DNA from: an uncultured Gaiellales bacterium
GTDB lineage: Bacteria; Actinomycetota; Thermoleophilia; RBG-16-64-13
DNA length: 64,000 nucleotides
Direction: 5' to 3'
Assembly: GCA_964592075.1 (NCBI GenBank)
Contig: CAZQDY010000006.1
Span: 3,942 to 67,941 of the forward strand
Shown here one piece after another: positions 1 through 64,000 of the stretch (position 1 is the first letter of the stretch; the number at the start of each line of letters is the position of its first letter). Position numbers and translations under genes: made by a program. The notes under the pieces were generated by a model that saw only the letters and a program-made list of their open reading frames with translations, made no database searches and had not been told where the DNA came from.

Positions 1-182
1 AGAAGCCCGATCAGCCGGGAGCTGGCCCCGTTCTGTTCGAGCAGGTCGATGGTCAAGGCGTTGACGTAGTAGTCGGTGTCTTCCTCGGTCTCCTCGACGA
101 GCTGGTCGATCAGCATTCGCAGATCGGCTTCGTCGATCTTTCCAAGCGGCTCGGCGCTACCCTTCAAGGACAAAGTGATCAT
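1..182 (-). CDS. hypothetical acidic protein, N-terminal fragment (gene runs off the window start)
   Basis: ATG at 182-180 just downstream of the ASCH gene stop; translation MITLSLKGSAEPLGKIDEADLRMLIDQLVEETEEDTDYYVNALTIDLLEQNGASS... continues to position 1; no family recognised. Confidence 0.3.
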   Translation of the reverse strand, partial: MITLSLKGSAEPLGKIDEADLRMLIDQLVEETEEDTDYYVNALTIDLLEQNGASSRLIGL

Positions 183-197
183 CTGGCTCCTCCCGTT

Positions 198-707
198 TCA
201 CGTCGGCCCTTCGGAAGTACCCGGATCGCCGCCGAATACCACCTCGAAGCGCTCGCATACCACCGGCATATCCGACTCGAACTTCCTTCCGATCTCGGGA
301 AGTCTCCGGCTGAACACCGCTTCGTGGATCTCCCGCCAGTACCCCAGCGACCCGTCACCCTCCCCCTCGGCTGCGGCGAAATCCTTGGTGACCTCATCGA
401 ACGGCACCACCTCGACCGAGGTCGTGCGGATCACGCACACGGCGTTCCCCGCCCAACCGGTGACGATGTTCAGGTCGCCCACCTCGGGAAGCGGCTCCTG
501 CTCCAGTTCGTATGACCAGAGGTCCCCGGTCGTCGCACACTTGCGCCCGCGGCGCGCCAGCTCGGCCAGCTCGTCGGCGTCGGCCTGATTGTCGCAGAAA
601 TACCAGGTTTCATACGTTGTGTCCGGACCGGCGAGATCGGGGCGCGCCGCGATGAACGCAGCCCACATGCGCTCCACCGAACCGGTCTCACCCCGCATCG
701 CACCCAC
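198..707 (-). CDS. ASCH domain-containing protein (YhfF-like)
   Basis: Translation (169 aa) has ASCH-like motifs (YETWYFCDN..., GDLWSYELE); GTG start immediately after the stop of the upstream GMP synthase gene. Confidence 0.65.
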   Translation of the reverse strand: MGAMRGETGSVERMWAAFIAARPDLAGPDTTYETWYFCDNQADADELAELARRGRKCATTGDLWSYELEQEPLPEVGDLNIVTGWAGNAVCVIRTTSVEVVPFDEVTKDFAAAEGEGDGSLGYWREIHEAVFSRRLPEIGRKFESDMPVVCERFEVVFGGDPGTSEGPT

Positions 708-1703
708 CTACACCACTTCGATGGTCGACGGCGGCTTGGTGGCGATGTTGTAGGTCACGCTGACGACGCCCGGCACGGCGGCAATGATGTCCTGGGCCAT
801 CTTCTCCAGAACTTCGAACGGCACACGGGTGGGCGAGGCCGTGCGCGCGTCCAGGCTGTCCCAGCAGCGCACCTCGATCTGCATGCCGAAGTCGCGCCTG
901 CCGTCGCGCATGCCCGTCACCCGGTCCTCGTGCAGCACGGCCAGATATTGAAAGGCCCCAAAGCCCTCCAGATACGGCTCCACCACTTTCGTAGCCTCGC
1001 GCACAACCTCGATGCGCTCCGGAGTGGCCTCACCTATCACGCGGGCGGCAAGCGCCGGCCCCGGGAAGGGGATGCGGTCGAACAGCTCCTTCGGCAGCCC
1101 CACCGCTTCGCCCACTTTCCTCACGCCGTCCTTGCGGAGCTGGATGAGCGGCTCGAGGATCTTGTAGCCGAAGGCCTCCTGCGGATCGATGCCCAACTGC
1201 TCGAAGACGTTGTGCTGCCGCTTGATGCCGGCGACGGTCTCGTCCACGTCGGTGAGGATGGTCCCCTGGAGAAGGTACTTCGCCCCGCTCTCCCGGACCA
1301 GGCGTCCGAAGACCTCGCGGTAGAAGGTCTGGGTGATGGCCTCGCGCTTCGCCTCGGGGTCGGTTACCCCCTTGAGAGCCGCGAAGAACTCGTCGCGCGC
1401 GTCGACGACGTCCACGGCAACGCCCAGGTCGTCGAAGAATCCTGTCACCTGCTCGGCTTCGCCTGCCCGCATGAGGCCGTTCTGGACGAAGACGGTCTTC
1501 AGTTTGTCGCCCAAGGCCAGATGGCCCAGCATCGTGACCACGGACGAATCGACCCCGCCGGACAGGGCGTTGATGGCGCACCCGTCGCCCACCATGGAGC
1601 GGATCTCGGCCACCTTCTCCGCGACGAAGCTCGTAGTGTCCAGGTCCTGCGCGGCGATCTCCTTGATCATGCCAGCCTCTCTTTGCAGCCCCTCAGTGGT
1701 CAT
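708..1703 (-). CDS. guaA: GMP synthase ATP-pyrophosphatase subunit (GuaA C-terminal domain only, subunit B-like)
   Basis: PP-loop SGGVDSSV; C-terminus ...YNIATKPPSTIEVV matches the GMP synthase dimerisation tail; 331 aa with no N-terminal glutamine amidotransferase domain. Confidence 0.8.
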   Translation of the reverse strand: MTTEGLQREAGMIKEIAAQDLDTTSFVAEKVAEIRSMVGDGCAINALSGGVDSSVVTMLGHLALGDKLKTVFVQNGLMRAGEAEQVTGFFDDLGVAVDVVDARDEFFAALKGVTDPEAKREAITQTFYREVFGRLVRESGAKYLLQGTILTDVDETVAGIKRQHNVFEQLGIDPQEAFGYKILEPLIQLRKDGVRKVGEAVGLPKELFDRIPFPGPALAARVIGEATPERIEVVREATKVVEPYLEGFGAFQYLAVLHEDRVTGMRDGRRDFGMQIEVRCWDSLDARTASPTRVPFEVLEKMAQDIIAAVPGVVSVTYNIATKPPSTIEVV

Positions 1704-1799
1704 TGGTGTGCGAAGACAATATCGGAGCCGCGCGGATATGTGTAGAGGCGCGGAAGAAGAAACCCTCAGGCCGACGGTACTCCGCCGGGCGACGGTGAC

Positions 1800-2423
1800 C
1801 TAGGTCGACGGCACCCGACCGAGTGTTGCGCTGATGAAAGCGGCCTTGGCTTCGGTGTGGGCCGCACGGTCGTGTCCGAGTTCGCACGCCAGTCGTCGCT
1901 TGAGAGCGGCGTACTCCTCGGCCGGCGCGGGATTCGCTCTCAGCGCGTCGCGGAACGCGCGATGGCGTGCCGGCTCCCGGCCGTCGCCGCGGACCACGTA
2001 GAGATGGTGCGCCGCTCGGAGCCGACTCTGCCCTTCCAGTGACTCCGGCGCCGGCGTTCGGAAAGCCTCGCGGCCGGGCACGCCCAGTTCACCAAGATGC
2101 TCGTATCCCAGTCCCCTCAGACGGTCGATAACGTCCGCAAGATGCCGCGACGACTCGACTACAACGTCGACATCGATGACGGGCTTGGCGGCCAGCCCTG
2201 GGATCGCCGTACTCCCCACATGCTCCACAGTCACCGACAGGCCATCGAGGGCCACGATCAGGGCGTCACGTAACTCGGCGAAACGCCTCGGCCATTCCGG
2301 GTCGTAGTCGTGGATGACGACCGGCTCCGCCACCCCGGTACAAGGATCGACGTCCGAGCTAGGCACGACCGCCTGCGCGCGGCGGTAGCCAGACCTCGGC
2401 GTCCGGAGATGGATGCGCTTCAT
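1800..2423 (-). CDS. GrpB family protein (UPF0157)
   Basis: 207-aa translation with GrpB-like core (…VEHVGSTAIPGLAAKPVIDVDVVVES…HHLYVV…); exact start uncertain. Confidence 0.65.
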   Translation of the reverse strand: MKRIHLRTPRSGYRRAQAVVPSSDVDPCTGVAEPVVIHDYDPEWPRRFAELRDALIVALDGLSVTVEHVGSTAIPGLAAKPVIDVDVVVESSRHLADVIDRLRGLGYEHLGELGVPGREAFRTPAPESLEGQSRLRAAHHLYVVRGDGREPARHRAFRDALRANPAPAEEYAALKRRLACELGHDRAAHTEAKAAFISATLGRVPST

Positions 2424-2427
2424 CGCC

Positions 2428-3120
2428 TCACTCAGCCCGGTCGTTGTTGAGCTTGTCCCACAACTCCTGGTCGAACGGAGCCCTGCGGTTGGGGCAGCGT
2501 TCCCGGTGGCAGACCTGGCAGCTCTGGAAGTCGGTCTCGGTGGGGAACATGACGCCGGAGACCGACATCTCCGGTATCAGCAGGGACGAATCCGTCAACC
2601 TCACCCCGATCTCCACCTCGACGTCGCCCAGGAGCGAGAACAGCTCTTTCTGCTGCGACAACGGCCACACCGTGGCGTCGCCCGAGCCCGGGTTCATGAA
2701 GGAGAGCTTCGAGATCTGGTAGTGCCTCGCTATGTGCTCCTCGACCTGAGCCATGGCCACGCCGACCAGTTCCTGTTTGAGAACGTAGAGCCAGGCCTTG
2801 TGCCGGATGTCGCCTTGCGGGCCTTCGATCGAGTCGACCTCAGCACCACACGTGGCCGCGAAGGGGAAGAGGCGTTCGGCCTGATCGAGGTTCTGTCTGA
2901 GGGCCCGGCTGGTGAACCTCACCCCGCCCACGGAGACCCAGCCGTCGCCCTTCTCGTCGATGTAGGCTTCCGTGTAGACCGCTTTGGGCCTGCCAACCTG
3001 TTGCACGCGCGCAACCAGGCCCGCGAACACCTGTGCGTGCTCTGTGCCCGGCTTGACCCGGTGCCGCTCCATGAGGAGGCCGGCGTCCAGCTCGAAGGGT
3101 ATGTGATCGAGTGTGGCCAT
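2428..3120 (-). CDS. methionine synthase activation-domain-like protein (standalone, MetH C-terminal domain family)
   Basis: 230-aa translation resembles the B12-dependent MetH reactivation domain (…AYIDEKGDGWVSVGGVRFTS…LKQELVGVAMAQVEEHIARHYQ…PGSGDATVWPLSQQKELF…). Confidence 0.55.
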   Translation of the reverse strand: MATLDHIPFELDAGLLMERHRVKPGTEHAQVFAGLVARVQQVGRPKAVYTEAYIDEKGDGWVSVGGVRFTSRALRQNLDQAERLFPFAATCGAEVDSIEGPQGDIRHKAWLYVLKQELVGVAMAQVEEHIARHYQISKLSFMNPGSGDATVWPLSQQKELFSLLGDVEVEIGVRLTDSSLLIPEMSVSGVMFPTETDFQSCQVCHRERCPNRRAPFDQELWDKLNNDRAE

Positions 3121-3173
3121 CTGCAGTTCCTTCCGCGGCCCATGTCATTTCTGCGAGGAAGGAGCATACCGCT

Positions 3174-3644
3174 TCACAGTCGCTTCATCATGGGGACGAA
3201 CTTGATCCCGTTGATTTCGGAGACCGGACTAACCGCGGTGAACCCCAACCGCTCGTAGACAGGAACGGCCCACAGCGATGAGTTGACGGACATCTCGAAC
3301 GGCGCCGTCGCACCGTCCCCGGCACCGTGCTGCTCTGCCGATTCCAGCAGCGCCCGCCCCACGCCCCGCCCGCGGCCCTCGGACTCGACGAAGAAGAGGC
3401 ACACGTGCGACGCGTTCCTCACGTCGATCATGCCGAGCAGTCGGCCGTCCTTCTCAGCGACGGTGACACGATGGCCCAGCTGACGTTCCATGACGAAGGC
3501 GCGTACGGCGCGCGTGAACTCCGCGGCGCCGGCCTCCGTGCAGTCGACGCGCACAAGTTCGTCGAACCCGCGCATGACAAGCGCGAACACCTCGGGCTCC
3601 TCGCCCATCGCCATGTCGCGGATCCTCAAGCCATCGTCCGTCAT
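3174..3644 (-). CDS. GNAT family N-acetyltransferase
   Basis: Acetyl-CoA-binding motif …FFVESEGRGRGVGRALLESAE…; ATG (MTDDGLRIRD) overlaps the upstream stop in an ATGA arrangement. Confidence 0.7.
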   Translation of the reverse strand: MTDDGLRIRDMAMGEEPEVFALVMRGFDELVRVDCTEAGAAEFTRAVRAFVMERQLGHRVTVAEKDGRLLGMIDVRNASHVCLFFVESEGRGRGVGRALLESAEQHGAGDGATAPFEMSVNSSLWAVPVYERLGFTAVSPVSEINGIKFVPMMKRL

Positions 3645-4107
3645 ATCCTCCTCGCCGCCACGAAGTACTCCGGGACGCTGTGATCCAGCTCGTCGATCTC
3701 GACGGTGACCAGACCCGCGGCATCCATGCACTCTACCAGTCGCTCACGGTCGCACCGCCACAAACGGGGGATCAGCCGGGTTGCGCTCGCTATCCGCGCC
3801 AGCACCTTCAGGGCGCCGACAAGCGGCGTCCCCCGTTCGCCGAGGCACGGCATCACTGAGATGAGGAGCCCTCCCGGCTTGAGCAGCTTGGCTATTCTGC
3901 GTTGCCGGCGCCACGCGCCTCGGCCGCCTCCTGCGCTCCGGCGATCATCCGGGACGAGATATCGATGCCGTGGATGGTCTTGACGCTGCCGGCGAGCCTG
4001 AGATCCACACTGCCCATGGCGCAGCCGAAATCGAGCACCGTATCGGTTGGCTTGAGATAGGGCCGAGTCTTGGTGAGAGGTTTGGTATCGGTCTGCTCGG
4101 GGCTCAT
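3641..4107 (-). pseudogene. class I SAM-dependent methyltransferase, apparently disrupted (two pieces in different frames)
   Basis: N-terminal piece 3892-4107 (MSPEQ…VLDFGCAMGSVDLRLA…IHGIDISSRMI…AEARGAGNAE*) and C-terminal piece 3641-3856 lie in different frames about 36 nt apart; both ends are ATGA-coupled to neighbours; could equally be a sequencing frameshift. Confidence 0.35.
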
Positions 4108-5114
4108 GGCCGCTCCTCGCTGTTCTCGGAGCATTTCTCCGAGCCGGGCGGGCTCACTCTGACCACGACTTTGCCGCTCACATGCCCCTGCGCGGCGTAG
4201 CCCATGGCCGCGGGGATCTCGTGGAACGGGTACGTGGAGTCGATCACCGGGGCGACCTTCCCCGACTCGATGAGCCCCGTGAGGAACACCAGGTCGTCGG
4301 TGTGCGGCGTCCCGGAGAACATCCGTCCCACCTGGCGGTCGCGCATCGAAAGCATATAGGACCTCACCACGTAGCCCATACCGGCGTGGCCGGTGTTGGG
4401 GATGACCTTGCCCTGGGGCGTGAGCGCACGTTTGTAGTCGGAGAACGAGTGGGTGCCGATGTTGTCGAGGATGAGGTCGTAGTGCAGCCCGCTCTTCGTG
4501 AAGTCCTCCTTGGTGTAGTCGAAGACATGGTCCGCCCCGATCGAGCGGACCATCGCCACGTTCTTGGCGCTGCAGACGCCGGTGACCCCGGCTCCCATAG
4601 TCTTCGCAATCTGGACGGCGAACGTCCCCACACCACCGGAGGCGTTGTTGATGAGGACCTTCTGGCCCGCGCGCAGCTTGCCCGCATCGCGGAGACCGTG
4701 CAGGGCGGTGACGGCGGCCACGGGAACCGCCGCCGCCTGCTCGAAGGTGAGGTTGGCCGGCTTCGCGGCCAACGACCCCTCCGGTATGCATGCATACTCG
4801 GCGAAGGCTCCGCCGCTCATCCCGGTAGCGCCGTAGACCTCATCGCCCGGCACAAACGCGGTCACACCGCCGCCGACGGCTTCAACGAGTCCTGACAGAT
4901 CCCATCCGGCGATGCGCCCGTTTCTCGGTCTCATCAGCCCCAGCACCGGCCGTATCAGGAACGGCTTCCCCTTCATGGTGAAGTAGTCGCCCGCGTTGAT
5001 GGAGGTCGCCCGCACCCGCACCAGCACCTCTCCGTCCCCGGGCACCGGCTTCTCGACGTCCTTGAGTTTCAGTACGTCCGGCGATCCGTAACCTACCTGC
5101 ACGACGGCTTTCAT
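4104..5114 (-). CDS. zinc-binding MDR-family NAD(P)-dependent oxidoreductase (quinone oxidoreductase/alcohol dehydrogenase-like)
   Basis: [43 protein letters not shown]… with GxGxxG (NASGGVGTFAVQIAK); start set at MKAVV; ATGA overlap with the downstream methyltransferase. Confidence 0.85.
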   Translation of the reverse strand: MKAVVQVGYGSPDVLKLKDVEKPVPGDGEVLVRVRATSINAGDYFTMKGKPFLIRPVLGLMRPRNGRIAGWDLSGLVEAVGGGVTAFVPGDEVYGATGMSGGAFAEYACIPEGSLAAKPANLTFEQAAAVPVAAVTALHGLRDAGKLRAGQKVLINNASGGVGTFAVQIAKTMGAGVTGVCSAKNVAMVRSIGADHVFDYTKEDFTKSGLHYDLILDNIGTHSFSDYKRALTPQGKVIPNTGHAGMGYVVRSYMLSMRDRQVGRMFSGTPHTDDLVFLTGLIESGKVAPVIDSTYPFHEIPAAMGYAAQGHVSGKVVVRVSPPGSEKCSENSEERP

Positions 5115-6043
5115 GAGCCTCCCCCCCTTGCGGGCGGCCTGACGGCCTCCGCATGGCCACAACCGCACGCTGTCAGCGTCTCGATGATCTCGGCGCATCC
5201 TCCGTCGCGGATGAAGGCCGCGTGGTCGGCGACTCCGTCGAACCTACGCCCGGTGATGGCGGCGCAGTCGAACTCCCCTCCGGTGCAGCATACAAACCGC
5301 TCGACCATCTCCTGGGCTTTCTCGGGCTTGTAGGAGATCTTCTTCGCCCCCTTCTTCAGAGTCTCCAGGCCCAGGAGCCAGATGGCGGCCCCCAGTGCTC
5401 CGCAGCCGCTTCCGCTCAGACCAATCCCGCCGGCGAGACCGGCCGCGGTGACCGTGCGCGCGTCCGACGCCCCCATCTTGTGCGCCACCAGTGCGGCGCA
5501 GCCCACCGGAGCCGGCAGGGCTTCGTCATGGTCGTCAGACAGCACTGCTTCGATCTCGCCGAAGGCCTCCGAGGGATATCTTCCGGCCATTCGAAAACAG
5601 CGGACCGGGCCTCCGGTCAAGAGGAAGCCGGCCGTCTGCAACGCCGACTCCCTCCCCCACTCGAACTTGGTGATCTGAGAGCACTCGATGGTCTGGTTGA
5701 GAGAGAAGAAGGACTGCAGGACCCTTTGAGCGCCAACGATCGCCTTGGCCTGAGCCCGCGCCCCGGAACCAAGACGGCGGTACGCCTCAGCCCCGGCGCC
5801 CAGCGCTGCCCCCCATACCATGCCGCACTGGTGACCGTGCCCCATGATCCCGCCCGCCAACGGCACGGTCGCACGCTCCTCTGGATCCAAGGGATCGTCG
5901 AAGGCACGGTTGAGAGTCCGAAACAGGGCTTGAGAACAGTAGCCCGTTCTGAGGAACGCACCTATCCCCCGCCGGAGTGGGATCTCGACGCTTGGTCCGC
6001 CATCGCGCGGCGACGCGACCTCGCCGTCAGCAACCTCTACCAC
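5111..6043 (-). CDS. C_GCAxxG_C_C family protein (putative redox-active)
   Basis: Motifs [23 protein letters not shown] and …[17 protein letters not shown]; 310 aa is long for the family, so the true start may be internal. Confidence 0.65.
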
Positions 6044-6279
6044 CTCTTGCCCCCTTGCTGGTCTGCCCCGCCCGGGTACTGGAACACTTCATCCAGCGGG
6101 ACTCCGAACACGCGCGCGATCTGGAACGCCATCTCGAGAGTGGGCGAGTACTTGCCCTGCTCTATCGCGATGATGGTCTGCCGGGTCACGCCGACGCGAT
6201 CGGCCAGCTCGGCCTGGGTCATCTCCCCGTGCGCGAACCGCAGAGCCCGGATGGAGTTGGTGACGCGGGTCGGCCTGGT
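6037..6279 (-). CDS. XRE-family HTH transcriptional regulator (YozG-like, 81 aa)
   Basis: [67 protein letters not shown]; start overlaps the stop of the upstream DUF2975 gene. Confidence 0.8.
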
Positions 6280-6719
6280 CATCGCTGGAAGCCTATGCGG
6301 TAGACAACGATCCTCACCAGAGACCCCAGGAATCCGGAGATGAAGCAGCCGAGGAAGATGGTGTTGGCTATCCAGAAGTGAGTCGCCCCCGTCATGGTCA
6401 GGATGAGCGCGGCCAACATGGCAAAGGTCCCAAACGCCTGGCCGGAGTAGTTGCCGTACCGCTCGATCTCGCGGTCCCGCTGGTCCGCTTTGCGTCCGGC
6501 CCGAGGAGACGCGAGGTATATCGCGAGGCTGCCCACGATCATCGCCACCAGACACCCGATCATGCACCAGACCATCGGCCACACCCATTCCACCTCCGCC
6601 GCCGGCACCCCGCGCGCACGCGCCCCCACAATCGCGAAGTAGGTGACACCCGTGACCACCGAGACCACGCCATACAGCCACGTGGTCTTCTCCTGGAATG
6701 TCGCGTCGGACACAGCCAT
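6279..6719 (-). CDS. DUF2975-like membrane protein (usual partner of YozG-type regulators)
   Basis: 146-aa translation with four predicted TM helices; sits immediately upstream of, and is co-oriented with, the small XRE regulator. Confidence 0.65.
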
Positions 6720-6743
6720 CTCGCTCTCCCATGTAAAACATTG

Positions 6744-6784
6744 CTGACATCAGAACTGTACAAGAAGCTTGACATCGTGTCAAG
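6744..6784 (-). promoter_or_regulatory. candidate operator/promoter for the DUF2975-XRE operon (TGACATC direct repeat plus palindrome CTTGACAtcgTGTCAAG)
   Basis: ctgacatcag at 6744-6753 and cttgacatcgtgtcaag at 6768-6784, 25-65 nt upstream of the DUF2975 start; contains a TTGACA -35-like hexamer. Confidence 0.35.
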
Positions 6785-6888
6785 TTTGTTTGACGCCCTG
6801 TGATGAGCCGCGCTCCCGCGTCTTCCTCGGGCGGTGCGGGCCTGGCCGGAGCAGCGTGGCGGGCCGAACAGTGCCGGATCGGACCGCG

Positions 6889-7812
6889 TCAGGCTACCTC
6901 GATGGCCACGTTGCCCCTCTTGTGGCCGGTATCGACGTAGCGATGAGCCTCGACGATCTGCTCCAGGGGATACGAACGGTCGATGACGGGGCGGATCTTG
7001 CCCGCCTCCGCGAGTTCCTTGAGGGCAAGGAACTCGCTCATCCTCTCGGCGCTGCCGGAGTCCTTCAACACGTTGAGGTAGACGCCCGTCTTCGTCAGGA
7101 CCTTCCTGCCCCGGGAGAGATCGAGCTTGCCCACGGCGTCGAAGACCACGTCGTGGACCCCCGCTCCGATATCGAACCCGGCTGCGCTGTAGTCGAGAAC
7201 CCGGCCGGCGCCAAGGGATCTCACCAGTTCAAGGTTGGCGGCGCTGCACACGCCCGTGACCTCGGCCCCGAAGTGGTGCGTGGCGAGTTGGACGGCAGAG
7301 GTCCCCACCGCACCCGAGGCGCCGTAGACCAGCACCTTCTGCCCGGGCCGGATATCCGCCCTCCGCAGGCAGCGCAGTGCGGTCATCCCCCCGCCGACCA
7401 GGGCGGCCGCCTCGGCGTAGCTGAGGCCGGCCGGCTTCGGAGCGATCGTCGCCTCCTCGGGGAAACACTTGTATTCGGCGTATCCACCGAAACCCAGGTC
7501 GAAGGTCGAGGCGAACACCTGATCGCCTTCCTTGAACCTCGTCACGCCTTTGCCCACCGCCTCGACGTCCCCCGCGAGTTCCATCCCCAAGATGCTCCTC
7601 TTCGGGGCCCGGATCCCCAGGTACACCCGCGCGACGAGACGTTGCCAGCCGGGCACGGGGATCTTGAGGCTCCGCATGATCGTGTCGCCGATGGTGACCG
7701 TGGTCGCACGGACCTTGACCAACACCTCGCCGTCCTTGGGCGCCGGCTTCGGCAGGTCGACGAGCTGGAGCACCTCCGGGTCTCCGTAGGCCGTGTAGAC
7801 GACGGCCTTCAT
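6889..7812 (-). CDS. zinc-binding MDR-family NAD(P)-dependent oxidoreductase (paralog of 4104-5114)
   Basis: MKAVVYTAYGDPEVLQLVDLPKPAPKDGEVLVKVRATTV… with GASGAVGTSAVQLA; ATGA overlap with the upstream MMPL gene. Confidence 0.85.
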   Translation of the reverse strand: MKAVVYTAYGDPEVLQLVDLPKPAPKDGEVLVKVRATTVTIGDTIMRSLKIPVPGWQRLVARVYLGIRAPKRSILGMELAGDVEAVGKGVTRFKEGDQVFASTFDLGFGGYAEYKCFPEEATIAPKPAGLSYAEAAALVGGGMTALRCLRRADIRPGQKVLVYGASGAVGTSAVQLATHHFGAEVTGVCSAANLELVRSLGAGRVLDYSAAGFDIGAGVHDVVFDAVGKLDLSRGRKVLTKTGVYLNVLKDSGSAERMSEFLALKELAEAGKIRPVIDRSYPLEQIVEAHRYVDTGHKRGNVAIEVA

Positions 7813-10037
7813 GAGCGCTCCTCCAGTCCCGATTGCCGACCCTCAGGGCCGACCCGAGGCAGCCACTCCAGCCAGCGGGGCAGATACCAGTTCCGGCGGC
7901 CGAGCAGCGTCATCTGGGCCGGCATGACCATGGTGCGCACCACGGTCGCGTCGAGTGCTATGGCCACGGCCAGACCGAACCCTATCTGCTGGAACATGAC
8001 CAACTCCCCGCTCGCCATCCCTGCGAAGACGGCCACCATGATGAGCGCAGCGCCGGTGATGATGCCCGCAGTCGAGGAGACGCCGAACACCACCGCACCC
8101 CGGGTATCCCCGGTCTGGTCGTAGCGCTCGCGGATGCGGCTTATCAGGAACACCTGATAGTCCATGGAGAGCCCGAACAGCATGCAGAACTGCAAGATCG
8201 GCACCCAGGCGGTGATCTGCGGGGTCCGCTGGAAGCCGAACAGCTCCGCCCCCACCCCATACTGGAACACCAGCACCATGAGGCCGTAGGCGGCGCCCAC
8301 GCTGAGCAAGTTCATGGCCACGGCACAGATGGCCACCACCAACGATCGGAAGGCGATGAGCAGCAGCATGAACGACAGGCTGAGCACCACGGCGAACACG
8401 ATGGGGGTCATGCGATCCACGGTGGCCAGCAGGTCGGCGTAGTAGCCGGGGATGCCTCCCACCAGCACCTTGAGCGAAGTGCCGTCCACGGCGTCGGGAG
8501 CGATCTTCTTCCTGAGATCCACAACCGCCTGGTTCTCAGCCGCGCTGTCGGTGACGGCGCTGGTGAGCGCCAGCTTGAGCAGCCCGAAGTCCTGGGTCTC
8601 GTTCGTCTCGTAGCCCACCACCTCGTAGCGGCCGTCGGCCGTGGCGGCCTGCGTGAGACGGCCCACCGCCTCCTGCACATCAGAACTCTGCTGGTCGCCG
8701 TCGAGGGTGACGAGCAGGGGCGAGGTCAGTCCGGGTGAGAAGTCCTCGGCCAGGATCTCGTAGGCCTGACGTGTCAGGAGGCGGGGAGGCAGGTCGGCCG
8801 TGCCGGACTCGCCCCGCTCCAAGCCGAAGCCGGGCACCGTGAGCGCGATCAGTATGGCGGCCCCGATCACGAACGTCACGACCGGATGCCGCATGAGCGT
8901 CCGGGCCGCACGGCCCCAAGCCCCCTCTGTGGGCGACGCGGTCTGAGGCCGCCTGAAGGGGATGCGCAGGGCGTTCACCCGATCGCCCAAAAGGGAGAGC
9001 AAAGCGGGGAGCAGCGTCAACGCGGCCACGACCGACACGAACACCACCAGTATCATCCCGAGTCCCATGGCTATGGAGATCGAGAGCGGAGCTATCAGCA
9101 GACCGGTCAGGGCTACGATCACGGTGAAGCCGCTGAACAGCACGGCCCGGCTCGCGGTGGCTCCCGACCGTCCCACGGCGTTGACCACACTGAGCCCGGC
9201 CGCCCGCTCCTCGCGGAAGCGAGAAAGGGTGAAAAGAGCGTAATCGATACCCACGGCTAGTCCCATCAACACGATGACGTTGGTCACGAACACCGACAGG
9301 TCGAATGCCTGAGCGAGCAGGTAGATCACCGCCAGCGTCACTACTATGGAGGCCAGGGCCAGGACGAACGGCACTCCGGCGGCCACGACGGCCCCGAACA
9401 CGACCAGGAGGATGACCACAGCGATGGGGATGCCGATGAGCTCGCCGCGGGTGAGGTCGCTACCCGCCAGGGCGGTGATCTCGTGCCCCAGAGTCCAGCC
9501 CCCGATCACGGCCACGGTGTACCCCTGCGGCGCCAACCGCTCGTTCGCCTCCTGGATGAGTTCGTGAAGCGCCTGGGCGTGCTCCATGGTCTCGCCGCCG
9601 GAGCTCAGAGTGACCGGTATGAGCGTGGTGCGCCGGTCGGACGAGAGCAAGGCGCCCGCCTCCTCGCCGCCACCAGCGTTCGCGACATCGTAGTAGCTCA
9701 TCGCCCACGCGACGTGCCGGGAACCGAGCTTGGCGATGGCGCTCCGCAGATCCTGCACCACGGTCTGCATGGCCGGATCGTCCACCGTGCCGTTGGAACT
9801 CCGCACGATGACCATCTCGGGCTGGATGTCTCCGCTCGGCATGCGCTCGTCGATGAGCGCCTGGGCCTGGTCGCTCTCCGGGTTGTTGGTGAAGGAGTCT
9901 TCAGTGGAGAGGCTTCCCGAGAGCAGGATGACCGCGGCGATGGAGCATGCGACCACGACGGCCCAGATCGCCACCGTGAGCCAGGGCCGGCGCGCGCAGA
10001 GTCTCGCTATCCGTTCGGTGAGTGACACACGAGCCAC
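7809..10037 (-). CDS. MMPL family RND-type transporter
   Basis: 742 aa; two 6-TM blocks separated by periplasmic domains; typical MMPL N-terminus MARVSLTERIARLCARRPWLTVAIWAVVVA…. Confidence 0.9.
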   Translation of the reverse strand: MARVSLTERIARLCARRPWLTVAIWAVVVACSIAAVILLSGSLSTEDSFTNNPESDQAQALIDERMPSGDIQPEMVIVRSSNGTVDDPAMQTVVQDLRSAIAKLGSRHVAWAMSYYDVANAGGGEEAGALLSSDRRTTLIPVTLSSGGETMEHAQALHELIQEANERLAPQGYTVAVIGGWTLGHEITALAGSDLTRGELIGIPIAVVILLVVFGAVVAAGVPFVLALASIVVTLAVIYLLAQAFDLSVFVTNVIVLMGLAVGIDYALFTLSRFREERAAGLSVVNAVGRSGATASRAVLFSGFTVIVALTGLLIAPLSISIAMGLGMILVVFVSVVAALTLLPALLSLLGDRVNALRIPFRRPQTASPTEGAWGRAARTLMRHPVVTFVIGAAILIALTVPGFGLERGESGTADLPPRLLTRQAYEILAEDFSPGLTSPLLVTLDGDQQSSDVQEAVGRLTQAATADGRYEVVGYETNETQDFGLLKLALTSAVTDSAAENQAVVDLRKKIAPDAVDGTSLKVLVGGIPGYYADLLATVDRMTPIVFAVVLSLSFMLLLIAFRSLVVAICAVAMNLLSVGAAYGLMVLVFQYGVGAELFGFQRTPQITAWVPILQFCMLFGLSMDYQVFLISRIRERYDQTGDTRGAVVFGVSSTAGIITGAALIMVAVFAGMASGELVMFQQIGFGLAVAIALDATVVRTMVMPAQMTLLGRRNWYLPRWLEWLPRVGPEGRQSGLEERS

Positions 10038-10075
10038 GGTCTCCCCCCGGGACTCTCACTGCCAAGGTCCGCAAA

Positions 10076-10822
10076 CTAGCACACGCATCCGGTCTTGTTG
10101 AAGCCCTTGATTATCAGCCACACAGCCAGCACCATCTCCTGCACGCCGATGGGGGCGTTCAGCACCGAGTTCAGGGTGGTGAGACCGAAGTCCTGGGTGA
10201 AAGCAGAGTAGACGGTCGCCGCCAGGGACACCACGACGCCCACGAGACCCCATCCCGAGAGCCACCGGGGAACCACTCTCCACCTGTACATCAGGTAGTA
10301 GTACGTCAGAGCGCCCATGAGGAACGGGATCAGGCTCACGTAGCCGTGACACCAGTCGCGCAGGCCCACGAGCAGCTCCCCCGAGGCAGAGAACGCCGAT
10401 GGATCGGCGGACCCGGCAGCCTTCTGGCCCAGGGTGAGAAGCGTGAGCAGGCCGAGCGTGCCCACGACGACGACCACGCCTTCGGCCACGCGGCAACACG
10501 CCGCCCCCAAGGCCGACCCCCGGTTGTGTCTCCTGAGGACCGGGTAGAGGGCGACGGCAATGGCGGCGCCGGTGATCGCCCAGATGAGCTCGATGATGGA
10601 GCCGACGATCACCCTGCCGTCATGCGCCGCCAGCTGATTGAGGTAGTCGGAAGCGTCAAGGAGCGAGCCGGTGGGGAGCGCACTCAGGATGGCCGCGGCC
10701 GAGCAGGCGATGAAGAGTATCCCGACGGCGACGGCGGTCTTGCGGTGCAGGGAAGCCGAGGACGGCAGAGCCGGCGAGGGTTGTGAGGGCTGCAAGGGTG
10801 ACGGGTTCATCCTATTCTCCAT
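10076..10822 (-). CDS. DUF4386-like integral membrane protein
   Basis: 248 aa, multi-pass hydrophobic translation (…IACSAAAILSALPTGSLLDASDYLNQLAAHDGRVIVGSIIELIWAITGAAIAVALYPVLRRHN…). Confidence 0.6.
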   Translation of the reverse strand: MENRMNPSPLQPSQPSPALPSSASLHRKTAVAVGILFIACSAAAILSALPTGSLLDASDYLNQLAAHDGRVIVGSIIELIWAITGAAIAVALYPVLRRHNRGSALGAACCRVAEGVVVVVGTLGLLTLLTLGQKAAGSADPSAFSASGELLVGLRDWCHGYVSLIPFLMGALTYYYLMYRWRVVPRWLSGWGLVGVVVSLAATVYSAFTQDFGLTTLNSVLNAPIGVQEMVLAVWLIIKGFNKTGCVC

Positions 10823-11075
10823 TCTTGGTGGGTTGTGGCGTCTTGCCGGGTTCTACGCGCTCTACCGAGACCAGCGGCAGGCCCAGGTCGCGTACCTTCT
10901 TCAATAGCCCGTGCAGTGCGGCCTGATCGACGACGGGGCCGCCCAGGAGGGTGCAGCCGTCGTCCTCCAAGGTGACGTCCAGGCCGCAGAACCAGTCCCC
11001 CCAGGCGCTGTCGAGATGGCCCTCGACCCTGATCCGCTCAGCGTGGTCCGTCGTACTTCCGCGGTGGCTTGACAC
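10812..11075 (-). CDS. small conserved hypothetical protein
   Basis: 87-aa ORF ending …GGPVVDQAALHGLLKKVRDLGLPLVSVERVE…; overlaps the DUF4386 start by 11 nt (co-transcription likely); start uncertain. Confidence 0.4.
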   Translation of the reverse strand: MSSHRGSTTDHAERIRVEGHLDSAWGDWFCGLDVTLEDDGCTLLGGPVVDQAALHGLLKKVRDLGLPLVSVERVEPGKTPQPTKNGE

Positions 11076-11401
11076 CGTTACCAGCCCTCATCGTCGCTGT
11101 AGCCGTTCGTCGCGCTTCCTTGAGGAGCATAGGAGCACTGGGCGAGGGCGTCATCGTTCGGAAGAACTAATCGAGGGAACTATTCGAACCGATCGATCGA
11201 CTCAGTCGACCGCCGAGACCGGTCGTTGGCCGGAGCGAGAGCCCAGTCGGCAGGGACGATGGTGCGAAGCGCCATACCTGAGCGCGGCCGGCAGGTCCCC
11301 AAGCCCACCGCCGCTTCATTGCAGCGTCGCCGCCCGGAAGAGGCAGGAGGTCCTCCGCACGACCGTGATCATACTCACGGCGCCCCGACACGCCAACGTG
11401 G

Positions 11402-14191
11402 TCAGAGACGAGGCAGGATGCCCAGTTCCCTCGCTCTCGCGACAGCCCCCGTGCGGTTTTGGGCGTCGAGCTTGCCGTAGATGGTGCGGGCGTGCGCCTT
11501 GACCGTGTAAGGCGAGAGATACAGCCGGGTAGCGATCTCCTGGTTCGTGAGGCCCGCGGCGATGAGTCCCAGCACCTCCACCTCGCGCCGGCTCAGACGT
11601 CCGGCATCCACGGGCGGAGCGCCCTCGGGGCCGGCGCCTTCGGGCGCGGCCACGAAGAATGCCGCCAGCACGCGCCTCGCGCTCTCCGGTGCGACGTGGC
11701 CCGTGGAGGCTTTCTCGAGAAGCACGGCCATGGGCGGCCCCTCATCCACGAACACCCGCACATGACCCTCCGGTTCCGCCAGCAGGAGGGCGCGCTCCAG
11801 CGAGGCGAGCGCCGCCTCAGTATCGCCGGCCGCTTCGAGGGCGAGCGCCTGCAGCGCCAGTATCTCGATGACGCTCGCCACCCTCCCTCCATTCTCGGCG
11901 GCCTGCAGGAGTCTCTCCAAGAGTCCCTCTGCCTCGTTGGCACTCGACTCGCTCGTCCCACGGCGGCGGACGGTGCTCAGCACGCGGGCCAGCGTGATGT
12001 GCTCGAATTCACTCAGGAAGCTCGGCGGGGCATCAACGGGCAGGCCCCGCTCGCGCACCCACTCCAGAGCCTCGGCGACTCTCCCCTGCGCGACGTGGAT
12101 CCGCGCCTTCTTGGCCGCTACGGGATCAAGGTCGGGCCGGGCGGTGGTGATGAACGCCCGCTGCGCTTCGTCCAGATGGCCGAGGGCGGCCTCCAGATCA
12201 CCGCGTGCCTGGCTGAGCCGAGCCTGGGCGATGTGCCACCGGTTGCGCCAGACCGGCAGCATCGCCTGCTCGCCCAACTCCCGACTCGTCTGGAAGTGTC
12301 TCACGGCGCCGGCCAGATCACCCCGCTCGAGGCAGATCTCCCCGAGACCCCGGTACAGGTCGGCCGCGTCCGAAGGTAGCGGGCTTCCCTGGACAGTCAC
12401 CGACCGCAGCATCTCTTGAAGGACCCTCTCGGCGCCGCCGAGGCGGCCCCGCGCAACCCGGATATCGACCACCACCATCAGGGCGCTGATCGCGCCGGCG
12501 AAATCGCCGGCCGACCGCAGCCTCCGCACGACATCCATGAAGGTCCGGTCGGCTACCTCCAGATCTCCGTTGACCCAGGACGCCATGGCGAGGAGCGCGG
12601 TGGCCTCAGTGCGCCGGATATGGTCCCCCTCAGGCAGGAAGTCGAGCACCTGCTGCGCGTGCTCCACCGTCCCGATCGCGTCGCCCCGCGCCTGGGCGAC
12701 GTAGGACCGAGCTATGCCTATGGAAGCCGGCAGTAGCCGGAACTGCTCTTCATCGACCACCACCATGCCGGGGCTATGTCGCGGCTCGACCGGAGTTTCC
12801 GAACGGTCGACCCGTCTTCTCGCGGCCTCCGCCGGCTCCAACCAGCGCTCGGCATCCGCCAGTCGGGTCTCGGCCCCCTCCAGATCGCCGCTTCCCAGAA
12901 GCGCATGGGCATACCAGACGCTGAGCACGGGTCTGACTTGCACCGATTCCTCCGGCAAGCCCCGAGCCCAACGCAACCAGGCCGCGATCTCGCCGCCCTC
13001 GTTCGCGGGAGGTCCTGTCAGCTCGAGCAGGTCGGCGGCGCGATCATAGTCCTTGGCCAACAGGGAGTGGCGGATCGCGGCGGGCCGCATACCCTCCCGT
13101 TCATACCACTCGCTCGCGCGTCGGTGCAGGACGGACACCTGATCCAGCCGTTCGTCCAGCAGGCGCACCCGCAGGACGTCTGCAAACAGATGGTGGTAGC
13201 GATACCAGCGGCGCTCGTCATCCAGCGGGAGGACGAACAGGTTGCCCCTTTCCAGCTCCTCGACCATGCCCCTGCCGCCCTTCCGTCCGGTGACCGCATC
13301 GCAGAGTGGACCGCACAGACTCTCGAGCACGGACGTTTGTAGCAGGAAGTCGCGAACGCGCTCTGACTGACTCTTCAGTATCTCCTCGACGAGGTAGTCC
13401 AACACAAAACGGTGGCTTCCGGTGAAGGAACGGATGAAAGCGGCCGTATCCGGGCGATGCCCTGCGTCGGCCGCGCCCTGCAAGGCGAGCGCGGCCATAT
13501 GCAGGCCGGCGATCCAGCCCTCGGTGCGGGTTTCCAGCGCCCTGACATCTGCTTCGGAGAAGTCCAAGCCCATCGTGTGATTGAGGAACTCAGCGGCTTC
13601 AGCCGAGCTGAAGCGCAGCTCGGCCGCGCGCAGGCGGGCCAGCGGCAGGTCGGGGTCCTCACGGGTGGCGACGATCACGTGCATCTGCCGCGGCAGGTGC
13701 TCTAACATGTAGCGAAGCACTTGGTCAACCTCGACGGAGTCGACTAGGTGGTAGTCATCGAGGACCAGCACGAGCCTGCCCGTGACCGCAGCGACGTCGT
13801 TCAGCAAGAACGTCAGCACCGACTCGAGGGGCGTGGTTGGGGAGGATTCCAGGGCGCGCAACGCCCCTTGCCCTGTACCCGCCGCGACCCTCTGCAGAGC
13901 GGCGATCATATAGGTGAGGAATCGCACAGGCTCACCGTCCCCCTCGTCGAGCGAGAGCCAAGCGACGCGCACATCCGGCTCCGACCCTGCGCGCTGAGCC
14001 ACCCACTCGCCGACTGCAGTGGTCTTCCCGAACCCTGCCGGGGCGGAGACGAGAGTGATTCTTCCCTTCAGGCCCTCATCCAACCAGGCCAGCAATCGGG
14101 GACGCGGCACCAGACCTTGGCGAGGTGACGGGACGAACAACTTGGTGGCAAGGATGGGCGTGGACATGAGGCCATTGTAGAACACGCCCAC
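11402..14191 (-). CDS. LuxR-family transcriptional regulator with N-terminal AAA/STAND ATPase (LAL/MalT-like)
   Basis: Walker A LVSAPAGFGKTT; long TPR-like middle; C-terminal LuxR HTH …REVEVLGLIAAGLTNQEIATRLYLSPYTVKAHARTIYGKLDAQNRTGAVARARELGIL. Confidence 0.9.
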   Translation of the reverse strand: MGVFYNGLMSTPILATKLFVPSPRQGLVPRPRLLAWLDEGLKGRITLVSAPAGFGKTTAVGEWVAQRAGSEPDVRVAWLSLDEGDGEPVRFLTYMIAALQRVAAGTGQGALRALESSPTTPLESVLTFLLNDVAAVTGRLVLVLDDYHLVDSVEVDQVLRYMLEHLPRQMHVIVATREDPDLPLARLRAAELRFSSAEAAEFLNHTMGLDFSEADVRALETRTEGWIAGLHMAALALQGAADAGHRPDTAAFIRSFTGSHRFVLDYLVEEILKSQSERVRDFLLQTSVLESLCGPLCDAVTGRKGGRGMVEELERGNLFVLPLDDERRWYRYHHLFADVLRVRLLDERLDQVSVLHRRASEWYEREGMRPAAIRHSLLAKDYDRAADLLELTGPPANEGGEIAAWLRWARGLPEESVQVRPVLSVWYAHALLGSGDLEGAETRLADAERWLEPAEAARRRVDRSETPVEPRHSPGMVVVDEEQFRLLPASIGIARSYVAQARGDAIGTVEHAQQVLDFLPEGDHIRRTEATALLAMASWVNGDLEVADRTFMDVVRRLRSAGDFAGAISALMVVVDIRVARGRLGGAERVLQEMLRSVTVQGSPLPSDAADLYRGLGEICLERGDLAGAVRHFQTSRELGEQAMLPVWRNRWHIAQARLSQARGDLEAALGHLDEAQRAFITTARPDLDPVAAKKARIHVAQGRVAEALEWVRERGLPVDAPPSFLSEFEHITLARVLSTVRRRGTSESSANEAEGLLERLLQAAENGGRVASVIEILALQALALEAAGDTEAALASLERALLLAEPEGHVRVFVDEGPPMAVLLEKASTGHVAPESARRVLAAFFVAAPEGAGPEGAPPVDAGRLSRREVEVLGLIAAGLTNQEIATRLYLSPYTVKAHARTIYGKLDAQNRTGAVARARELGILPRL

Positions 14192-14426
14192 CGGCGCGCC
14201 TGCGCAGCCGCCTCTCTCAATCCCAGCGGAAAAGCCAGACGGTCAGGGCGAAGGCCCCGGCGATGACGCCTCCAAGGTCACTTCGAGCCAGTTCACTCCC
14301 AGGCCGTCATGCGTCCTGCAGGGCCACCGCCGCGCAGTACAGCGGCAGCGCGCGTGTCACTCCCGGTCATTGTGTTCCTCTCACCCTAAGACCGCATCGC
14401 GGGCGTCCCATCCTTGGGCCGGCCGT

Positions 14427-14897
14427 TCAGTCCCGGGGTCTTCCGCAGTACACGCACTCCGTCCTGTGCACGCAGATCACGCCGCCACAACCCGGGCACG
14501 TCCACCGGACCCTCTCCCGCGAAACGAACTCGTCGAGCCCCAGCTCTCGGATGGCGGCCAGGTTCTCCAGCATGCTCATGCCGTACTTGGTGCGGTAGCG
14601 CTTGTCGAGCTGCTTCATCCGGGTGCAGGGGTACTTGGCGCACACGAAGCAAAACGCCTGCTCGGCCGGCGCTGCCCCGGCGCCCGCAGGCTTCGCGCCT
14701 GCGAACTCCAGGCAGTTCTTGACCCGGCAGGCCCTACACGACTGGGGCTTGCCGGCATCACCCCCGCCACAGCCCGGGCACACGTTCTTCTCCTTGGCGT
14801 CTCTGAGGAAACCCATGCAGATGGCGCAGTTCATGCCGCAGGGCGCGATCATGGTCGGGTCGATGACTTCTGGGCTCCTCTTCTCCCCGAACCTCAT
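14427..14897 (-). CDS. DUF3795-like cysteine-rich protein
   Basis: Start at MRFGEKRSPEVIDPTMIAPCGMNCAICMGF…CPGCGGG…CRACRVKNC…CFVCAKYPC…CPGCGG…CVYCG. Confidence 0.55.
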   Translation of the reverse strand: MRFGEKRSPEVIDPTMIAPCGMNCAICMGFLRDAKEKNVCPGCGGGDAGKPQSCRACRVKNCLEFAGAKPAGAGAAPAEQAFCFVCAKYPCTRMKQLDKRYRTKYGMSMLENLAAIRELGLDEFVSRERVRWTCPGCGGVICVHRTECVYCGRPRD

Positions 14898-14937
14898 CGC
14901 GGCACCAGTTCCTCCCCTAGTCGACAGTGCTCGTTCA

Positions 14938-15819
14938 TCACCCACTCGAGGCCGCGGCTGCACCAACGTGGGACCCGGGACGTGGCCCCAGGAACTCCGC
15001 CACGGCTTGCCCGAACGCTTGAGGCTCCTCCACGAACGGGCTGTGCCCGCTGTTGTCGAAGACGACAAGGCGCGCCTCCGGCAGCAGATCGCGGAGCTGT
15101 TCGGCCATCTGCAGCGGTGTCTGCGGGTCGTGGCGCCCGTAGAGGAGCAACACGGGTATCTCGATGCCGGGCAGCCCTGGCACCAGGTCATAGTGACGCA
15201 CGTTGCGCTGCCACTCTACCCGGGATGGGGCCGGACGTCCGCGGTCGCCCGGCGCGATGCTCCATTGTGGCGCGAGTGTGGTGTCTACGTATGAGGCCTT
15301 CTCGACCGCGTTCGAGAGCTCTTTGTGGACGGCCAGATCATCCCATCCTAGGACGGTCCTGGTCCCGTACCAGCCAACCTCCCACCATTCGCGGTCGCGC
15401 CACCAGCGCCAGTTGTGGGGCATACCCCAGCGCTTCACTGCCGGGAAGCCCGAGAGTGCGCCCACGAGAACGAGCCGGCGCACCATGCTGGGCACATCAA
15501 CAGCGAGCGCGAGGGCGCAGAAGGCACCCATGCTATGGCCGGCCACGTCCAAGGGCTCGTCCACACCTAGATGCCCCACCGTCTCTCGCGCACACGCCAC
15601 CATCTCGTCGAGGGTGGAGAGGCCCGGACGCTCGGAAGCATAGGCGCCCGGCGGATCGAAGGTGATCACGCTCCGTCCACACCGCAGAAGCACCTCGACG
15701 AGCGAGCCTTCGGCCATGCTGGAGACCGTCATCGCATGCGGGTAGGGGAACACCAGCAGGGGCTCGCCCTCCCCCACGCGGTACATGGCCAGTCCGTCGC
15801 GGATGGTCGTCGGTAGCAC
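14938..15819 (-). CDS. alpha/beta hydrolase fold protein
   Basis: Nucleophile elbow GHSMGA; C-terminal …DNSGHSPFVEEPQAF…; about 290 aa. Confidence 0.8.
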   Translation of the reverse strand: MLPTTIRDGLAMYRVGEGEPLLVFPYPHAMTVSSMAEGSLVEVLLRCGRSVITFDPPGAYASERPGLSTLDEMVACARETVGHLGVDEPLDVAGHSMGAFCALALAVDVPSMVRRLVLVGALSGFPAVKRWGMPHNWRWWRDREWWEVGWYGTRTVLGWDDLAVHKELSNAVEKASYVDTTLAPQWSIAPGDRGRPAPSRVEWQRNVRHYDLVPGLPGIEIPVLLLYGRHDPQTPLQMAEQLRDLLPEARLVVFDNSGHSPFVEEPQAFGQAVAEFLGPRPGSHVGAAAASSG

Positions 15820-15825
15820 GTGACT

Positions 15826-16059
15826 CTACCTCTGGCAGCGGGGCAGAGCGCCCTTGCGACCATGATACGCCGTGCACAGAAGGCACTCGCCGTGAAGCGT
15901 GCACTTCTTGGGGCAGGGGCACTCGTCGAAGCCACGCTCACCGGGGGTGATGAGGGTGCCGTGCGGTACCTTGTCCAGGTTCGCGAGGGCGATGGCGCGC
16001 TTCTTGTCCCCGGCTATGACGCACCCTCCGCCGCCGGCTCGCGCCCAGGCGCGAGACAC
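15826..16059 (-). CDS. small cysteine-rich protein (CxCx3Cx5Cx2C), function unknown
   Basis: …PGERGFDECPCPKKCTLHGECLLCTAYHGRKGALPRC…; GTG start; sits between argC and the hydrolase; no family recognised. Confidence 0.35.
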   Translation of the reverse strand: MSRAWARAGGGGCVIAGDKKRAIALANLDKVPHGTLITPGERGFDECPCPKKCTLHGECLLCTAYHGRKGALPRCQR

Positions 16060-16132
16060 CTGTCCATGACGTCCTCCAGCCTGCCGACCTCGCCCCGTTC
16101 CATGACTCCCCCGGCCGGTGTCTGCGAGACCA

Positions 16133-17311
16133 TCAGTACGGGTGCAGCCCGTACCGCGTGAGCCCCGTCTTCTCGTCGAGCCCGAACAGCAGGTTCAGGT
16201 TCTGCACGCCGGCGTGTGCGCCGCCCTTCCCGACACTATCCAGAACGCTGAACACCACGATACGGCCGCGCCTCTCGTCCACCTCGAGACCGATGTGGCA
16301 GAAGTTGGTCCCCGACACCGCCGACACCCAGGGGTAAGGAGCGTACTGCCAGCTCGCGCCCGGCTCGCGCGGCATGTCGAAGACCCGCACGAAGAATTCG
16401 TCCTGGTAGAACTCCCGGTAGACGCCCAGTACCTCCTCGCGTGCGACCGGCCGCACGGGGAAGCAGTGGCAGATGGCCAGGATGCCCCGAGTGATGGGCA
16501 CGTACGATGAGGTGAAGTGCACCGTGACACCTGCCGCCGCTGCGGTCGCGGCGCCGCCCGAGGCCGCCCCGGCCGCAGACCCAGCAGCCGCGCCCGTCCC
16601 CGCCGCGGCGCCGGTCGCCACTAGGCCCAGCTCCTGCTCCATCTCGTAGGTATGGCGATGATCGACCACGTTGTAGGGCACCACGTTGTTGCCGATCTCT
16701 GGATGGTGCAGCGGCGTGTCGAGTTCGGCGCCCGCGCCGGCTGTGCCTGACAGGCCGTCGACGATGATGCGGCCGTTGTCCACCAGCCCCGCCTTCACCA
16801 GCGGCGCCATCCCCAGGATGGCCGCCGACGCGAAACACCCAGGATTGGCGACGACTCTCGCCTCTCTGGTGGCCTCGCGATGGAGCTCGGGGATGCCGTA
16901 GACCGCCTCCTCGGCTACATCGGGGCAGGCGTGCTGCTTGCCGTAGACGCGTTCCCAGTCGGCCAGATCTCTCAACCGGAAATCGGCGCCCAGGTCGATG
17001 ATCTTCGTGTCCTGCTCCAGGAAGTACTGGGCCAGTTGCATGGGCGTCCCCGTGGGCACGGCGAAGAAGACGGCGTCGCAGGGAGTGATCTCCTCGGGCC
17101 GCACCAGCTTGAGGTCTGAACCGTAGAAGTTGCGGTGGAGGTGCCCCAGAGGCTTGTCGCCCCGACTGGTCGCCCAGACCACCTTGACGCCGGGGTGTTC
17201 GCTGAGCACGCGCAGGGCCTCGCCGCCCATGTAGCCGGAGGCCCCGTACACGCCGACCTCGATAGTGGCGGGATCGCCTCCGCCCCTCACCCAGCTCCGT
17301 TTCGACTTCAT
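16133..17311 (-). CDS. argC: N-acetyl-gamma-glutamyl-phosphate reductase family protein (ArgC/LysY) with an Ala/Gly-rich insertion
   Basis: Catalytic-Cys region ANPGCFASAAILGMAPL, NAD-binding N-terminus; roughly 30-aa insertion ATGAAAGTGAAAGSAAGAASGGAATAAAAG; no arg/lys partner genes adjacent. Confidence 0.8.
   Translation of the reverse strand: MKSKRSWVRGGGDPATIEVGVYGASGYMGGEALRVLSEHPGVKVVWATSRGDKPLGHLHRNFYGSDLKLVRPEEITPCDAVFFAVPTGTPMQLAQYFLEQDTKIIDLGADFRLRDLADWERVYGKQHACPDVAEEAVYGIPELHREATREARVVANPGCFASAAILGMAPLVKAGLVDNGRIIVDGLSGTAGAGAELDTPLHHPEIGNNVVPYNVVDHRHTYEMEQELGLVATGAAAGTGAAAGSAAGAASGGAATAAAAGVTVHFTSSYVPITRGILAICHCFPVRPVAREEVLGVYREFYQDEFFVRVFDMPREPGASWQYAPYPWVSAVSGTNFCHIGLEVDERRGRIVVFSVLDSVGKGGAHAGVQNLNLLFGLDEKTGLTRYGLHPY
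16500..16620. repeat. GC-rich low-complexity tract encoding the Ala/Gly insertion inside argC
   Basis: Sequence …gccgccgctgcggtcgcggcgccgcccgaggccgccccggccgcagacccagcagccgcgcccgtccccgccgcggcgccggtcgcc…. Confidence 0.5.
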
Positions 17312-17330
17312 TTCAGCGACCTCTCCAACG

Positions 17331-17533
17331 CTAGAGGACCTTGCGATAGTACACGGCCGACTCCTCGTATCCGATCGACTGGTGGAACTCGGCCGCCCGC
17401 CGCGTCGCCAACGCTACCACCTTCCCCCCTTGGAGAGGACCCACCGCTCGAAGCCCGCCACCAGAACGCGCGCGTCGTCACGCTCGAGCAAGGCGGGCAG
17501 GATCCTGCCGACGAGAAGCTCGAGCTGGATCAT
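17331..17533 (-). pseudogene. GNAT acetyltransferase remnant (N-terminally truncated, frameshift at a C/G run)
   Basis: ATG at 17533-17531 is ATGA-coupled to the methyltransferase stop; reads MIQLELLVGRILPALLERDDARVLVAGFERWVLSKGG then shifts frame at cttcccccct to …VVALATRRAAEFHQSIGYEESAVYYRKVL*. Confidence 0.3.
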
Positions 17534-18171
17534 TCCGTCTTCCGGATGATGACTGAGAGCAAGAACGGAGGTTCGTTCTTCACCTCGTAGGACTTGAGGC
17601 TCAGCCCGTCGAGCAGTTCCCGGATCTCCCTATCCACGTACGCCCCCCGGATGGACTCGAAGAACCCTTTTTGCACGGGGATCCAGTAGACCCACCACAC
17701 CCGCCTCAGATCGTAGAGGTACAACACGCCGTTCTCGGTGAGGCTGTCCAGGAGATTGCGGATCACCCTCGCGGGCGCCTCCCAGTGATGAAGAGAGAAC
17801 GTGCTGTAGATCAGGTCGAACTTCCCCAGAGCCTCGATGGTGCCCTCATCCGTCGCGTCGCCCAGCACGAAGGTGATGCGGTCCTGGAGTCCCTGGCTCT
17901 CCACATATTCCTCGCCGACGTGGATCATAGCGGGGAACAGCTCCAGAGCGGTGATCTGCGCAGCGGGGTGATCCCTTGCCACCGCGACCGCGGGAGTCCC
18001 CGTCCCCGCGCCGACATCGAGGTATCTACCCTTGATGTCGAGCGCCCTGAGCTTCTCCAGGAACGTCTCGTACCTCAGCCGGCTCTTCTGGGCGTGCCCG
18101 GCGTACTTCCTGGCCGCCTCCACACTCGCGAAGCTCTCGTCCTGGTGGTTCGAGACACTCCTCCCGGACAT
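17530..18171 (-). CDS. class I SAM-dependent methyltransferase
   Basis: Motif I LDVGAGTGTPAVAVA; motif II FDLIYSTFSLHHW; 213 aa. Confidence 0.8.
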   Translation of the reverse strand: MSGRSVSNHQDESFASVEAARKYAGHAQKSRLRYETFLEKLRALDIKGRYLDVGAGTGTPAVAVARDHPAAQITALELFPAMIHVGEEYVESQGLQDRITFVLGDATDEGTIEALGKFDLIYSTFSLHHWEAPARVIRNLLDSLTENGVLYLYDLRRVWWVYWIPVQKGFFESIRGAYVDREIRELLDGLSLKSYEVKNEPPFLLSVIIRKTE

Positions 18172-18338
18172 CGCTGGCCTCCGTTCACACAGTGCAGGTC
18201 GAAGAACTCCCGCACGACGGGGAACACCCGGTCGATCTCGGAGAACTCCTGGGGATGATCGAGCCCTTCGATCACCTCGAACCGCGCGCCGGCCGCATCC
18301 ACTACCCCCCTTGTCTTGTCGCGGACCGCTCCGGGCGG

Positions 18339-19184
18339 CTACCGCCAGTGCCAGTCGCGGTTGCCCTTGAGCACGTTGGCGTTCATCTCGTTGCTCAGGT
18401 GCACCAGCCAGGCCAGCGGGAAGCGCTCGGCCATGGCGCAGTAGAAGCCGCCCACCGTGTCATGCCTGGCCAGCTCCTCCTCGGTCGCCGCCAGGTAGGC
18501 CTTGGTGAACGCGCACGAGCTCTTGTCGAACTGCATGCCGGGCCGCTGGTGCCCGGGGATGATCACGTCGGCATCCATCTGCTCGATCTTCTCGACCGCG
18601 GCATACCACTCCTTGCGCTCCTCCGCGGTGATCTCGCAGGTGAAGGGATGCGCTTGGTTGAAGAGGACGTCACTGGCATAGAGGGTCTTGATCGATGGGA
18701 TCCACACCATCGTGTTGTATCTCATGTCGCCCATGACCTCGGTGATGATCTCCAGGCGCTGTCCTTCGAGCTCGAAGTGTTTCTCCTTGAGAGCCTCGAT
18801 CTTCACCTCCTTGCGGCACACGTTGTGGGCTCCGATGGTGCTCTCCCAGATCTCGATCTTCCCGAAGAACTGATCGTTGATCACGTCGGCCTCGGACGGG
18901 ATGGCGACCACTCGAGCCTTGGGGAAGGCGGCGGCGATCTCGCCGGCTCCGAAGTAGTGATCGGGGTGGGCGTGAGTGAGGTAGATGGTCGTCAGATTCT
19001 TGCCGGTGTCGATGATCTCGGTGATCACCCGATGGGCGTTCGCCAGCGTCCACTGCGCGTCGATGAGCACCGCGTCCTTCTCGCCCATCACGATGACCGA
19101 GGCGACAGCGAACCCCTCGTCGTCGCAGAAGAAGGTCTTGGTCGACAGTGGGCTGTTGGCGTTGGCGTTGAGTCTGATCTCCAT
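18339..19184 (-). CDS. MBL-fold metallo-hydrolase
   Basis: HxHxDH motif LTHAHPDHYFGAG; 281 aa. Confidence 0.8.
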   Translation of the reverse strand: MEIRLNANANSPLSTKTFFCDDEGFAVASVIVMGEKDAVLIDAQWTLANAHRVITEIIDTGKNLTTIYLTHAHPDHYFGAGEIAAAFPKARVVAIPSEADVINDQFFGKIEIWESTIGAHNVCRKEVKIEALKEKHFELEGQRLEIITEVMGDMRYNTMVWIPSIKTLYASDVLFNQAHPFTCEITAEERKEWYAAVEKIEQMDADVIIPGHQRPGMQFDKSSCAFTKAYLAATEEELARHDTVGGFYCAMAERFPLAWLVHLSNEMNANVLKGNRDWHWR

Positions 19185-19235
19185 TCGAAATGCCCTCCGG
19201 TGTTCGATCTGTTGCCTACAAAGGGGTTTTGGCTT

Positions 19236-19577
19236 CTACCCCTGCTCTTCCTTCTCCACGATGGTCGCGAGCCACCATCTCTGCTTGACGTCCTTCACCC
19301 GGGGTTGCCGGTCAAAGTAGATCTCCATCTCCGCGCCGTCGGTGAGCTCCACTCTGAACCAGTGCCTGCGTACGTACTGTTCACCGCTCCCGTGCCGGCA
19401 AGGACCCGTCGTCTTCCGCTTGTCGAGGACCCTGACCACCTGGTATTCGGCGCCGCGCCAGGCGAACCGCATCGGTAGCCCCGGCTCTCCAGTGTACATG
19501 GACGCCGTCTCGAACGAGGTCTCGATGGGGGTGATGGGTTCGGATATGAACTGCTTGTGCGGCACGCCGGTCTCCAC
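19236..19577 (-). CDS. hypothetical protein
   Basis: 113-aa ORF wedged between RraB-like and MBL genes on the same strand (METGVPHKQFISEPITP…RRHWFRVELTDGAEMEIYFDRQP…); no family recognised. Confidence 0.45.
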   Translation of the reverse strand: METGVPHKQFISEPITPIETSFETASMYTGEPGLPMRFAWRGAEYQVVRVLDKRKTTGPCRHGSGEQYVRRHWFRVELTDGAEMEIYFDRQPRVKDVKQRWWLATIVEKEEQG

Positions 19578-19583
19578 GGTCGG

Positions 19584-19982
19584 TCACTGTGTGGGGGACG
19601 TGCCCCAACCATCGAACTCGCAGTCGTACTTGCGGCCCAGCGTGCACATCTTGCGAACCCATGCCGTCACTGCGCCTTCCCCCATGGGTAGCGGCCTGGT
19701 CCAGCCGGTGACCAGGAACTGCTCCTTCCTCGTCGACGACGGCCTCCGCTCGACCTCATAGCCGAGCTCCGCCAGCTCGCAGGAGAGAGCAGACGCCTTG
19801 GACACCGTGTCGGTGTAGAAGAAGTACTCCACCTTCAAGAGATCCTCGTCGGACACGCCGAAACCGACCAGCTTCTCCAGCGTCGCGGGCACCATCGCTA
19901 CCTGTCGGGCCACGGCGCTGCGGTACGCCTCCTCGCTCCAGAAGCGCTTCGACCGCCGGCCGAACAGATCCAGCAAACCCAC
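19584..19982 (-). CDS. rraB: RraB-family protein (regulator of ribonuclease activity B-like)
   Basis: 132 aa; …LKVEYFFYTDTVSKASALSCELAELGYEVER…EQFLVTGWT… resembles the RraB/YjgD fold. Confidence 0.55.
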   Translation of the reverse strand: MGLLDLFGRRSKRFWSEEAYRSAVARQVAMVPATLEKLVGFGVSDEDLLKVEYFFYTDTVSKASALSCELAELGYEVERRPSSTRKEQFLVTGWTRPLPMGEGAVTAWVRKMCTLGRKYDCEFDGWGTSPTQ

Positions 19983-20091
19983 CCGCTGCGTCCCCTTTCC
20001 TGCGAGATCCTCCGCACCTCGACCATTGTATCGGGATTGCGCAGACTGCGTGGACGGCCGCGGTGGCAGGCCAGGGTTCCCCGCCCGTAGG

Positions 20092-20808
20092 TCAGCCGGC
20101 CAACCCGAGCAGCAGACCGGTGAGCTCCCGCGGCTTGGTGATCATCGCGCCGTGACCGGTCGCCAGTTCCAGATACCGCCAAGACTCATCGTCACGGGCA
20201 CGTTCGGCGAACTGGGCGAAAGGCGGGTCCGCCGGATCGGTGCATCGTACAAAGGTGCGTGGTATGTCGGCCCCGCGCTGATCGGCGAGACGCACCGGGT
20301 CGAGTTTGGTCTTGAGAGGGTGGGGGTCCATACGCGGCCGCACCCAAGCCAGATCGGCCTCGTCCGTGATCCCGAAGGCCTCCGGGGGTATCAGGGCCGG
20401 CAGCCTGTAGCCCTCGCCCTCTGTGCGGGTCTTCTCCATGAACAGCTCACGGATCTGCGGCGGCTGATAGTCCATCAGCGCTTTGCCGTCCTCCGGCACG
20501 AAGGCGTCCAGGTAGACGAGTTCCGCTATGCGGTCGGGCGCCCTGTAGGCCACACCCGTCACCACCATCCCCGAGTAGCTGTGGCCCACCAGGATCACAT
20601 CGTGCAGGTCCTCGTAGGCCAGGACTCCAAGGACGTCCTGGATGTGGGTCTCGAGCCCGATATCCGGGCTCATGAGGTGCCTGCGTTCCCCGAGGCCGGT
20701 GAGGGTCGGGGTGAAGACCTCGTGGCCGGCAGCCCTCAGCAGGCGAGCCACGCGCTTCCAGCACCAGCCGCCGTGCCACGCTCCGTGGACGAGTACGTAG
20801 TCAGCCAT
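20092..20808 (-). CDS. alpha/beta hydrolase (methylesterase/SABP2-like)
   Basis: MADYVLVHGAWHGGWCWKRV…; nucleophile elbow GHSYSG; 238 aa. Confidence 0.8.
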   Translation of the reverse strand: MADYVLVHGAWHGGWCWKRVARLLRAAGHEVFTPTLTGLGERRHLMSPDIGLETHIQDVLGVLAYEDLHDVILVGHSYSGMVVTGVAYRAPDRIAELVYLDAFVPEDGKALMDYQPPQIRELFMEKTRTEGEGYRLPALIPPEAFGITDEADLAWVRPRMDPHPLKTKLDPVRLADQRGADIPRTFVRCTDPADPPFAQFAERARDDESWRYLELATGHGAMITKPRELTGLLLGLAG

Positions 20809-20870
20809 GGCATCCTCCCTGCTATGGCGCCGGTCGTAGCGCCGGTCGAGGCGCCGGCCCAGGCGTTTGC

Positions 20871-21500
20871 TCAGGCCTCAGATTCTCCCACGGAACGTCT
20901 GATCTTCTCCAGCACCTCGTCGACGGTCAGCACTTGGGCGAACAGGTGCCCCAGCGTCGCGAGCGTCGTCTTCTGGACCTCAACCGGGGTTAGATCGCCC
21001 ATCGGCGGCGCCGCGGTGCCGTCGCTCAAGAAGAAGACGTGGAAGTCGCGGGCCATGGCCTCGCGGGCCGTGGTGTCACAGCAGATGTTGGTGGCGATTC
21101 CGGAGATGATGATGGTGTCGATGCGCCGGCCACGCAGGATGAGCTCCAGGTCGGTGCCGTGGAAGGCGCCCATCCGGGGCTTGTCGAGGAGGATGTCGTT
21201 ATCCGCGACCACCAGGTCAGGGTGAAGGGCGGCCGACTCGGCGCCCTTGTTAAGGATGCCGCCCCGGGTGGCGTCAGAAGTCTCGGCGACGATGCCCATG
21301 TTCGACCCGTCGGGGCGGAAGACCAGGGCGGTGTGGATCACCAGGATCCCGGCCGCGCGGCACGCCGCGGCCAGCAGGTTGACGCGCTCCAGGATGACGG
21401 GCCCGTCGGGGGCCGAGATAGGCGACGGGTCCACGAAGCAATTCTGCAGGTCGATGTTGACGAGGGCCGTACGGCTGGGAACAAGGGCGAAATCAACCAT
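20871..21500 (-). CDS. isochorismatase-family cysteine hydrolase
   Basis: …ALVNIDLQNCFVD…; catalytic Cys region IISGIATNICCDTTAREA. Confidence 0.8.
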   Translation of the reverse strand: MVDFALVPSRTALVNIDLQNCFVDPSPISAPDGPVILERVNLLAAACRAAGILVIHTALVFRPDGSNMGIVAETSDATRGGILNKGAESAALHPDLVVADNDILLDKPRMGAFHGTDLELILRGRRIDTIIISGIATNICCDTTAREAMARDFHVFFLSDGTAAPPMGDLTPVEVQKTTLATLGHLFAQVLTVDEVLEKIRRSVGESEA

Positions 21501-22044
21501 CGTTCGTCTCCTCTCCGGGAGAAACGGCGCCCGAAGGAGCCGCCGATCTGTCCGTCACGCCTGACGCTCCCCGCCCGGGCTTCTCCAAGAAGACGATGCG
21601 GACCGCAGAAGTCTGTTGCTCGGTGCGTGTGACGACGTAACCATGCCGCCGGTAGAGACGGATGGTCGCCTCGCTCTCACTACCGGTGAACAGCTCCAGC
21701 TTATCCGCCTCCGGGAACCTCTCCTCTATGGCGGAGAGGAGCCGCGACCCGATGCCCTGCCGCTGGAAGTCCGGATGGACGATCAGCCGGCCCACTTGGC
21801 AGACGCCGTCGACCAGGCGGGCACGCACGGAGCCGACTATGCGGTCGTCCACAGAGGCCTTCAGCACCAGCTTCGTCACCAGGTCCTCCCGCATGCCCTC
21901 GAGGGTCTGGGTCAGCGGCGGGATTGACCAGTCGTCATAGAACCTGGCCTCGGACTCATAGGCGAGCTTCTGAAGCGCGAGAATCTCTTCAGCGTCCTCG
22001 GCCGAGGCGGCAGAGAGCGCCGGGGCCGCGATGTGTCTGATCAC
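21493..22044 (-). CDS. GNAT family N-acetyltransferase
   Basis: …[25 protein letters not shown]…; GTG start (VIRHIAAP…) overlapping the upstream gene stop by 4 nt. Confidence 0.65.
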
Positions 22045-22751
22045 GTCCTCTCCCGTCCGTGCGGGCACGCATACACGCACAACCCGCACACGTCCGAACC
22101 ACGCTTCTCTGCGCTCATCTCGCGGAAGTACCTGTCGCACGCGGCCGCATCGTAGCGCACCTCCCTCGGTTCGTCTGCGCGGAAAGGCTCTCCCGTCAAC
22201 GCGCCGATGGGGCAGATGTCGACACACTCCCGACAGGCGCCGCAACCGTCAGCCAGCGACGCCCCGGTGGGCTCCAGCGGAGCGTCGGTCAACACGGTCA
22301 CCCAGCGCAGCCGCGGCCCCATCTGCGGTGTGACCAGCAGGCAGCTCCTGCCTATCCAGCCCAGGCCGGCCAGATGGGCCGCCAGCTTATGGGAGAAGAC
22401 CCCACAGATCCGCTCGCTGTCGACACGCTCCGAAGCCGGCACAGGAAGCGCCGGGAAACCCTGCTGCTGCAAGAGGGTCGTCACTTGCGAAGCGACCAGG
22501 TCAAGCCGGCGGTTGACGGTGTCGTACTGATGCCGGTAGGCGACCTTGACCGCCCAATCCTGACGCCTCGGCAACTGGTCGACGACGGCATGGGGCAAGG
22601 CGATGCCCATGACGAACGCCCGCGGATATCCGGCGACGGCCTCCCCGCCCTGCTCGACGATGAACTCCGCGGCCGGTCCCAGGTCCGCGACGCCCCAGAG
22701 GTCGACCCCCCACAGACCCGCGACCCGGCCTACCGTTTCATCGAGTCCCAC
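22041..22751 (-). CDS. QueG-like 4Fe-4S double-cluster protein (epoxyqueuosine-reductase/reductive-dehalogenase-related, short form)
   Basis: C-terminal [12 protein letters not shown] and CGLCVYACP ferredoxin motifs; 236 aa; no B12-binding region obvious. Confidence 0.55.
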
Positions 22752-22778
22752 GCGGCGGCTCCTGTCAGGGATCCCGCG

Positions 22779-23216
22779 CTAATCCTGGAGCAACCCGAAC
22801 ACCTTCCAGAGCCCACGGTGGAAGGCGTGCACCGACTTCACGGGTTGCGCGTACATCAGCACACAGGCCTTGCTGATCACCGGCACGCCCTTCGATTCGG
22901 CCAGGGCGATGGCCTCTTTGGATTCGCACCCGCTCTGCAGCCACAGGCGGGGGATCCCGGCGTCGATGGCTTCCTTGACGGCTTCCTCGCAACGGGCTTT
23001 GGGCACGGCGATGATGGCGCCCTCCACCTTGTCCTTGACGTCGGCTAGGGTGGGATCCGACGGCCCCGCGCTCAAGTACGCGATCGACACGTCATAGCCC
23101 TTGGGCTTCAACTCCTCGTCCATCTTGGCGCCCATGACCGGGCTCTGAGCCGAAAGACGGATCAAAGCGAGGTTCTTATGGCTTAAGAATTCCTCAGTGG
23201 TGATCGCAGCCGCCAT
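22779..23216 (-). CDS. CoA-binding domain protein (YccU-like)
   Basis: Start MAAAITTEEFLSHKNLALIR…; …GAIIAVPKARCEEAVKEAIDAGIPRLWLQSG… typical of CoA_binding_2 proteins; the long upstream ORF extension is a frame artefact. Confidence 0.7.
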   Translation of the reverse strand: MAAAITTEEFLSHKNLALIRLSAQSPVMGAKMDEELKPKGYDVSIAYLSAGPSDPTLADVKDKVEGAIIAVPKARCEEAVKEAIDAGIPRLWLQSGCESKEAIALAESKGVPVISKACVLMYAQPVKSVHAFHRGLWKVFGLLQD

Positions 23217-23359
23217 GGCAAAGAGGCTCCTTTCGGATTGGCTGGTGGAACAAGGGCCCCGGCCCCCGCGCAGACTGTATCTGTCTCTCCGCTGCCAGTC
23301 AAGCACCGGGCCCGGCCTCCCGACCGTCGGTCGACCGCCGCAGTCCGACGGACACCGCT

Positions 23360-24796
23360 CTAGTGATACACGTCCACCGACATCCCGATGCGGAGCTGCG
23401 AATACACCCACGGGGCGATCCAGTTCGGGGTCCTCACGCAACCATGGCTGGCGGGCCACGGGGGCACGCTCGACGATCCGTGGATGGCTATGTGCGGATA
23501 GAAGTAGCAGGGATAGAACATCCAGCCGACCGAGCACTCCTGCCAGCCCGTCTGCATGAGCCACACCCTGCCGTGCCCGGGCGGGGTGCCCGCCTTGCCG
23601 GTGGAACAGTGGATGATCTCGGTCACCGCGTTCTCCCTCACCACGAAGACCACCTGCCGGGTGAGGTCGACCTCCAGCCGCGCACCCGGCGCGGAGAGGC
23701 GGGGAGTGGGCGTCTGAGCCACGAAGAGACGCTGCCAGACCCCGGCGCCGGCGATACCGTCCCGGGGCAGCCGCTCCACCTTCTCGAACGCCATGACGGC
23801 GTCCCGGGTGCGGTCGTCGTAGACCCCGTCCACGTCGCCGCACGGGTAGCGGAGGGCGGTCAGGCGCGACTCGAGGAAGGCCACGAGCATCCCGCGGGAA
23901 CCCTTGGACTGAGTCGGATAGGCCGACTCGGCGGGCACCGCCGCAGGATAGCCGTCGCGAGGCATGATGGGCTGCAGGAAGGCCCGGTAGAGCATCGCCG
24001 CCATCTGGGCCCGGGTGAGGTTGAGCCCGGGGTACAGCCAGCCGTCCTCTGCACCCTCGATTATGCCCAGACGGTACGCGCCGGCCACCGATGCCACGTG
24101 CGCAGGAGCGATCAGCAGACGGTCGCGGAAGCCCGCCAGCCAGGCAGAGACCTCATCCTCGGCCGGTCTCAGGCCCGCATCTGGTCGAGGCTCCTCTGCC
24201 AGGTAAGCCTCCAGGGCGCGGACTATCAGACTGGCGGCCTGCTGCCGGGTCACCGGGACCTCGGGGGAGAACGCCGTCGGCGTGGTCCCAGACACCAGTC
24301 CCGCCCCGTAGAGCGCCGCCACCGGTTCGTAATACCAGCTGTCATGCGCGACGTCCGCGAAGGGTGTGGAAGCCGGCCCACCCTGCAGACCCAGAGCCCG
24401 CGTCAAGAAGGCGGCCATCTGAGCCCGGGTGATGGGGTCGTTGGGACCGAAGGAGCCGTCATCGTGGCCTTTGATGATCCCCTCAGCCACGAGCGCGCCG
24501 ACCGCCTCCGCGAACCACTCGTCGCCGGCTATGTCGGTGAACGCGGGAGGCGGCACGGCGTCCGCCTGCGCGACCGAGACCGCCCCGGGGAGCAGGCAGC
24601 CGGCGATGACAGCCCCCACGAGGAGAGCGCCCCGGAGCCGTGACCGGCCCCTCGCCCCTGGCCCGCACCCCGTTGGCGACCCGCACCCCATCCTCGACCC
24701 GTACCCCGTTGGCGACCCGCACCCCATCCTCGACCCGCGCTCCATGCTCGACCCCCGGACAGTCTGGTTGAGAGTGTCTGTGATGTCCGCGCCCAT
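23360..24796 (-). CDS. cell-wall protein: three SLH domains plus C-terminal L,D-transpeptidase (YkuD) domain
   Basis: Repeated FxDV…W…AV/Gly-rich SLH modules; catalytic HGSSSVPPWPASHGCVRTPNWIAPWVY; signal peptide RGRSRLRGALLVGAVIAGCLLPGAVSVAQA; true start probably near 24718, within the tandem repeat. Confidence 0.85.
   Translation of the reverse strand: MGADITDTLNQTVRGSSMERGSRMGCGSPTGYGSRMGCGSPTGCGPGARGRSRLRGALLVGAVIAGCLLPGAVSVAQADAVPPPAFTDIAGDEWFAEAVGALVAEGIIKGHDDGSFGPNDPITRAQMAAFLTRALGLQGGPASTPFADVAHDSWYYEPVAALYGAGLVSGTTPTAFSPEVPVTRQQAASLIVRALEAYLAEEPRPDAGLRPAEDEVSAWLAGFRDRLLIAPAHVASVAGAYRLGIIEGAEDGWLYPGLNLTRAQMAAMLYRAFLQPIMPRDGYPAAVPAESAYPTQSKGSRGMLVAFLESRLTALRYPCGDVDGVYDDRTRDAVMAFEKVERLPRDGIAGAGVWQRLFVAQTPTPRLSAPGARLEVDLTRQVVFVVRENAVTEIIHCSTGKAGTPPGHGRVWLMQTGWQECSVGWMFYPCYFYPHIAIHGSSSVPPWPASHGCVRTPNWIAPWVYSQLRIGMSVDVYH
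24668..24755. repeat. tandem direct repeat, 36-bp unit x2 plus a partial third copy, at the 5' end of the SLH/LDT gene
   Basis: ccccgttggcgacccgcaccccatcctcgacccgta repeated at 24668-24703 and 24704-24739, followed by a degenerate partial unit; encodes GSRMGCGSPTGY/GSRMGCGSPTGC. Confidence 0.7.
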
Positions 24797-24929
24797 CGTA
24801 CCTCACGCTTTCTCGCGCCGCCCTCGGCGCTGCGCCGTGCGCCGCGCATATTCCTTCCCTGGTCCGGGTATTGATGCACCGATGTCAACGACCCGGGCGG
24901 TGCGGACCCGGTCGGATACGAAAGGTGAC

Positions 24930-25187
24930 ATGATGGATCAACCCAAGGTGTTCGTGTACGCTCTCAGTACCTGCGGTCACTGCAGGAACGCCAAGAAGCT
25001 GCTCGACGAGAACAATATCGAGTACGATTCCGTGGACGTCGACCTCCTGCCCAAGGACGAGCTCAAGACCACGCTCGACGACGTGCGCAAGGTCAATCCG
25101 CAGGCGGCCTTCCCCACCATACTGATCGGCGACAAAGTCATAGTCGGCTATCGTGAACTCGAGATCCTGGAGGCCCTGGGACTATGA
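24930..25187 (+). CDS. glutaredoxin-like protein (CxxC thioredoxin fold)
   Basis: MMDQPKVFVYALSTCGHCRNAKKLLDENNIEYDSVDVD… (85 aa). Confidence 0.8.
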   Translation: MMDQPKVFVYALSTCGHCRNAKKLLDENNIEYDSVDVDLLPKDELKTTLDDVRKVNPQAAFPTILIGDKVIVGYRELEILEALGL

Positions 25188-25546
25188 GCGACATCGACGA
25201 GCTCTACGAGCGGCTCAAGAGGGTGAACGAGCCTAAGGGCTACTACTTCAGCAAGAACGAGACTCTCGTCAAGCAGCTGATCGCGGGCCTGCTCACCAAC
25301 AAGGAGCGCTACGGGTACATGTGCTGCCCCTGCCGTCTCGCTTCGGGGAACCGCGAGAACGACAAGGACATCATCTGCCCTTGCGACTACCGCGAAGCCG
25401 ACGTCAAGGAGTACGGCAGCTGCTACTGCAACCTGTACGTCTCGAAGGAGTGGAACGAGGGGACCGTCGAGAACGTGCCGGTGCCCGAGCGCCGGCCCGA
25501 GGAGAAGGTCGCCTGGATGAAGAGCTGGCCGGGATTCGACGCGTAG
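25184..25546 (+). CDS. ferredoxin:thioredoxin reductase catalytic (beta) subunit-like protein
   Basis: FTR-C Cys pattern CCPCRL…CPCDY…CYCNLY; ATGA overlap with the glutaredoxin gene. Confidence 0.75.
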   Translation: MSDIDELYERLKRVNEPKGYYFSKNETLVKQLIAGLLTNKERYGYMCCPCRLASGNRENDKDIICPCDYREADVKEYGSCYCNLYVSKEWNEGTVENVPVPERRPEEKVAWMKSWPGFDA

Positions 25547-25621
25547 CCCACAAGGGGCCGCCGTCCCGTCATACGCCCCGTCCGGCGTGTGCTAGCCTAG
25601 AAATCCGCCGCAGATCAAGAC

Positions 25622-25640
25622 GGCGCGCCACAGGCGCGCC
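25622..25640 (+). terminator. perfect GC hairpin GGCGCGCC-aca-GGCGCGCC between the grx/ftr pair and serA
   Basis: 8-bp self-complementary stems; no U-tract; could be a terminator or a translational/regulatory structure abutting the serA start. Confidence 0.35.
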
Positions 25641-27272
25641 TTGAACGTTGGAGGACGGTTGGAACTTCTCGAGAACGCCAGGGTCCTCGTAGCCGAGCTG
25701 CTCGACGAGGAGATGGTCGAGCGCTTGAAGGCTGCGTGCCAGGTGGATGTCAAGTACAAGCTCAGCCGGGAGGAGATCCTCGAGATCATCCCCGAGTACG
25801 CGGGTCTCATAGTGCGCAGCGAGACCATCGTGGACAAGGGGCTCCTCGACGCCGCCGTCAATCTCCGCATCGTCGGACGGGCAGGCTCGGGCCTGGACAA
25901 CATCGACATCGCCTACGCCACCCAGAAGGGCGTCATCGTCTGCAACACCCCGGAGAGCAACGTGGTCTCCGCAGCCGAGCACACCATGGGCCTTCTGCTC
26001 GCCAGCAGCCGCAACATCCCCTGGGCCGACCGCTTCATCAAGAGCGGCAAGTGGGGGCGCGCGCAGTTCGAAGGCAGCGAACTCTACGGCAAGACCTTGG
26101 GCATCATCGGGTTGGGGCGGATCGGCGGGCTGGTCTCGCAAAGAGCACGGGGCTTCTCCATGCGGATCGTCGCGTACGACCCCTACATCCCGGACTCACG
26201 CTTCACCAATCTGAACGTCGAGAAGATGGCCACTCTGGAGGAACTGCTCCAGGAGGCCGACTTCATCACCATCCACACTCCCCGGACCAAAGAGACCATG
26301 AACATGATCAGCGATGACCAGATCGCACTCATGAAGCCGGGGGTGCGCCTGGTCAACTGCGCCCGCGGGGGTCTCTACAACGAAGACGCTCTCTATCGCG
26401 GCCTGGCCACCGGTCACGTCGCATCGGTAGGCATCGACACCTGGGCCGAAGAGCCACAGAAGAGCCATCCTCTGTACGAGTTCGACACCGTGGTGGGCAC
26501 GCCGCACCTGGGCGCCTCGACGTTCGAGGCCTCGAAACGCGTGGGCGAGGAGGTCATAGCCGAGGTGCTCGCGGGGCTGCGCGGCGAGATCGTGAGGAAC
26601 GCCGTCAACATGCCCAGCCTGTCGGAGGAGTCCTTTGCCAAGCTGCAGGCCTTCATACGGCTGGCCGAGCAGATGGGCAACCTGTACCGGCAGGTGCGGC
26701 GCAGGAGCGTCAAGAAGGTCGAGATAGTCTTCGCCGGGCAGGAGATCGACGAACCAGAGGACGCCAAGATCCTCTCCCTCGTGGCGCTCAAGGGCATCCT
26801 GGAGGGCAGCATGACGGTCGGCAACGTCAACTTCGTCAACGCCGGACTGCTGGCCGAGCAGATCGGCATCGAGATCAAAGAGACCATCTCGCTCGAACGG
26901 GGCGACTACCGTAACCTCATCCGCTTGATAGTCACCGAGAGCGACGGCGGCGAATTCGTCGTCGCCGGCACCGTGCTCGAGCACAAGCACCCCCGCATCG
27001 TGCAGGTAGGAGACTTCCCGATCGTCTTCATCCCCGAGGGCAAGCTGGCCTACGTTCCTCACAAGAACGTCCCCGGCGTGATCGGCCCGGTCACCACCAC
27101 CATGGGCGAATATGGGGTCAACATCTCCCGGATGGTCACGTCGAGCGGCATCAACAATGCCTTCCACGATTCCATCATGGTCCTCGGGCTCGACAACGAC
27201 GTCCCGCAGGAGGCCATCGACCGCTGCCTCCAGATGGACGAGATCTACGAGATGAGGATCATCGACTTCTGA
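25641..27272 (+). CDS. serA: D-3-phosphoglycerate dehydrogenase with C-terminal ASB/ACT domains
   Basis: GxGxIG NAD motif GIIGLGRIGG; catalytic …VNCARGGL…; ACT domain tail; exact start uncertain (TTG at 25641 or 25659). Confidence 0.9.
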   Translation: MNVGGRLELLENARVLVAELLDEEMVERLKAACQVDVKYKLSREEILEIIPEYAGLIVRSETIVDKGLLDAAVNLRIVGRAGSGLDNIDIAYATQKGVIVCNTPESNVVSAAEHTMGLLLASSRNIPWADRFIKSGKWGRAQFEGSELYGKTLGIIGLGRIGGLVSQRARGFSMRIVAYDPYIPDSRFTNLNVEKMATLEELLQEADFITIHTPRTKETMNMISDDQIALMKPGVRLVNCARGGLYNEDALYRGLATGHVASVGIDTWAEEPQKSHPLYEFDTVVGTPHLGASTFEASKRVGEEVIAEVLAGLRGEIVRNAVNMPSLSEESFAKLQAFIRLAEQMGNLYRQVRRRSVKKVEIVFAGQEIDEPEDAKILSLVALKGILEGSMTVGNVNFVNAGLLAEQIGIEIKETISLERGDYRNLIRLIVTESDGGEFVVAGTVLEHKHPRIVQVGDFPIVFIPEGKLAYVPHKNVPGVIGPVTTTMGEYGVNISRMVTSSGINNAFHDSIMVLGLDNDVPQEAIDRCLQMDEIYEMRIIDF

Positions 27273-27462
27273 CCCCGGCTCGTGTGGCAAACGGCTGGAA
27301 CCGCGAGCCCCCAAATGGTTAGAATGGTCCTGCGTCCCTGGTGCCACTGCGCCGTGACACCTGCGCGCTATCGGAGGAGATGAAAGGAGGTCCCACCGAG
27401 CATTGGACGGCGGTTGTCCGCACGCTGGGCCGTTGGTTTTGTGTCTCGACAGGAAGGGTTAG

Positions 27463-28791
27463 GTGCTCTCAGCAATGCCAGTATCACGATCACGCCGCGT
27501 CTTTATCTGCAGCGCTCTCGTGGTCCTGCTCGTCCTCGTAGGGCTGCTTGCCGCCGCGTGCGGCGACGAAGAGGAGACGACCACTACCACCGCTGCGTCT
27601 GCGGTCTCCACCACGGAGGCGGCAGTGAACACCACGACCGAGACCGGGCAGACCGGGACCACCGCGGCCCCGGCTCCTGAGGAGTTCGTCTTCGGCATGG
27701 TGTACGTGGGCCCCTACAACGACAACGGTTGGAGCCAGGCCAACTACGAGGGCGGCCTCTACATCGAGGAGAAGATCCCCGGCACCAAGATGGTATACGT
27801 CGACAAGGCCAACACCTCCGACCGGCCCGGCACGACCATCGAGCAATTGGCCGAGGAACTCCTCGCCCAGGGCGCCAAGATGATCTTCTTCACCTCCGAC
27901 GACATGAAGGACGGCGCCATCGCCTTCGCCCAGGCGCACCCCGAGATCCCCGTGGTCCATTCCTCGGGTGACGGCGCTTGGACAGACGGTAAGGACTTCA
28001 AGAACCTTCCGAACCTCACCAACATCATGGGCCGGATGGAGTACGGCAAGATGATCGCCGGCGTCGCCGCGGCCCTCACCACGCAGACCGGCAAGATCGG
28101 CTACCTCGGACCCCTGATCAACGACGAGACCCGCAGGCTCGCCGCCTCGGTGTACCTCGGCGCGAAATACGCTTGGACGGAATACCTCGGCAAGGACCCG
28201 GCCGAACTGAAGTTCACCGTCAACTGGATCGGCTTCTGGTTCAACATCCCGGGTGTCACCGCCGACCCAACGCAGGTGGCGGACACCTTCATCAACCAGG
28301 GCTACGACGTGATCGTCTCGGGCATCGACACCACGGAAGCCTTGGTGGAGGCCGGCAAGGCCGCCGAGGCCGGGCAACAGGTCTGGGCCATCCCCTATGA
28401 CTACGTGGGCTCGCTGGCCGAAGCTCCCGCGGTCGCCCTGGGAGTGCCCTATTTCAACTGGGGCCCGGAATACGTCAAGGCCGTGCAGATGGTGCTCGAC
28501 GGCGAGTGGGAGACCTACTTCACGTGGGTGGCCCCGGATTGGGCCGACATCAACAACCTCGACAGCTCCATGATCGGCTTCGCGAAGGGTGAAGGCCTGT
28601 CAGCCGACGCGTCTGCCAAGGTGGACGAGTTCATCGCGGCTCTGGCCGGCGGTCTCAATCTGTGGGCCGGCCCCTTGAACCTCCAGGATGGTTCGCCATA
28701 TCTGGCCGACGGCGAGGTGGCCACGGATCAACAGGTCTGGTACCTACCCCAGTTGCTCGAGGGGATGGAAGGCGCGAGCGCAGCTGAATAG
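27463..28791 (+). CDS. BMP-family ABC transporter substrate-binding lipoprotein (nucleoside/purine-type)
   Basis: Signal peptide with lipobox LLAAAC; Thr/Glu-rich linker; BMP-family body (…GMVYVGPYNDNGWSQANYEG…). Confidence 0.85.
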   Translation: MLSAMPVSRSRRVFICSALVVLLVLVGLLAAACGDEEETTTTTAASAVSTTEAAVNTTTETGQTGTTAAPAPEEFVFGMVYVGPYNDNGWSQANYEGGLYIEEKIPGTKMVYVDKANTSDRPGTTIEQLAEELLAQGAKMIFFTSDDMKDGAIAFAQAHPEIPVVHSSGDGAWTDGKDFKNLPNLTNIMGRMEYGKMIAGVAAALTTQTGKIGYLGPLINDETRRLAASVYLGAKYAWTEYLGKDPAELKFTVNWIGFWFNIPGVTADPTQVADTFINQGYDVIVSGIDTTEALVEAGKAAEAGQQVWAIPYDYVGSLAEAPAVALGVPYFNWGPEYVKAVQMVLDGEWETYFTWVAPDWADINNLDSSMIGFAKGEGLSADASAKVDEFIAALAGGLNLWAGPLNLQDGSPYLADGEVATDQQVWYLPQLLEGMEGASAAE

Positions 28792-28823
28792 GCACGCAAG
28801 CATCGACCGACTGAGCATCGAAC

Positions 28824-28860
28824 GAAAGGGGAGGCCGGACCGGTCTCCCCTTTCTGCTTC
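28824..28860 (+). terminator. intrinsic terminator/attenuator hairpin after the SBP gene
   Basis: gaaaggggag-gccggaccggt-ctcccctttc followed by tgcttc. Confidence 0.55.
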
Positions 28861-28900
28861 ACCCGTCGTCGTGTCACGCACTGGATAGGCGCCCATCCCG

Positions 28901-30412
28901 GTGGAAGTCAGGCTCTCCGACATCCGCAAGCACTTCGGCCCCGTGAAGGCGAATGACGGCATCACCCTGACGGTGCCCGCGGGGACCATCCAGGGGATCC
29001 TGGGCGAGAACGGCGCGGGCAAGAGCACGCTCATGAAGATCCTGTCCGGTTTCCAACCCGCGGACGGCGGACGGATCCTACTCGACGGACAGAAGGTGGT
29101 CATGCGCTCCCCCGCCGACGCCATCAGGCACGGCGTGGGCATGCTCCACCAAGACCCAATGGACTTCCCGCCCATGAGGGTGGTCGACAATCTGCTGATA
29201 GGCGCGCCGGGCCGTCTGATACCCCGGCGCAGCGAAGCCATGGCCGCTATCGGCGAGCTGGCCGGCTCGCTGGGGCTCTCCATCGATTTGAAGGCGGAGG
29301 TAGGCTCGCTGACCCTTGGCGAACGACAGCAACTCGAGTTGCTCCGGCTGCTGTGGTTGGGAGCCCGCGTGCTGATCCTCGACGAGCCCACCACGGGCAT
29401 CAGCGCGCACCAGCGCCAGGAGCTGTTCGACACGCTCCGCCGCCTTGCAGCCCAGGACAAGACGGTCCTCTTCGTCTCGCACAAGCTGGAGGAGGTCCAG
29501 GAGCTCTGCACCCGCGTGGCGGTCCTGCGCCAGGGCCGCCTGGTCGGGGAGGCGCTCCCACCCTTCCAGGTCGATCGGCTGGTGACCATGATGTTCGAGC
29601 GAGAGGTCTCCCCGGGCGAACGGGCCGAGTGCTCCCCCGGCCCGCCGCTGCTCCGTCTCTCGCGCCTTGGCGCAGAGCACGGCCGCATCCGCTTCGACGG
29701 CCTGAATCTCGAGGTCTGCGCCGGCGAGACCATCGGCCTGGCGGGCATGGAGGGCAGCGGACAGAGCCTGCTGCTCCAGGCCTGCTCGGGACTGACCCCC
29801 GCTATCGCCGGACGCGTGCACCTCTCCGGCGTCGATCTCACCGGCAGGTCGTACCACCACTTCCAGAAGCGCGGCGTGGCCTACGTCCCCGCCACCCGCC
29901 TTGAAGAAGGTCTGGTGCCGGGACTGTCTATCACGGAGCACTTCCTCCTCACCGACAGGAAGCCCGGATTCTTCATAAACAGGGAGAAGGGACGCCGCAT
30001 GGCGGAGGAGCGCATCTCGGAGTTCAACATCAAGGGAGCGCCCGCCAACCCGGTCGAATCGCTCTCCGGCGGAAACCAGCAGCGGGCTCTTCTTGCCCTG
30101 GTCAGGCCCGACGCCAAGCTCATGCTTCTCGAGCAGCCCACCAGAGGACTGGATGTGGAATCGGTCATCTACCTCTGGAGCAAGCTCAAGGAGCGCTGCG
30201 CCCGAGGTGAGGCCATCATCTTCACTTCGAGCGACCTCGACGAACTCTTGCGCTACAGCGATCGCATCCTGGTCTTCTTCGCCGGAAGGGTGTCGGGGCC
30301 CATCGACGCCGCCGGCACAACCGTCGACGAGCTCGGGCAGATGATCGGCGGCGGTTCCATCGACATCGTGGCGGCCGCCTCTGCCGGCGATCCCGAGGCC
30401 GCCCATGTCTGA
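28901..30412 (+). CDS. ABC transporter ATP-binding protein with duplicated NBD (BMP-type uptake system)
   Basis: Two Walker A motifs GENGAGKST and GMEGSGQS; two signature LSGG-like motifs (…LTLGERQQLE… and …LSGGNQQRALLA…). Confidence 0.9.
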   Translation: MEVRLSDIRKHFGPVKANDGITLTVPAGTIQGILGENGAGKSTLMKILSGFQPADGGRILLDGQKVVMRSPADAIRHGVGMLHQDPMDFPPMRVVDNLLIGAPGRLIPRRSEAMAAIGELAGSLGLSIDLKAEVGSLTLGERQQLELLRLLWLGARVLILDEPTTGISAHQRQELFDTLRRLAAQDKTVLFVSHKLEEVQELCTRVAVLRQGRLVGEALPPFQVDRLVTMMFEREVSPGERAECSPGPPLLRLSRLGAEHGRIRFDGLNLEVCAGETIGLAGMEGSGQSLLLQACSGLTPAIAGRVHLSGVDLTGRSYHHFQKRGVAYVPATRLEEGLVPGLSITEHFLLTDRKPGFFINREKGRRMAEERISEFNIKGAPANPVESLSGGNQQRALLALVRPDAKLMLLEQPTRGLDVESVIYLWSKLKERCARGEAIIFTSSDLDELLRYSDRILVFFAGRVSGPIDAAGTTVDELGQMIGGGSIDIVAAASAGDPEAAHV

Positions 30413-31595
30413 CAGCCGCAAAGACGCCGGCCTCCCGCCCGCCGCCGGCCCGACGACGCGCAGGCGCTTCTCCCGGCAGACCTGGATCAACCTCGGTCTG
30501 CAGCTTTGCGCGCTGGTCCTGGCCTTCTTGTTCACCAGCGTCATCCTCCTGGTGGCGGGCGCGCCTCCGTGGCAGGCCTACGTCGAAATCGCCAAGGGAG
30601 CCGCGGAGTCGCTCACCGACGTCTCCAACGTGCTCGTCGCCTGGGTACCCTTGCTGCTGGCCGCGGCCGGGGTGCTCGTGACCTTCGCCGCCGGACTCTG
30701 GAACATCGGCGTAGAGGGCCAGATAGTGCTGGGCGCCGTGCTGACGACGCTGGTGCTGCGATTGCTCCAGGACACGACGTTGCACCCGGCTCTCATCATC
30801 GTGGTGGCCATGATCGCCGGCGTCGTGGGCGGGGCGCTGTGGGCCGCGCTGGCGGGCGTGCTCAAGACCTTCGGCGGAGTCAACGAGATCTTCGGCGGGC
30901 TGGGCCTCAACTTCGTGGCGACGGCCCTGACCCTCTGGCTCATCTTCGGGCCCTGGAAGCGCCCCGGCATCGGCTCCATGAGCGGCACCGAGCCTTTCCC
31001 AGACGAGTTGGGGCTGCCCACGGTGGGCGGGCTGCGGTTGAGTCTGTGGTCGCTCGGGCTCGGCATCGTGGCAGTGATCGTGGTCTACATCCTTCTCGAA
31101 CGGACCCACGTCGGCCTGCGCCTCAAAGCGGTGGGAAGGAACAGACGAGCCGCCTTCCTCCTCGGAGTGCCCACCTGGCAATATGGGATGCTGGCCTTCG
31201 TCATCTGCGGCGCGCTGGCCGGCCTGGCAGGCGGCATCCAGGTGACGGGCGTCTATCACCGGCTGATCCCGTCCATATCGAGCGGGTACGGCTTCCTGGG
31301 CCTGATGATCGGGATGCTGATCCTCTACCGAGCCGTCTGGGTCGCGCCGGTGGCTCTGTTCTTCGCGGCCCTCAACATCGGCAGCATCCAGCTGCCCATC
31401 GTCCTGAAGCTCGACTCGACCCTCTCCGGCGTCCTCCAGGGCGCCTTGGTACTCTTCGTGCTCCTCGTGGAGGGCGCCCGGCAACGGTACCTGCGCCGTG
31501 CCCGCGTCGCCGCGTCATCCGGGCCAGGGGCCCCGCCGCCCGTCTCCGACGTCGGCCCCGGCGCCCCGGCCGACATTCCCGGAGAAGCCTTATGA
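30405..31595 (+). CDS. ABC transporter permease (BMP-type, first)
   Basis: 396 aa multi-TM; overlaps the ATPase stop by 8 nt. Confidence 0.85.
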   Translation: MSDSRKDAGLPPAAGPTTRRRFSRQTWINLGLQLCALVLAFLFTSVILLVAGAPPWQAYVEIAKGAAESLTDVSNVLVAWVPLLLAAAGVLVTFAAGLWNIGVEGQIVLGAVLTTLVLRLLQDTTLHPALIIVVAMIAGVVGGALWAALAGVLKTFGGVNEIFGGLGLNFVATALTLWLIFGPWKRPGIGSMSGTEPFPDELGLPTVGGLRLSLWSLGLGIVAVIVVYILLERTHVGLRLKAVGRNRRAAFLLGVPTWQYGMLAFVICGALAGLAGGIQVTGVYHRLIPSISSGYGFLGLMIGMLILYRAVWVAPVALFFAALNIGSIQLPIVLKLDSTLSGVLQGALVLFVLLVEGARQRYLRRARVAASSGPGAPPPVSDVGPGAPADIPGEAL

Positions 31596-32590
31596 CCGGC
31601 CCCGAGATCGTCATCGGACTGGCAGGGGTGCTGACGACCGCCTCGCCCATCGTGGTGGCGACCATAGGGGAGACGTTCGCCGAGCGCGCCGGCGTTATCA
31701 ACCTCTCGGTCAACGGCACGATCCTGCTGTCGGCCATGGGTAGCTTCGTCGTCGCCCTGAGCACGGGGAGTCTGGTGCTGGGGTTCTTGGCCGGGGCCCT
31801 GATCGGGGCGGTGGTGGCGCTCATCGTGGCCTTCGGCAGCATCACCCTGCGTCAGTCGCAGGTGGCCATCGGTTTCGTGCTCACGCTCTTCTGCAGGGAC
31901 CTCGCCTACTTTCTGGGCAACCCCTTCATGGGCGAGAAGGGGCCCATCCTGAGCGTGCACCCCATACCGCTGCTGAAAGACATCCCCATCCTGGGGGCCA
32001 TGTTCTTCAAGCAGGACATCATGACGTATTTCAGCTTCGTGCTCATCTTGGCGGCCTGGTGGTGGATCTTCCGCACCCGGCCGGGTCTGACGCTGCGGGC
32101 GGTGGGCGAACGCCCCGAGGCGGCGTTCGCCCGGGGAGCCAGGGTCAATCTTATCCGCTGCCTCTATACGGCTCTCGGCGGAGCCCTGGTGGGACTGGCC
32201 GGCCCCATGTTCTCCCTCGGAGTCAAGGCAGGCTGGAAGGGCACCATATCGGGACTCGACGGGCTCGGGTGGATAGTCCTCGCCATCGTGATCTTCGGAG
32301 CGTGGAACCCCGTCCGGGCCGCCCTCGGCGCCTATCTGTTCGGCCTGCTGCAGTGGTTGAGTGTGGTGCTCCAACCCAGCCTGCCGGGCATACCCTCCCA
32401 GGTGCTGCAGGTGGCGCCCTTCCCCCTCATGATCCTCACCTTGCTCCTGGTGAACATCGGCAACGCTGAATGGGTGGAGCGCGTGTTGGCGGCCCTTCCC
32501 GAGCGTCCGCGCAGCGTGGCGGCGCGCATCTTCCGGGCCCTGCGAGTCGTCCAGCCGAGCAGCCTCGGTGTGCCTTTCGAGCGAGACTGA
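31592..32590 (+). CDS. ABC transporter permease (BMP-type, second)
   Basis: ATG 31592 is ATGA-coupled to the previous permease; MTGPEIVIGLAGVLTTASPIVVATIGETFAERAGV…; the 694-aa ORF 30506-32590 is an alternate-frame artefact upstream of this start. Confidence 0.85.
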   Translation: MTGPEIVIGLAGVLTTASPIVVATIGETFAERAGVINLSVNGTILLSAMGSFVVALSTGSLVLGFLAGALIGAVVALIVAFGSITLRQSQVAIGFVLTLFCRDLAYFLGNPFMGEKGPILSVHPIPLLKDIPILGAMFFKQDIMTYFSFVLILAAWWWIFRTRPGLTLRAVGERPEAAFARGARVNLIRCLYTALGGALVGLAGPMFSLGVKAGWKGTISGLDGLGWIVLAIVIFGAWNPVRAALGAYLFGLLQWLSVVLQPSLPGIPSQVLQVAPFPLMILTLLLVNIGNAEWVERVLAALPERPRSVAARIFRALRVVQPSSLGVPFERD

Positions 32591-32750
32591 CCCCAGTCCA
32601 TCGCAGTAGCTTATCCACGAGTATAGGTGAACGCGCTCATTCTAGGCCATTTGGACAGAGTCTGAGCCACACACCCTTGTTACCCTGATGTCGGGCCGTC
32701 GGAGAACCGGCGGCACGAGACCGACCGACAGCAGGGGTGGTGTTCGGACG

Positions 32751-34079
32751 ATGAGACCTATGAGCTTGTTCTGGGGCTGCACCATACCGGCCCGCTTCCC
32801 CTTCATCGAAAAGGCCAGCCGGGTGGTCCTTCGCGACCTCGGAGTGGAGCCCGTGGACGTGGCCGGGTTCACCTGTTGCCCCGAGACCACGCTGGTGAAG
32901 GCCGCGGACGAAGAGACCTACTACCTCACCGCCGCCCGCAACCTGGCCCTGGCCGGGCAGAACGCGCCGCTCCTCACGCCCTGCAACGGCTGCTATTCCA
33001 CCTTCAAGTCGGTCCTCGCCGATCTCAAGGTCGACTGGCGGCTCGAGCAGCGGGTCGACCGGCGCCTGGCCGCCGCCGGCCTGTCTCTTTCCAAGGACGT
33101 GGACGTCAGACATCTGGTGGAGTGGCTGAGCGAGGACCTCGGCCCCGCGGCCCTCAGCAAGCGTCTGGTCAAGCCGCTCTGGGGGATGAAGATCGCCGTG
33201 CACTACGGGTGCCATCTGTTGAGGCCGAGCCCCGCCATCCGGTGGGACAGCCCCACGGCGCCCACCAAGTTCGAGCAACTGGTGAGGGCTCTAGGCGCGA
33301 CCGTGGTCGACTACAAGACCAAGATGGATTGCTGCGGCAACGCGCTCGATAGGGTGGGCGAGCGGCAGGCCGCCATGGACATGATGCAGCGCAAGCTGAC
33401 CGACCTCAACGAGGTGGGGGTCGATGCCCTCGTGGTCTCGTGCCCGTCCTGCTTCCTTCAGTTCGATCTGAACCAGGCCGCCTTCGTTCGCAATTCGGGC
33501 TCGGACGGCCTGCCTGTCTTCTACATCACCGAGCTGATCGCGCTGGCGCTCGGCTACGATCCGGCCGAGCTGGGTCTCGCGATGCATCGGGTCACTCCGG
33601 TTGTCTTCCTCGAGAAATGGGCCGCCAAGCTGGAACAACGCGATGTGCTCGCCCGCTCGTTCAACCTCGCCGAACTCGAGATCTGCGCCGGCTGCCGGGC
33701 CTGCGACGCCGACTGCCCCGTGGCCCTCGCCGAGGAGGACTTCGTACCCTCCACCATCATCGGCCGTCTGCTGGCCGGCGAGGCGGAGGCCGTTCTCGCC
33801 GAGCCTGACCTCTGGCGGTGCACCGACTGCATGACCTGCTTCGAGCGTTGCCACAGCCGTATCGGCATGGCGCAGGTCTTCGAGAAGCTGAGGAGACTCG
33901 CGGGAGAGCGTGGACACCTACCGGCCGCCGTGCGTTCCAGCTACCAGGCCTTCGTCGATAACGGCGTCCTCGGCACGGGGCGCCCGGCTGTGAGGGAGAA
34001 GCTGGGTCTCCCCCCGTTGCCCGTCAACGGCTCCGAGCAACTCAAGAGCATCCTGGCGGAGCCGGGGGCCGAACGATGA
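32751..34079 (+). CDS. HdrB-HdrC-like fusion protein: two CCG (Cys-rich) domains followed by two 4Fe-4S ferredoxin motifs
   Basis: CCG motifs FWGCTIP…FTCCPE…C and HYGCHLLRP…DCCGN…CPSC; C-terminal CAGCRACDADCP and CTDCMTCFERC; stop overlaps the start of the downstream glutamate-synthase amidotransferase gene. Confidence 0.75.
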   Translation: MRPMSLFWGCTIPARFPFIEKASRVVLRDLGVEPVDVAGFTCCPETTLVKAADEETYYLTAARNLALAGQNAPLLTPCNGCYSTFKSVLADLKVDWRLEQRVDRRLAAAGLSLSKDVDVRHLVEWLSEDLGPAALSKRLVKPLWGMKIAVHYGCHLLRPSPAIRWDSPTAPTKFEQLVRALGATVVDYKTKMDCCGNALDRVGERQAAMDMMQRKLTDLNEVGVDALVVSCPSCFLQFDLNQAAFVRNSGSDGLPVFYITELIALALGYDPAELGLAMHRVTPVVFLEKWAAKLEQRDVLARSFNLAELEICAGCRACDADCPVALAEEDFVPSTIIGRLLAGEAEAVLAEPDLWRCTDCMTCFERCHSRIGMAQVFEKLRRLAGERGHLPAAVRSSYQAFVDNGVLGTGRPAVREKLGLPPLPVNGSEQLKSILAEPGAER

Positions 34080-35293
34080 GCCGCCGCGGCGCCCCAGGAC
34101 GAGAGTTCTCCCCCCGCCCCGCCTACCGGGAGGAAGCCGCCCAGCGCATCCTCGGCGGTTGTGGCCTCATCGGCATCTGCGACCAATCAGGCGAACGGAT
34201 GAGCGGGGAGCTCGTGCTGCGCGGCATGGCCTCCATGCACGACCGCGGCAACGGTCTGGGTGGCGGCTTCGCCGGCTACGGCATCTACCCGGAACTGCCG
34301 CACCTCTTCTGCTTCCACCTGCTCTATGACGACGACGTGGCCAAGGAAGACACCGAGTTCTACCTCAAGAAGCACTTCCGAGTGGTCATGGACGAGCCCA
34401 TACCCACGAAGCCCATCCGCGGCATCGAGGACGAGCCCATCCTATGGCGGTACTTCCTCGACATCGGGGAGGAGAGGCTGCACGAGACCCAACTGAGCCC
34501 CGAGGACTACGTGGTCCACGCGGTCATGGACGTCAACAGCTTCATCGACGGAGCCTTCGTCGCCTCGTCGGGCAAGAACATGGGGGCCTTCAAAGGCGTG
34601 GGCTTCCCCGAAGAGATCGGCGAGTTCTTCCGCATCGGCGACTACAGGGGCTGGACCTGGACCGGACACGGCCGTTTCCCCACCAATTCCCCCGGATGGT
34701 GGGGCGGGGCCCATCCGTTCGCTCTGCTCGACTATTCCATCGTCCACAACGGCGAGATCAGCTCCTACGGCATCAACGAGCGCTATCTGGAGATGTTCGG
34801 GTACAGGTGCTCGCTGCAGACCGACACCGAGGTGGTCACCTACCTCTTCGATCTGATGCTCCGCCGGCACGGACTATCCGTGGAGATGGCCTGCAAAGCG
34901 TTGGCCAGTCCCTTCTGGAAGGACATCGACCTCATGCCCGAGGAACAGCGCAGGCTGTTCACCGCGATACGGATGGTCTATGGGTCGGCCCTGCTCAACG
35001 GCCCATTCGCGGTGGTCTTGGGCATGACCGACGGCATGGTCGCTCTGAACGATCGCATCAAGCTACGCCCGCTGGTGGCCGCTCAGCATGGCGAGGTGGT
35101 CTATGTGGCCAGCGAGGAATCGGCGATCCGCGAGGTCTGTCCTCGCCCGGAGCGTAGCTGGATGCCCTTGGCCGGCGAGCCGGTGGTCGCCCGCGTGAGC
35201 GACAAGGGCCGGCAGAAGTCCATCTCCCAGGGCAGGCAGAGCGTCGGACAGAGGCGCGTCGCCCAGAGCGCGACCGCGCCGGGGGTGTTCTGA
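34076..35293 (+). CDS. glutamate synthase, class-II glutamine amidotransferase domain protein (archaeal-type split GOGAT, domain 1)
   Basis: …GGCGLIGICD… N-terminal nucleophile Cys region; …GHGRFPTNSPGWWGGAHPF…HNGEISSYG… typical Ntn amidotransferase; a processed propeptide or alternative start is likely. Confidence 0.8.
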   Translation: MSRRGAPGREFSPRPAYREEAAQRILGGCGLIGICDQSGERMSGELVLRGMASMHDRGNGLGGGFAGYGIYPELPHLFCFHLLYDDDVAKEDTEFYLKKHFRVVMDEPIPTKPIRGIEDEPILWRYFLDIGEERLHETQLSPEDYVVHAVMDVNSFIDGAFVASSGKNMGAFKGVGFPEEIGEFFRIGDYRGWTWTGHGRFPTNSPGWWGGAHPFALLDYSIVHNGEISSYGINERYLEMFGYRCSLQTDTEVVTYLFDLMLRRHGLSVEMACKALASPFWKDIDLMPEEQRRLFTAIRMVYGSALLNGPFAVVLGMTDGMVALNDRIKLRPLVAAQHGEVVYVASEESAIREVCPRPERSWMPLAGEPVVARVSDKGRQKSISQGRQSVGQRRVAQSATAPGVF

Positions 35294-36816
35294 TGGCCTA
35301 CACGACGTTCATCCCCCCGGAGTTCCGGGTGGTCATCGACAGGGAGGCCTGTCAGCAGTGCGGCCGCTGCGCCCAGCAGTGCGGCTGGAACGTCTACACG
35401 TTCGACAGCGAGGAGAGACTGCCGCACCCCGATCACAGCAAGTGCGCGGCTTGCCACCGCTGCGCCACCTTCTGTCCCGCGGGCGCCATAACCATCAAGA
35501 AGAACGACCTGGCGTTCAAACAGTCGGACAGCCTGTCGCCCGACCTGGTGAAGGCCATATGGAGGCAGGCCGAGACGGGGGGCGTGCAGCTCACCGGCAT
35601 GGGCAACGACAAGCCCTACCTGCGCGTCTTCGACCACCTCTTGCTGGACGCGTGCCAGGTGACCAACCCCTCCATCGACCCCCTGCGGGAGCCCATGGAG
35701 ATGCGGACCTTCCTGGGCCGCAAACCCGACTTTCTGGAAGTGGCCGAGAGCGGGCGCGCGGGTGGCGATCCCCGGCTTCTCACCGAGCTGGACCGGCAAC
35801 TGCAACTGGAAACTCCCATCATGTTCGGGGGCATGAGCTACGGCTCTGTGTCGCTGAGCGTGCACCGCTCCCTGGCCATGGCCGCGGCCGAGCTGGGCAC
35901 CTTCATGAATACCGGCGAGGGCGGACTGCATTCCGACCTGGAACCGTATCAGGATCACATCATCGTGCAGTGCGCTTCGGGCCGCTTCGGAGTGGATTCC
36001 GGCTACCTGCGGGCCGGCGCCGCCGTCGAGATCAAAATCGGTCAAGGAGCGAAGCCCGGCATCGGCGGGCACTTGCCCGGGGAGAAGATCGACTACCAGG
36101 TCTCGATCACCCGCATGATCCCCCAGGGCACCGACGCCCTCTCCCCCGCGCCGCATCACGACATCTACTCCATCGAGGACCTACGGCAGCTCATCTATGC
36201 TCTCAAGGAGGCCACCGGGTACAAGCCCGTCTCGGTGAAGATCGCCTGCGTGCACAACGTGGCCGCCATCGCCTCAGGCGTGGTCAGGGCGGGCGCCGAC
36301 ATCATCTACCTCGACGGTTTCCGCGGCGGCACCGGGGCCTCTCCCACCATCATCCGCGACCATGTGGGCCTCCCCGTCGAGATCGGCATCGCCACGGTCG
36401 ACCAGCGTTTGCGCGACGAGGGCATCCGCAACCGCGCCTCCATCGTGGCGGCCGGCGGCATCCGCGGCTCGGCCGACGTGGTCAAGGCCATCGCTCTGGG
36501 AGCAGACGCCTGCGCCATCGGGACGGCGGCCCTCGTGGCTCTGGGTTGCCATGTCTGTCAGAAGTGCCACACCGGCTGCTGCTCCTGGGGCATCTGCACG
36601 CAGCGGCCGGAGCTGACCCGGCGCCTGGACCCGGAGTGGGGAGCTTCGCAACTCGTCAACCTGGTGCGCGCCTGGACCCACGAGATGGCCGAGGTGCTCG
36701 GCGCCCTGGGCGTGAACGCCATCGAGAGCCTGCGCGGCAGCCGCGAGCGGCTGCGCGGCTTGGGCCTGGACAAGACCACTCTCGACATCCTGGGCGTGAA
36801 GCCGGCCGGCCTGTGA
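35293..36816 (+). CDS. glutamate synthase FMN-binding domain protein with N-terminal 2x[4Fe-4S] ferredoxin domain (archaeal-type GOGAT, domain 2)
   Basis: CQQCGRCAQQC and CAACHRCATFCP motifs; FMN/Fe-S core …GEGGLHSD…KIGQGAKPGIGGHLPGEKI…; 3Fe-4S-type Cys cluster CHVCQKCHTGCCSWGIC; ATGA-coupled to the upstream gene. Confidence 0.9.
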   Translation: MAYTTFIPPEFRVVIDREACQQCGRCAQQCGWNVYTFDSEERLPHPDHSKCAACHRCATFCPAGAITIKKNDLAFKQSDSLSPDLVKAIWRQAETGGVQLTGMGNDKPYLRVFDHLLLDACQVTNPSIDPLREPMEMRTFLGRKPDFLEVAESGRAGGDPRLLTELDRQLQLETPIMFGGMSYGSVSLSVHRSLAMAAAELGTFMNTGEGGLHSDLEPYQDHIIVQCASGRFGVDSGYLRAGAAVEIKIGQGAKPGIGGHLPGEKIDYQVSITRMIPQGTDALSPAPHHDIYSIEDLRQLIYALKEATGYKPVSVKIACVHNVAAIASGVVRAGADIIYLDGFRGGTGASPTIIRDHVGLPVEIGIATVDQRLRDEGIRNRASIVAAGGIRGSADVVKAIALGADACAIGTAALVALGCHVCQKCHTGCCSWGICTQRPELTRRLDPEWGASQLVNLVRAWTHEMAEVLGALGVNAIESLRGSRERLRGLGLDKTTLDILGVKPAGL

Positions 36817-36839
36817 ACAGCCGACGCGAGGAGCAGGTG

Positions 36840-37712
36840 ATGACACTCGACTCAGCCACAGTCCGCAGGGTACCCACCGGCCCGGCCCGCAAGGGGCCCA
36901 CGGGTATCGAGCCGGCCCGCCTCACCGCCGGACAGCCGGGGACCACGCGAGGCGCCGCGGCGCGAGAAGGCAGGCGGGCGGTCATCGACGGAACGAGCGT
37001 GTACTACAAGACCCTCAACGAGCAGATACGGGAAGAGATCGAGCAGGGCGCTGTCGAGGTGGTTCTGGAGAACATAGTCGGCCAGCGCTACATAGGCACC
37101 GGCCTCGCCTACCCGGATGTGACCGTGACCGTGAACGGCGTGCCCGGCAACGACCTGGCGGCTTTCATGAACGGCCCCACCCTCGTGGTCAACGAGAACG
37201 CCCAGGACGGCGTGGCCAACACCATGAATTCCGGTCTCGTGATCGTCAACGGTAACGCCGGCGACGTGCTCGGCTACGGCATGCGAGGCGGCTCCGTGTA
37301 CGTGGGGGGTGACGTCGGCTACCGCGTGGGCATCCACATGAAGGCCTTCGGCGCGAGCCTGCCGCTCATCGTCGTCGGCGGTCACGCCCGGGACTTCCTC
37401 GGAGAGTACATGGCGGGGGGCGAGATCGTGGTGCTGGGGATCGGCGACGACGACTCCTCCGTCGTCGGGTCGTATGTCGGCACCGGCATGCACGCGGGAG
37501 TCATGTACGTGCGCGGCCACGTGGCCGCGCACCAACTCGGCAAGGAGGTCCGCGTGGAACAACCCGGCGAGGCCGACCTTGTCCGTATTGCAGCCATCGT
37601 GGACGACTACTGCCGGGTGATGGAGCTCGACCCGCGGGAAGTGCTGCAGAGACCGTTCGTCAAGATCTATCCGTTCACCTCGAGGCCTTACGGCCGCATG
37701 TATGTCTACTAG
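36840..37712 (+). CDS. glutamate synthase GXGXG-motif domain protein (archaeal-type GOGAT, domain 3)
   Basis: Repeated beta-helix GxGxG-type segments (…LVIVNGNAGDVLGYGMRGGSVYVGGDVGYRVGIHM…VVLGIGDDDSSVVGSYVGTGMHAGVMYVRGHV…); ATG 36840 preceded by gaggagcagg. Confidence 0.85.
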   Translation: MTLDSATVRRVPTGPARKGPTGIEPARLTAGQPGTTRGAAAREGRRAVIDGTSVYYKTLNEQIREEIEQGAVEVVLENIVGQRYIGTGLAYPDVTVTVNGVPGNDLAAFMNGPTLVVNENAQDGVANTMNSGLVIVNGNAGDVLGYGMRGGSVYVGGDVGYRVGIHMKAFGASLPLIVVGGHARDFLGEYMAGGEIVVLGIGDDDSSVVGSYVGTGMHAGVMYVRGHVAAHQLGKEVRVEQPGEADLVRIAAIVDDYCRVMELDPREVLQRPFVKIYPFTSRPYGRMYVY

Positions 37713-37748
37713 GGTCCGCGATCGCCGCCACCCGGAAAGGAGCAATCG

Positions 37749-39080
37749 ATGACAGACAAGCTGACCAAGGAGGATGTCCTTCGCATCGTCGAGGACAAGC
37801 AGATCAAGTTCGTACGCTTCTGGTTCACCGACGTGCTCGGCAACCTGAAGAGCTTCGCCGTGACGCCGGCTGAGTTGGAGGGCGCGTTCGAGGAGGGCAT
37901 GGGCTTCGACGGCTCTTCGATCGAGGGTTTCACCCGCATCGAGGAGTCCGACATGGTGGCCTATCCCGACCCCGGCACCTTCGCGGTGCTCCCGTGGCGC
38001 GCCGGAGCCGGCGGCGCCGCCCGCATGTTCTGCGAGATCCGCACTCCCGACGGCGGTCCGTTCCCGGGCGATCCCCGCAACGTGCTCAAGAAGGTGGCAG
38101 CCAAGGCCGGGGCCATGGGCTACACCATGAACGTGGGCCCTGAGCTGGAGTTCTTCTACTTCCAGAACAGCTGCGGCACCGACGTGCTCGACCAGGGCGG
38201 GTACTTCGACCTCACCACGCTGGACGCCGGCAGCGACCTACGCCGCGACACCATCAACGCCCTGCACGCCTTCGGGATCCAGGTGGAGTATTCCCACCAC
38301 GAGGTGGCCCCCTCGCAGCATGAGATCGACCTCCGCTTCAAAGACGTGCTCACCATGGCCGACCAGGTCATGACCTACCGCCTGACGGTCAAGGAGATCG
38401 CCCAGCAAAAAGGGCTCTACGCCACCTTCATGCCCAAGCCCATGTTCGGGGTGAACGGATCGGGCATGCACGTCCATCAGTCCCTCTTCAAGGGCGCCAG
38501 CAACGCCTTCTTCGACGCGAACGACGAGTACAACCTCTCCAAGGTCGGCAAATCCTACATCGCGGGACTGCTGGCCCACATCAAGGAGATAGCCCTGGTG
38601 ACCAACCAGTGGGTGAACTCCTACAAGCGCCTGGTGCCCGGCTACGAAGCCCCGGTGTACATCTGCTGGTCGCGCCGCAACCGCTCCGCCATGGTGCGGG
38701 TGCCACTCTACAAGCCGGGCAAGGAGAACGCCACTCGCATCGAGCTCCGCAACCCCGACCCGGCCTGCAACCCCTACCTGGCCTTCGCGGCTATGCTGGC
38801 CGCCGGTCTGGACGGCATCGAGAAGGGCATGGAGCTGCCGCCCGAGGCGAGCAACAACATCTACCACATGACCGACGAAGAGCGGGCCGCAGCCGGCATC
38901 GACTCACTGCCCGAGGACCTCTACCAGGCCATCAAGGAGTTCGAGAAGTCAAGCTTCGTGCGCGAAGCGCTGGGAGACCACGTCTGCGACTACCTCGTCC
39001 GCAACAAGTGGGCCGAGTGGAACGAGTACAAGACGCTGGTCACCCCCTACGAGATCTCGCGCTATCTGCCCCTCCTCTAG
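37749..39080 (+). CDS. glnA: glutamine synthetase type I (GSI-alpha-like, 443 aa)
   Basis: MTDKLTKEDVLRIVEDKQIKFVRFWFTDVLGNLKSFAV…; catalytic motifs …MPKPMFGVNGSGMHVHQSLF…; RBS aaggag 7 nt upstream; no adenylylation-loop extension. Confidence 0.95.
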   Translation: MTDKLTKEDVLRIVEDKQIKFVRFWFTDVLGNLKSFAVTPAELEGAFEEGMGFDGSSIEGFTRIEESDMVAYPDPGTFAVLPWRAGAGGAARMFCEIRTPDGGPFPGDPRNVLKKVAAKAGAMGYTMNVGPELEFFYFQNSCGTDVLDQGGYFDLTTLDAGSDLRRDTINALHAFGIQVEYSHHEVAPSQHEIDLRFKDVLTMADQVMTYRLTVKEIAQQKGLYATFMPKPMFGVNGSGMHVHQSLFKGASNAFFDANDEYNLSKVGKSYIAGLLAHIKEIALVTNQWVNSYKRLVPGYEAPVYICWSRRNRSAMVRVPLYKPGKENATRIELRNPDPACNPYLAFAAMLAAGLDGIEKGMELPPEASNNIYHMTDEERAAAGIDSLPEDLYQAIKEFEKSSFVREALGDHVCDYLVRNKWAEWNEYKTLVTPYEISRYLPLL

Positions 39081-39096
39081 ACAGCACCCGAAGACC

Positions 39097-39141
39097 GACA
39101 GCCACCCTGCTGTCCGCCCGGCGGCCCCGGCCGCCGGGCGG
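39097..39141 (+). terminator. tandem GC hairpins downstream of glnA
   Basis: gacagc-caccct-gctgtc followed by ccgcccggcggcc-cc-ggccgccgggcgg (13-bp perfect stem). Confidence 0.55.
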
Positions 39142-39283
39142 TGCATCCACCGGTGACGCCGCAGACACCGAAGCCGGCGAAGCCCCGCTGGCAAGCGAAG
39201 CCGGGCTGGCTGACAGGGTCCTGCTACCGTGGGACGGCCGCGAGTGGAAATCCTCGTCTACAAGACTGACGCTGAGGTGTAGG

Positions 39284-39369
39284 CTGTGGGCGTACACGTC
39301 GGTGGAGGAGTCGCGATGCGCCCATCGCGCAGCCGGAACCGGCGTGTATGCCCACAGCCCCACTCATAG
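39284..39369 (+). promoter_or_regulatory. candidate cis-regulatory leader: 14-bp inverted repeat enclosing a strong SD plus 17-codon Arg-rich upstream ORF, immediately before ybjQ
   Basis: ctgtgggcgtacac (39284-39297) pairs with gtgtatgcccacag (39344-39357); nested hairpin gcgatg-cgcc-catcgc; ggaggag then ATG at 39316 encodes MRPSRSRNRRVCPQPHS* ending at 39369, 10 nt before the ybjQ TTG. Confidence 0.3.
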
Positions 39370-39379
39370 GGAGAAGACC

Positions 39380-39712
39380 TTGGACCACAGGCTGACCACT
39401 ACCGCTCTCACCATCCCCGGCTACCGCGTCACCCGCACTCTGGGTGTGGTGCGCGGGGTGACCGTGCGGGCCCGCTGGATCGGCAGCCAGATCACCGCCT
39501 CGCTCCGCACGCTCGGCGGCGGGCAGATCCCCGAGTACATCGAGCTATGCGAGCAGACCCGCGCTGAGGCCTTCGCCTGGATGGTGCAGCATGCCGAGCA
39601 GATGGGCGCCAACGCGGTCATCGCCGTCAGATACGACGCCACCGACCTGGGCAACAACATGACCGAGGTGTTGGCCTATGGCACCGCCGCCATCGTCGAG
39701 CCGGAGCAGTAG
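39380..39712 (+). CDS. ybjQ: YbjQ/UPF0145 family protein (DUF74)
   Basis: …ALTIPGYRVTRTLGVVRGVTVRARWIGSQITASLRTLGGGQIPEYIELCEQTRAEAFAWMVQHAEQMGANAVIAVRYDATD…; TTG start with RBS agggagaag. Confidence 0.7.
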   Translation: MDHRLTTTALTIPGYRVTRTLGVVRGVTVRARWIGSQITASLRTLGGGQIPEYIELCEQTRAEAFAWMVQHAEQMGANAVIAVRYDATDLGNNMTEVLAYGTAAIVEPEQ

Positions 39713-39735
39713 GGCGCACAGCCGGTCTCCCTTCG

Positions 39736-40077
39736 CTACGCCAACGCCGACACGCCCGTTTCGCCCGTGCGGATGCGCAGGCATTCGCCCATCTCAAGGA
39801 CGAAGATCTTGCCGTCGCCGATGCGGCCGGTGCGGGCGCCGCGCGCGATGGCGTCCACCGCCTGCCAGACGTTGTTGTTGCTGACCGCCACCTCCACCTT
39901 GATCTTGTGAAGGAGGCCGCCCCTCTCCACATGGCTCCGATATACCTCAGCGATGCCCTTCTGCCTGCCCCGGCCCATGACGTCGGAGACGGTCAGGAGA
40001 AAGACCTCCTCTTCCTCCAGCGCGGCCATGACCTCGTCCAGCCTGTCGGGCTGGATGATGGCGATGATGTACTTCAT
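39736..40077 (-). CDS. glnK: P-II nitrogen regulatory protein (GlnK-type), copy 2
   Basis: MKYIIAIIQPDRLDEVMAALEEEEVFLLTVSDVMGRGRQKG…; 113 aa; T-loop lacks the Tyr51 uridylylation site (YRSHVERG). Confidence 0.9.
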   Translation of the reverse strand: MKYIIAIIQPDRLDEVMAALEEEEVFLLTVSDVMGRGRQKGIAEVYRSHVERGGLLHKIKVEVAVSNNNVWQAVDAIARGARTGRIGDGKIFVLEMGECLRIRTGETGVSALA

Positions 40078-40210
40078 CACGTTCACTCCCGATGGAAATG
40101 GTCCACTCAGCCGGCGCGCGACCACAAAGACGGTCCGGCCCATTACAGCGCCCGACGCACCGGGTGGGAACTGCCAAAAGCCCAGAGACAGGGCGCGCAG
40201 GATGGCCACC

Positions 40211-40552
40211 CTAGCCGATGGCCACGCAGCCGGTCTCCCCGGTGCGGATGCGTATGCACTCCTCGAGATCGAGCACGAAGATCTTGCCGTCACCGATGTT
40301 GCCCGTCCGCGCCCCTCTGGTGATGGCCTCGATGGCCGGGATGGCGAACGCGTCGTTCACGGCGATCTCCACCTTGACCTTGCGAAGCAGCCCTCCGCGC
40401 TCCACATGGCTGCGATAGACTTCGGCGACCCCCTTCTGCCGGCCCCGGCCCATGACGTCCGACACCGTGATGAGGTTGACCTCTTCTTCCTCCAGCGCGG
40501 CCATGACCTCGTCGAGGCGGTCGGGCTGGATGATGGCGATGATGTACTTCAC
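40211..40552 (-). CDS. glnK: P-II nitrogen regulatory protein (GlnK-type), copy 1, directly downstream of amtB
   Basis: MKYIIAIIQPDRLDEVMAALEEEEVNLITVSDVMGRGRQKG…; tandem paralog of 39736-40077 with a 133-bp spacer. Confidence 0.9.
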   Translation of the reverse strand: MKYIIAIIQPDRLDEVMAALEEEEVNLITVSDVMGRGRQKGVAEVYRSHVERGGLLRKVKVEIAVNDAFAIPAIEAITRGARTGNIGDGKIFVLDLEECIRIRTGETGCVAIG

Positions 40553-40575
40553 TCTTCCGCTCCTTCCCTGCCGGT

Positions 40576-41811
40576 CTAGCCGACCAGCGTGTAGGCGGAT
40601 TCACTGTGCTGGGTGAGATCGAGGCCTATGCCCTCGTTCTCTTCGCTGACACGCAGGCCCACGACCTTGTCCACCAGCTTCAACAATCCATACGAAAGGA
40701 CGAAGGAGTACGCGGCGCACACCACCAGGGCGACGAACTGCCACAGGAGCAGCCTGCCGTTGCCGTGGAAGACACCGTCCGCGCCTGCGGGATTGATGAC
40801 AGTGGTGGCCCAGAAACCGGTGAGGAGGGCGCCCAGCATGCCGCCTATACCGTGCACCCCAAAGGCGTCGAGCGAGTCGTCGTAGCCGAGCCTGCCCTTC
40901 ATGACCACGGCGGCCAGATAGCACACCAGCCCCGCGAGGGCGCCGATGCCCAGGGCACCGAGCGGCGTCACGAAGCCCGCGGCCGGAGTCACGGCCACCA
41001 GACCGGCGACCGCGCCTGATATCGTCCCCAGGGCCGTGGGGCGCTTGCCCTTGATCCACTCCACCGCCGCCCAGGCAACAGCCGCCGCCGCGGCGCCCAG
41101 CTGCGTCGCCACGAAGGCCGACACCGAGAGCCCGTTCGCTCCCAGAGCGCTGCCGGCATTGAAGCCGAACCAGCCGAACCAAAGCAGAGCCGCCCCCAGG
41201 ATGGCGAACGGAAGGTTGTGGGGTGGCGAGGTGTCCGGGTACCCCTTCCGCTTGCCCAAGACGAGCGCCGCGGCCAGGGCCGCCATGCCGGCGTTGATAT
41301 GCACCACCGTGCCGCCCGCGAAATCGAGGGCTCCCAGGTCGCGCAGCCACCCGCCCACTCCCCAGACCCAGTGCGCCATGGGGTCGTAGACGATGGTCGC
41401 CCAAAGAACGGAGAAGAGCAGAAAGGCGCTGAACTTCATGCGTTCCGCGAAAGCGCCGATGATGAGGGCCGGCGTGAGGACGGCGAACATCATCTGGAAG
41501 ACCATGAAGAGCGTGTGCGGGATGGTCGCGGCATAGTCGGCATTGGGTTCGGCGCCCACCCCGATCAGAGCCGCCCAGCTGAAGTCCCCGATGAATCCTC
41601 CGTGGTCGGGGCCGAAGGCCAGACTGTATCCGAAGACCACCCACTGTATGCTCATCACTCCGAGCAGCATGAAGCACTGCATCATAATCGAGAGCACGTT
41701 CTTCCGCCGGACCAAGCCGCCATAGAAGAAAGCCAGCCCCGGAGTCATCAGCATCACGAGCGCGGTGCTGACGATCATCCAGGCGGTGTCTCCGGTGTCG
41801 ATCTCCGCCAT
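40576..41811 (-). CDS. amtB: ammonium transporter (Amt family)
   Basis: MAEIDTGDTAWMIVSTALVMLMTPGLAFFYGGLVRRKNVLS…; 11-TM Amt signature; start set at MAEID (the 5' extension in the ORF track is unlikely). Confidence 0.9.
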   Translation of the reverse strand: MAEIDTGDTAWMIVSTALVMLMTPGLAFFYGGLVRRKNVLSIMMQCFMLLGVMSIQWVVFGYSLAFGPDHGGFIGDFSWAALIGVGAEPNADYAATIPHTLFMVFQMMFAVLTPALIIGAFAERMKFSAFLLFSVLWATIVYDPMAHWVWGVGGWLRDLGALDFAGGTVVHINAGMAALAAALVLGKRKGYPDTSPPHNLPFAILGAALLWFGWFGFNAGSALGANGLSVSAFVATQLGAAAAAVAWAAVEWIKGKRPTALGTISGAVAGLVAVTPAAGFVTPLGALGIGALAGLVCYLAAVVMKGRLGYDDSLDAFGVHGIGGMLGALLTGFWATTVINPAGADGVFHGNGRLLLWQFVALVVCAAYSFVLSYGLLKLVDKVVGLRVSEENEGIGLDLTQHSESAYTLVG

Positions 41812-41882
41812 GTCTACCCTCCTCCATCCGGCCGGCCAGGGCTCCACCAGGAGCCGACCACTCGCCGGCGCGATTGCCGTGA

Positions 41883-41901
41883 CATGGCAATTACAGCGGA
41901 G
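41883..41901 (-). promoter_or_regulatory. palindromic candidate operator ATTGCC-N7-GGCAAT about 72 nt upstream of amtB
   Basis: attgccgtgacatggcaat (15 of 19 positions self-complementary) in the amtB / PucR-regulator intergenic region. Confidence 0.4.
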
Positions 41902-41996
41902 GAGAGTCGAGAAGGTTATCGCCTAATGTACGATAGATAGGCTGCTTTGTTGGCCTTATGTATATAAGTGGCCGGTCCAGAGGGGTGAGCGGGCTC

Positions 41997-43649
41997 CTAA
42001 CTCGTGATCAGACTCCGCGCCTTCAGCCCCAGACCCAGCCGCTCCTTGTGCTCGGTCTCAAAGGGGTTGAGGCCGCTGATCTCGGCGATCTTCTCCAGGC
42101 GATAGCGGATGGTGTGCCGGTGCGCGTAGAGCTCGGCCGCGGTCTCAGTCAGACGTTCGTTGTTCTTGAAGAAGACGGCAAGGGTCCGGGTGAGCTGGGT
42201 GCCGTTCGCTTCGTCATAACGGTCGACCGGCCCGATGGTGTCCTCGTACAGGGCCTGGATTTCTCCGGGGTCCCGCTCGTAGATGTCGAGCAGGAGCCGG
42301 TAGGTGCCCACGTCATAGAAGTGCATCACGCTGCCGGGCCCCTCCAGTTTCCGCCCCACTTTGAGGGCGACCAACGCTTCCTGGTAGCCTCTATCCATCT
42401 GCGCGGCGTACGCCGTGAATCCCCCGATGCCCACCGAGGTGCTCAGGCCGACGGTGTTCTGAGCCGACTCCTGGAGCGAGGCCGCCAGCCGTCGGAGCGC
42501 TATGGGATCATGAGCGGTGGCCCCGCAGACGAAGATCACCACCCGCCCCGACTTGAGACTGACGAGCGACGAGACCTCCGACCGGGCGACAAGGCGAGAG
42601 GAATGAGTGAAGAACTGTTCCATCTTCCTGTCCAGCTCCTCCTGGTCGAGACCCCGCTGGTGGACCAGCCCGTCGGCCTCGTCGATCCCCACCAGGACCA
42701 CCGCGGCCCCCTGACTCAGATCGCATCCCAGGAAAGAACCCCGCCTCAGCAGCGAATCCCCCGACCTCTCCCCTCCGCTGATGACGTCGTCGACGAAGTC
42801 GCCCTTCAGACGCACCTCGGTCTCGAAACGCACCCGGTCTTGAGCCATCTCGAGAGCCGCGATGGTCGCTGAGTGCTCGAGGATCAGCACCTCGTTGTCC
42901 GATAGAGCCTCGGCGTCGGTCAGCGCGCACAGATACCCGAGCCGCTCACGGCTGGCCACGATCGGCAGGGCGAACATCGAGGCCATAGAGTCCTCCTCGA
43001 CCCGGAAGGGCTTCTGGCTCGAACCCATCACCGCGAAACGCTCCCGCGTCTGCGGGCGTCGCAGGCCGGCGACGAGGTCGGCCGCCGCCACGGGCAGGTC
43101 GCCAGAGGCCGCCAGGAGCTCGAACGACGCGTCCATGATCACCACGGGGCTCTCCAAGAGACGCGACGCTTCATCGGCAAGCTCCACCCAGCCCCCTCCC
43201 CGGATGACTATGCCCAGCAGATCCCGATGGACCGACTGGGACTGCTCGAGCTGAGAGGCCTGACGATTGATGATCACCTCGGTGGCGTCCTGCATGAGGC
43301 GGGTCCAACGCAGGCTCTGCGGCACCTCAACGATCGGGAACTTCCTCTTCTCCGCCAGCTCGATGATGTCGGCGGGCAGGTTCTCCACAAAACGGGTGGT
43401 CTTCACGAAGAGCGCGGCGGCGTCGGCCATCATCACCCGTTTGCAGAACTCGCGCTGCCTCTCGGGATCGCCTTTGACGGCGAAGAGAGTGGAAAGGACC
43501 AACTCCCCTCCCGACAACCACTCGGCGATGTCGGGGACCTCCCCCACCGTCACCGAGGTGACCCGGCGCTCCAGCCCGTCCTCGCCCGCGAGCAACCGGG
43601 CGTCGTCCAGCACGGGAAGCGCAAGGATCTGTCTGACCGTCACAGGCAT
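41997..43649 (-). CDS. PucR-family transcriptional regulator (PucR C-terminal HTH plus N-terminal sensory/GGDEF-like region)
   Basis: C-terminal HTH …TETAAELYAHRHTIRYRLEKIAEISGLNPFETEHKERLGL…; 550 aa. Confidence 0.8.
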   Translation of the reverse strand: MPVTVRQILALPVLDDARLLAGEDGLERRVTSVTVGEVPDIAEWLSGGELVLSTLFAVKGDPERQREFCKRVMMADAAALFVKTTRFVENLPADIIELAEKRKFPIVEVPQSLRWTRLMQDATEVIINRQASQLEQSQSVHRDLLGIVIRGGGWVELADEASRLLESPVVIMDASFELLAASGDLPVAAADLVAGLRRPQTRERFAVMGSSQKPFRVEEDSMASMFALPIVASRERLGYLCALTDAEALSDNEVLILEHSATIAALEMAQDRVRFETEVRLKGDFVDDVISGGERSGDSLLRRGSFLGCDLSQGAAVVLVGIDEADGLVHQRGLDQEELDRKMEQFFTHSSRLVARSEVSSLVSLKSGRVVIFVCGATAHDPIALRRLAASLQESAQNTVGLSTSVGIGGFTAYAAQMDRGYQEALVALKVGRKLEGPGSVMHFYDVGTYRLLLDIYERDPGEIQALYEDTIGPVDRYDEANGTQLTRTLAVFFKNNERLTETAAELYAHRHTIRYRLEKIAEISGLNPFETEHKERLGLGLKARSLITS

Positions 43650-43737
43650 GGTGAAACGAAAGATAGCAGAGTGGTCACGGACCGTGCCCGCCGCCTATAC
43701 AGCGTCTGGTGTGCCGCCCGTCGCGGAGGGCTCGGCG

Positions 43738-44142
43738 TCAGTCCATGACCTGACTGCTCAGGATCGCCACAACAGACCCCGTGTCGGGCTCCAGTCGCTC
43801 CGGGCTGATCGCCCTACCCCCCGACTCCATATAGATGCCGACTCTGACTCGCCTGCCCCTCACATGCACCCATGTGGCGGAGACCAGAGAGAACCGTCGC
43901 CCCGTCGAAGAGCCCTCGCTCCGCGCTAGATAGCGTCTGAGGTCCTGTGTCCGCAAATCGATGCCCGGCGGCATTCCCACCTCCCCAGGCATATCTGGGG
44001 CGCTACTGGCTCCCAGCAGGTTGCCCAGGCGATCGAGCAGGACGATGCCGTACGTCGGCTGCGCAGAGGGCTTAGGGCGGCATGCAGGCACCCCTGGAAC
44101 AACAGGCAGTGGAACGACCCGGCTATGCACGAGTCCGCTCAT
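43738..44142 (-). CDS. hypothetical protein (low confidence)
   Basis: ORF with Pro/Gly-rich low-complexity translation (MSGLVHSRVVPLPVVPGVPACRP…); placement upstream of, and co-oriented with, the PucR regulator is the only support. Confidence 0.2.
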   Translation of the reverse strand: MSGLVHSRVVPLPVVPGVPACRPKPSAQPTYGIVLLDRLGNLLGASSAPDMPGEVGMPPGIDLRTQDLRRYLARSEGSSTGRRFSLVSATWVHVRGRRVRVGIYMESGGRAISPERLEPDTGSVVAILSSQVMD

Positions 44143-44539
44143 CTTCGCCTCAAGATTCGACCCGTCAGGAGCAGTCACTGGGGCGCCCTGAATGTCCCAC
44201 TCCGGCCGGGGGAACGCAAGACGAGCCACCGGAGATTCCCGCAATTTGCAGCAGAAAGAAAAAGACGCAATGAGCGGTGTTTTGGACGGCCCGCCCTGGG
44301 AACGGTTCGCTCCGGCCGTGAGAAACACGGCGAGGCTCTGCGGTGCCCAGCGGTGTTTCGCGAGGGGCCTCTCGCAGCCTCCGACCACGTGGCCTGAGCC
44401 GAAGCGCCCCGGCGCATGGTAAGATTTCGGGGCCGGAATCCACGATAGAATCGGCGGTCAATCCGTGCCGGGGTGTTGGGGGACGCCACCATCGGTGCGG
44501 TTCTCTTTGTGGCGCTATAGCGGAGGCTTCGCACTTACG

Positions 44540-47500
44540 ATGGCGACGCTTGGTATCGACATAGGCTGCATCAGCGTGAAGATCGCTGTTGTGGGCGGGC
44601 CGGGGGACCGGGAGTCATTCACGAAGCTCTCGTCCGGGTCGACCCTCTTCCACAACCCTGAGCCCGGTGAGCGGGTGCTTCCCCACACGGATGCGCCGCC
44701 CATTCTGGCCACGGCCTACCGGCGTATCAAAGGCAGCCCCACCGAGGCGGCCCGGGAGCTCCTGAGCCAGGTGCTTGCCGCCCTGCCCGAGGGAACGGTC
44801 ACGGGCATGAGCGTCACCGGCACGGGAGGACGGCTCGTCGGCAACATGCTGGATGTGCCCTACCAGAACGAGTTCAAGGCCATCGCGCGCGCCGTGGGCG
44901 CGCTCCACCCGGACGTCACCACCGTCTTCGAGATGGGCGGGGAGACGTCCAAGTTCATCAGTCTCGAGACCGACGCGTCCTCCGGCCGGGTCGGCATCGC
45001 CGACTACGGCACCAACGGGGACTGCGCGGCCGGCACCGGTTCGTTCATGGACCAGCAGGCCAACCGCCTGCTGTACGACATAGAGGACGTAGGCGACATA
45101 GTGCAGGGCGCGGGCAAGGCCGCTTCCATCGCAGGCCGCTGCTCGGTGTTCGCCAAGTCGGACATGATCCACGCGCAACAGAAGGGCTACCAGCCGCCCG
45201 AGGTGCTGAAAGGCCTCTGCAACGCGGTGGTGCGCAACTACAAGGGCACCATCACCAAGGGCAAAGAGGTCGGCGGGCGGGTGGCCTTCATCGGTGGGGT
45301 GGCGGCCAACACAGGGGCCGTCGCCGCCATGCGCGAGGCTTTCGAGATAGACGAGCAGGGACTGGTCGTCCCCGCCCACTATGCGTGGATGGGCGCGATC
45401 GGCAGCGCCCTCATCGCCGCCGACGAGCTGGCCGGGACGGAGATGGTCACCATCGATCCGGCCCGTCTGGGGCAGGGCCAATCGGCGGACTTCCAGACCA
45501 GTGAGGTCCTCTCTCTGGACCGTGTCATCCTCCTGCGCGACCGGGTGAAGCCCTACCAGTTCCCGCCGGGCGACGGCAAGATCGGGGCCTATCTGGGCGT
45601 CGACGTCGGCTCCGTATCCACCAATCTGGTGGTCTTGGACGAAGCCGGCGAGGTGGTCAAGGAGATCTACGTCAAGACCGACGGGCGCCCCGTCGAGGTG
45701 GTCGGCAAGGGGCTCACCGACATCTGGAACGAGATGGGCCCGCGCCTGAACATCCTGGGCGTGGCCACCACCGGCTCCGGACGGGAGCTCATCGGCGAGC
45801 TCATCGGGGCCGACACCGTGAACGACGAGATCACGGCCCACAAGACGGGCGCCACTTCAATCGGACGCAAGCTCATCGACCGGGTGCCCGACACCATCTT
45901 CGAGATCGGCGGCCAGGACTCCAAGTTCATCAGCCTGCAGGACGGCGTGGTGGTCGACTTCGCCATGAACGAAGCCTGCGCGGCCGGCACCGGCTCGTTC
46001 CTCGAGGAGCAGGCCGAGAAGCTGGGCATCAACATCATCGGCGAGTTCGCCGAGCTGGCTCTGTCTTCCAAGGCCCCGGTCAAGCTGGGTGAGCGCTGCA
46101 CCGTGTTCATGGAGCGGGACGTCAACTCCTACCTCCAGAGGGGAGCCGACAAGAAGGATCTCGTGGCCGGGTTGGCTTACTCCATCGCCTACAACTACCT
46201 CAACCGCCTGGTAGGCCGTCGCCATATCGGAGACACCATCTACTTCCAGGGCGGCACCGCCTACAACGACTCTGTGGCGGCGGCTTTCAGCAGGATCCTC
46301 GACAAGGAGATCATCGTTCCGCCACACAACGGGGTGGTCGGAGCCATCGGCGTGGCGCTCCTGGCCCGCGAGAAGATGGCGGCCACCGGGACCCCCTCCC
46401 GTTTCCGCGGCTGGGACCTCGACAAGGTGGAATACACCGTCCGGGAGTTCACCTGCAAAGGCTGCAGCAACGAGTGCGACATACGCCAGTTCACCATAGG
46501 AGACGAGAAGACCTACTGGGGCGACAAGTGCTCCGACCGCTATCGCAAGCGGGCCAAGGTCGACAAGGAACCCGTGATCCGCGACCTGCTTGAGTTCAGA
46601 AGCGCCCTGCTCTTCTCCTACGTGACCGACGAGGCCGACGACACCACCGCGCTGCTCCGCAGCGGCGCCGGCTCTCCCCGCGGCACCATCGGCATCCCGC
46701 GGGCCATGTACACGCACGAGCGCCTGCCGTTCTGGGCCACCTTCTTCAAGTCGTGCGGCTTCGACGTCATGCTGTCCCGCCAGACCGACAAGAAGATCCG
46801 CCAGTGGGGCATCGAGGGAGCCGTGGCCGAGCCCTGCTTCCCTATCCGAGTGGCGCACGGTCATGTCATGGAGTTGATCGAAGAGGGTGCCGACCGCATC
46901 TTCATCCCCAACATGCTGAACGAGGAGACCGATCACCCGGATATCGAGTCGCACGCCTGCCCGTGGGGCCAGACGCTGCCTCACGTCATCCGCTTCGCCC
47001 CGCACTTCGAGGCCCACGCCGACCGCTTCCTCCTCCCCACGCTTCATTTCCGCCGGGGACCGCAGTACATCGGGGCCACTCTGCGGGCGACCATGAAGCC
47101 TCTGGGCGTTCCGGCCCGGGTGGTGGATGCAGCCGTAAAGGAAGCCTACGAGGCCCAGACCGAGTTCCGCAGCCGTGTGCTGCTGGCGGGCACCGAGGCA
47201 TTGGCTCTGCTCGAGGAGCACGACGAGTTGGGCATCGTCCTGGTCGGCCGGCCCTACAACATCTATGACCCCGGGGTCAACATGGACATCCCGGCCAAGC
47301 TCCGCCGCTACTACGGGGTCAATCTCATCCCCTTCGATTTCCTGCCCCTGTGGGGGGTGCAGACGCAGGACGTCACCGTGAACATGTACTGGGGCTATGG
47401 GCGCAAGATCCTGCAGGCGGCCAAAGTGGTCGCCCAGCACCCCAATCTGCACATCATCTACATGACCAACTTCAAGTGCGGTCCCGACTCGTACATCAAA

Positions 47501-47665
47501 CACTACGTGGGAGCCGCCGACCCCGACCCCTACCTGGTGCTGCAGTTCGACGAGCACACGAACGACGCGGGCGTCATGACCCGCTGCGAGGCCTACCTCG
47601 ACAGCAAGGGGTTCCTGCGCTGGTGGGTGCGCGAGGAGAGGGCGAAGCAGACGGTGGAGGGCTAG
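44540..47665 (+). CDS. double BadF/BadG/BcrA/BcrD-type ATPase fusion (acyl-CoA dehydratase activase-like) with extra C-terminal domain
   Basis: Two ASKHA ATPase modules, each with GIDIG/GVDVGS phosphate-1 and CAAGTGSF motifs (MATLGIDIGCISVKIAVV… and …YLGVDVGSVSTNLVVLD…); Cys motif CKGCSNEC; about 1040 aa. Confidence 0.85.
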   Translation: MATLGIDIGCISVKIAVVGGPGDRESFTKLSSGSTLFHNPEPGERVLPHTDAPPILATAYRRIKGSPTEAARELLSQVLAALPEGTVTGMSVTGTGGRLVGNMLDVPYQNEFKAIARAVGALHPDVTTVFEMGGETSKFISLETDASSGRVGIADYGTNGDCAAGTGSFMDQQANRLLYDIEDVGDIVQGAGKAASIAGRCSVFAKSDMIHAQQKGYQPPEVLKGLCNAVVRNYKGTITKGKEVGGRVAFIGGVAANTGAVAAMREAFEIDEQGLVVPAHYAWMGAIGSALIAADELAGTEMVTIDPARLGQGQSADFQTSEVLSLDRVILLRDRVKPYQFPPGDGKIGAYLGVDVGSVSTNLVVLDEAGEVVKEIYVKTDGRPVEVVGKGLTDIWNEMGPRLNILGVATTGSGRELIGELIGADTVNDEITAHKTGATSIGRKLIDRVPDTIFEIGGQDSKFISLQDGVVVDFAMNEACAAGTGSFLEEQAEKLGINIIGEFAELALSSKAPVKLGERCTVFMERDVNSYLQRGADKKDLVAGLAYSIAYNYLNRLVGRRHIGDTIYFQGGTAYNDSVAAAFSRILDKEIIVPPHNGVVGAIGVALLAREKMAATGTPSRFRGWDLDKVEYTVREFTCKGCSNECDIRQFTIGDEKTYWGDKCSDRYRKRAKVDKEPVIRDLLEFRSALLFSYVTDEADDTTALLRSGAGSPRGTIGIPRAMYTHERLPFWATFFKSCGFDVMLSRQTDKKIRQWGIEGAVAEPCFPIRVAHGHVMELIEEGADRIFIPNMLNEETDHPDIESHACPWGQTLPHVIRFAPHFEAHADRFLLPTLHFRRGPQYIGATLRATMKPLGVPARVVDAAVKEAYEAQTEFRSRVLLAGTEALALLEEHDELGIVLVGRPYNIYDPGVNMDIPAKLRRYYGVNLIPFDFLPLWGVQTQDVTVNMYWGYGRKILQAAKVVAQHPNLHIIYMTNFKCGPDSYIKHYVGAADPDPYLVLQFDEHTNDAGVMTRCEAYLDSKGFLRWWVREERAKQTVEG

Positions 47666-49032
47666 TGGATACGGTCACCGAGACCAAGGGCGGCAACGGC
47701 AAGGGTTCGCGCGAAGCGGCTGAAGCGGCCCTGGACGCGCTACCCAAGCCTATCGCGGCCAGAGGGGCCGAGACGAGCCCCGTCGAAGAGGCCGTCGACA
47801 TCAAGAACCGCACCACCTGGCTCTGCCGTATGCCATACGGCGGGTCGCGCATGCTGGCGGCTGCGTTCCGGTCCATCGGGATGGACACCCGGGTGACGCC
47901 CGACGAAGACGCCCGCACGTTGGAGCTGGGTGCCAAGTACAACTCGGGAGACGAATGCTATCCGCAGCGCATCGTCCTCGGCGACTACATGAAGCTGCTC
48001 GAGGACGAGAGGCTCGACCCCAAGAAGACCGCCCTCCTGCTTCCCACGGCCAACGGGCCCTGCAGGTTCGGCCAGTACATCAGGTTGCTGCGCCGCATCC
48101 TGGACGAGCAGGGATACAAGGACGTGGCCATCCTCTCGTTCACGTCGGCCGACGGCTACGCGGGCATCGGCGACCAGGCGGGAGAGGTCATCCGCACCGC
48201 CTGGCGGGCGGTGCTCGTGCAGGACATCCTCCTCAAGCTGTTGCTCATGATCCGGCCCTACGAGGTCGACCCCGGCGAGACCGATAAGGTCTACCTGGAC
48301 AGCCTCGACCAGATGGGCAAGATAGTCGAGCAGCAGGGCCTCAGCAACAAGGAGCGGCTGAGACAGATCAAGGCGGGGCTCCGCAAGGTCAAAGAGGCGT
48401 TCCTGGCCGTGCAGGTGAATAAGGAGGACCGTCCACTCATTGGAGTGGTGGGCGAGATCTTCTGCCGCCTCAATACCTTCGCCAACAACGAGCTCATCCG
48501 GCATATCGAAGCGCAGGGCGGAGAGTGCTGGCTGACCGGCATCGGCGAATGGGTCTGGTACACGAACGCTGAAGCCTTCCGCCGCCACCGGGAGGAGAAG
48601 AGCCGCTTCACCAAGCCCTGGCTACGGACTTTCATCACCGGCCGGCTGATGAGGAGCGACGAGAAGACCCTCTACAAGGACTTCCGGGAGGTCTTCGCCG
48701 ACCGGCCCGATCCACATGTCCATGAGGTGCTCGAGGCGGCGCAGCCCTATCTGCCCCAGTCGGGCGCGCTCGGCGAGATGGTCCTATCGACCGGAGGGAC
48801 CATCACCCTCTATCGCCGCGGGGTCGACGGCATAGTCGACATCAGCCCCTTCAGCTGCATGAACGGCATCGTCACCGAGGCAGTCTACCCGCGTGTCAGC
48901 AAGGACCACGACAACATCCCCGTACGAGTGTTCTACTTCGACGGCACGCAGAGCGACCTCGACCGCGACGTGGGGATCTTCCTGGAACTCGCGACGACCT
49001 ACAGGCGACGCAAGAAGATAGGCGGGTCTTAG
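47666..49032 (+). CDS. DUF2229 / 2-hydroxyglutaryl-CoA dehydratase D-component (HgdB)-like protein
   Basis: GTG start directly after the activase stop; …SGDECYPQRIVLGDYM…ANGPCRFGQY… Cys motifs as in HgdB-like proteins; 455 aa. Confidence 0.7.
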
Positions 49033-49080
49033 GGAAGGGACGGTGGGCGCTTTGCCGGGAGCTCAGACGCAAGCCGCAGC

Positions 49081-51645
49081 ATGTTCGCACGTCTAGGCTC
49101 CTTCGCCGTCCGCTTCCGCTGGGTCATCATCGCCGCATGGGTGGCCGCGGCGGTGGTATTGACCCTGGTTGCTCCCAACATCGATGACGTGGCCGTGAGC
49201 GACCAGCGGGCATTCCTCCCCACCGACGCGCCCAGCCTTCACGCTCATGAGGTGGTCACGGAGTACTTCCCCGACAGGGTCTCGCCCTCGAGTGCCGTCC
49301 TCACTATCGACTCGGGCCCAGGCGGACGTGCCGACCAGGGTCAGGCGGCCGCGTTCGTCAGCGATCTCACCACGTGGCTGACCGGCCCCGAGGCCCCGGC
49401 AGGCGTGGACGAGGTGTGGTCTCCGGTGCTCGGAGACGAGCAGACCAGGGCCGGCGTCACCAGCCAGGACAGGCAGGTGACTCTCGTGCTGGTCCGTTTC
49501 GAAGCCATGGGGACCGAGCCCGAGACCGTCGAGGCCTTCGACGACATCCGCGCGCGTCTCAGCCTGAGACCGGACGGGGTCAAGACCCTGATGACCGGCG
49601 ATGGGCCTATCCTCGCCGCCTACAGCGGCGCCTCCCGCACGAGCACCGACTCCACCACCTGGATCACGATCGTCCTCGTGGTCGCCATCCTGCTCCTCAT
49701 CTACCGCTCGCCGGTCAGCCCGCTCATCCCCCTGTTCACCATAGCGCTGGCCTATCTGATCTCGCGGGGAGTGGTCGCGCTCCTGGGCGCCCACGCGCTC
49801 ACCATCTCGCTCTACACCAACGTCTTCCTGGTCGTGGTGCTTTTCGGAGCGGGCACCGACTACTGCCTGTTCCTCATCAGCCGCTTCCGGGAGGAGATGA
49901 CCGGCGCCTCGACCTCGGCGCCCGCCGTCAGGACCACGGTGAGGGCCGTGGGAGAGACCATCGCCTCCAGCGCCGGCACGGTCATCGTGGGCCTCGCCAT
50001 GATGACGGTCGCCGAGCTCGGCCTCTACAACACCAGTGGGCCCAGTCTCGCCATCGGAGTGGCCATCGCCCTCCTGGCCGGTCTGACGCTCACGCCCGCG
50101 CTGCTCACCATCCTCGGCCATAAAGCGTTCTGGCCGCGCAAGGCCAGGCACATGAGAGATCAGGGGGTCTGGCACAACTGGGCCGGCAGGGTGGTGAGGC
50201 GACCCCTCGTGACCTTCCTGGTGCCGGTCATCGCACTGGTGCCGCTGGCGATCTATGGCGCGGGCCTGAAGAGCGACTTCGACCTGCTGGGCGACCTCTC
50301 GCGGAAAGACGAAACCCGGATGGGTTTCGAGACGATCTCGGCCCACTTCGGGGCGGGAGAGATGCAGCCTCTCAACGTGGTGGCCATCGACCCGGCGGGC
50401 TACGATACCCCCACGGGGCTGAGGCGTACCGAGCAACTGGCGGCCGAGTTGGGCCGCATGGCTCATGTGGCCAGGGTGCGGAGCTTCACCGGATCGTTGG
50501 AGGACAAGGAGTTCCTCGGTGTGGCCGGTCAACTGGCCGAAGTGGCTCAGGGAGTGCGCGACGGCATAGCGGAGGTCGAGAAGGCCGCGGGAGGCGCGGG
50601 CGGAGGCGGCGCCGCCCAGTTGGAGGCGGCCGCCGCCGCTCTCGTCGAGGTGGGCGGCTACCTCGTGCAACTTGCCGGCGCCTATCCCGATGTGGTCCAG
50701 GACCTCGGATACCAGGAGGCGACCGGCGCCCTCGCCGGGCTCCAAGAGCTGGCAGGCGACGCGACAAGCCGCACCTCCGCCCCCACACCAGCGCTCATCC
50801 AGCAGGCACTCGCGCGACTGGAGTCGCTCGCTGAAGGTCTCGACACACTTCGGGTGTCGTTCGCCGCCAGGTCGGACGCCATCCTTCTTCCGGATCTCTA
50901 TCTCGAACGAAACGAGGGGCTCAGGGCTCTTCGCGACGCCTACATCTCAACCGACGGCGCCGCGACACGCCTGCAGGTGGTGCTGGACTCGGGACCCTAC
51001 AGCCAGGAATCCATCTCCACGGTGGAGGCCATGCGCCGGACACTCAGCGACGCGGGGGTCGATGCCGTGATCGAGGGCAATTCGGCTGTGTTGCTCGATC
51101 TGCGCGACTCGTCCGACCGGGACATGACCCGTGCCATCGTTTTCGTACTCGGGGGCGTCTTCGTCGTCCTGCTCTTGCTGCTGCAGGCCGTGGTGGCTCC
51201 CATATACCTGATCCTGACCATCCTGCTCTCCTACGCGGCCACACTGGGTGTGGTGAGGCTCGTCTTCGTCGACATCATGGGCACGGCCGGGGTCACCTGG
51301 TGGGTGCCCATGTTCATGTTCGTGATGCTGGTCGCCCTGGGTATGGACTACAACATCTTCCTCATCGGGCGTGTGAAGGAGGAGGTGGCGAACCACGGCA
51401 CCAGGGCGGGGACCCGTCTGGCTCTGGCGCGGACGGGCGGCATCATCACCTCGGCGGGGGTCATCATGGCGGGGACGTTCGCCAGCATGCTGAGCGGCGA
51501 CCTGCTGGGGCTGTTGCAGATCGGGTTCGCTGTGGCCTTCGGCGTGCTGCTAGACACCTTCGTGGTCCGCACCACGCTGGTGCCCGCGATCACGGTGTTG
51601 CTCGACCGCTGGGCCTGGTGGCCACGGAGAGGGCCGAAGGTCTGA
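49081..51645 (+). CDS. MMPL family RND-type transporter (second copy)
   Basis: 854 aa; MFARLGSFAVRFRWVIIAAWVAAAVVLTLVAP…; two 6-TM bundles; long coiled/Ala-rich periplasmic insert; 48 nt downstream of the HgdB-like gene. Confidence 0.9.
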   Translation: MFARLGSFAVRFRWVIIAAWVAAAVVLTLVAPNIDDVAVSDQRAFLPTDAPSLHAHEVVTEYFPDRVSPSSAVLTIDSGPGGRADQGQAAAFVSDLTTWLTGPEAPAGVDEVWSPVLGDEQTRAGVTSQDRQVTLVLVRFEAMGTEPETVEAFDDIRARLSLRPDGVKTLMTGDGPILAAYSGASRTSTDSTTWITIVLVVAILLLIYRSPVSPLIPLFTIALAYLISRGVVALLGAHALTISLYTNVFLVVVLFGAGTDYCLFLISRFREEMTGASTSAPAVRTTVRAVGETIASSAGTVIVGLAMMTVAELGLYNTSGPSLAIGVAIALLAGLTLTPALLTILGHKAFWPRKARHMRDQGVWHNWAGRVVRRPLVTFLVPVIALVPLAIYGAGLKSDFDLLGDLSRKDETRMGFETISAHFGAGEMQPLNVVAIDPAGYDTPTGLRRTEQLAAELGRMAHVARVRSFTGSLEDKEFLGVAGQLAEVAQGVRDGIAEVEKAAGGAGGGGAAQLEAAAAALVEVGGYLVQLAGAYPDVVQDLGYQEATGALAGLQELAGDATSRTSAPTPALIQQALARLESLAEGLDTLRVSFAARSDAILLPDLYLERNEGLRALRDAYISTDGAATRLQVVLDSGPYSQESISTVEAMRRTLSDAGVDAVIEGNSAVLLDLRDSSDRDMTRAIVFVLGGVFVVLLLLLQAVVAPIYLILTILLSYAATLGVVRLVFVDIMGTAGVTWWVPMFMFVMLVALGMDYNIFLIGRVKEEVANHGTRAGTRLALARTGGIITSAGVIMAGTFASMLSGDLLGLLQIGFAVAFGVLLDTFVVRTTLVPAITVLLDRWAWWPRRGPKV

Positions 51646-51668
51646 GCGCGGGCCGCGGCCGGCCCGGG

Positions 51669-52979
51669 TCAACTCTCCCCCACCAACTCCCTCTTGACGA
51701 CCAAGCGGCCGTCCTTGTAGGCGCGCCACACCGGGTTCATCCCATAGCGATACGGGATCTCAGCGTAGCGGGTGTGGTCGAGCACAAGGATGTCGGCTTT
51801 CTTGCCCACCTCCAGGCTGCCCACCTCGTGATCCAGGGCCAATGCCGCCGCCGCCTCGATGGTGATGGACCGGATCACCTCATCGGCCGACATCCTGAGC
51901 TGGGAGCAACCCATGGTGGCCATCAACCAGAGGTTCTGTGTAGGACTCGAACCTGGGTTGAGGTCCGTGCTCAGAGCGACTCGGGCACCGGCGTCCAGCA
52001 GCCTGCGGGCGGGCGCATAGCCGCCCTCACCCAGGAAGAAGGTTGCCCCTGGGAGGATCACCCCCACCGGCACGCGTCTCTCACCCGTGAGAGCGGCCAG
52101 AGCCGCGATGCCCGCGTCGCTGATGTGGTCGAGATGGTCCACCGAAACGGCGCCGATCTCGGCCGCCATCTCCGTGGCTCCCGTGTAGGTGAGTTGGTCG
52201 GCGTGGAGCTTGGGCAGGAGGCCGTGCTCAGCACCTGCCTCCAGCACACGCCGGCACTGATCCACCGAGAAGGCCCCCTGTTCACAGAACGCATCGCAGA
52301 ACACGGCCAGCTTGTGCTTGGCAGCAGCCGGGATCATCTTCTTGACGATCAACTTGATGTAGTCGTCGACGCGGTCCGCGTAGTCCACCGGCACCATGTG
52401 GGCGGCCAGCAGCGTCGGGACCACATCCACAGCGTGCGCCGCTCCAACGTCCCGATAAACCTCGAGCAGCCGCACTTCCTGTTCGACTGAAAGACCATAG
52501 CCGCTCTTGGCCTCCACGGTGGTGACGCCGAACCGCAGGAACTGGTCCAGCCGTCTCTTGGTGAGCGCGCGGAGTGTCTCATCAGACGCGGCACCGGTGG
52601 CATGCACCGTGCTGCTGATGCCACCGCCGGCTCTAGCCACCTCTTGATAGGTAGCGCCACCGACGCGCATCTGGAACTCGTCAGCGCGGTCGGCGGCAAA
52701 GGCCAGGTGCGCGTGGCACTCCACCAAGCCCGGCATGACCACCCGCCCGTCCGCATCGACCTCTTCTCCCCCCCGGATCAAGCGGACCTCTTCGCGAAGG
52801 GCCTCGTTGCCGCCGACCCACACAACGCGACCCTCGCGCGCGGCCACCGCTCCTCCGGGTATCACACCGAGCACCGACCTCGCGCCCGACTCGACGCCGG
52901 TCCGTTCACACGTGAGAAGCTCGCCCGCGCCGCTGATGATCAGATCGGCTTCGACCCAAGCCTGCGCAGACCCGTTCAA
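51669..52979 (-). CDS. hutI: imidazolonepropionase
   Basis: Amidohydrolase metal ligands …GLVECHAHLAF…; HutI-like length of 436 aa; hutH/hutU/hutG are not adjacent. Confidence 0.85.
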   Translation of the reverse strand: MNGSAQAWVEADLIISGAGELLTCERTGVESGARSVLGVIPGGAVAAREGRVVWVGGNEALREEVRLIRGGEEVDADGRVVMPGLVECHAHLAFAADRADEFQMRVGGATYQEVARAGGGISSTVHATGAASDETLRALTKRRLDQFLRFGVTTVEAKSGYGLSVEQEVRLLEVYRDVGAAHAVDVVPTLLAAHMVPVDYADRVDDYIKLIVKKMIPAAAKHKLAVFCDAFCEQGAFSVDQCRRVLEAGAEHGLLPKLHADQLTYTGATEMAAEIGAVSVDHLDHISDAGIAALAALTGERRVPVGVILPGATFFLGEGGYAPARRLLDAGARVALSTDLNPGSSPTQNLWLMATMGCSQLRMSADEVIRSITIEAAAALALDHEVGSLEVGKKADILVLDHTRYAEIPYRYGMNPVWRAYKDGRLVVKRELVGES

Positions 52980-53097
52980 GTTCGGCCTCCTATCTCGCGC
53001 GGAACGGTCAAGCCGACTCCATCCCGTCCTCTATACCGCGCTCCGCATAGTAACTCTATTGTGGCGAATGGGTACGCCCCCTTCTGCCTCGGCTTCC

Positions 53098-54543
53098 CTA
53101 ACGCCGCCAGAAAGCCCGGGTCAAGGGGATGAGGATGGAGAAGAGCTCCAGACGGCCGACCACCATCATGACGATCAGCACCACCTTCGCGAACGGGTGC
53201 ATGAGCGCGTAGTTGGCCATCGGCCCGACCAGACCGAGCCCGGGACCGATGTTGTTGAGTGTTGCCGCCACCGAGGTCGTCGACGTGATCATGTCGACGT
53301 TGGTGGCCGCCACGAGCACGCTGCCGATCAAGAATATCGCCACGTAGAGCACAAAGTAGCCCAAGACGTTCACCCGTGCCGCCTCGGGCACTATCCGACC
53401 GCCGGTCTTGAGGGGCAACACCGCCTGGGGATGCATTTGCCGGGTCAACTCGTGCCGGATGCTCTTGAACAGCACGAGTATGCGGGCCACCTTGAACCCT
53501 CCCCCCGTCGATCCTGCCGACCCTCCCACGAACATCAGGAGCACCAGCAGCAGCTTTGCGAAGGGATTCCATACGTCAAAGTCGGCAGTCGCGAACCCGG
53601 TGGTTGTCTGGAGAGAGCTGACCTGGAAGAGAGCCTCTCGGAACGCGTGCCCAGCGCTGAAATGGCTCTTGGCCAGCATGAGACTGATCGCCGCCACCAC
53701 CACCGAAACGCCCATTATCGCCGTGTAGAGGCGAAACTCCGGGTTCTTGTACCAGCGCGAGGACCGGCCGCGGAGCACGGCGTAGTAGAGGGCGAAGTTG
53801 CCACCCGCGATCCACATGAAGAACACCAGGACAAGCTCGATGGGTAGACTGCCGAATTCCCCGATGCCCCCCGCCCGAGTGGAGAAACCCCCCGTCGCCA
53901 TCGTGGCGAACGCATGGCAGAACGCCTCGTACACGTCCATCCCAAAGACCGACAGCAACACGATCTCAAGAACGGTGAATCCCGCGTAGATGAGCCACAG
54001 ATTGCGGGCTGTGTCGCGGATCCGGGGAGTGAGCCTCTCCGGCACCGGACCCGGCGCTTCTGCCGAGAACAGCCTCATAGCGCCCGCTCCGAGCGGCCGC
54101 AGGACGGCGATGAAGAGCACGATGATGCCCATGCCACCGAACCACTGGCTGAGCGACCTCCAGAAGAACAGACCGTGAGGCTGGTCGTAGTCGGTGAGAA
54201 CGCTGGCCCCGGTGGTGGTGAAGCCCGACATGCTCTCGAAGAGCGCATCCACGGGCCCGAGCACCCCGCAGACCAGGTAGGGCAGCGCCCCGAAGACCAT
54301 GGCCACGATCCATCCCAGCCCAACCGACAGGAAACCCTCTCGATACCCGATGCTCGTACGGCCTCTGAGCCGGGTGAAGAAGAAGAGCGGCACACCGACC
54401 GCGAAGGCGATGGCAGCCGATATGACCAGGTGGATCACATCCGGGTCGCTGTAGATTGCCGAGACCCCGGCAGATGCCAGGATCCCGGTGCCCACCACCG
54501 AGATGACGACCCCGACCAGGTGGCCAACGAAACGTAGGTTCAT
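53098..54543 (-). CDS. trkH: TrkH-family potassium uptake protein
   Basis: 481 aa; repeated M1-P-M2 pore motifs TTTGFATAD / TTTGASVLTD. Confidence 0.9.
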   Translation of the reverse strand: MNLRFVGHLVGVVISVVGTGILASAGVSAIYSDPDVIHLVISAAIAFAVGVPLFFFTRLRGRTSIGYREGFLSVGLGWIVAMVFGALPYLVCGVLGPVDALFESMSGFTTTGASVLTDYDQPHGLFFWRSLSQWFGGMGIIVLFIAVLRPLGAGAMRLFSAEAPGPVPERLTPRIRDTARNLWLIYAGFTVLEIVLLSVFGMDVYEAFCHAFATMATGGFSTRAGGIGEFGSLPIELVLVFFMWIAGGNFALYYAVLRGRSSRWYKNPEFRLYTAIMGVSVVVAAISLMLAKSHFSAGHAFREALFQVSSLQTTTGFATADFDVWNPFAKLLLVLLMFVGGSAGSTGGGFKVARILVLFKSIRHELTRQMHPQAVLPLKTGGRIVPEAARVNVLGYFVLYVAIFLIGSVLVAATNVDMITSTTSVAATLNNIGPGLGLVGPMANYALMHPFAKVVLIVMMVVGRLELFSILIPLTRAFWRR

Positions 54544-54549
54544 CGGCTT

Positions 54550-55908
54550 CTAGCGCCGCCGCCCGAACCTGCGGGTCGAGAAGAGCTCCTCCACGGCGGG
54601 AACCGCCTCGGTGGCTGCGAATACGATCGCGACATCCCCGGCGGCCGGGATGGTATCGCCTCGGGCCACGTGCACACCGTCTCCGCGCTTGAGGACTCCA
54701 AGGATGCTGCCCGATGGGAAGTGAGAGTCCCGCAGACGCACCCCCACGATGGGACTGCTCTCGTCGACGAGGAACTCCACCACCTCAGCCGCCGACTTGT
54801 CGAGCAAGGCGGCGTTCACCACGCTCCCTGCCCGCACGAGGCGAAGAACCGCCGAGGCGGTCAGACGGCGAGGGCTGATGGCGACATCGACACCGGTGGC
54901 CTCCAGGACCTCAGAGAACTCGGCACGCTCGACGATCGCTATGGTGCGTTCGGCGCCCAGCCGCTTGGCCTGCAGCGCAGCGAGGATGTTGAGGGGATCG
55001 TCCCCCGTGGCGGCGATGAACAGATCGATGTCTCGCACTCCCTCGGCCAGGAGGGCCCCTTCGGCGAGTCCTTCGTCGTGCAGCACCAATGCCTTGTCGA
55101 GCACCGACGCGGCCGCGACCGACCGCTCGTAGTCCTTCTCGAAGACGGTCAGACGGACTCCCCGAGCTTCCAGAGCTTGGGCGATTGGCAGGCCCAGGTC
55201 TCCGCAGCCGAGGAGTATGCCGGTCTTGGGTGTCTTGGTCTTGAGCGACAGTATGCCGGCGGCCTCGGTCACCGCGCCCGGCTGGCCGGCCAAGAACACG
55301 CGGTCGCCCGCCTTCAAGACCGTGCCTCCGCGCGGGATGGTGATGGTGTCGCCGCTGAGCACACCTGTGATGAGCACTTCACGTGGCAGCGCCATGTCGA
55401 TGATTGCCTTGCCGGCGCAGCGGCTGGCCTCCGCCACCTCGATCTCCACCACCTCGGCCAGGCCGCCCGCGAAGAACTCCACCTCCAGAGCCCCGGGGGT
55501 GTCCACCAGTCGGCCGATCTCCTCGGCCACCGCGGCTTCCGGCTGGATGACGTAGTCGATGCCCGTGAACTCCGAGGATACGGCGTCTGCCGAGTCGAGG
55601 TAATCACTGTTGCGGATCCGGGCTACGGTCAGAGGGACTCCGACTCTCCTAGCTGCCATGCAGGCGACGATATTGACCTCGTCGGAATCCGTCACCGCGA
55701 TGACCATGTCGGCCTCATTGACGTTGGCTTCAGAAAGCACCTGCTTGCTTGCGCCATTGCCGGCCAGAGTCAGGGCGTCAATCTCCTCGGCGGCCTTGGC
55801 GAGACGGTCGGGGTCGCGCTCGATGAGCACCACCTTCTGACCCTCCCGGCTCAGAAAGCCGGCGATGTGAAGGCCCACCTCACCTGCCCCTATGACGACG
55901 ACGTGCAT
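54550..55908 (-). CDS. trkA: Trk system potassium uptake protein TrkA (two RCK/NAD-binding domains)
   Basis: MHVVVIGAGEVGLHIAGFL… and a second …ILLGCGDLGLPIAQAL… Rossmann motif; 452 aa; 6 nt upstream of trkH. Confidence 0.9.
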   Translation of the reverse strand: MHVVVIGAGEVGLHIAGFLSREGQKVVLIERDPDRLAKAAEEIDALTLAGNGASKQVLSEANVNEADMVIAVTDSDEVNIVACMAARRVGVPLTVARIRNSDYLDSADAVSSEFTGIDYVIQPEAAVAEEIGRLVDTPGALEVEFFAGGLAEVVEIEVAEASRCAGKAIIDMALPREVLITGVLSGDTITIPRGGTVLKAGDRVFLAGQPGAVTEAAGILSLKTKTPKTGILLGCGDLGLPIAQALEARGVRLTVFEKDYERSVAAASVLDKALVLHDEGLAEGALLAEGVRDIDLFIAATGDDPLNILAALQAKRLGAERTIAIVERAEFSEVLEATGVDVAISPRRLTASAVLRLVRAGSVVNAALLDKSAAEVVEFLVDESSPIVGVRLRDSHFPSGSILGVLKRGDGVHVARGDTIPAAGDVAIVFAATEAVPAVEELFSTRRFGRRR

Positions 55909-55996
55909 GTCCGCTAGCTTATATCAATCGAAGGAGCCGTGGGAGACGTGATGCAATCGAATCCGAGGGGTCGACGGCGGGACGACCTCAGACAGC

Positions 55997-56033
55997 ATGC
56001 CGCCCGCCGCACCAACGGTGCGGCGGGCGGCAT
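55997..56033 (-). terminator. 17-bp perfect-stem hairpin downstream of hppA (U-tract-less terminator candidate)
   Basis: atgccgcccgccgcacc-aac-ggtgcggcgggcggcat; lies between the hppA stop and the trkA start. Confidence 0.5.
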
Positions 56034-56120
56034 ATCGAACCTCCGCCATGAGGAGTGGACGTCCGCGGAGAGCTTTGCGGTACCCCGCAGTGCTCGAAGC
56101 GGATACCCACTCCGATGTGG

Positions 56121-58583
56121 CTAGGCCTCCTTCTGCTTCTTGATCCGCATGCCGTAGAACGAGCGGATGACGAAGTACAGCGAGATCAGGAAGAACACCG
56201 CCGCCAGGATCCAGGTCAGCGTGTTGTTGCCTTGCCCATCGACGATGCTCACGGCCAACTCGACCGCCAGCAGGCCGAACAGCGTGGTGAACTTGATGAT
56301 CGGGTTCAGGGCCACCGAGGAGGTGTCTTTGAACGGGTCGCCCACCGTGTCGCCGATGACGGCGGCCGCGTGCAGGTCGGTGCCCTTCTCCTTGAGGTCC
56401 ACCTCGACGATCTTCTTGGCGTTGTCCCAGGCGCCACCGGCGTTGGCCATGAAGACGGCCTGGAACAGACCGAAGACTGCGATGGAGATCAGGTAACCGA
56501 TGAAGAAGAACGGCTCCAGGAAGGCGAAGGCGAGCGTCCCGAAGAACACGGCCAAGAAGATGTTGATCATCCCCTTCTGCGCGTACTGGGTGCAGATGCC
56601 GACGACCTTCTTGCTGTCTTCGACGTTGGCGGTCCCGGTCTCCACATCGAGATTGATGTGGCGTTTGATGAACTCCACCGCACGATAGGCACCGGTGGTA
56701 ACGGCCTGGGTGGCCGCGCCGGTGAACCAGTAGATCATGGCGCCGCCCATGACGAAGCCGAGCAGGAACGGCGGGTGCAGCAGGGAGAGATTCTCGACGT
56801 TGACGGTGAGCTCCTCGGTGAGCATCATGATGATGGAGAAGATCATCGTCGTCGCGCCGACCACCGCCGTGCCGATGAGGACCGGCTTGGCCGTGGCTTT
56901 GAAGGTGTTGCCGGCTCCGTCGTTCTCCTCGAGGTTCTCCTTGGCCACATCCCAATCGGGCTTGAAGCCGAAGTCCTTCTGGATCTCTTCGTCCACGCCT
57001 TCGATCTGCTCGATGGTGGAGAGCTCATACACTGACTGAGCGTTGTCGGTCACCGGTCCGTACGAGTCCACGGCGATGGTCACCGGGCCCATGCCCAGGA
57101 AACCGAAGGCCACGAGGCCGAATGCGAAAACGGCAGGCGCCAGCATGATATCGCCCAGTCCCTGGGTGCTCACGATGTAACCGACGCCCATCAGGACCAT
57201 GATGGCAAAACCGATGTAGTAGGCGCTGTAGTTGCCGGCCACGAAACCGGAGAGGATGTTGAGCGAAGCTCCGCCCTCTCTGGTCGAGGTGACGACTTCG
57301 TTCACGTGCTTCGACTTGGTGGAGGTGAACACCTTCACGAGCTCAGGGATGAGGGCGCCGGCCAAGGTGCCCATGCTGATGATGATGGAGAGCATCCACC
57401 AGTAGTCGGGATGCGCTTCGCCCACCAACGTGCCACCGCCGATCAGCAGGTAGGAGACCACGAAGGTGAGTGCGATGGAGATGACCGAGGTGAGCCAGAC
57501 CAGCGAAGTGAGCGGGCCCTCGAAGTTCATCTTCCTTGCGTTCTTGTAGCGCGCCTTGGTGATCGCACCGTTCAGGAAGTATGACGCGCCACTGGAGACG
57601 ATCATCATGACGCGCATGGCGAAGATCCACACCAGGAGAGCTACCTGGATCAGCGGATCGGTGACCGCGAGGATGATGAAGGTGATGAGGGCCACACCGG
57701 TGACACCGTACGTCTCGAAACCGTCGGCGGACGGGCCGACCGAGTCGCCCGCGTTGTCGCCCGTGCAGTCGGCGATGACGCCGGGGTTACGGGCGTCGTC
57801 TTCTTTGATGTTGAAGACGATCTTCATGAGGTCGGAGCCGATGTCGGCGATCTTGGTGAAGATACCGCCGGCGATCCTCAGCGCGGCGGCGCCCAACGAT
57901 TCGCCGATGGCGAACCCGATGAAACACTGGCCGGCATAGTCGCGCGGGATCCAGATGAGGATGATGAGCATGATGACGAGCTCGACGCTGATGAGCATCA
58001 TGCCCACGCTCATGCCGGAACGCATCGGGATGGCATGGATGCCGTACGGCTTGCCCTTGAGGCTTTCGAAGGCCGTGCGGGAGTTGGCATAGGTGTTGAC
58101 CCTGATGCCAAACCAGGCCACGCCGTAGCTCCCAAGGATGCCGATGATGCTGAAGACCAGGATGATGATCACCCTGCCGGCCGAGAAGTCGCTGAGGGCG
58201 CCGAAGTACACCCCGATCACGATGGCGATGAAAATCCAAAGGACGATCAGGAACTGGCCCTGCTTCAAGAGGTAGGTCTTGCAGGTCTGCCAGATGAGCT
58301 CGGAGATCTCTTTCATAGACCTGTGAGCGGGGAGTCTGCGGAGCTGATAGAAGACGACGATGCCGAACAGGAGACCGAGACCGCAGATGATGAGACCCAA
58401 GGCCAAGAGAAGGCTGCCGGATATGCCGTGGAAATCCACCTGGTTCAGCTCGGGCAGTACCAGCTCTGCCTCGCCGGCCTGCGCTACCGGCGCTAGGACC
58501 AGCAAGAAGACCGCCGCGACGGCAAAGAGAAGGGCCAACCTTCCCCAGCGACGCCTCGGCGCTTTACGCGGTTTGACTTCCAT
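56121..58583 (-). CDS. hppA: membrane-bound proton/sodium-translocating pyrophosphatase
   Basis: 820 aa; conserved M-PPase motifs …GDNAGDSVGPSADGFETYGVTG… and …DTVGDPFKDTSSVALNPIIKF…; N-terminal extension with a signal-like segment. Confidence 0.9.
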   Translation of the reverse strand: MEVKPRKAPRRRWGRLALLFAVAAVFLLVLAPVAQAGEAELVLPELNQVDFHGISGSLLLALGLIICGLGLLFGIVVFYQLRRLPAHRSMKEISELIWQTCKTYLLKQGQFLIVLWIFIAIVIGVYFGALSDFSAGRVIIILVFSIIGILGSYGVAWFGIRVNTYANSRTAFESLKGKPYGIHAIPMRSGMSVGMMLISVELVIMLIILIWIPRDYAGQCFIGFAIGESLGAAALRIAGGIFTKIADIGSDLMKIVFNIKEDDARNPGVIADCTGDNAGDSVGPSADGFETYGVTGVALITFIILAVTDPLIQVALLVWIFAMRVMMIVSSGASYFLNGAITKARYKNARKMNFEGPLTSLVWLTSVISIALTFVVSYLLIGGGTLVGEAHPDYWWMLSIIISMGTLAGALIPELVKVFTSTKSKHVNEVVTSTREGGASLNILSGFVAGNYSAYYIGFAIMVLMGVGYIVSTQGLGDIMLAPAVFAFGLVAFGFLGMGPVTIAVDSYGPVTDNAQSVYELSTIEQIEGVDEEIQKDFGFKPDWDVAKENLEENDGAGNTFKATAKPVLIGTAVVGATTMIFSIIMMLTEELTVNVENLSLLHPPFLLGFVMGGAMIYWFTGAATQAVTTGAYRAVEFIKRHINLDVETGTANVEDSKKVVGICTQYAQKGMINIFLAVFFGTLAFAFLEPFFFIGYLISIAVFGLFQAVFMANAGGAWDNAKKIVEVDLKEKGTDLHAAAVIGDTVGDPFKDTSSVALNPIIKFTTLFGLLAVELAVSIVDGQGNNTLTWILAAVFFLISLYFVIRSFYGMRIKKQKEA

Positions 58584-58784
58584 GCAGCATTGCCTCCTTC
58601 TCGGCCCTCAAGGCTATCAATAAACGGAGTTCAACCCCAAGAACGGCCCACACCGGCCAAATCCAAAGGTTCATGCTACAGAACCGCTCATGCCCCCGTC
58701 AAGGATTGAATCTTGCCGGAAATGGAGATAACGGCCCTGGCGGGGAGCGCCCGCCCGATCGGCTACTGGAGAAAGGATCGACCG

Positions 58785-58949
58785 ATGGAAAGATGGCAGT
58801 GCCTGTTGTGCGGATACATCTACGATCCCAAAGAGGGAGATCCCCTTCAGGGGATCGCACCGGGGACCGCCTTCGAGGACCTACCCGACGACTGGACCTG
58901 CCCTGATTGCGGCGCCAGCAAAGAAGAATTCGAGAAGATGTCCGACTAG
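58785..58949 (+). CDS. rubredoxin
   Basis: [20 protein letters not shown]…[15 protein letters not shown] (CxxC…CPxC); RBS ggagaaagg. Confidence 0.85.
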
Positions 58950-59008
58950 CGATCGAACCCGGCGTGATTCGTATGGACGGGCCGCACTCGCGCTCATGAG
59001 TGCCTGCG

Positions 59009-60277
59009 CTAGCCCGTGCTCCCGTCGAGGAAGAGAGACATCAGCAGGTGGCCCGGCGCCACGGCGAAGCCCGTGGCCCGGGCCTCCGTCTCAGTGAAGG
59101 CCCCTGCCCCGTTCGCCCCGAACCCGGGGCCCCACAGGACGAAGGGCACGGGGTCGTGCACGTGGGTCTTGATCTCCAGGGGAGTCGGATGGTCCGGCAT
59201 GACCAGCAGTCTCACCCCTTCCGCCTCACCCGGTCGAGCCGCCGGCGCGTCGCGCCGCGCGGCGGCCTCGTTCAGAGCCGTCACCTGTGGCACCATCAAC
59301 GCATCGACCTGCTCGATCGCCCGCACCTTGCCCTCCGCGTCGCCGGCGTGCGACATCTCGTCCGGCGCCTCCACGTGGACGAAGACCACGTCGTAGTCGG
59401 CGAGAGCCTCCACAGCCGCGGCCATCTGCCCCGCGAAGTCGTTATCCCCACCATCGGTGACCCCGGGGATGTCCAGGCAATCGATCCCGGTCTGGCGCGC
59501 GAGTCCCCGCAGCAGGTCGACCGCCGAGGTGAGCGCTGCCCGGCGCTCTCCATAGCTGTCGTGGAACGTCGGCATTCGCGCCGGCTCCATCCCCGGCCAG
59601 AAAAGCCAGATCTGGGTGGCGGGAGGCAGCCCACGAGCGACGCGTGCCTTGTTGACCGGATGCGCAGCCAGGATCGGCTTCGACCGCTCCATCAGGTCTC
59701 GAACGAGATCGGCACCGGGTCCCGTAGGATCGTGGCCGGCCACCTCCTGATCGGTGATGTTGTGGGGCGGCACGAACTCGGTGGCAAGCAGATCGACTCC
59801 GTCGCGCACGGTCAGGATGTGCCTGAAGCCCACTCCGGCATGCAGACCGAGGCGCCCGCCGGCCGACTCGTCCGAGAACGCGATCCCCAACCCCTCCCTT
59901 AGCGCGGCCACCAGCTCGGCCGACTCGTCTGACGTGATGTTCCCGGCCGAGTAGCTGACCATCCGGCCATCCTCCACCGTCACCAGGTTGCAGCGCATGG
60001 CCACCTGACCCGGCTCCAGATGGATCCCCATGGCCATTGCTTCGATAGGCCCGCGTCCTGCGTAGTACAGGGACGGATCGAAGCCCATGACGCTCATGCA
60101 GGCGACCGCGCTCGAAGCCTCCATCCCTTCGGGCACGTTTCGGGACACACCTACCGTGCCTTCCCGCGCCAGCCGGTCGAGATGAGGAGTGTGAGCGGTC
60201 TCCAGAGCGGTGCGCCCCCCCAAGGCGGTCGCCGGCCACCCTGACGCCCCATCGATGATCAGTACCACGTGTTTCAA
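59009..60277 (-). CDS. apgM: cofactor-independent phosphoglycerate mutase, archaeal-type (ApgM family)
   Basis: MKHVVLIIDGASGWP…; metalloenzyme-superfamily motifs …VFVHVEAPDEMSHAGD…; 422 aa. Confidence 0.8.
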   Translation of the reverse strand: MKHVVLIIDGASGWPATALGGRTALETAHTPHLDRLAREGTVGVSRNVPEGMEASSAVACMSVMGFDPSLYYAGRGPIEAMAMGIHLEPGQVAMRCNLVTVEDGRMVSYSAGNITSDESAELVAALREGLGIAFSDESAGGRLGLHAGVGFRHILTVRDGVDLLATEFVPPHNITDQEVAGHDPTGPGADLVRDLMERSKPILAAHPVNKARVARGLPPATQIWLFWPGMEPARMPTFHDSYGERRAALTSAVDLLRGLARQTGIDCLDIPGVTDGGDNDFAGQMAAAVEALADYDVVFVHVEAPDEMSHAGDAEGKVRAIEQVDALMVPQVTALNEAAARRDAPAARPGEAEGVRLLVMPDHPTPLEIKTHVHDPVPFVLWGPGFGANGAGAFTETEARATGFAVAPGHLLMSLFLDGSTG

Positions 60278-60361
60278 GGATGACCCCTGTGCTCGGCGGC
60301 TGCGGGACTCCGGCTCTCCGCTCTACGGTCCCGCCCCATTATATGCGGTATCTTGGCCGCC

Positions 60362-60886
60362 ATGACCAAGCCACATCGCAAGTTGGACGCGCGGGAGCGG
60401 AGAGAAGCCGAAGAGTTGCTGCGCACGGCGCCGTTCGCCTACGTCGCCGTATCCGACAGCGATGGGCCCTACGTCGTCCCAATGAGCTTCGCGTTCGAGG
60501 CACACTGCGACGCCCCGGTCGAGGCCGCCGGCCGAGACTGCGCGCTCGGCCGTCTCTACCTCCACACCGGCCCGGGGAAGAAGTCGGAAGCGCTCGTCGG
60601 CGACCCCCGTGTTTGCGTCGCCGTCGCGACCGATGTCACCTTCAATCAAGGACCGAGCCCCTGCGAGGACGGCTTCGGCTACCGCTCGGTGTTGGTCACG
60701 GGTCGAGCCAGACTCCTCGACGACGAAGGCGACCGGGAGAGAGCTTTGCGCTCCATAGTGGCCAAGTACGACCCGGCCGCCGCTGCTCTGCCCTTCGATT
60801 CGGAGGTGTTGGCTCAGACACTGGTGTATGAGATCACCGTCCACGAGTTCGCCTACAAGGAACGGCCCCGTCACGCTCCGGCGTGA
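60362..60886 (+). CDS. pyridoxamine 5'-phosphate oxidase-family (FMN-binding split-barrel) protein
   Basis: MTKPHRKLDARERREAEELLRTAPFAYVAVSDSDGPYVVPMSFAF… typical PNPOx-like fold. Confidence 0.7.
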   Translation: MTKPHRKLDARERREAEELLRTAPFAYVAVSDSDGPYVVPMSFAFEAHCDAPVEAAGRDCALGRLYLHTGPGKKSEALVGDPRVCVAVATDVTFNQGPSPCEDGFGYRSVLVTGRARLLDDEGDRERALRSIVAKYDPAAAALPFDSEVLAQTLVYEITVHEFAYKERPRHAPA

Positions 60887-60939
60887 GACGTGAGCCTGCA
60901 TGGTGGGACAGACGCCGGTGAGGCGGCATCAACGGGCCG

Positions 60940-62124
60940 CTAACCGAAATACCTCGCCCCTACCTCGCGGAAAGCCGGAAGCGCGCCGTCCACCACCTGG
61001 GGCGCCACGCAGAAGGCCATGCGGAAGTGTCCCGCCAGACCGAAACCGCTCCCCGGAACCACCAGCACCAGATGCTCCTGCATCTCTCTGCAGAAGGCGA
61101 CGTCATCCTCGATGGGCGTACGCGGGAAGAAGTAGAAGGCGCCCTGGGGCTTGAAGACCTCGAACCCCGCACCGGTGAGGCACTCATGGAGCACGTCCCT
61201 GTTCCGCCGGTAGGGCGTCACATCCACTCCCACTCCCTGCAGTCTGGTAACCGCCCGCTGCATGAGGGCCGGCGCATTCACGAACCCGAGGATGCGGTTG
61301 GTCATGACCAGGCCGTCCATGAGTTTGTCGACCTCCGGGATGGCCGGGTTGGCCGCGACGTATCCGATCCTCTCTCCTGGGATGGAGAGCTCTTTGGAGT
61401 AGCTCGAGGCGATGATGGTGTTGTGATAGGCCGCCATGGCCGGGGCCACCCGCACGCCGTCGAACACGATCCGCCGGTAAGGCTCGTCCGAGACCAGGTA
61501 GACGACCCGGCCGTTCTCGGCCGTCTTGCGCTCGAGCAGTTCACCTAGAGCCGCGAGCGTCTCCGCCGAATACACCCGGCCCGTGGGGTTGTTGGGGGAG
61601 TTGACCAGCACCGCCCGGGTCTTGGAGGTGATGGCGGCGCCGATGGCGTCCAGGTCCAGGTCGAAGTCGGCCAGGCTCGCGACCGTCTTCAACACCCCGC
61701 CATGGTTGTCCACATAGGCGCCGTACTCCACGAAATAGGGCCGCGGGACGATGACCTCGTCCCCCGGGTCCAGGATGGCCTTGAAGATGACGTTGGCCGC
61801 GGCCGCGGCGCCGCAGGTCATGACCACGTGCTCCCCCGAGAGCGGCACGCCCTGGTCCCTGGTGAGGTAGGCCGCGACAGCCGCGCAGGCTTCAGGATAG
61901 CCTTGGTTGGACATGTACCCGTGAACACCGGGCGCACGGTCTTTCACCAGATCCTCGAGCACCATATGGAACTCCTCTGGAGGATCCAGGTTGGGGTTGC
62001 CGATGCTGAAGTCGAAGACCTTGTCGCAGCCATGGATCTCAGCCAGGCAGGCGCCCTCCTCGAACATCTGCCTGATCCATGAGGAACGGCAAGCAGCTTC
62101 AGCGATCTTCTTGGCCACGGGCAT
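60940..62124 (-). CDS. pyridoxal-phosphate-dependent aminotransferase, class I (aspartate/aromatic aminotransferase-like)
   Basis: …LSIGNPNLDPP…; PLP-Lys region SYSKELSIPGERIGY; …VNSPNNPTG…; 394 aa. Confidence 0.9.
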   Translation of the reverse strand: MPVAKKIAEAACRSSWIRQMFEEGACLAEIHGCDKVFDFSIGNPNLDPPEEFHMVLEDLVKDRAPGVHGYMSNQGYPEACAAVAAYLTRDQGVPLSGEHVVMTCGAAAAANVIFKAILDPGDEVIVPRPYFVEYGAYVDNHGGVLKTVASLADFDLDLDAIGAAITSKTRAVLVNSPNNPTGRVYSAETLAALGELLERKTAENGRVVYLVSDEPYRRIVFDGVRVAPAMAAYHNTIIASSYSKELSIPGERIGYVAANPAIPEVDKLMDGLVMTNRILGFVNAPALMQRAVTRLQGVGVDVTPYRRNRDVLHECLTGAGFEVFKPQGAFYFFPRTPIEDDVAFCREMQEHLVLVVPGSGFGLAGHFRMAFCVAPQVVDGALPAFREVGARYFG

Positions 62125-62218
62125 GGGAAGCCTCCGCTAGGGGAACGGGATCGGGACGGACGATTCCAGAGTCTAGCATGCGCGCGAAACGCACCGGGAG
62201 CTCGTTATGGAGCAGCCG

Positions 62219-63289
62219 CTACTTCTCCAATCTGACCGATTCCAGCAGCACCTGCATCAGCGCCGCGGCCGCCCGATCGCCGCCGGCATTGGTCAGATGG
62301 ATGCCGTCCTTTTCGCGCATGAGCTTCCGCCGGCCCGCGGAATCGACGAGATACGCTGAGTACTGCCCGCTCTCGTCGGCGAACAGCGAGTAGCCGTCCA
62401 CGTAGGCCGCGTCCGGGTTCTCGGCGCAGGCGGTGGCGTAGAAGGCGTTCAACCTGCGGCACGTCTCGGAGAACTTGGGGCTCCGCATGATGGGCATGCC
62501 CATCCAGATCACCCTCGCTCCCGTGTCCGTGCACATGGCGATGGCGTCCGTCACCCTGCGCGCATACTCGGCCGACCATGCCTCGGAGAACGGTTGAAGC
62601 GACTTCCCTTCGTGCCGCATGGTCTGCTTCTCATTTCCCCCGAAGATCATCACCACGACATGCGGACGGAACTCGCTCAGGCCTCGCGCGATCCTCTTGG
62701 GCCAGTCGAAGAAGTCCGGGCGCACCAGACCGGAGCTGACCTTGGTCGCCACCTCGACCTTCATGGCCGGATGGCGCTCGGCCTGCCGCATCATCCCGTG
62801 GCCGACCATCATCATCATGGAGTCGCCGACCATGAGCACGCGTAACGGCTTCTCGACTGTGAAAGATGGAAGAGTCGTCGTCGTGGTGGACGAGGAGGTG
62901 GTCGTGGACGAGGAACCGGCGGCGGGCCCGTTCGTCGAAGCGGTCCCGTGGCCCACGCTCGTAAGGCTCGAGGTCGTCGACCCGGCTTGGCCGCTCAGGG
63001 TGGTCGTCGTGCCCATAGCCGTCGACGGGCCGCTCGACCCGGAGCCGGCGCTCTCCCCGTCCGCCTCGGACGGGCCGGAGGCCCACTTCCAAGGCCTGTC
63101 CAGGTGCAAGAACTCACTGACCTCGGCCAGGGAGCCGGTCACTGCCAGGGCGGCCGTGCGCCACGGCGACGGGTCGAGAGAGTCGGCCCGGGAGTGAAGC
63201 GGCTCGGCCCCCAACAGGGCGCCCACCAACAACGCCACCACGATGATCACCACCACCTGCCATGGTCTGAGTAGCCGCCGCCGCACCCG
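62219..63289 (-). CDS. SGNH/GDSL-type hydrolase (DUF459-like) with N-terminal TM anchor and Ser/Thr-rich linker
   Basis: TM VVVIIVVALLVGALLG; linker …TTTSSSTTTTTLPS…; SGNH block LRVLMVGDSMMMMVGHG…; starts 6 nt downstream of the MBOAT gene. Confidence 0.7.
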   Translation of the reverse strand, partial: RVRRRLLRPWQVVVIIVVALLVGALLGAEPLHSRADSLDPSPWRTAALAVTGSLAEVSEFLHLDRPWKWASGPSEADGESAGSGSSGPSTAMGTTTTLSGQAGSTTSSLTSVGHGTASTNGPAAGSSSTTTSSSTTTTTLPSFTVEKPLRVLMVGDSMMMMVGHGMMRQAERHPAMKVEVATKVSSGLVRPDFFDWPKRIARGLSEFRPHVVVMIFGGNEKQTMRHEGKSLQPFSEAWSAEYARRVTDAIAMCTDTGARVIWMGMPIMRSPKFSETCRRLNAFYATACAENPDAAYVDGYSLFADESGQYSAYLVDSAGRRKLMREKDGIHLTNAGGDRAAAALMQVLLESVRLEK

Positions 63290-63294
63290 CCCTC

Positions 63295-64000
63295 CTAGAA
63301 GCCGATGTAGATGAAGCGGGTCATTCCCTCCGCTCCCAACAACCCGACGATGGCGAACAACGCGGCGCCGAACACCACCCCTTGCAGCAGCGGAGTGCGA
63401 AGCGAGACCGTCTTCTCCACCCACTGGGTCAGCCGGTCGGGCAGGTACTGGAACCCGATGCCCACCACCACTGCGAGCACCACCAACCAACTCACGGCCG
63501 GCGCACTGCCCCAGGCGGTGAAGGTCCTCACGATCACGGCGCCTGCCGTGCTCAGAGAATCCGCCCTGAAGAAGATCCACGCGAGGCAGACGAACTCCAG
63601 GGTGACTATCCGGCGCACCATCAGCCCGATCCTGCTGGGGATGGGAGGCGGCAGACCCCGTTGCTTCCTACGCTGTATGAGCGCGTGCTCGACGGCCTGC
63701 CCGGCGCCGTGGAGCAGGCCCCACACGGCGAAGGTCCAGCCGGCCCCGTGCCAGATGCCGGCGATCAGCATGGTCAGGATAACGTTGCGGTACGTGGCGA
63801 GAGTAGAGCCGCGGCTGCCCCCCAAGGGGATATAGAGATAGTCGCGGAGCCAACGCGAGAGCGTCATGTGCCAGCGGCGCCAGAACTCCCGCAACGACTC
63901 GGCCGTATAGGGACGGTCGAAGTTCCTGGGGAGGCTCACTCCCAGGAGGAGCGCGACTCCGATGGCCATATCGGTGTAGCCGCTGAAATCGCAGTAGATC
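63295..64000 (-). CDS. MBOAT-family membrane O-acyltransferase (AlgI/DltB/PatA-like), C-terminal part; gene continues past the window end
   Basis: Conserved MBOAT His region …FWRRWHMTLSRWLRDYLYIPLGGSRG…; multi-TM. Confidence 0.8.
   Translation of the reverse strand, partial: IYCDFSGYTDMAIGVALLLGVSLPRNFDRPYTAESLREFWRRWHMTLSRWLRDYLYIPLGGSRGSTLATYRNVILTMLIAGIWHGAGWTFAVWGLLHGAGQAVEHALIQRRKQRGLPPPIPSRIGLMVRRIVTLEFVCLAWIFFRADSLSTAGAVIVRTFTAWGSAPAVSWLVVLAVVVGIGFQYLPDRLTQWVEKTVSLRTPLLQGVVFGAALFAIVGLLGAEGMTRFIYIGF

Follow-up and report, generated by a model that had tools for sequence, protein, structure and literature searches.

Gene content and organisation of the locus

The DNA analysed here (the window, 64 kb) comes from an uncultured high-GC actinobacterium with a genomic G+C content of 66%, to which RBG_16_64_13 and MAGs with the label Thermoleophilia or Gaiellales are most closely related. 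An 11-kb cluster in this window contains all ammonium-assimilation genes, the identities of which were confirmed with Pfam and NCBIfam. The plus strand carries, in this order, an HdrB-HdrC fusion of 442 amino acids (32751..34079; Pfam CCG, 1e-29, and Fer4), a GOGAT class II glutamine amidotransferase, GAT (34076..35293; GATase_6/7/2), a GOGAT synthase subunit with an N-terminal 2x[4Fe-4S] ferredoxin and an FMN domain (35293..36816; PF01645, 5e-139, 464 bits, and Fer4 families), which matches solved large chains of GltB/Fd-GOGAT at residues ~850-1200, a GOGAT GXGXG subunit (36840..37712; PF01493, 1e-30), the type I glutamine synthetase glnA (37749..39080; Gln-synt_N/C; TIGR00653 with 520 bits, over cutoff) and ybjQ (39380..39712; 110 amino acids, TTG start; YbjQ_1/DUF74, PF01906, 9e-32). 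The minus-strand genes, which converge with this set, are two glnK genes for P-II proteins of 113 amino acids each (copy b, 39736..40077; copy a, 40211..40552; both PF00543), the ammonium transporter gene amtB (40576..41811; 411 amino acids; PF00909, 8e-131; TIGR00836 with 476 bits, over cutoff) and a gene for a PucR-family transcription factor (41997..43649; 550 amino acids).

A first-pass annotation had placed GS, GOGAT, Amt and two PII proteins in one island of ~11 kb; this was borne out by the protein families and by synteny in relatives, and on sequence evidence the cluster is a real nitrogen-assimilation island which has been maintained in evolution. Two of its start codons had to be moved. 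The start of hdrBC, put at 32688, was corrected to 32751, since a conserved -10 element immediately precedes the ATG at 32688 and the start ATGAGAnnnATGA is conserved in 11 relatives; that of amtB was shifted by conservation from 41847 to 41811. Directly ahead of the island lies a Bmp/PnrA-type ABC transporter (27463-32590), the last gene of which is syntenic in close relatives.

Transcription units

The arrangement looks like about four transcription units rather than the two convergent operons assumed earlier. The first would be hdrBC-gltA-gltB-gltC-glnA, closely packed and probably translationally coupled; according to the ORF coordinates the hdrBC stop codon and the GAT start share 4 nt (ATGA) and the GAT stop overlaps the start of the FMN gene, and 36 nt lie between the GXGXG gene and glnA. 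Terminator-like hairpins follow 3' of glnA (39097..39141, plus strand; GACAGCCACCCTGCTGTC, then CCGCCCGGCGGCC-CC-GGCCGCCGGGCGG), of which the GC-rich one at 39114-39141 is conserved. Hairpins occur at the same place in the related loci L001-L004, L010 (there with a T-run) and L014, and in a diverged form in L006. The spacer holding them is strongly folded (z = -5.7); since the hairpin of the window has no U-tract, termination is presumed. The second unit would be ybjQ, which stands 300 nt beyond the hairpin with its own promoter-like sequence ahead; glnA and ybjQ are linked across relatives, and the pair is retained even in genomes with classical gltBD. The third would consist of amtB-glnK and then the second glnK, with a spacer and an amtB-like promoter remnant of its own, and the fourth of the PucR-family gene.

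The stop codons of the two converging sets (the ybjQ TAG ending at 39712 and the glnK TAG at 39736-39738) leave a gap of 23 nt (39713..39735); the convergence described previously stands, and the distance of 24 bp does not. The statement that no hairpin separates them was correct, as folding of 39680-39770 gave, on either strand, nothing more stable than in shuffled sequence (z = +2.3 and +0.7) and a terminator scan of the gap returned nothing.

The first of the glnK genes in the direction of transcription, copy a, starts 23 nt after amtB, and copies a and b are a tandem duplicate with 76% nucleotide identity. Position 51 of P-II, compared by eye with E. coli GlnK, is presumably Glu and not Tyr; Tyr51 is the modification site of P-II proteins in proteobacteria and other actinobacteria. 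The 133-nt spacer upstream of copy b (40078..40210, minus strand) contains a block that recurs in the amtB 5' region and, at 40140-40150, an amtB-like -10 sequence, CGCTGTAATGG. The short similarity between the two regions has a score of 25, compared with 15.7 +/- 2.3 (maximum 30) for shuffles, and is only suggestive of an amtB-like promoter remnant.

A shared operator-like box and its probable regulator

Alignment of 11 orthologous upstream regions showed conserved blocks ahead of hdrBC (32612..32659, plus strand), which form two operator-like boxes, TATCCACGAGTATAGG (32612-32627) and TAGGCCATTTGGACAGA (32643-32659). They are followed by a nearly invariant, extended -10-like block, TTGTTACCCT (32677..32686; consensus TTGcTATCCT), presumably the promoter element of the hdrBC-GOGAT-glnA unit. 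For the amtB promoter region (41888..41966, minus strand), 12 aligned upstream regions gave the consensus tCCAAATGTACAAg-N14-16-cTTGTAC-N~32-TGTAAT; the window has a -10-like GCTGTAATTG at 41888-41897 and boxes at 41919-41934 and 41951-41966. Common to both promoters is a conserved box, TCCAAnTGTACA plus TTGKAY. When all 127,970 window positions were ranked with a matrix made from the relatives only, the window being left out, the hdrBC boxes took ranks 3, 6, 8 and 10 and the amtB boxes ranks 2, 4 and 9; seven of the ten best positions are thus in the two promoters (~150 bp each, ~300 nt of 64 kb) and the other three at 10277, 48709 and 58660, with a matrix which favours A+T-rich sequence, itself enriched in intergenic DNA. 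The boxes of the window are more degenerate than those of the relatives, and box-to-box spacing differs between the promoters (24 vs 32 nt). The 12-nt core TCCAAnTGTACA recurs at the non-homologous promoters of hdrBC, amtB, amtB2 and, in a genome with classical gltBD (L128), glnA, and it is kept across genomes whose surrounding intergenic sequence has otherwise diverged; a second clade, more distant, has the box ahead of hdrBC as well.

The two boxes precede the extended -10, the arrangement seen at activator sites. The hdrBC-glnA and amtB-glnK units carry one lineage-specific operator, TCCAAnTGTACA with a TTGKAY box 24-32 nt downstream, and its presence at both points to their co-regulation by one DNA-binding protein, a function deduced from the observed conservation. 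A check for canonical regulators found the consensus sites of TnrA/GlnR, NtcA, actinobacterial GlnR, AmtR, NrpR, Crp and B. subtilis PucR absent at both promoters. As in amtB-glnK operons under GlnR, AmtR, TnrA/GlnR, NtcA or NrpR, glnK follows amtB, which clusters with glnA and GOGAT and seems to be controlled together with them via shared, activator-positioned upstream sites; unlike in those systems, the operator fits none of their consensus sites, and the neighbouring regulator is a PucR-family protein.

PucR-family members typically handle nitrogen-compound metabolism, and the known ones control purine, proline, alanine and GABA catabolism. Like B. subtilis PucR, PutR and AdeR, C. glutamicum GabR and E. 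coli CdaR, the protein of the island possesses a PucR N-domain, GGDEF_2 and HTH_30, besides a weak CodY-GAF-like stretch; unlike the known members, its orthogroup is tied to core assimilation genes. It had been named as the only transcription factor of the island, and rightly so, since no other transcription-factor domain was detected when 40 of the window's proteins were scanned against Pfam. The orthogroup is tight (>120 clusters, 65-98% identical). Its gene lies directly upstream of amtB in the same direction, and an orthologue was found beside amtB-glnK wherever the DNA read held amtB (the window, six related loci and five further contigs; L127-L131 and L001, L002, L007, L009 and L010 among them), independently of the GOGAT type, classical gltBD included, and of the other neighbours. 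In L003 and L014, where the island is without amtB, the gene abuts ybjQ.

By this conserved adjacency, the PucR-family protein is the most likely binder of the shared box. It would turn on ammonium uptake, GS and GOGAT under nitrogen scarcity, and may sense a metabolite via its N-terminal and GAF-like domains, or may sense GlnK. Its own promoter-like region (43660..43703, minus strand; extended -10 CTGCTATCTT) has only the weak box GCTGTATAGG (rank 190; the best-scoring position upstream of the gene, at 43828-43843, has rank 97), so that autoregulation is not evident.

This weak box would also suit a different, possible although more doubtful arrangement, in which a global nitrogen regulator from another part of the genome binds the operator, for example an unknown factor or an OmpR-type GlnR whose site has diverged. 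The PucR-family protein would then be pathway-specific, its control perhaps limited to amtB-glnK or to a catabolic or uptake function nearby, e.g., the Bmp-type transporter directly ahead of the island. Four loci of the second clade (L015, L017, L018 and L021) have the box upstream of hdrBC and no PucR gene within 10 kb, and the characterised members of the family, B. subtilis PucR, PutR and AdeR and also C. glutamicum GabR (PMC7652997), are pathway-specific regulators of N-compound catabolism. Against a global regulator stand the persistence of the PucR gene with amtB-glnK though every other neighbour changes, a box unlike actinobacterial GlnR, AmtR and other known sites, and the lack of a second regulator among the 40 proteins scanned.

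The HdrBC-like protein and the split GOGAT

The least expected result was the position of the HdrBC-like gene, which stands ahead of the split GOGAT genes in 68 of the 69 related loci, drawn from 80 species-level genomes, at identities to the window's protein of only 51-75%. Downstream of it were GAT (68/69 loci), FMN (64/65), GXGXG (63/63) and glnA (44/57). The protein consists of an HdrB-like part with two CCG domains and an HdrC-like 2x[4Fe-4S] ferredoxin-type domain; every motif cysteine is invariant in 18 homologues, and the nearest solved chains are true HdrB (2e-58) and HdrC. With CoB-CoM heterodisulfide reductase HdrBC it shares full-length HdrB similarity, the cluster-binding part of HdrC and all cluster cysteines. 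Unlike in HdrBC and bacterial Hdr-like proteins, the two are fused, B first and then C, scores are below NCBIfam equivalog cutoffs (TIGR03288 HdrB, 234 bits, cutoff 345), no hdrA adjoins, and the context is GOGAT instead of energy metabolism.

The GOGAT itself resembles the archaeal-type split enzyme, of which the putative FGltS of methanogens is one form, in its separate genes for amidotransferase, FMN/Fe-S protein with N-terminal ferredoxin and GXGXG, and in a further gene of the cluster with a proposed part in electron supply (PMC3087415, PMC3448663). The FrhB-like subunit 4 in the putative F420-dependent GOGAT of methanogens is a precedent for a variable fourth subunit (PMC3087415, PMC3448663). 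Here, however, the hosts are bacteria (Actinomycetota), and the extra gene codes for HdrB fused to HdrC, has two CCG motifs (of the noncubane 4Fe-4S kind) and is neither an FrhB-like F420H2 dehydrogenase nor GltD. No description of this combination was found in the searchable literature.

From gene order, the split GOGAT probably has the HdrBC-like protein as its fourth subunit, one for electron input. Electrons would move through the 4Fe-4S clusters of this protein and on to the FMN subunit, at its ferredoxin domain, and the protein would take the place of GltD in NAD(P)H-GOGAT or of the FrhB-like subunit proposed for methanogens. Loci of the Coriobacteriia type have, upstream of hdrBC and not of the GAT gene, a dual-hairpin leader of the ANTAR-target type, with a weak narK-motif match, and a terminator, which is an independent sign that hdrBC is part of the N-regulated GOGAT unit. 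No hdrBC was present in the DNA examined around the island in genomes with classical gltBD, which fits a role made needless by GltD.

It is unlikely, by comparison, that the protein is a separate Fe-S oxidoreductase (LutA/GlcF/GlpC-like or disulfide-reducing) and an operon partner of GOGAT only. CCG-domain proteins do serve many substrates, the other NCBIfam matches being SdhE, LdhH, TfrB, GlpC and GlcF, and no GOGAT with such a subunit was found among solved structures or published descriptions; yet the near-constant gene order despite low identity, the overlap with the GAT start, the regulatory leader or promoter ahead of hdrBC in both clades and its absence beside classical gltBD argue for a subunit. 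Disulfides or quinones are the usual substrates of HdrB-type CCG domains, and an electron-input role is not an obvious one for them.

Taken as a whole, an ammonium-assimilation locus of about four units, with a shared operator, the PucR-family protein as its likely binder and HdrBC as the fourth GOGAT subunit, appears to us the rather probable reading. That the genes are clustered through inheritance of their order, with no control in common, and that the boxes are promoter-proximal sequence conserved for other reasons, is very improbable: the boxes are short, unequally spaced and A+T-rich in a 66% G+C genome, and three of the ten best hits lie elsewhere, but the core at non-homologous promoters, its recurrence amid diverged flanks and the seven hits in ~300 nt speak against it.

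The hairpin element upstream of ybjQ

The sequence taken for a leader in the first-pass annotation (39282..39359, plus strand) is one copy of a palindromic hairpin element that occurs dispersed; its core, GGAGGAGUCGCG-loop-CGCGCAGCCGGA, is conserved, and the long stem enclosing the core is variable. A ybjQ-specific leader was rejected, as other copies sit in other contexts and orientations and the element is missing ahead of ybjQ in many relatives. It corresponds to no Rfam family, and the window holds a single match of 83 bits. Compensatory changes were found in all 16 outer-stem pairs, and 90% of cells are paired, compared with 26-44% in slid controls. The element may be a protein- or ligand-binding RNA. 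Unlike REP/BIME palindromes, it is conserved in its apical core, which has two purine-rich internal loops, and variable in its long outer stem. Like these palindromes, it is intergenic and strongly paired; copies are found in either orientation, clustered or as tandem arrays, in 5' regions as well as at the ends of genes, and those of one contig are similar to one another.

Gene content and transcription units

The island extends over 32.6–43.7 kb of the window, which has a G+C content of 66%, and its long open reading frames with coding-type third-position G+C match, in Pfam and NCBIfam, the families which the first-pass annotation had named. On the forward strand these are, in order, a fusion of an HdrB-like part (two CCG domains) with an HdrC-like part (2x[4Fe-4S]), a class II glutamine amidotransferase, a ferredoxin-plus-FMN Glu_synthase protein, a GXGXG protein, a type I GlnA and a YbjQ_1 protein; on the reverse strand are two P-II genes, Amt and a regulator with PucR, GGDEF_2 and HTH_30 domains. 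Start codons were reset according to conservation in relatives, to 32751 for hdrBC, 36840 for the GXGXG gene, 39380 (TTG) for ybjQ and 41811 for amtB. Because of the family matches and of a gap of 23 nt between the facing stop codons, in and around which no fold was better than in shuffled sequences, the observation of a compact nitrogen-assimilation island with no hairpin at its convergence point stands; the spacing, which had been given as 24 bp, was corrected. A bidirectional terminator was found in the convergent gap neither of the window nor of L001, L002 and L010 (the L numbers designate related genomic or metagenomic loci which were fetched for comparison). The interpretation was supported in part and has been refined: ammonium assimilation is an ordinary function in an unusually complete cluster, and two non-standard parts, both conserved and testable, would be a candidate regulator of the PucR family with a new operator, and an HdrBC-like candidate for the fourth gene of a split glutamate synthase.

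The genes from hdrBC to glnA are tightly packed, with overlaps of 4 nt and 1 nt, followed by gaps of 23 nt and 36 nt. The spacer of 300 nt after glnA folds far better than shuffled sequences (z = -5.7), and its first part is a GC-rich hairpin (39114–39141) 3' of the stop codon, which is kept in close relatives and is followed by a T-run in L010; we infer that it ends the glnA unit. Since this spacer contains a terminator-like hairpin, ybjQ looks like a separate unit, as does the PucR gene, and thus the arrangement appears to consist of about four transcription units instead of the two convergent operons originally proposed. A scan of the island for consensus promoters and terminators yielded counts no higher than those in shuffled sequences. 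A smaller hairpin, GACAGC-CACCC-GCTGTC (39097–39114), is located right at the glnA stop codon, ahead of the larger one; it is nearly nucleotide-identical in L001–L004, L010 and L014, diverged in L006, and in the window partly duplicated at 39081–39090.

Conservation among relatives

The HdrBC-like protein had its closest homologues, with 52–75% identity, in uncultured Actinomycetota labelled as Thermoleophilia, Gaiellales, RBG_16_64_13, Coriobacteriia or Anaerosomatales. The ten proteins of the island were mapped on 80 species-level loci around HdrBC homologues, which were the top-ranking ones among 296 stretches with a match, and the island is conserved in layers. Among those of the 80 loci with enough DNA, the amidotransferase followed downstream of HdrBC in 68 of 69; for the FMN and GXGXG subunits the corresponding counts were 64 of 65 and 63 of 63, and the order of the three genes was kept in 63–68 related loci; glnA was present within about 10 kb after HdrBC in 44 of 57. 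The combination of ybjQ, glnK, amtB and PucR occurred only in the closest clade (L001 and L002, also L006 and L010, where the fetched DNA stopped short of PucR or ended at it). In L007 and L009, glnK, amtB and PucR were kept and a match to ybjQ was missing; in L003 and L014 PucR directly followed ybjQ.

Several neighbouring genes deserve mention. The genes for a Bmp/PnrA-type ABC transporter (27463–32590; binding protein, ATPase and two permeases) reach to 160 nt upstream of hdrBC, and the end of the last permease gene was syntenic in the eleven close relatives examined (L001–L007, L009–L012); the transporter may be an uptake system of the same neighbourhood for nucleosides or other nitrogen compounds. 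A gene for a homologue of the ferredoxin:thioredoxin reductase catalytic chain (25184–25546), 7 kb upstream of the HdrBC-like gene, adjoins a 3-phosphoglycerate dehydrogenase gene; this homologue and the HdrBC-like protein would both be Fe-S proteins acting on disulfides, a putative link at most. A large BcrAD_BadFG plus DUF2229 "CoA enzyme activase" gene adjoins the PucR/amtB cluster in L127, L128, L130 and L131, and is accompanied by an MMPL transporter gene only in the window (44540–47665 and 49081–51645) and in L130.

The HdrBC-like gene and the split glutamate synthase

Three consecutive open reading frames matched GATase_2/6/7, Glu_synthase (464 bits, with Fer4) and GXGXG (107 bits) in Pfam and represent a split, "archaeal-type" glutamate synthase. 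They are preceded by the HdrBC-like gene (32751–34079, forward strand), whose product was aligned over its full length with solved HdrB chains (E = 2e-58) and was also close to the cluster-binding half of HdrC. It contains two Cx31–39CCx35–36CxxC motifs, matched twice by the Pfam CCG family, and two ferredoxin-type CxxCxxCxxxC motifs. In 18 homologues the CCG cysteines C10, C42-C43, C78 and C81, and C154, C194-C195, C231 and C234, were invariant, as were those of the ferredoxin motifs (C312/315/318/322 and C357/360/363/367). The scores with the HdrB and HdrC equivalog models were below their cutoffs (TIGR03288, 233.6 bits versus 345; TIGR03290, 55.8 versus 160), and no hdrA was found beside the gene, its neighbours being an ABC permease gene and the glutamate synthase genes.

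The near-universal position of hdrBC at the head of the cluster, the fact that its stop codon overlaps the start of the following gene, and the location of regulatory signals upstream of it and not after it (boxes in this clade, a leader in Coriobacteriia-type loci) point to the HdrBC-like protein as a probable subunit of the split enzyme. In the comparison with solved chains no split glutamate synthase was encountered, and literature searches yielded no prior description of HdrBC paired with this enzyme. In methanogens, a fourth gene of the cluster encodes an FrhB-like protein, and the proposed role of this subunit is to oxidise F420H2 (PMC3087415, PMC3448663). Its equivalent in the island would be the HdrBC-like protein. 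The near-universal pairing in the loci compared bears on the long-open question of the electron donor of "archaeal-type" glutamate synthases, and suggests an interchangeable donor module, which could be GltD, FrhB-like or HdrBC-like.

In nine loci (L027, L029, L033, L035, L047, L049, L061, L072 and L080) hdrBC is preceded, from about 200 to 20 nt upstream (~9800–9990), by the Coriobacteriia-type leader, consisting of a -10 element, two tandem hairpins with AACGRC hexaloops and a terminator with a T-run. This pattern is as in targets of ANTAR antiterminators, and the narK motif of Rfam was matched weakly (18 bits); in that class, a different device would therefore control the same operon. The window itself contained no leader of the ANTAR type, the 5' UTR of its hdrBC showing only one small conserved hairpin (32695–32714).

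A shared operator-like box

Alignment of the region upstream of hdrBC from the window and ten relatives revealed three conserved blocks in otherwise diverged sequence, namely tgTCCAnctGTAcA, then, 32 nt further on, tAGGCCAnnTGGAtAgA, and an extended -10 element, TTGcTATCCT; the boxes are at 32612–32659 in the window. Twelve aligned regions upstream of amtB (boxes at 41919–41966 in the window) contained tCCAAATGTACAAg, followed after 14–16 nt by cTTGTAC or cTTGGAT and then by gnTGTAAT. The core of the box is identical at both promoters; it was also present before second copies of amtB, before hdrBC in a more distant clade, and before glnA in L128, a genome with classical gltB-gltD.

A weight matrix was made from 21 sites of relatives, with the window left out, and the whole window was scanned on both strands. 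Among 127,970 positions of the window, seven of the ten with the highest scores were in the hdrBC and amtB promoters. The scores are inflated, since both the matrix and intergenic DNA are rich in A+T; nevertheless, seven of the top ten places within 300 nt are far from chance. Other good matches were located at 10277–10292, inside a DUF4386 gene (the best in the window), at 48709–48724, in an intergenic region before an MMPL gene and a 115-aa ORF, and at 58660–58675, upstream of a gene for an H+-pyrophosphatase; a weaker one (39249–39264, rank 16) coincided with promoter-like sequence before ybjQ. These matches could indicate further members of a regulon, or be due to chance.

The boxes are situated upstream of the -10/-35 region, which is the usual position of activators. 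Canonical boxes of the GlnR/NtcA type, whose presence would have spoken against the original interpretation, were looked for at the island promoters, and none was convincing: consensus sites of TnrA/GlnR, NtcA, actinobacterial GlnR, AmtR and NrpR gave no match with 0 mismatches in any island promoter, those of Crp/GlxR and Bacillus subtilis PucR were likewise absent, and the single AmtR-like match with one mismatch overlapped a GTACA box and was not conserved in relatives. From the common box it appears quite probable that the two units, hdrBC-glnA and amtB, are co-regulated by one factor.

The PucR-family candidate regulator

Different master regulators govern central nitrogen control in the major lineages (NtrC, GlnR, TnrA, AmtR, NtcA, NrpR). 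In the island, the gene at 41997–43649 (reverse strand) encodes a protein with scores above the cutoffs for PF07905 (116 bits), PF17853 (50 bits) and PF13556 (59 bits). That it is the only regulator gene agreed with the domain search, by which no other transcription-factor domains were detected among the 40 window proteins scanned. The protein belongs to a tight orthogroup of more than 120 clusters, with 65–98% identity and a length of about 550 aa.

In five further contexts (L127–L131) the PucR gene was flanked by amtB-glnK pairs in all five; one pair was always co-directional and just downstream, and another was often divergent and upstream. The linkage was kept in L128 and L131, where islands carry classical gltB-gltD instead of the hdrBC-type glutamate synthase, and in L129, where the other flank consists of glycosyltransferase genes. 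Together with the synteny loci, PucR was adjacent to amtB-glnK in about a dozen genomes; a prior description of PucR with amtB was not found in literature searches.

Judged solely by this adjacency, there would be about an even chance that the PucR-family protein is the factor which binds the shared operator. The promoter of the window's own PucR gene had a poor matrix score, and the box before hdrBC occurred also in loci that lacked a PucR gene within 10 kb, which would be no surprise if amtB and PucR are located elsewhere in those genomes. The host belongs to a deep, uncultured actinobacterial lineage which is common in soils and sediments, and the locus provides for it a candidate central nitrogen regulator together with a defined operator.

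A more far-reaching joint reading appears rather unlikely to us: that in Actinomycetota the HdrB-HdrC fusion defines a new class of glutamate synthases, of which it is the obligatory fourth subunit, and that a PucR-family master nitrogen regulator governs the whole assimilation regulon by way of a TCCAAnTGTACA operator. Electrons would then enter through noncubane 4Fe-4S clusters of the HdrB type; their source could be, for instance, a thiol/disulfide couple or a carrier of low potential dedicated to this purpose, in place of NAD(P)H, a directly bound ferredoxin or F420H2. If this were true, the PucR family would be a type of regulator so far unassigned to central nitrogen control in any phylum.

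In the stretch of about 890 nt upstream of PucR (43650–44540), no ORF was of coding-type composition and Rfam gave no match, and a search for gene remnants yielded only a faint P-II-like match of 21 residues (43884–43946, reverse strand). Since this place is occupied in relatives by amtB-glnK in divergent orientation or by a gene for a membrane protein, the stretch may be a decayed remnant.

The glnK pair and amtB

Both P-II copies matched PF00543 and contain the P-II signature, with the Amt gene immediately upstream, and the pairing of amtB and glnK recurred in relatives, often as amtB-glnK-amtB-glnK. Two adjacent glnK genes with no amtB between them were the sole case among the loci examined; the two are a tandem duplicate with 76% identity. 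The spacer before the second glnK contains an amtB-like -10 element and one block in common with the 5' region of amtB; in a comparison of the two regions, two short colinear blocks were obtained, with a score inside the range of shuffled sequences. This hints that a second amtB may have been lost before the second glnK, the similarity being too short to be sure. Tyr51 in the T-loop of P-II proteins is the site of uridylylation or adenylylation; when the translations were aligned by eye with the sequence of Escherichia coli GlnK, Glu was found at position 51, and Tyr46 was present. A palindrome just after the -10 element of amtB, ATTGCC-N7-GGCAAT (about 41873–41891), was dropped from consideration, because it was not conserved in relatives.

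The hairpin element between glnA and ybjQ

In the hairpin at 39282–39359, which makes up the second part of the strongly folded spacer, a long stem of free sequence encloses a conserved core, GGAGGAGUCGCG-loop-CGCGCAGCCGGA. The core consensus is GGARGRRUCG...CGCAGCYGGA, and the outer stems vary freely yet always pair: in 16 copies, 16 of 16 outer pairs showed compensatory changes, and 90% of cells paired, versus 26–44% when the partner was slid. With a covariance model, one copy was detected in the window, and in the 80 genome loci copies were present only upstream of ybjQ, with up to four in tandem. In a metagenome scan, the core was located 5' of unrelated genes, whose translated sequences, read by eye, look like those of a dCMP deaminase and a flavin reductase. 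It also occurred, in one or the other orientation, between the ends of convergent genes, and diverged copies were clustered within one intergenic region. Over the ~150 nt around the element that were compared, the metagenome contig fragment L124 and the window did not differ.

The hairpin had been taken as a leader, and its reading as one specific to ybjQ was abandoned, since it is missing before ybjQ in six relatives (L004, L006, L010, L127, L128 and L131) and present in other contexts. A dedicated ybjQ or glutamine riboswitch, for which the location of genomic copies before ybjQ might speak, was rejected as the leading reading because of the unrelated contexts revealed by the metagenome scan and a second model search and the absence in many relatives, as well as the occurrence in both orientations and in clusters. 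Rfam gave no match with E <= 1 over 30000–46000, and with the 361-nt spacer only generic hairpin matches far below the gathering scores. A protein-binding or regulatory RNA is possible; from the distribution of the copies, the hairpin is read as a dispersed palindromic element of the REP type in these actinobacteria, which landed in the glnA-ybjQ spacer.

In L127, L128 and L131, among them genomes with classical gltB-gltD, ybjQ (DUF74) likewise follows glnA, and an Amidohydro_2 gene usually comes after the pair. YbjQ in this setting had no prior description in the literature searched, and the conserved pair provides a first clue to the function of the uncharacterised YbjQ/DUF74 family. Further copies of the hairpin were located in L003 (15979–16227), L014 (16576–16938), L088 (2692–3183), L084 (1457–1675) and L105 (557–1363). 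In L010 the glnA-ybjQ spacer (16479–16928) contains, in place of the hairpin element, two direct repeats of about 130 nt.

Follow-up and report, generated by a model that had tools for sequence, protein, structure and literature searches.

For split (archaeal-type) glutamate synthases (GOGATs), the physiological electron donor is poorly defined. NADPH-GOGAT (GltBD) and ferredoxin-GOGAT (PDB 1EA0, 1LLW, 7MFM) share with the locus described here the same three catalytic and structural domains, an amidotransferase of the Ntn-Cys type whose presequence is cleaved off, an Fe-S cluster motif, and FMN. The locus differs in encoding the domains as separate proteins, in largely lacking the central domain, and in having no GltD; it also has an additional ferredoxin domain at the N terminus and, in the cluster motif, a fourth cysteine. 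Methanogen heterodisulfide reductase HdrABC (PDB 5ODC, 7BKB, 8RVU) shares with the locus two CCG motifs, which bind noncubane [4Fe-4S] clusters, and two HdrC cubane motifs, but here B and C are fused with B first, no HdrA is found in the operon, the scores lie below the NCBIfam cut-offs, and the partner is the FMN subunit of a GOGAT, to whose flavin electrons would flow from a thiol. In thiol:fumarate reductase (TfrAB), CCG domains oxidize thiols for a flavoenzyme. A thiol shuttle has been proposed between Flx-Hdr and fumarate reductase (PMC7282089), and Hdr-like complexes depend on lipoate-binding proteins (PMC6067878). Methanogens possess a split GOGAT with an FrhB-like "subunit 4" that is putatively F420-dependent, a dependence stated there as unproven (Kaster et al. 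2011, PMC3087415; FGltS, PMC9012536). The F420-type enzyme likewise has an extra, separately encoded redox module, which is FrhB-like (F420/FAD) there and HdrBC-like (thiol/Fe-S) here.

A split glutamate synthase encoded behind an HdrB-HdrC fusion

The window (the whole 64-kb stretch of DNA analyzed) contains at 32751-37712, on the forward strand, four ORFs encoding an HdrB(2xCCG)-HdrC(2x[4Fe-4S]) fusion and three split-GOGAT proteins (Table 1). Pfam searches place the class II amidotransferase, Glu_synthase (FMN), and GXGXG domains separately on three consecutive ORFs, the arrangement that defines a split GOGAT, in agreement with the original prediction that these genes represent GOGAT domain 1, domain 2 with an N-terminal 2x[4Fe-4S] region, and domain 3. 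The amidotransferase ATG lies inside the HdrBC stop codon (ATGA, 34076-34079), and the amidotransferase and FMN genes overlap by 1 nt (TGATG, 35291-35295); the overlap of the fusion stop with the amidotransferase start had been correctly predicted, whereas the ATGA had been misplaced at the FMN junction. The FMN and GXGXG genes are separated by 23 nt, with a Shine-Dalgarno sequence and ATG before the latter, and glnA follows 36 nt downstream on the same strand, probably in one operon with the GOGAT genes. Genes for P-II and Amt are found after glnA, and this neighborhood (glnA, two P-II genes, and amt) is in keeping with glutamine- and 2-oxoglutarate-dependent glutamate formation.

Table 1. 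Genes of the HdrBC-GOGAT locus, with positions in the window
Feature	Position	Strand	Length	Basis of assignment
HdrB-HdrC fusion	32751..34079	+	442 aa	Pfam and NCBIfam matches, invariant Cys, AF2 model, Foldseek
Amidotransferase subunit (GltB domain 1)	34076..35293	+	405 aa	GATase_2/6/7 matches, propeptide, junction sequence
Ferredoxin-FMN subunit (GltB domain 2)	35293..36816	+	507 aa	Glu_synthase 5e-139 and Fer4
GXGXG subunit (GltB domain 3, related to FwdC)	36840..37712	+	290 aa	GXGXG 1.2e-30
Glutamine synthetase GlnA	37749..39080	+	443 aa	Gln-synt_C 5e-132, Gln-synt_N 4.5e-30

The Pfam matches of the amidotransferase are weak but consistent, and the protein has a 28-residue propeptide followed by the predicted nucleophile Cys29 (nt 34160-34162) in CGLIG. 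The propeptide motif RPxYxEExxx[RK]I[LH]GG, followed directly by CGLMG, is retained in 76 of 78 loci, while two loci begin with M immediately before the C. In the FMN subunit, the N-terminal 2x[4Fe-4S] domain (C20, C23, C26, C30 and C51, C54, C57, C61) precedes an FMN barrel with a further cluster motif (C419, C422, C425, C430), and all of these cysteines are invariant in nine subunits from different phyla. This subunit matches GltB and ferredoxin-GOGAT structures at 1e-65 to 1e-68, and the GXGXG subunit matches FwdC/FmdC structures at 1e-8. We detected no GltD-type FAD/NAD(P)H subunit (Fer4_20, Pyr_redox_2) among the operon ORFs or the neighbors examined, and an NAD(P)H-dependent GOGAT of the GltBD type was rejected on that ground. 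An F420-dependent split GOGAT was likewise rejected, because no FrhB-type domain is encoded in the operon, where the fourth protein is HdrBC-like.

N-methylglutamate synthase (MgsABC) is likewise built from three proteins with homology to the three domains of GltB, whose genes lie near a glutamine synthetase-like gene, in the order mgsA-mgsB(GXGXG)-mgsC beside gmaS and N-methylglutamate dehydrogenase genes. Despite this likeness, we give hardly any credence to the GOGAT-like genes encoding a paralogous enzyme of this kind. The gene order here is amidotransferase (GAT)-FMN-GXGXG and not GATase-GXGXG-FMN, the neighboring genes encode standard GlnA, P-II, and Amt and include none for N-methylglutamate dehydrogenase or of the mgd type, and the FMN subunit keeps its Fe-S cluster motif and ferredoxin domain, which implies net redox chemistry.

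Relationship of the fusion protein to catalytic HdrB

The fusion, measured at 442 aa and not the 443 aa first reported, contains two copies of the CCG domain (Pfam, 5.6e-29) and Fer4_8/9/10/17 matches at residues 308-371. Its HdrB-like part (approximately residues 1-295) carries the CCG cysteines C10, C42, C43, C78, C81 and C154, C194, C195, C231, C234, and its HdrC-like part (approximately residues 300-442) has two CX2CX2CX3C motifs (C312-C322 and C357-C367) and a conserved R-x-K-L-G-L motif at the C-terminal end. All 18 cluster cysteines, 10 of the CCG and 8 of the ferredoxin type, are invariant down to 35% identity (alignments A1, A2, and A4). The domain order is B then C, since the CCG domains at residues 1-290 precede Fer4 at 308-371; both the two CCG and two HdrC-type 4Fe-4S motifs and their order, the reverse of that in HdrD/GlcF/GlpC-type fusions, had been predicted, and Pfam, NCBIfam, and the structure model bear this out. 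A ferredoxin-CCG fusion of the HdrD/GlcF/GlpC type, which has the ferredoxin at the N terminus and CCG at the C terminus, was therefore rejected; an example of the C-then-B order for comparison is P0152.

Against NCBIfam, the fusion matches HdrB (TIGR03288) with 233.8 bits at residues 4-289, below the equivalog cut-off of 345.15, and HdrC (TIGR03290) with 55.9 bits at residues 310-425 against a cut-off of 160, this part being fused C-terminally and not a separate polypeptide. The AF2 model (pLDDT 90.6) is compact and globular, and in Foldseek its B part aligns with methanogen HdrB 8rwn_B with a TM score of 0.92, an rmsd of 2.0 Å, and 37% identity, while the C part is recognizable by a match to HdrC 5odc_C. 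The protein was nevertheless rejected as an equivalog of CoB-CoM heterodisulfide reductase subunit B: two CCG motifs and the fold are present, but the score falls short of the cut-off and HdrA is absent. The relatives of the host are Actinomycetota, and to our knowledge the host, an actinobacterium, makes neither CoM nor CoB. The match to TfrB (NF004898) is weak, with 59.7 bits against a cut-off of 385, and TfrB has an SdhB-like N terminus ahead of its CCG domains.

The B part is nearer to catalytic methanogen HdrB (234 bits) than to SdhE (131 bits) or GlcF and GlpC (33-43 bits). This ranking bears on whether the CCG part links the enzyme with the quinone pool, a role suggested for SdhE, GlpC, and GlcF, in a menaquinol-dependent, membrane-associated GOGAT. 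The second-best NCBIfam match is indeed SdhE, the "membrane anchor" of methylmenaquinol:fumarate reductase, at 130.7 bits, yet a quinone connection seems very unlikely: the HdrB score is far higher, the fusion is modeled as a compact globular protein, no quinone-related genes are linked, and the HdrBC-like module also occurs in Lokiarchaeia and other Asgard archaea, many of which are expected to lack quinones.

Conservation of the linkage across phyla

The fusion gene is followed directly by the three GOGAT genes in 74 of the 76 loci having at least 3.7 kb of downstream sequence, and the same four-gene arrangement is found in a further 80 metagenome loci wherever flanking sequence exists; related loci in bacteria and archaea total more than 150. 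The tie between the HdrBC-like protein and split GOGAT put forward in the original prediction is upheld by this gene-neighborhood survey. At 33-40% identity, the arrangement was found in six contexts, including Deltaproteobacteria-labeled (Desulfobacterota-like), Planctomycetota, and Lokiarchaeia sequences and another archaeal contig. Flanking genes vary while the order fusion-GAT-FMN-GXGXG stays the same in Actinomycetota, a Deltaproteobacteria-labeled metagenome-assembled genome (MAG), Planctomycetota, Lokiarchaeia, and the archaeal contig, and in Bacillota-type loci the fusion lies within the same cluster in a different order. glnA follows the GOGAT genes in 45 of the 71 loci with enough flank. 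Across loci, between 2 and 218 nt separate the fusion stop from the amidotransferase Cys codon, and the stop/start overlap is not conserved.

Because the gene order is conserved across phyla while the flanks differ, gene-neighborhood evidence strongly supports the CCG/Fe-S protein being part of the GOGAT, and we infer a physical, stoichiometric four-protein complex. A functionally meaningless adjacency is as improbable as the MgsABC-like reading, since chance cannot explain a linkage that persists between phyla while the flanks change.

One locus, L092, has unfused HdrB and HdrC adjoining the FMN subunit alone, which suggests that the FMN subunit is the direct partner of the HdrBC module. With no amidotransferase or GXGXG genes adjacent and a glutamate dehydrogenase gene nearby, L092 could also be read in favor of outward electron flow, in which the FMN subunit oxidizes glutamate and HdrBC reduces a disulfide in a catabolic or redox-balancing role, or of HdrBC as a redox-sensing regulatory subunit; methanogen HdrB does reduce disulfides. 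Both readings have little to commend them in our estimation. The amidotransferase with its conserved Ntn-Cys propeptide is nearly always present, and glnA, P-II, and amt are linked. Moreover, glutamate oxidation has a potential of about -0.13 V and would be poorly able to reduce lipoamide-type disulfides.

A candidate dithiol donor for glutamate synthesis

Four loci, which fall into two gene orders, show a lipoyl link. The order in L088 is GlnA-GAT-FMN-GXGXG-Lpd-LipB-LipA-lipoyl domain-HdrBC, and its Lpd, LipB, and LipA exceed the NCBIfam cut-offs; Lpd is also encoded in L094, L095, and L103, the last two of which have a lipoyl domain as well. The lipoyl carrier in these relatives is a 76-aa E2-type lipoyl domain. 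HdrC-HdrB-HdrA::MvhD adjoins the cluster in two lineages, one of which also has an LplA/B ligase. Lipoyl or Hdr co-clustering is found in only about six lineages among the more than 150 loci, and no lipoyl, Lpd, LipA/LipB, LplA/B, HdrA, or thioredoxin-type genes were detected in the operon, the 64-kb window, or approximately 85 actinobacterial loci. A tblastn search of the window for HdrA matched nothing but the FMN subunit's Fer4 domain. Thiol-redox genes in the vicinity are limited to a Grx/FTR-like pair 7 kb upstream. Of the two electron inputs originally proposed, thiol/disulfide gains support from the Lpd, lipoyl-domain, LipA/LipB, and HdrCBA-MvhD plus lipoate ligase genes of relatives, and quinone gains none.

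Two described systems resemble these loci. Methanothermobacter TfrAB and the Flx-Hdr/fumarate reductase "succinate operon" of Pseudoclostridium (PMC7282089) follow a similar logic, in which a CCG Fe-S subunit oxidizes thiols so that a flavoenzyme reduces a metabolite, although the acceptor here is glutamate synthase and not fumarate reductase; as with Flx-Hdr, an adjacent Hdr complex would regenerate the thiol in some fusion lineages. The sulfur-oxidizing sHdr-LbpA system (Cao et al. 2018, PMC6067878) combines HdrB/C-like proteins with a lipoylated carrier and lipoate attachment and synthesis genes, with parallels in L088, L094-L096, L098, and L103, but here the partner is GOGAT, the carrier in relatives is of the E2 type, and the window has no linked lipoate genes. 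Membership in the sHdr-LbpA system, where HdrA, two HdrB/C pairs, a GcvH-like LbpA, a lipoate ligase, and sulfur transferases share one cluster, was rejected, since neither the window nor the actinobacterial loci contain lipoyl-domain, Lpd, LipA/LipB, LplA/B, or HdrA genes and the relatives are only partly parallel.

We lean toward a four-subunit split GOGAT in which the HdrB-HdrC fusion is a dedicated electron-input module oxidizing a dithiol. The HdrB-like part, with two noncubane [4Fe-4S] clusters, would run in reverse of the methanogenic direction and convert a dithiol to a disulfide. Two electrons would travel along the pair of HdrC-type clusters into the FMN subunit, first to the two clusters in its N-terminal ferredoxin domain and then through the subunit's own cluster to FMN, which would reduce 2-iminoglutarate to glutamate. 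The imine would form from 2-oxoglutarate and ammonia freed from glutamine by the amidotransferase, whose Cys1 would be exposed by propeptide removal, and the GXGXG subunit would have a structural role. By analogy with the relatives, the likeliest dithiol would be a protein-bound dihydrolipoyl group, which dihydrolipoyl dehydrogenase with NAD(P)H would keep reduced, a task that would fall to an HdrABC-MvhD complex in certain lineages.

Against this mechanism, no candidate donor is encoded anywhere in the 64-kb window, and the FMN subunit's own ferredoxin-like domain could accept electrons from ferredoxin directly. The fusion might belong to the GOGAT as a mere Fe-S wire or docking module, fed by reduced ferredoxin or some other redox protein and performing no thiol/disulfide chemistry at its CCG sites. 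In most loci, the window included, genes for a thiol carrier or disulfide reductase are missing from the vicinity, and split GOGATs with a ferredoxin domain are commonly taken to be ferredoxin-dependent. We nonetheless regard a simple wire as unlikely: four extra clusters would be needless for that purpose because the FMN subunit already has a two-cluster ferredoxin domain, the full HdrB signature is retained around both noncubane sites at 33-37% identity to catalytic HdrB, and several lineages repeatedly show Lpd plus a lipoyl domain, or HdrABC, within the cluster.

No description of an HdrBC-like GOGAT subunit was found in the literature, Pfam or NCBIfam models, or PDB entries, in keeping with the original statement that the arrangement was not known to be described. 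The HdrBC-GOGAT loci suggest a so far undescribed, probably thiol-driven electron supply for nitrogen assimilation. More tentatively, they may represent a new GOGAT class that uses a dithiol in place of NAD(P)H, ferredoxin, or F420, with the HdrB clusters acting as an oxidase of dihydrolipoyl-protein or another dithiol, the lipoate/thiol pool wired into nitrogen assimilation, and, in some lineages, a bifurcating HdrABC-MvhD joined to GOGAT; such a class would be widespread in Actinomycetota, Bacillota, Desulfobacterota-like bacteria, Planctomycetota, Nitrospirota, and Asgard archaea. The locus type offers a concrete, testable candidate for the electron supply, namely a fourth subunit that is conserved and carries the catalytic machinery of heterodisulfide reductase. 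If a dithiol is oxidized, a fourth class of reductant would be added to GOGAT biochemistry, HdrB-type noncubane clusters would gain a nonmethanogenic, assimilatory role, and the emerging link between Hdr-like proteins and lipoate would reach beyond sulfur oxidation. It would also re-annotate hundreds of "heterodisulfide reductase subunit B/C" genes that are now read as markers of energy metabolism in MAGs of Actinomycetota, Asgard archaea, and others.

The HdrBC-GOGAT operon and its surroundings

Four tightly spaced ORFs in the window, which has a G+C content of 66%, encode an HdrB-HdrC fusion followed by the amidotransferase, ferredoxin-FMN and GXGXG subunits of a split glutamate synthase (GOGAT). 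ORF coordinates and Pfam and NCBIfam profile matches bear out the original prediction of these four genes, with two corrections: the fusion is 442 rather than 443 aa long, and the ATGA overlap assigned to the FMN-domain junction is found between the fusion and amidotransferase genes, the junction of the amidotransferase and FMN genes being TGATG. The FMN and GXGXG genes are 23 nt apart, and the start of the fusion agrees with homolog N termini. No GltD-like or FrhB-like subunit is encoded in the operon. The genes beyond glnA, from the YbjQ-like gene to the PucR-type regulator, are a nitrogen-control neighborhood. Gene order, Fe-S content and neighbors all speak against reading the three GOGAT-like genes as an N-methylglutamate synthase. 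A promoter scan of 32.3-39.8 kb gave no promoter-like site and terminator-like matches at chance level, and is uninformative on operon structure. Rfam and tRNA scans of the window gave no match, nor did the noncoding stretch 3′ of glnA match Rfam. Elsewhere in the window, an SLH-domain L,D-transpeptidase, a "CoA enzyme activase" and a membrane H+-pyrophosphatase are in keeping with an actinobacterium that is anaerobic and whose envelope anchors an S-layer.

Features of the window and of related loci (positions are those of the window unless a locus, L, is named)
Feature	Position	Strand	Remarks
SLH-domain L,D-transpeptidase	23360-24796	-	three SLH repeats, PG_binding_1, YkuD
Glutaredoxin-like ORF	24429-25187	+	Grx domain at C-terminal end
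FeThRed_B	25184-25546	+	ferredoxin:thioredoxin-reductase catalytic-chain homolog; stop/start overlap with Grx-like ORF
HdrB-HdrC fusion	32751-34079	+	442 aa; Pfam CCG ×2 (5.6e-29), then 4Fe-4S dicluster at residues 308-371
Class-II amidotransferase	34076-35293	+	profile search
Amidotransferase propeptide	34076-34159	+	
FMN subunit	35293-36816	+	N-terminal two-cluster ferredoxin domain, then GltB FMN domain (5e-139)
Ferredoxin domain of FMN subunit	35335-35508	+	
GXGXG domain protein	36840-37712	+	profile search
glnA			36 nt 3′ of GXGXG gene
Noncoding stretch	39081-39380		290 nt, 3′ of glnA
YbjQ-like gene	39381-39712	+	next after glnA
Two tandem P-II genes	39736-40074; 40211-40552	-	
Ammonium transporter amt	40576-41847	-	
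PucR-type regulator	41997-43649	-	
BcrAD/BadFG-DUF2229 "CoA enzyme activase"	44465-47665	+	1066 aa
Membrane H+-pyrophosphatase	56121-58583	-	
Second stand-alone Glu_synthase gene	L083 17406-19001	-	531 aa
Lipoate part of cluster	L088 4536-7970		
HEAT-repeat protein	L090 13999-15087		
Unfused HdrB-like and HdrC-like genes, FMN subunit	L092 10001-12856		304 aa; 141 aa
Lpd and LipA	L094 7134-9387		
Lpd and lipoyl domain	L095 3-1046; L103 3-712		
HdrC-HdrB-HdrA::MvhD	L096 8933-13703; L098 10845-15503		also L097, L107, L112, L115, L104, L124
Near-identical bioreactor locus	L165 8140-13098		

The nucleophile Cys of the amidotransferase is codon 29 of its ORF, with no canonical start codon directly before it. 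Comparison of 78 loci showed that the ~17 residues preceding the Cys are kept at the protein level, as RPxYxEExxx[RK]I[LH]GG|CGLMG, in 76 of them (among L001-L084), and that only the two others, L072 and L081, have an M|C start. Translated propeptides before the catalytic Cys are known for bacterial GltB and PurF. Judged from sequence, the conserved stretch is a propeptide of this kind, which makes the ATG at 34076 plausible, and the amidotransferase is predicted to be a working Ntn enzyme. Since anything from 2 to 218 nt separates the fusion stop from the Cys codon, depending on the locus, the tight translational coupling is a local feature and not a family trait.

An HdrB-type protein family linked to split GOGATs

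No curated Pfam or NCBIfam family covers the fusion above its cut-off. In NCBIfam, residues 4-289 match HdrB TIGR03288 (233.8 bits, cut-off 345) and residues 310-425 match HdrC TIGR03290 (55.9 bits, cut-off 160), and the matches to SdhE, TfrB, GlpC and GlcF are far weaker than that to HdrB. A quinone link of the fusion has little support, because its similarity to SdhE and GlpC is so much lower and because quinone-related genes are not linked. AF2 predicts the fold with confidence (pLDDT 90.6): the modeled B part can be overlaid on methanogen HdrB 8rwn_B (TM 0.92, rmsd 2.0 Å, 37% identity) and the modeled C part on HdrC. Each of the 10 CCG and 8 ferredoxin cysteines is present without exception in the 79 close and 17 distant members compared, the C-terminal R-x-K-L-G-L motif is likewise conserved, and the signatures around both noncubane sites are common to the fusion and catalytic HdrB. 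It is possible that HdrBC acts purely as an Fe-S wire from ferredoxin, but such a role would not account for why HdrB active-site architecture is so strictly conserved, and would be redundant with the ferredoxin domain already present in the FMN subunit.

More than 1000 homologs of the fusion were found, named only "heterodisulfide reductase subunit B/C" or [quoted passage not shown] When 1.8 billion cluster representatives were searched exhaustively, the ~440-aa B-then-C fusions formed a family extending to 33% identity; HdrB proteins of the ordinary 290-aa size and a few fusions of C-then-B order ranked lower. By source name, members come from Actinomycetota, Bacillota, Deltaproteobacteria (Ca. 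Acidulodesulfobacterium), Nitrospirota and Planctomycetota, and among archaea from Lokiarchaeia, Ca. Freyrarchaeum and Ca. Borrarchaeum. Candidate natural fusions of HdrBC to a GOGAT domain were rejected: the long homologs P0047, P0261, P0136, P0141 and P0157 contain no GOGAT domain and are apparently products of ORF miscalling or frameshifts, and P0187 is a TPR-CCG protein.

When one genome was scanned for each GTDB species, 495 species had the fusion, one example being the closed Coriobacteriia chromosome OY968780.1; the 80 top-ranking loci all came from uncultured Actinomycetota (Thermoleophilia, Gaiellales, Coriobacteriia and Anaerosomatales). With tblastn, the amidotransferase, FMN and GXGXG genes were found directly 3′ of the fusion in every locus extending far enough, and of the 76 loci whose flank spans 3.7 kb or more, 74 have the fusion and then the three GOGAT genes. 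Genes 5′ of the fusion are common to the closest clade only; the four genes are therefore the conserved unit. The identical order recurs at 33-40% identity in a Deltaproteobacteria MAG, a Planctomycetota MAG, two further contigs, a Lokiarchaeia contig and another archaeal contig with Cdc6, prefoldin and Pcc1, and also in 80 diverse metagenome loci wherever flank was available. The HdrBC-GOGAT module is widespread and mis-annotated. Individual loci showed further features: in a Coriobacteriia MAG (L083) a second stand-alone Glu_synthase gene separates glnA from the GOGAT cluster, and in a Planctomycetota MAG (L090) a HEAT-repeat protein is encoded between the FMN and GXGXG genes. The bioreactor-metagenome contig ENA UOUL01004254 (L165), whose fusion is 98.9% and FMN subunit 99% identical, probably stems from the population that gave the window or from a sister population.

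Two exceptions to the four-gene order are instructive. In L088 the fusion lies at the end of the GOGAT cluster. In L092, unfused HdrB-like and HdrC-like genes precede the ferredoxin-FMN gene, the amidotransferase and GXGXG genes are not adjacent, and a glutamate dehydrogenase gene is nearby. The L092 arrangement suggests that HdrBC interacts directly with the ferredoxin-FMN subunit, and this locus may be a minimal or ammonia-dependent variant. The FMN subunit of all phyla compared keeps the eight ferredoxin-domain cysteines and a C-x2-C-x2-C-x4-C motif. Its ferredoxin domain resembles the MvhB polyferredoxin and the ferredoxin part of HdrA (33% over 61 aa in the window, up to 38% over ~85 aa in relatives), and methanogen HdrA and HdrC are members of one complex.

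Candidate electron donors and proposed mechanism

Lipoate-related genes lie inside the cluster in four loci in or near a Bacillota-type subfamily. The order in L088 is GlnA, amidotransferase, FMN and GXGXG subunits, dihydrolipoyl dehydrogenase (Lpd; TIGR01350, 538 bits, over cut-off), LipB, LipA, a free lipoyl domain of 76 aa with a TSKA motif, and the fusion. L094 has, in this order, the amidotransferase, FMN and GXGXG genes, Lpd, LipA and the fusion, and L095 and L103 differ in having Lpd, a lipoyl domain and the fusion before the amidotransferase and FMN genes. The free lipoyl domains of these clusters are 73-76 aa long and the TSKA motif is conserved. Two other lineages encode HdrC (159 aa), HdrB (273 aa) and an HdrA::MvhD fusion (756 aa) near the four genes, directly after them and with an LplA/B ligase in the L096 group, and upstream on the opposite strand in L124; in L096 and L098, lipoate-protein ligase genes adjoin the Hdr genes. 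The arrangement suggests that a thiol shuttles between GOGAT and a bifurcating Hdr complex. Neighbors of these kinds are what one would predict for a fusion that works on a dithiol/disulfide couple, for which a lipoyl arm is the leading candidate.

With tblastn, we detected none of Lpd, LipA, LipB, lipoyl domain, LplA/B or HdrA in the window or the actinobacterial loci. The only nearby thiol-redox genes are the glutaredoxin-like/FeThRed_B pair 7 kb upstream of the operon, which is syntenic only in the close actinobacterial clade, L084, L145 and L172 and may constitute a ferredoxin-dependent system for disulfide reduction. Because serA and an ABC transporter intervene, the pair is a weak lead as a donor route to GOGAT.

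The analysis establishes the domains, the intact ligands, the fold and the conserved linkage. Beyond this, we infer that the four proteins form a complex in which dithiol electrons would enter the HdrB-type noncubane clusters of the fusion, pass through the two HdrC clusters to the two Fer4-domain clusters of the FMN subunit, and continue via that subunit's own cluster and FMN to 2-iminoglutarate, with ammonia channeled from the amidotransferase. The couple would be held reduced by Lpd and NAD(P)H or by a bifurcating Hdr complex. The potential of lipoamide is about -0.29 V and that of 2-oxoglutarate + NH4+/glutamate about -0.13 V, and glutamine hydrolysis adds pull; on these textbook values, electron flow from thiol to GOGAT is energetically reasonable. 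These potentials, the amidotransferase and the GlnA/P-II/Amt context all argue against outward flow, in which glutamate would be oxidized and a disulfide reduced.

The proposed inward route has parallels. Thiol:fumarate reductase is a CCG protein passing thiol-derived electrons to a flavoenzyme. The Flx-Hdr/fumarate reductase operon is a precedent for such transfer (PMC7282089), and Hdr-like proteins act together with lipoylated carriers (PMC6067878). An analogous "fourth subunit," FrhB-like, has been proposed for the F420-dependent split GOGAT, itself unproven (PMC3087415; PMC9012536). The PDB holds no entry with a split GOGAT or an HdrB-HdrC fusion, and a full-text search of literature outside subscription-only articles returned no description of an Hdr-like GOGAT subunit, Hdr and GOGAT being mentioned separately in the papers examined. 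We classify the locus as a split GOGAT with a proposed new electron-input module. This hypothesis addresses a question of long standing, namely which reductant serves archaeal-type glutamate synthases.

What the first reader, a model, noticed from the sequence alone, without database searches (positions are those of the whole stretch)
44540..51645. Operon of a double BcrA/BadF-type ATPase 'activase' fusion, an HgdB-like DUF2229 protein and an MMPL exporter
A roughly 1040-aa protein with two complete ASKHA (2-hydroxyacyl-CoA dehydratase activator-type) ATPase modules is followed, at a 0-nt gap, by a DUF2229/HgdB-like Cys-motif protein. An MMPL transporter follows 48 nt later. No HgdA-like dehydratase alpha subunit is present. 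This YjiL/YjiM-like pairing is widespread but functionally uncharacterised; coupling to a lipid-type RND exporter suggests an ATP-driven radical/redox modification of an exported hydrophobic substrate.
Basis: partly seen in the sequence, partly recalled or inferred. Interest (0 to 1): 0.65.

Follow-up and report, generated by a model that had tools for sequence, protein, structure and literature searches.

The report
Ether-lipid synthase operon with dedicated MMPL
The three genes are real, but the first two are a two-gene form of the already characterised anaerobic plasmalogen/ether-lipid synthase (PlsA-PlsR/Ger); what is new is a lipid-exporter-type MMPL gene that travels with them in one group of uncultured Thermoleophilia.

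Summary
Three co-directional genes lie at 44540-47665 (1041 aa), 47665-49032 (455 aa, start overlapping the previous stop by 1 nt) and 49081-51645 (854 aa MMPL, 48-nt gap).

The reading [quoted passage not shown] does not hold.
- Gene 1 is Act1-Act2-(4-Cys linker)-Red1 (DUF2229). Gene 2 is a paralogous second reductase module (Red2).
- Both genes are co-linear with the experimentally characterised Clostridium perfringens PlsA and PlsR (E 4e-118 and 7e-37).
- All 14 family-invariant cysteines are shared.
- Gene 2 homologues form the C-terminus of ~1400-aa single-chain relatives.

The pair is therefore a PlsA-PlsR/Ger-family enzyme. It most likely uses ATP and low-potential electrons to reduce the sn-1 ester of glycerolipids to a vinyl or alkyl ether. 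Sequence cannot tell which product is made.

The MMPL link is clade-restricted:
- It occurs in 13 of 19 close Thermoleophilia relatives (12 of 18 distinct loci).
- It is absent from the nearest relative (92% identity) and from all 60 more distant loci.
- All six MMPL orthologues sampled independently sit directly behind such a pair.

A dedicated exporter or flippase for the ether-lipid product is plausible but unproven. The locus is a new variant of a known kind, of moderate interest.

The parts
44540..47665 (+). Gene 1, plsA-like (1041 aa): Act1-Act2-(4-Cys linker)-Red1
   Evidence: ORF and start codon. Pfam finds BcrAD_BadFG twice plus DUF2229. It is 27.6% identical to C. perfringens PlsA over 1004 columns, E 4e-118. 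Homologues of the same length reach 53-92% identity in 80 genome loci.
44546..45439 (+). Act1, the first HgdC-type ASKHA ATPase module (aa ~3-300), with cluster Cys C162 and C201
   Evidence: It is an internal repeat of Act2: 29% identity, E 1e-33, with C162 aligned to C480 and C201 to C520. It matches MbdP (aa 62-268) and BcrD (aa 112-291). Both Cys are invariant in all 27 aligned family members.
45593..46366 (+). Act2, the second ASKHA ATPase module (aa 352-609), with cluster Cys C480 and C520
   Evidence: Best Pfam stretch is aa 352-609. Alignment to HgdC (1HUX, E 7e-31) places C480 on Cys127 and C520 on Cys166. Both are invariant.
46454..46531 (+). Linker motif C639-x2-C642-x3-C646-x17-C664
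   Evidence: All four Cys are invariant across the window protein, Cp PlsA and 25 fused homologues (residues listed). Its metal site ([4Fe-4S] or Zn) is inferred, not shown.
46685..47662 (+). Red1, a DUF2229 catalytic module (aa 716-1041), with invariant C766, C807 and C980
   Evidence: Pfam DUF2229 covers aa 716-934 at 196.9 bits. The three Cys are invariant. It is a paralogue of gene 2 with the three Cys in register (hhalign probability 89-97%).
47665..49032 (+). Gene 2, plsR-like (455 aa): Red2, the second catalytic module, with invariant C98, C133 and C398
   Evidence: The GTG start overlaps the gene 1 stop. It is 25.3% identical to C. perfringens PlsR over 391 columns, E 7e-37. Homologues form residues ~1000-1400 of ~1400-aa fused proteins. 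The AF2 model has pLDDT 87.7. Its top 13 PDB fold matches are all DCCP, BzdNO, MbdON or HadBC catalytic subunits.
49081..51645 (+). Gene 3, an MMPL-family RND transporter (854 aa): 12-TM pattern with a long second extracytoplasmic loop (aa ~399-679)
   Evidence: Pfam MMPL scores 397 bits in two stretches. It falls below the cut-offs for MmpL3, HpnN and BstA. Hydropathy pattern. Orthologues of 52-81% identity lie directly downstream of plsA/plsR-like pairs.

Best explanation
Genes 1 and 2 encode a two-subunit member of the PlsA-PlsR/Ger family, the oxygen-sensitive enzymes that turn the sn-1 acyl ester of a finished membrane glycerolipid into an ether.

Likely mechanism (inferred from the BCR/HAD superfamily and from the mechanism proposed for PlsAR):
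1. Act1 and Act2 form an intramolecular pseudo-dimer. It holds one bridging [4Fe-4S] cluster on C162/C201/C480/C520.
2. This cluster is reduced by a low-potential donor.
3. ATP hydrolysis drives that electron, possibly via the 4-Cys linker site, into the Red1/Red2 pair.
4. Red1 and Red2 each carry a three-Cys [4Fe-4S] site with an open iron.
5. The ester carbonyl receives two sequential electrons and protons, and is then dehydrated to a 1-alk-1'-enyl (vinyl) ether. Alternatively it is reduced further to a saturated alkyl ether.

Which of the two products is made cannot be read from sequence.

Gene 3, co-transcribed 48 nt downstream, is a proton-motive-force-driven MMPL/RND transporter. In this Thermoleophilia lineage it has become a dedicated partner. 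It most likely moves the ether lipid, or a lipid derived from it, out of the cytoplasmic leaflet.

What is shown and what is inferred:
- Shown here: gene structure, domain anatomy, homology to characterised PlsA/PlsR, conserved Cys, the fold of gene 2, and the phylogenetic pattern of MMPL linkage.
- Inferred: cofactors, electron path, substrate, product and MMPL cargo.

Confidence is about 0.75 for the enzyme family and reaction class, and about 0.35-0.4 for the MMPL carrying the ether-lipid product.
For: Reference sequence:
- The C. perfringens plsA-plsR operon was recovered with both published cloning primers, 4199 bp apart. This equals the functionally expressed fragment.
- Gene 1 is co-linear with PlsA (E 4e-118) and gene 2 with PlsR (E 7e-37).

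Anatomy:
- 14 Cys are invariant across the window pair, Cp PlsA+PlsR and 25 fused homologues.
- The HgdC cluster ligands Cys127 and Cys166 align with C480 and C520. The Act1 equivalents are shown.
- Gene 2 homologues are the C-terminal ~400 aa of ~1400-aa single-chain relatives. E. faecalis, L. cremoris and B. longum PlsA have this form.
- The gene 2 model has the HAD/BCR/DCCP catalytic fold.
- Red1 and Red2 are paralogues with their Cys in register.

Distribution and function in the literature:
- The gene 1/gene 2 adjacency holds in about 75 of 80 loci across Actinomycetota, Latescibacterota, Acidobacteriota, Planctomycetota and other phyla.
- The BBD architecture is the part conserved in all alkyl-ether producers. 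Family members give plasmalogens or 1-O-alkylglycerols in E. coli.
- Close relatives come from digesters, anaerobic membrane bioreactors, bogs and sediments. This is consistent with an anaerobic enzyme.

MMPL linkage:
- The MMPL lies directly downstream (estimated gaps ~1-150 nt in 11 loci, ~390 nt in one frameshifted locus) in 13 loci of one sub-clade, with 52-72% MMPL identity.
- 6 of 6 independently sampled MMPL orthologues (55-81% identity) follow such a pair, despite different upstream flanks.
- 26 contig-length matches link the two top-120 homologue lists.
- The other MMPL in the window is only 27-34% identical.
Against: - Identity to the only characterised reference I could obtain is low (28% and 25%). 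Orthology to validated Ger proteins (T. maritima, D. alkenivorans) could not be tested.
- No member of this BBD + separate Red2 clade has been assayed.
- No other lipid-biosynthesis gene lies next to the cluster in the window.
- The MMPL is absent from the closest relative (92% identity, L013), from four other genomes of the same sub-clade, and from every more distant locus. It is therefore dispensable for the enzyme.
- The downstream hut genes are also often syntenic, so part of the MMPL linkage could be inherited gene order.
Confidence: 0.72

Rival explanations
1. This is an uncharacterised YjiL/YjiM-type activase + HgdB-like pair that lacks a catalytic alpha subunit. It performs an unknown radical modification of a substrate exported by the MMPL.
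For: - The ATPase modules are about 30% identical to E. coli YjiL.
- Public annotations only say 'acyl-CoA dehydratase activase' or 'hypothetical'.
- NCBIfam has no specific model for gene 2.
Against: - Gene 2 vs YjiM gives E 0.003 over 59 aa, against E 1e-36 for PlsR in the same search.
- Full-length co-linearity with PlsA-PlsR, with all Cys shared.
- The family has a published function.
- Red1 supplies the supposedly missing partner.
Confidence: 0.05
2. A soluble-substrate enzyme of the BCR/HAD/DCCP superfamily. It would be an acyl-CoA dehydratase, an aryl-CoA reductase, or a double-cubane-cluster-type reductase of small molecules. The MMPL would be an unrelated neighbour.
For: - The best fold matches of gene 2 are DCCP, BzdNO, MbdON and HadBC.
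- The activase modules score against benzoyl-CoA reductase A/D/Q models.
- Identity to PlsAR is only 25-28%.
Against: - All benzoyl-CoA reductase scores are far below their cut-offs.
- There is no PF06050 (HGD-D) hit at E<=0.01.
- A family profile of gene 2 finds no PDB sequence at all. Similarity to those enzymes is therefore at fold level only (11-14% identity).
- No CoA-transferase, ligase or fermentation genes are nearby.
- The Act-Act-Red + Red architecture is that of PlsAR/Ger.
Confidence: 0.12
3. Genes 1 and 2 are a PlsAR/Ger enzyme, but the MMPL is only a syntenic passenger with its own unrelated cargo. There is no functional coupling.
For: - The MMPL is absent in 5 of the 18 assessable genomes of the sub-clade, including the 92% relative, where a ~7-kb block (MMPL, amidohydrolase, trkH, trkA) is missing.
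- It is absent in all other phyla and in the fused homologues sampled.
- The downstream hut genes are often conserved too.
- Genomes of this lineage carry several MMPL paralogues.
Against: - 6 of 6 sampled orthologues of this MMPL sit right behind a plsA/plsR-like pair with short same-strand spacers, while the upstream flanks differ.
- The linkage persists down to 52-55% MMPL identity.
- In L011 the amidohydrolase remains but the MMPL is gone. The MMPL is therefore not simply part of the hut block.
Confidence: 0.3

Closest known systems
PlsA-PlsR plasmalogen synthase of Clostridium perfringens (CPE1194/1195; Jackson et al. 2021, as described in PMC12838417, PMC9702350 and PMC8788747)
   Same: - The same two-gene order.
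- The same module order, Act1-Act2-linker-Red1 plus a separate Red2.
- Co-linear homology of both proteins (E 4e-118 and 7e-37).
- All 14 family-invariant Cys are shared.
   Different: - Only 28% and 25% identity.
- Gene 1 is 66 aa longer and gene 2 is 35 aa longer, with a disordered 45-aa N-terminus.
- The host is an uncultured high-GC Thermoleophilia, not a Firmicute.
- The product (vinyl or alkyl ether) is unknown.
- No MMPL has been reported with pls operons in the literature I could search.
Ger, glycerol ester reductase ('modified PlsA') of Thermotoga maritima (Tmari_0479) and Desulfatibacillum alkenivorans (Sahonero-Canavesi et al. 2022, PMC13159169)
   Same: The BBD core (two PF01869 domains plus PF09989), which that paper finds conserved in all alkyl-ether producers. 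It also shares anaerobic chemistry on the sn-1 ester.
   Different: - Ger is a single chain with further D/H (PF06050) segments. Here the second reductase module is a separate gene that Pfam barely detects.
- Direct sequence comparison was not possible.
Activators of 2-hydroxyacyl-CoA dehydratases (HgdC, HadI) with their HgdAB/HadBC dehydratases, and class I benzoyl-CoA reductases (BcrABCD, BzdNOPQ, MbdONPQ)
   Same: - ASKHA ATPase modules with the two cluster-bridging Cys.
- The catalytic modules share the fold.
- ATP-coupled injection of a low-potential electron is the shared principle.
   Different: - Here the two ATPase protomers are fused in one chain together with a catalytic module.
- No PF06050 match is found.
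- The substrate in this family is a membrane glycerolipid ester, not a CoA thioester.
- Similarity of the catalytic modules is 11-14% identity at fold level only.
Double-cubane cluster protein DCCP with its reductase DCCP-R (PDB 6ENO, 7YYL, 7YZM)
   Same: It is the top structural match of gene 2 (E 4e-7). DCCP-R matches the ATPase modules (7yyl_E, E 2e-22).
   Different: - Only 14% identity, and no sequence-level hit with the family profile.
- Gene 2 has only three invariant Cys.
- The architecture is different.
Actinobacterial MmpL lipid exporters encoded next to the biosynthetic genes of their cargo (for example MmpL3, MmpL7, MmpL8; named from general knowledge)
   Same: An MMPL-family RND protein with 12 TM segments and two extracytoplasmic loops, placed in an operon with lipid-modifying enzymes.
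   Different: - It is far below the equivalog cut-offs of MmpL3, HpnN and BstA.
- The partner is an ether-lipid synthase rather than pks/fadD/papA genes.
- The cargo is unknown.

Membership tests
PlsA-PlsR plasmalogen synthase | PlsA subunit: two activase modules followed by a reductase module, homologous over its full length | tested here: met
   Gene 1 vs C. perfringens PlsA: 27.6% identity over 1004 columns, E 4e-118. Pfam finds BcrAD_BadFG twice plus DUF2229.
PlsA-PlsR plasmalogen synthase | PlsR subunit (second reduction/dehydration module), encoded immediately downstream or fused | tested here: met
   Gene 2 vs PlsR: 25.3% identity over 391 columns, E 7e-37. Gene 2 is adjacent with a 1-nt overlap. 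Fused homologues are seen.
PlsA-PlsR plasmalogen synthase | Conserved cysteines of the Fe-S sites (activase bridge, linker, Red1, Red2) | tested here: met
   14 Cys are invariant in 27 sequences, including both the window pair and Cp PlsA+PlsR.
PlsA-PlsR plasmalogen synthase | Converts the sn-1 ester of diacyl glycerophospholipids to a vinyl ether | not testable with these tools
   This needs anaerobic expression and lipid analysis. The literature states that PlsA and Ger cannot be told apart by sequence.
PlsA-PlsR plasmalogen synthase | Orthology (phylogenetic placement among validated members rather than in a paralogous clade) | not tested
   Only one characterised reference could be recovered. 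The E. faecalis primer scan found nothing. The Jackson 2021 paper and the Sci Adv supplements are not held.
Ger (glycerol ester reductase) | BBD core architecture (PF01869 x2 + PF09989) | tested here: met
   Result; definition.
Ger (glycerol ester reductase) | Sequence homology to T. maritima Tmari_0479 / D. alkenivorans SHJ90043, and a saturated alkyl-ether product | not tested
The product is not testable in silico.
2-hydroxyacyl-CoA dehydratase system (HgdC + HgdAB) | Activator ATPase with the two [4Fe-4S]-bridging Cys (HgdC Cys127 and Cys166) | tested here: met
   In the alignment to 1HUX, C480 aligns with Cys127 and C520 with Cys166. The Act1 equivalents are C162 and C201.
2-hydroxyacyl-CoA dehydratase system (HgdC + HgdAB) | HgdA/HgdB-type subunits (Pfam PF06050, HGD-D) | tested here: not met
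   No PF06050 hit at E<=0.01 in gene 1 or gene 2. Similarity is at fold level only, at 11-13% identity.
E. coli YjiL/YjiM pair | Partner protein homologous to YjiM | tested here: not met
   Gene 2 vs YjiM: E 0.003 over 59 aa only. Gene 1 vs YjiM: E 0.14.
Double-cubane cluster protein (DCCP) | Sequence-level membership and the Cys ligands of the double-cubane cluster | tested here: inconclusive
   DCCP is the top fold match. However, identity is 14% and the family profile finds no PDB sequence. The ligand set was not compared residue by residue.
MMPL family of RND transporters | Two MMPL repeats and a 12-TM topology | tested here: met
   PF03176 scores 397 bits in 2 stretches. Hydropathy segments.
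MmpL3 / HpnN / BstA (MMPL-type or RND-type transporters of known cargo) | Score above the NCBIfam equivalog cut-off | tested here: not met
   MmpL3: 106.5 bits against a cut-off of 1400. HpnN: 29-71 bits against 752-1100. BstA: 26.6 bits against 1400.

The most novel reading that the evidence does not exclude
In this Thermoleophilia lineage a specialised MMPL transporter has been recruited as the dedicated exporter or flippase of the ether lipid (plasmalogen or alkyl-ether glycerolipid) made by the PlsAR/Ger-type enzyme. It would be the first transporter tied to bacterial ether lipids. It would imply that these lipids are delivered to the outer leaflet or to an extracytoplasmic envelope layer, rather than simply staying where they are made.
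Probability: 0.3. Interest if true: 0.6.

Novelty: new variant of a known kind. Interest (0 to 1): 0.36.

Why it matters
Ether-linked bacterial lipids (plasmalogens, alkyl ethers and ultimately brGDGT-type lipids) are used as environmental and palaeoclimate markers. Their producers in anoxic soils and sediments are still being sought.

The locus adds three things:
1. It places uncultured anaerobic Thermoleophilia among the likely producers.
2. It shows that the widespread 'BBD-only' PlsA/Ger homologues of Thermoleophilia, Latescibacterota, Acidobacteriota, Planctomycetota and other phyla are almost always followed by a PlsR-like second reductase gene. Pfam misses this gene. Domain-based screens that read such hits as lacking the second reduction domain may therefore misjudge them.
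3. It offers a testable candidate for how ether lipids are trafficked, namely a dedicated MMPL.

None of this overturns current understanding. The enzyme itself is a new member of a known family.

Tried and rejected
Searches that led nowhere:
- Sequence searches of gene 2 against PDB sequences, alone and as a family profile, found nothing meaningful. A fold search was needed.
It was rerun without that sequence.
- Promoter/terminator consensus scans were uninformative.
- Rfam found nothing in 43000-52500.
- The exact-sequence look-up of the window's own gene 1 product found no contig on record.
- The listing of cluster members gave no characterised names.
- The Sci Adv 2022 supplements and the Jackson 2021 paper are not held.
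- PMC9131029 had no PlsA detail.
- The E. faecalis plsA primer gave no hit in viral contigs. No second characterised reference was therefore obtained.
- A paper search for Thermoleophilia plus ether lipids, and one for MmpL plus glycerol ester reductase, each returned zero papers.

Ideas considered and rejected:
- Genes 1 and 2 being one gene split by a sequencing frameshift. The split recurs with different spacers in about 75 loci.
- A YjiL/YjiM relationship.
- The GTG at 44465 as the start of gene 1. Homologues align from the ATG at 44540.

Caveat: the hmmsearch scores of the Red1 and Red2 profiles against Cp PlsA/PlsR are circular, because those rows were in the alignment. They are not used as evidence.
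Full report
**What is there**

The window is about 65% G+C. Between 44.5 and 51.6 kb it carries three same-strand ORFs bounded by opposite-strand genes.
- Gene 1 runs from ATG 44540 to the TAG at 47663-47665 and encodes 1041 aa.
- Gene 2 starts at the GTG at 47665, which shares one base with that stop, and ends at 49032 (455 aa).
- Gene 3 spans 49081-51645 (854 aa), after a 48-nt spacer.

Pfam and NCBIfam give the following:
- Gene 1 has two BcrAD_BadFG / CoA_E_activ ATPase stretches plus a strong DUF2229 domain at aa 716-934.
- Gene 2 has only a sub-threshold DUF2229 match (26.7 bits against a 29.4 cut-off).
- Gene 3 is a full two-repeat MMPL (397 bits). It is far below the cut-offs for MmpL3, HpnN and BstA.

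Its description of gene 1 as only a double ATPase is incomplete.

**Surroundings and source**

The flanking genes are unrelated housekeeping genes:
- Upstream: glnA, amt and a PucR-type regulator.
- Downstream, on the opposite strand: an imidazolonepropionase-like amidohydrolase, trkH, trkA, an H+-pyrophosphatase and a phosphoglycerate mutase.

A second, distant MMPL gene lies at 7809-10037 on the minus strand. It is 27-34% identical to gene 3.

The closest homologues of gene 1 (65-92% identity) come from metagenome-assembled Thermoleophilia/Gaiellales/Actinomycetota genomes. Their sources are anaerobic digesters, anaerobic membrane bioreactors, bogs, permafrost and lake sediment.

No Rfam family and no informative promoter or terminator consensus was found around the cluster.

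**Identity of genes 1 and 2**

The literature describes exactly this domain set.
- The anaerobic plasmalogen synthase PlsA-PlsR of C. perfringens is a BCR/HAD-type complex with modules Act1, Act2, Red1 and Red2. It is encoded by two genes in C. perfringens and by one ~1400-aa gene in Enterococcus, Lactococcus and Bifidobacterium.
- Its relative Ger (glycerol ester reductase) makes saturated sn-1 alkyl ethers. Its conserved core is 'BBD', meaning PF01869 twice plus PF09989.

To test homology directly I recovered the reference operon.
1. The gene-specific part of the published forward cloning primer was searched in metagenome contigs.
2. In two loci both primers match 4199 bp apart. This is the size of the fragment whose expression in E. 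coli gave plasmalogens.
3. The fragment encodes PlsA (975 aa) and PlsR (420 aa).

BLASTP then gave these results:
- Gene 1 vs PlsA: 27.6% identity over 1004 columns, E 4e-118.
- Gene 2 vs PlsR: 25.3% identity over 391 columns, E 7e-37.
- Gene 2 vs E. coli YjiM: E 0.003 over 59 residues only. The ATPase modules resemble YjiL no more than they resemble any HgdC-type activase.

**Anatomy**

An exhaustive HMMER search with gene 2 found 2445 representatives. Many of the best are ~1350-1480-aa proteins in which the match occupies residues ~1000-1400. Gene 2 is therefore the detached C-terminal module of the single-chain enzymes.

I aligned gene 1+gene 2, Cp PlsA+PlsR and 25 fused proteins. The alignment shows 14 invariant cysteines:
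- C162 and C201 in Act1.
- C480 and C520 in Act2.
- C639, C642, C646 and C664 in the linker (a CX2CX3C...C motif).
- C766, C807 and C980 in Red1.
- C98, C133 and C398 in gene 2.

Further structural and profile evidence:
- In the HMMER alignment to HgdC (PDB 1HUX), C480 and C520 fall on Cys127 and Cys166, the ligands of the dimer-bridging [4Fe-4S] cluster.
- Act1 aligns to Act2 at 29% identity, with C162/C201 in the same columns.
- An AlphaFold model of gene 2 (pLDDT 87.7, pTM 0.86) finds only catalytic subunits of DCCP, BzdNO, MbdON and HadBC as its 13 significant PDB matches (E 4e-7 to 4e-4, 11-14% identity).
- Profile-profile comparison shows Red1 and Red2 to be paralogues (probability 89-97%). 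Their three Cys motifs are in register: EPCFP/DECYP, ACPWGQ/PCRFGQ and FKCGPD/FSCMNG.

The supposedly missing alpha subunit is therefore present as the C-terminal third of gene 1. Neither protein has a predicted transmembrane segment.

**Conservation of the pair**

A scan of species-representative genomes returned 80 loci with gene 1 homologues (53-92% identity). They come from Actinomycetota, Latescibacterota, Acidobacteriota, Planctomycetota, Krumholzibacteriota, Calditrichota, Gemmatimonadota, Nitrospinota and others.
- A gene 2 homologue lies directly downstream in about 75 of them.
- Most of the remainder are cut by contig ends.
- The precomputed Pfam annotations show this partner as 'DUF2229 (weak/faint)' or as nothing at all.

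A 2026 preprint interprets BBD-only hits in Latescibacterota, Acidobacteriota and Chloroflexota as lacking the second reduction domain. In the clade studied here that domain is simply encoded by the next gene.

**The MMPL linkage**

tblastn with gene 3 against the same loci finds it, on the same strand and directly after gene 2 (estimated gaps about 1-150 nt in 11 loci; about 390 nt in L014, whose gene 2 is frameshifted), in 13 loci. One genome is represented twice (L001 and L017), so these are 12 distinct loci. All belong to one Thermoleophilia sub-clade with at least 68% gene 1 identity.

The MMPL is absent in these cases:
- The closest relative, L013 (92% identity). There the H+-PPase and phosphoglycerate mutase follow gene 2, so a block of about 7 kb is missing.
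- L011. The amidohydrolase follows gene 2 directly.
- L016, L069 and L020.
- The whole sister Thermoleophilia clade (63-66% identity).
- Every other phylum.
- Three distant fused homologues. One of these is followed by an FtsX permease, a radical-SAM/SPASM protein and a glycosyltransferase. Another is preceded by a phospholipid methyltransferase.

From the transporter's side the picture is tighter.
- The top 120 gene 3 homologues (55-99% identity) share 26 contig lengths with the top 120 gene 1 homologues.
- All six orthologues sampled from contigs not in that overlap (81, 67, 63, 59, 59 and 55% identity) lie immediately after a plsA/plsR-like pair. Their upstream neighbours differ: PucR, Lactamase_B, SLH, Amt/P-II or Fe-ADH.

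The linkage is therefore lineage-specific and dispensable for the enzyme. Within this sample, however, this MMPL orthogroup has not been seen anywhere else.

**Most likely function**

Shown here:
- the family assignment
- the module order
- the conserved ligands
- the fold of gene 2
- the linkage pattern

Established for the family:
- Expression of PlsA(-PlsR) yields plasmalogens.
- Expression of Ger yields 1-O-alkylglycerols, only or mainly under anoxic conditions.
- The proposed chemistry is two sequential one-electron reductions of the ester, followed by protonation and dehydration.

Inferred:
- Act1/Act2 hold one bridging [4Fe-4S] cluster and use ATP hydrolysis to push a low-potential electron, perhaps via the 4-Cys linker site, into the three-Cys clusters of Red1/Red2. 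The sn-1 ester carbonyl of a membrane glycerolipid is reduced there.
- The MMPL, by analogy with actinobacterial MmpL exporters encoded beside the biosynthetic genes of their lipid cargo (general knowledge), moves the product out of the inner leaflet.

The literature states that vinyl and alkyl products cannot be distinguished from sequence.

**Rivals**

- A soluble-substrate BCR/HAD/DCCP enzyme is possible, given the low identity to PlsAR. It is disfavoured by the architecture, the sub-threshold scores against those families and the lack of CoA-metabolism neighbours.
- A purely syntenic MMPL remains a serious alternative for the third gene, because the MMPL has been lost repeatedly.

**Verdict**

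It is wrong in calling the system uncharacterised and in its subunit accounting.

The enzyme is a new, split-gene member of a known family. The recurrent operon with a dedicated MMPL appears undescribed in the literature I could search and is a modest, testable novelty.

Noticed in passing
window 7809-10037 (-), with neighbours 6889-7812 (-) and 10076-10822 (-): A second MMPL gene (742 aa) lies here. It is only 27-34% identical to gene 3. It is flanked by a Zn-dependent alcohol dehydrogenase-family gene and a DUF4386 gene, and may form another small transporter cluster.
   Followed up: partly
L013 (closest relative, 92% identity) compared with window 49081-55908: In the nearest sequenced relative, gene 2 is followed directly by the H+-pyrophosphatase and phosphoglycerate mutase genes. 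Relative to it, the window carries an extra block of about 7 kb (MMPL, amidohydrolase, trkH, trkA).
   Followed up: partly
L095/L096 6001-13794 (Thermoanaerobaculales, Acidobacteriota): A fused 1401-aa PlsA/Ger homologue is followed on the same strand by a MacB/FtsX-type permease, a radical-SAM/SPASM protein and a glycosyltransferase. This could be an ether-lipid or membrane-spanning-lipid gene cluster with a different kind of transporter.
   Followed up: no
L097 4157-9097: A phospholipid methyltransferase (PEMT) gene sits immediately upstream of a fused 1431-aa homologue. This is consistent with a membrane-phospholipid context for the family.
   Followed up: no
L101 6545-6943; L099 9642-10106 and L100 9650-10114: There are small variations of the three-gene module. 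In one genome a DUF2177 gene is inserted between the plsR-like gene and the MMPL. In two others a PNPOx-like gene lies right after the MMPL.
   Followed up: no
L102 4554-5573: In one long-read MAG the plsA-like gene is called only as a 339-aa DUF2229 fragment in front of intact plsR-like and MMPL genes. It may be a pseudogene or an assembly frameshift.
   Followed up: no
window 47665-47799 (gene 2 aa 1-45); alignment A1 columns 1-90: The first ~45 residues of gene 2 are modelled as disordered (pLDDT below 50). More distant homologues lack this stretch. Several stand-alone homologues instead begin with a 'KPFLxLExDEHxxDxG..TRxEAFLD' segment that corresponds to the C-terminal end of Red1 in gene 1. 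The fission or fusion point between the two genes therefore varies.
   Followed up: partly
window 32688-43649: A nitrogen-assimilation neighbourhood lies here. It holds a CCG/4Fe-4S protein, glutamine amidotransferase and glutamate-synthase-domain proteins, glnA, an ammonium transporter and a PucR-type regulator. The regulator is also found upstream of the plsA-like gene in two relatives (L099, L100).
   Followed up: no
window 23360-24796 (-): This gene encodes a protein that combines SLH repeats, a peptidoglycan-binding domain and a YkuD L,D-transpeptidase domain. An SLH protein is also found upstream of the module in L001 and L101. It hints at an S-layer-type envelope in this lineage.
   Followed up: no
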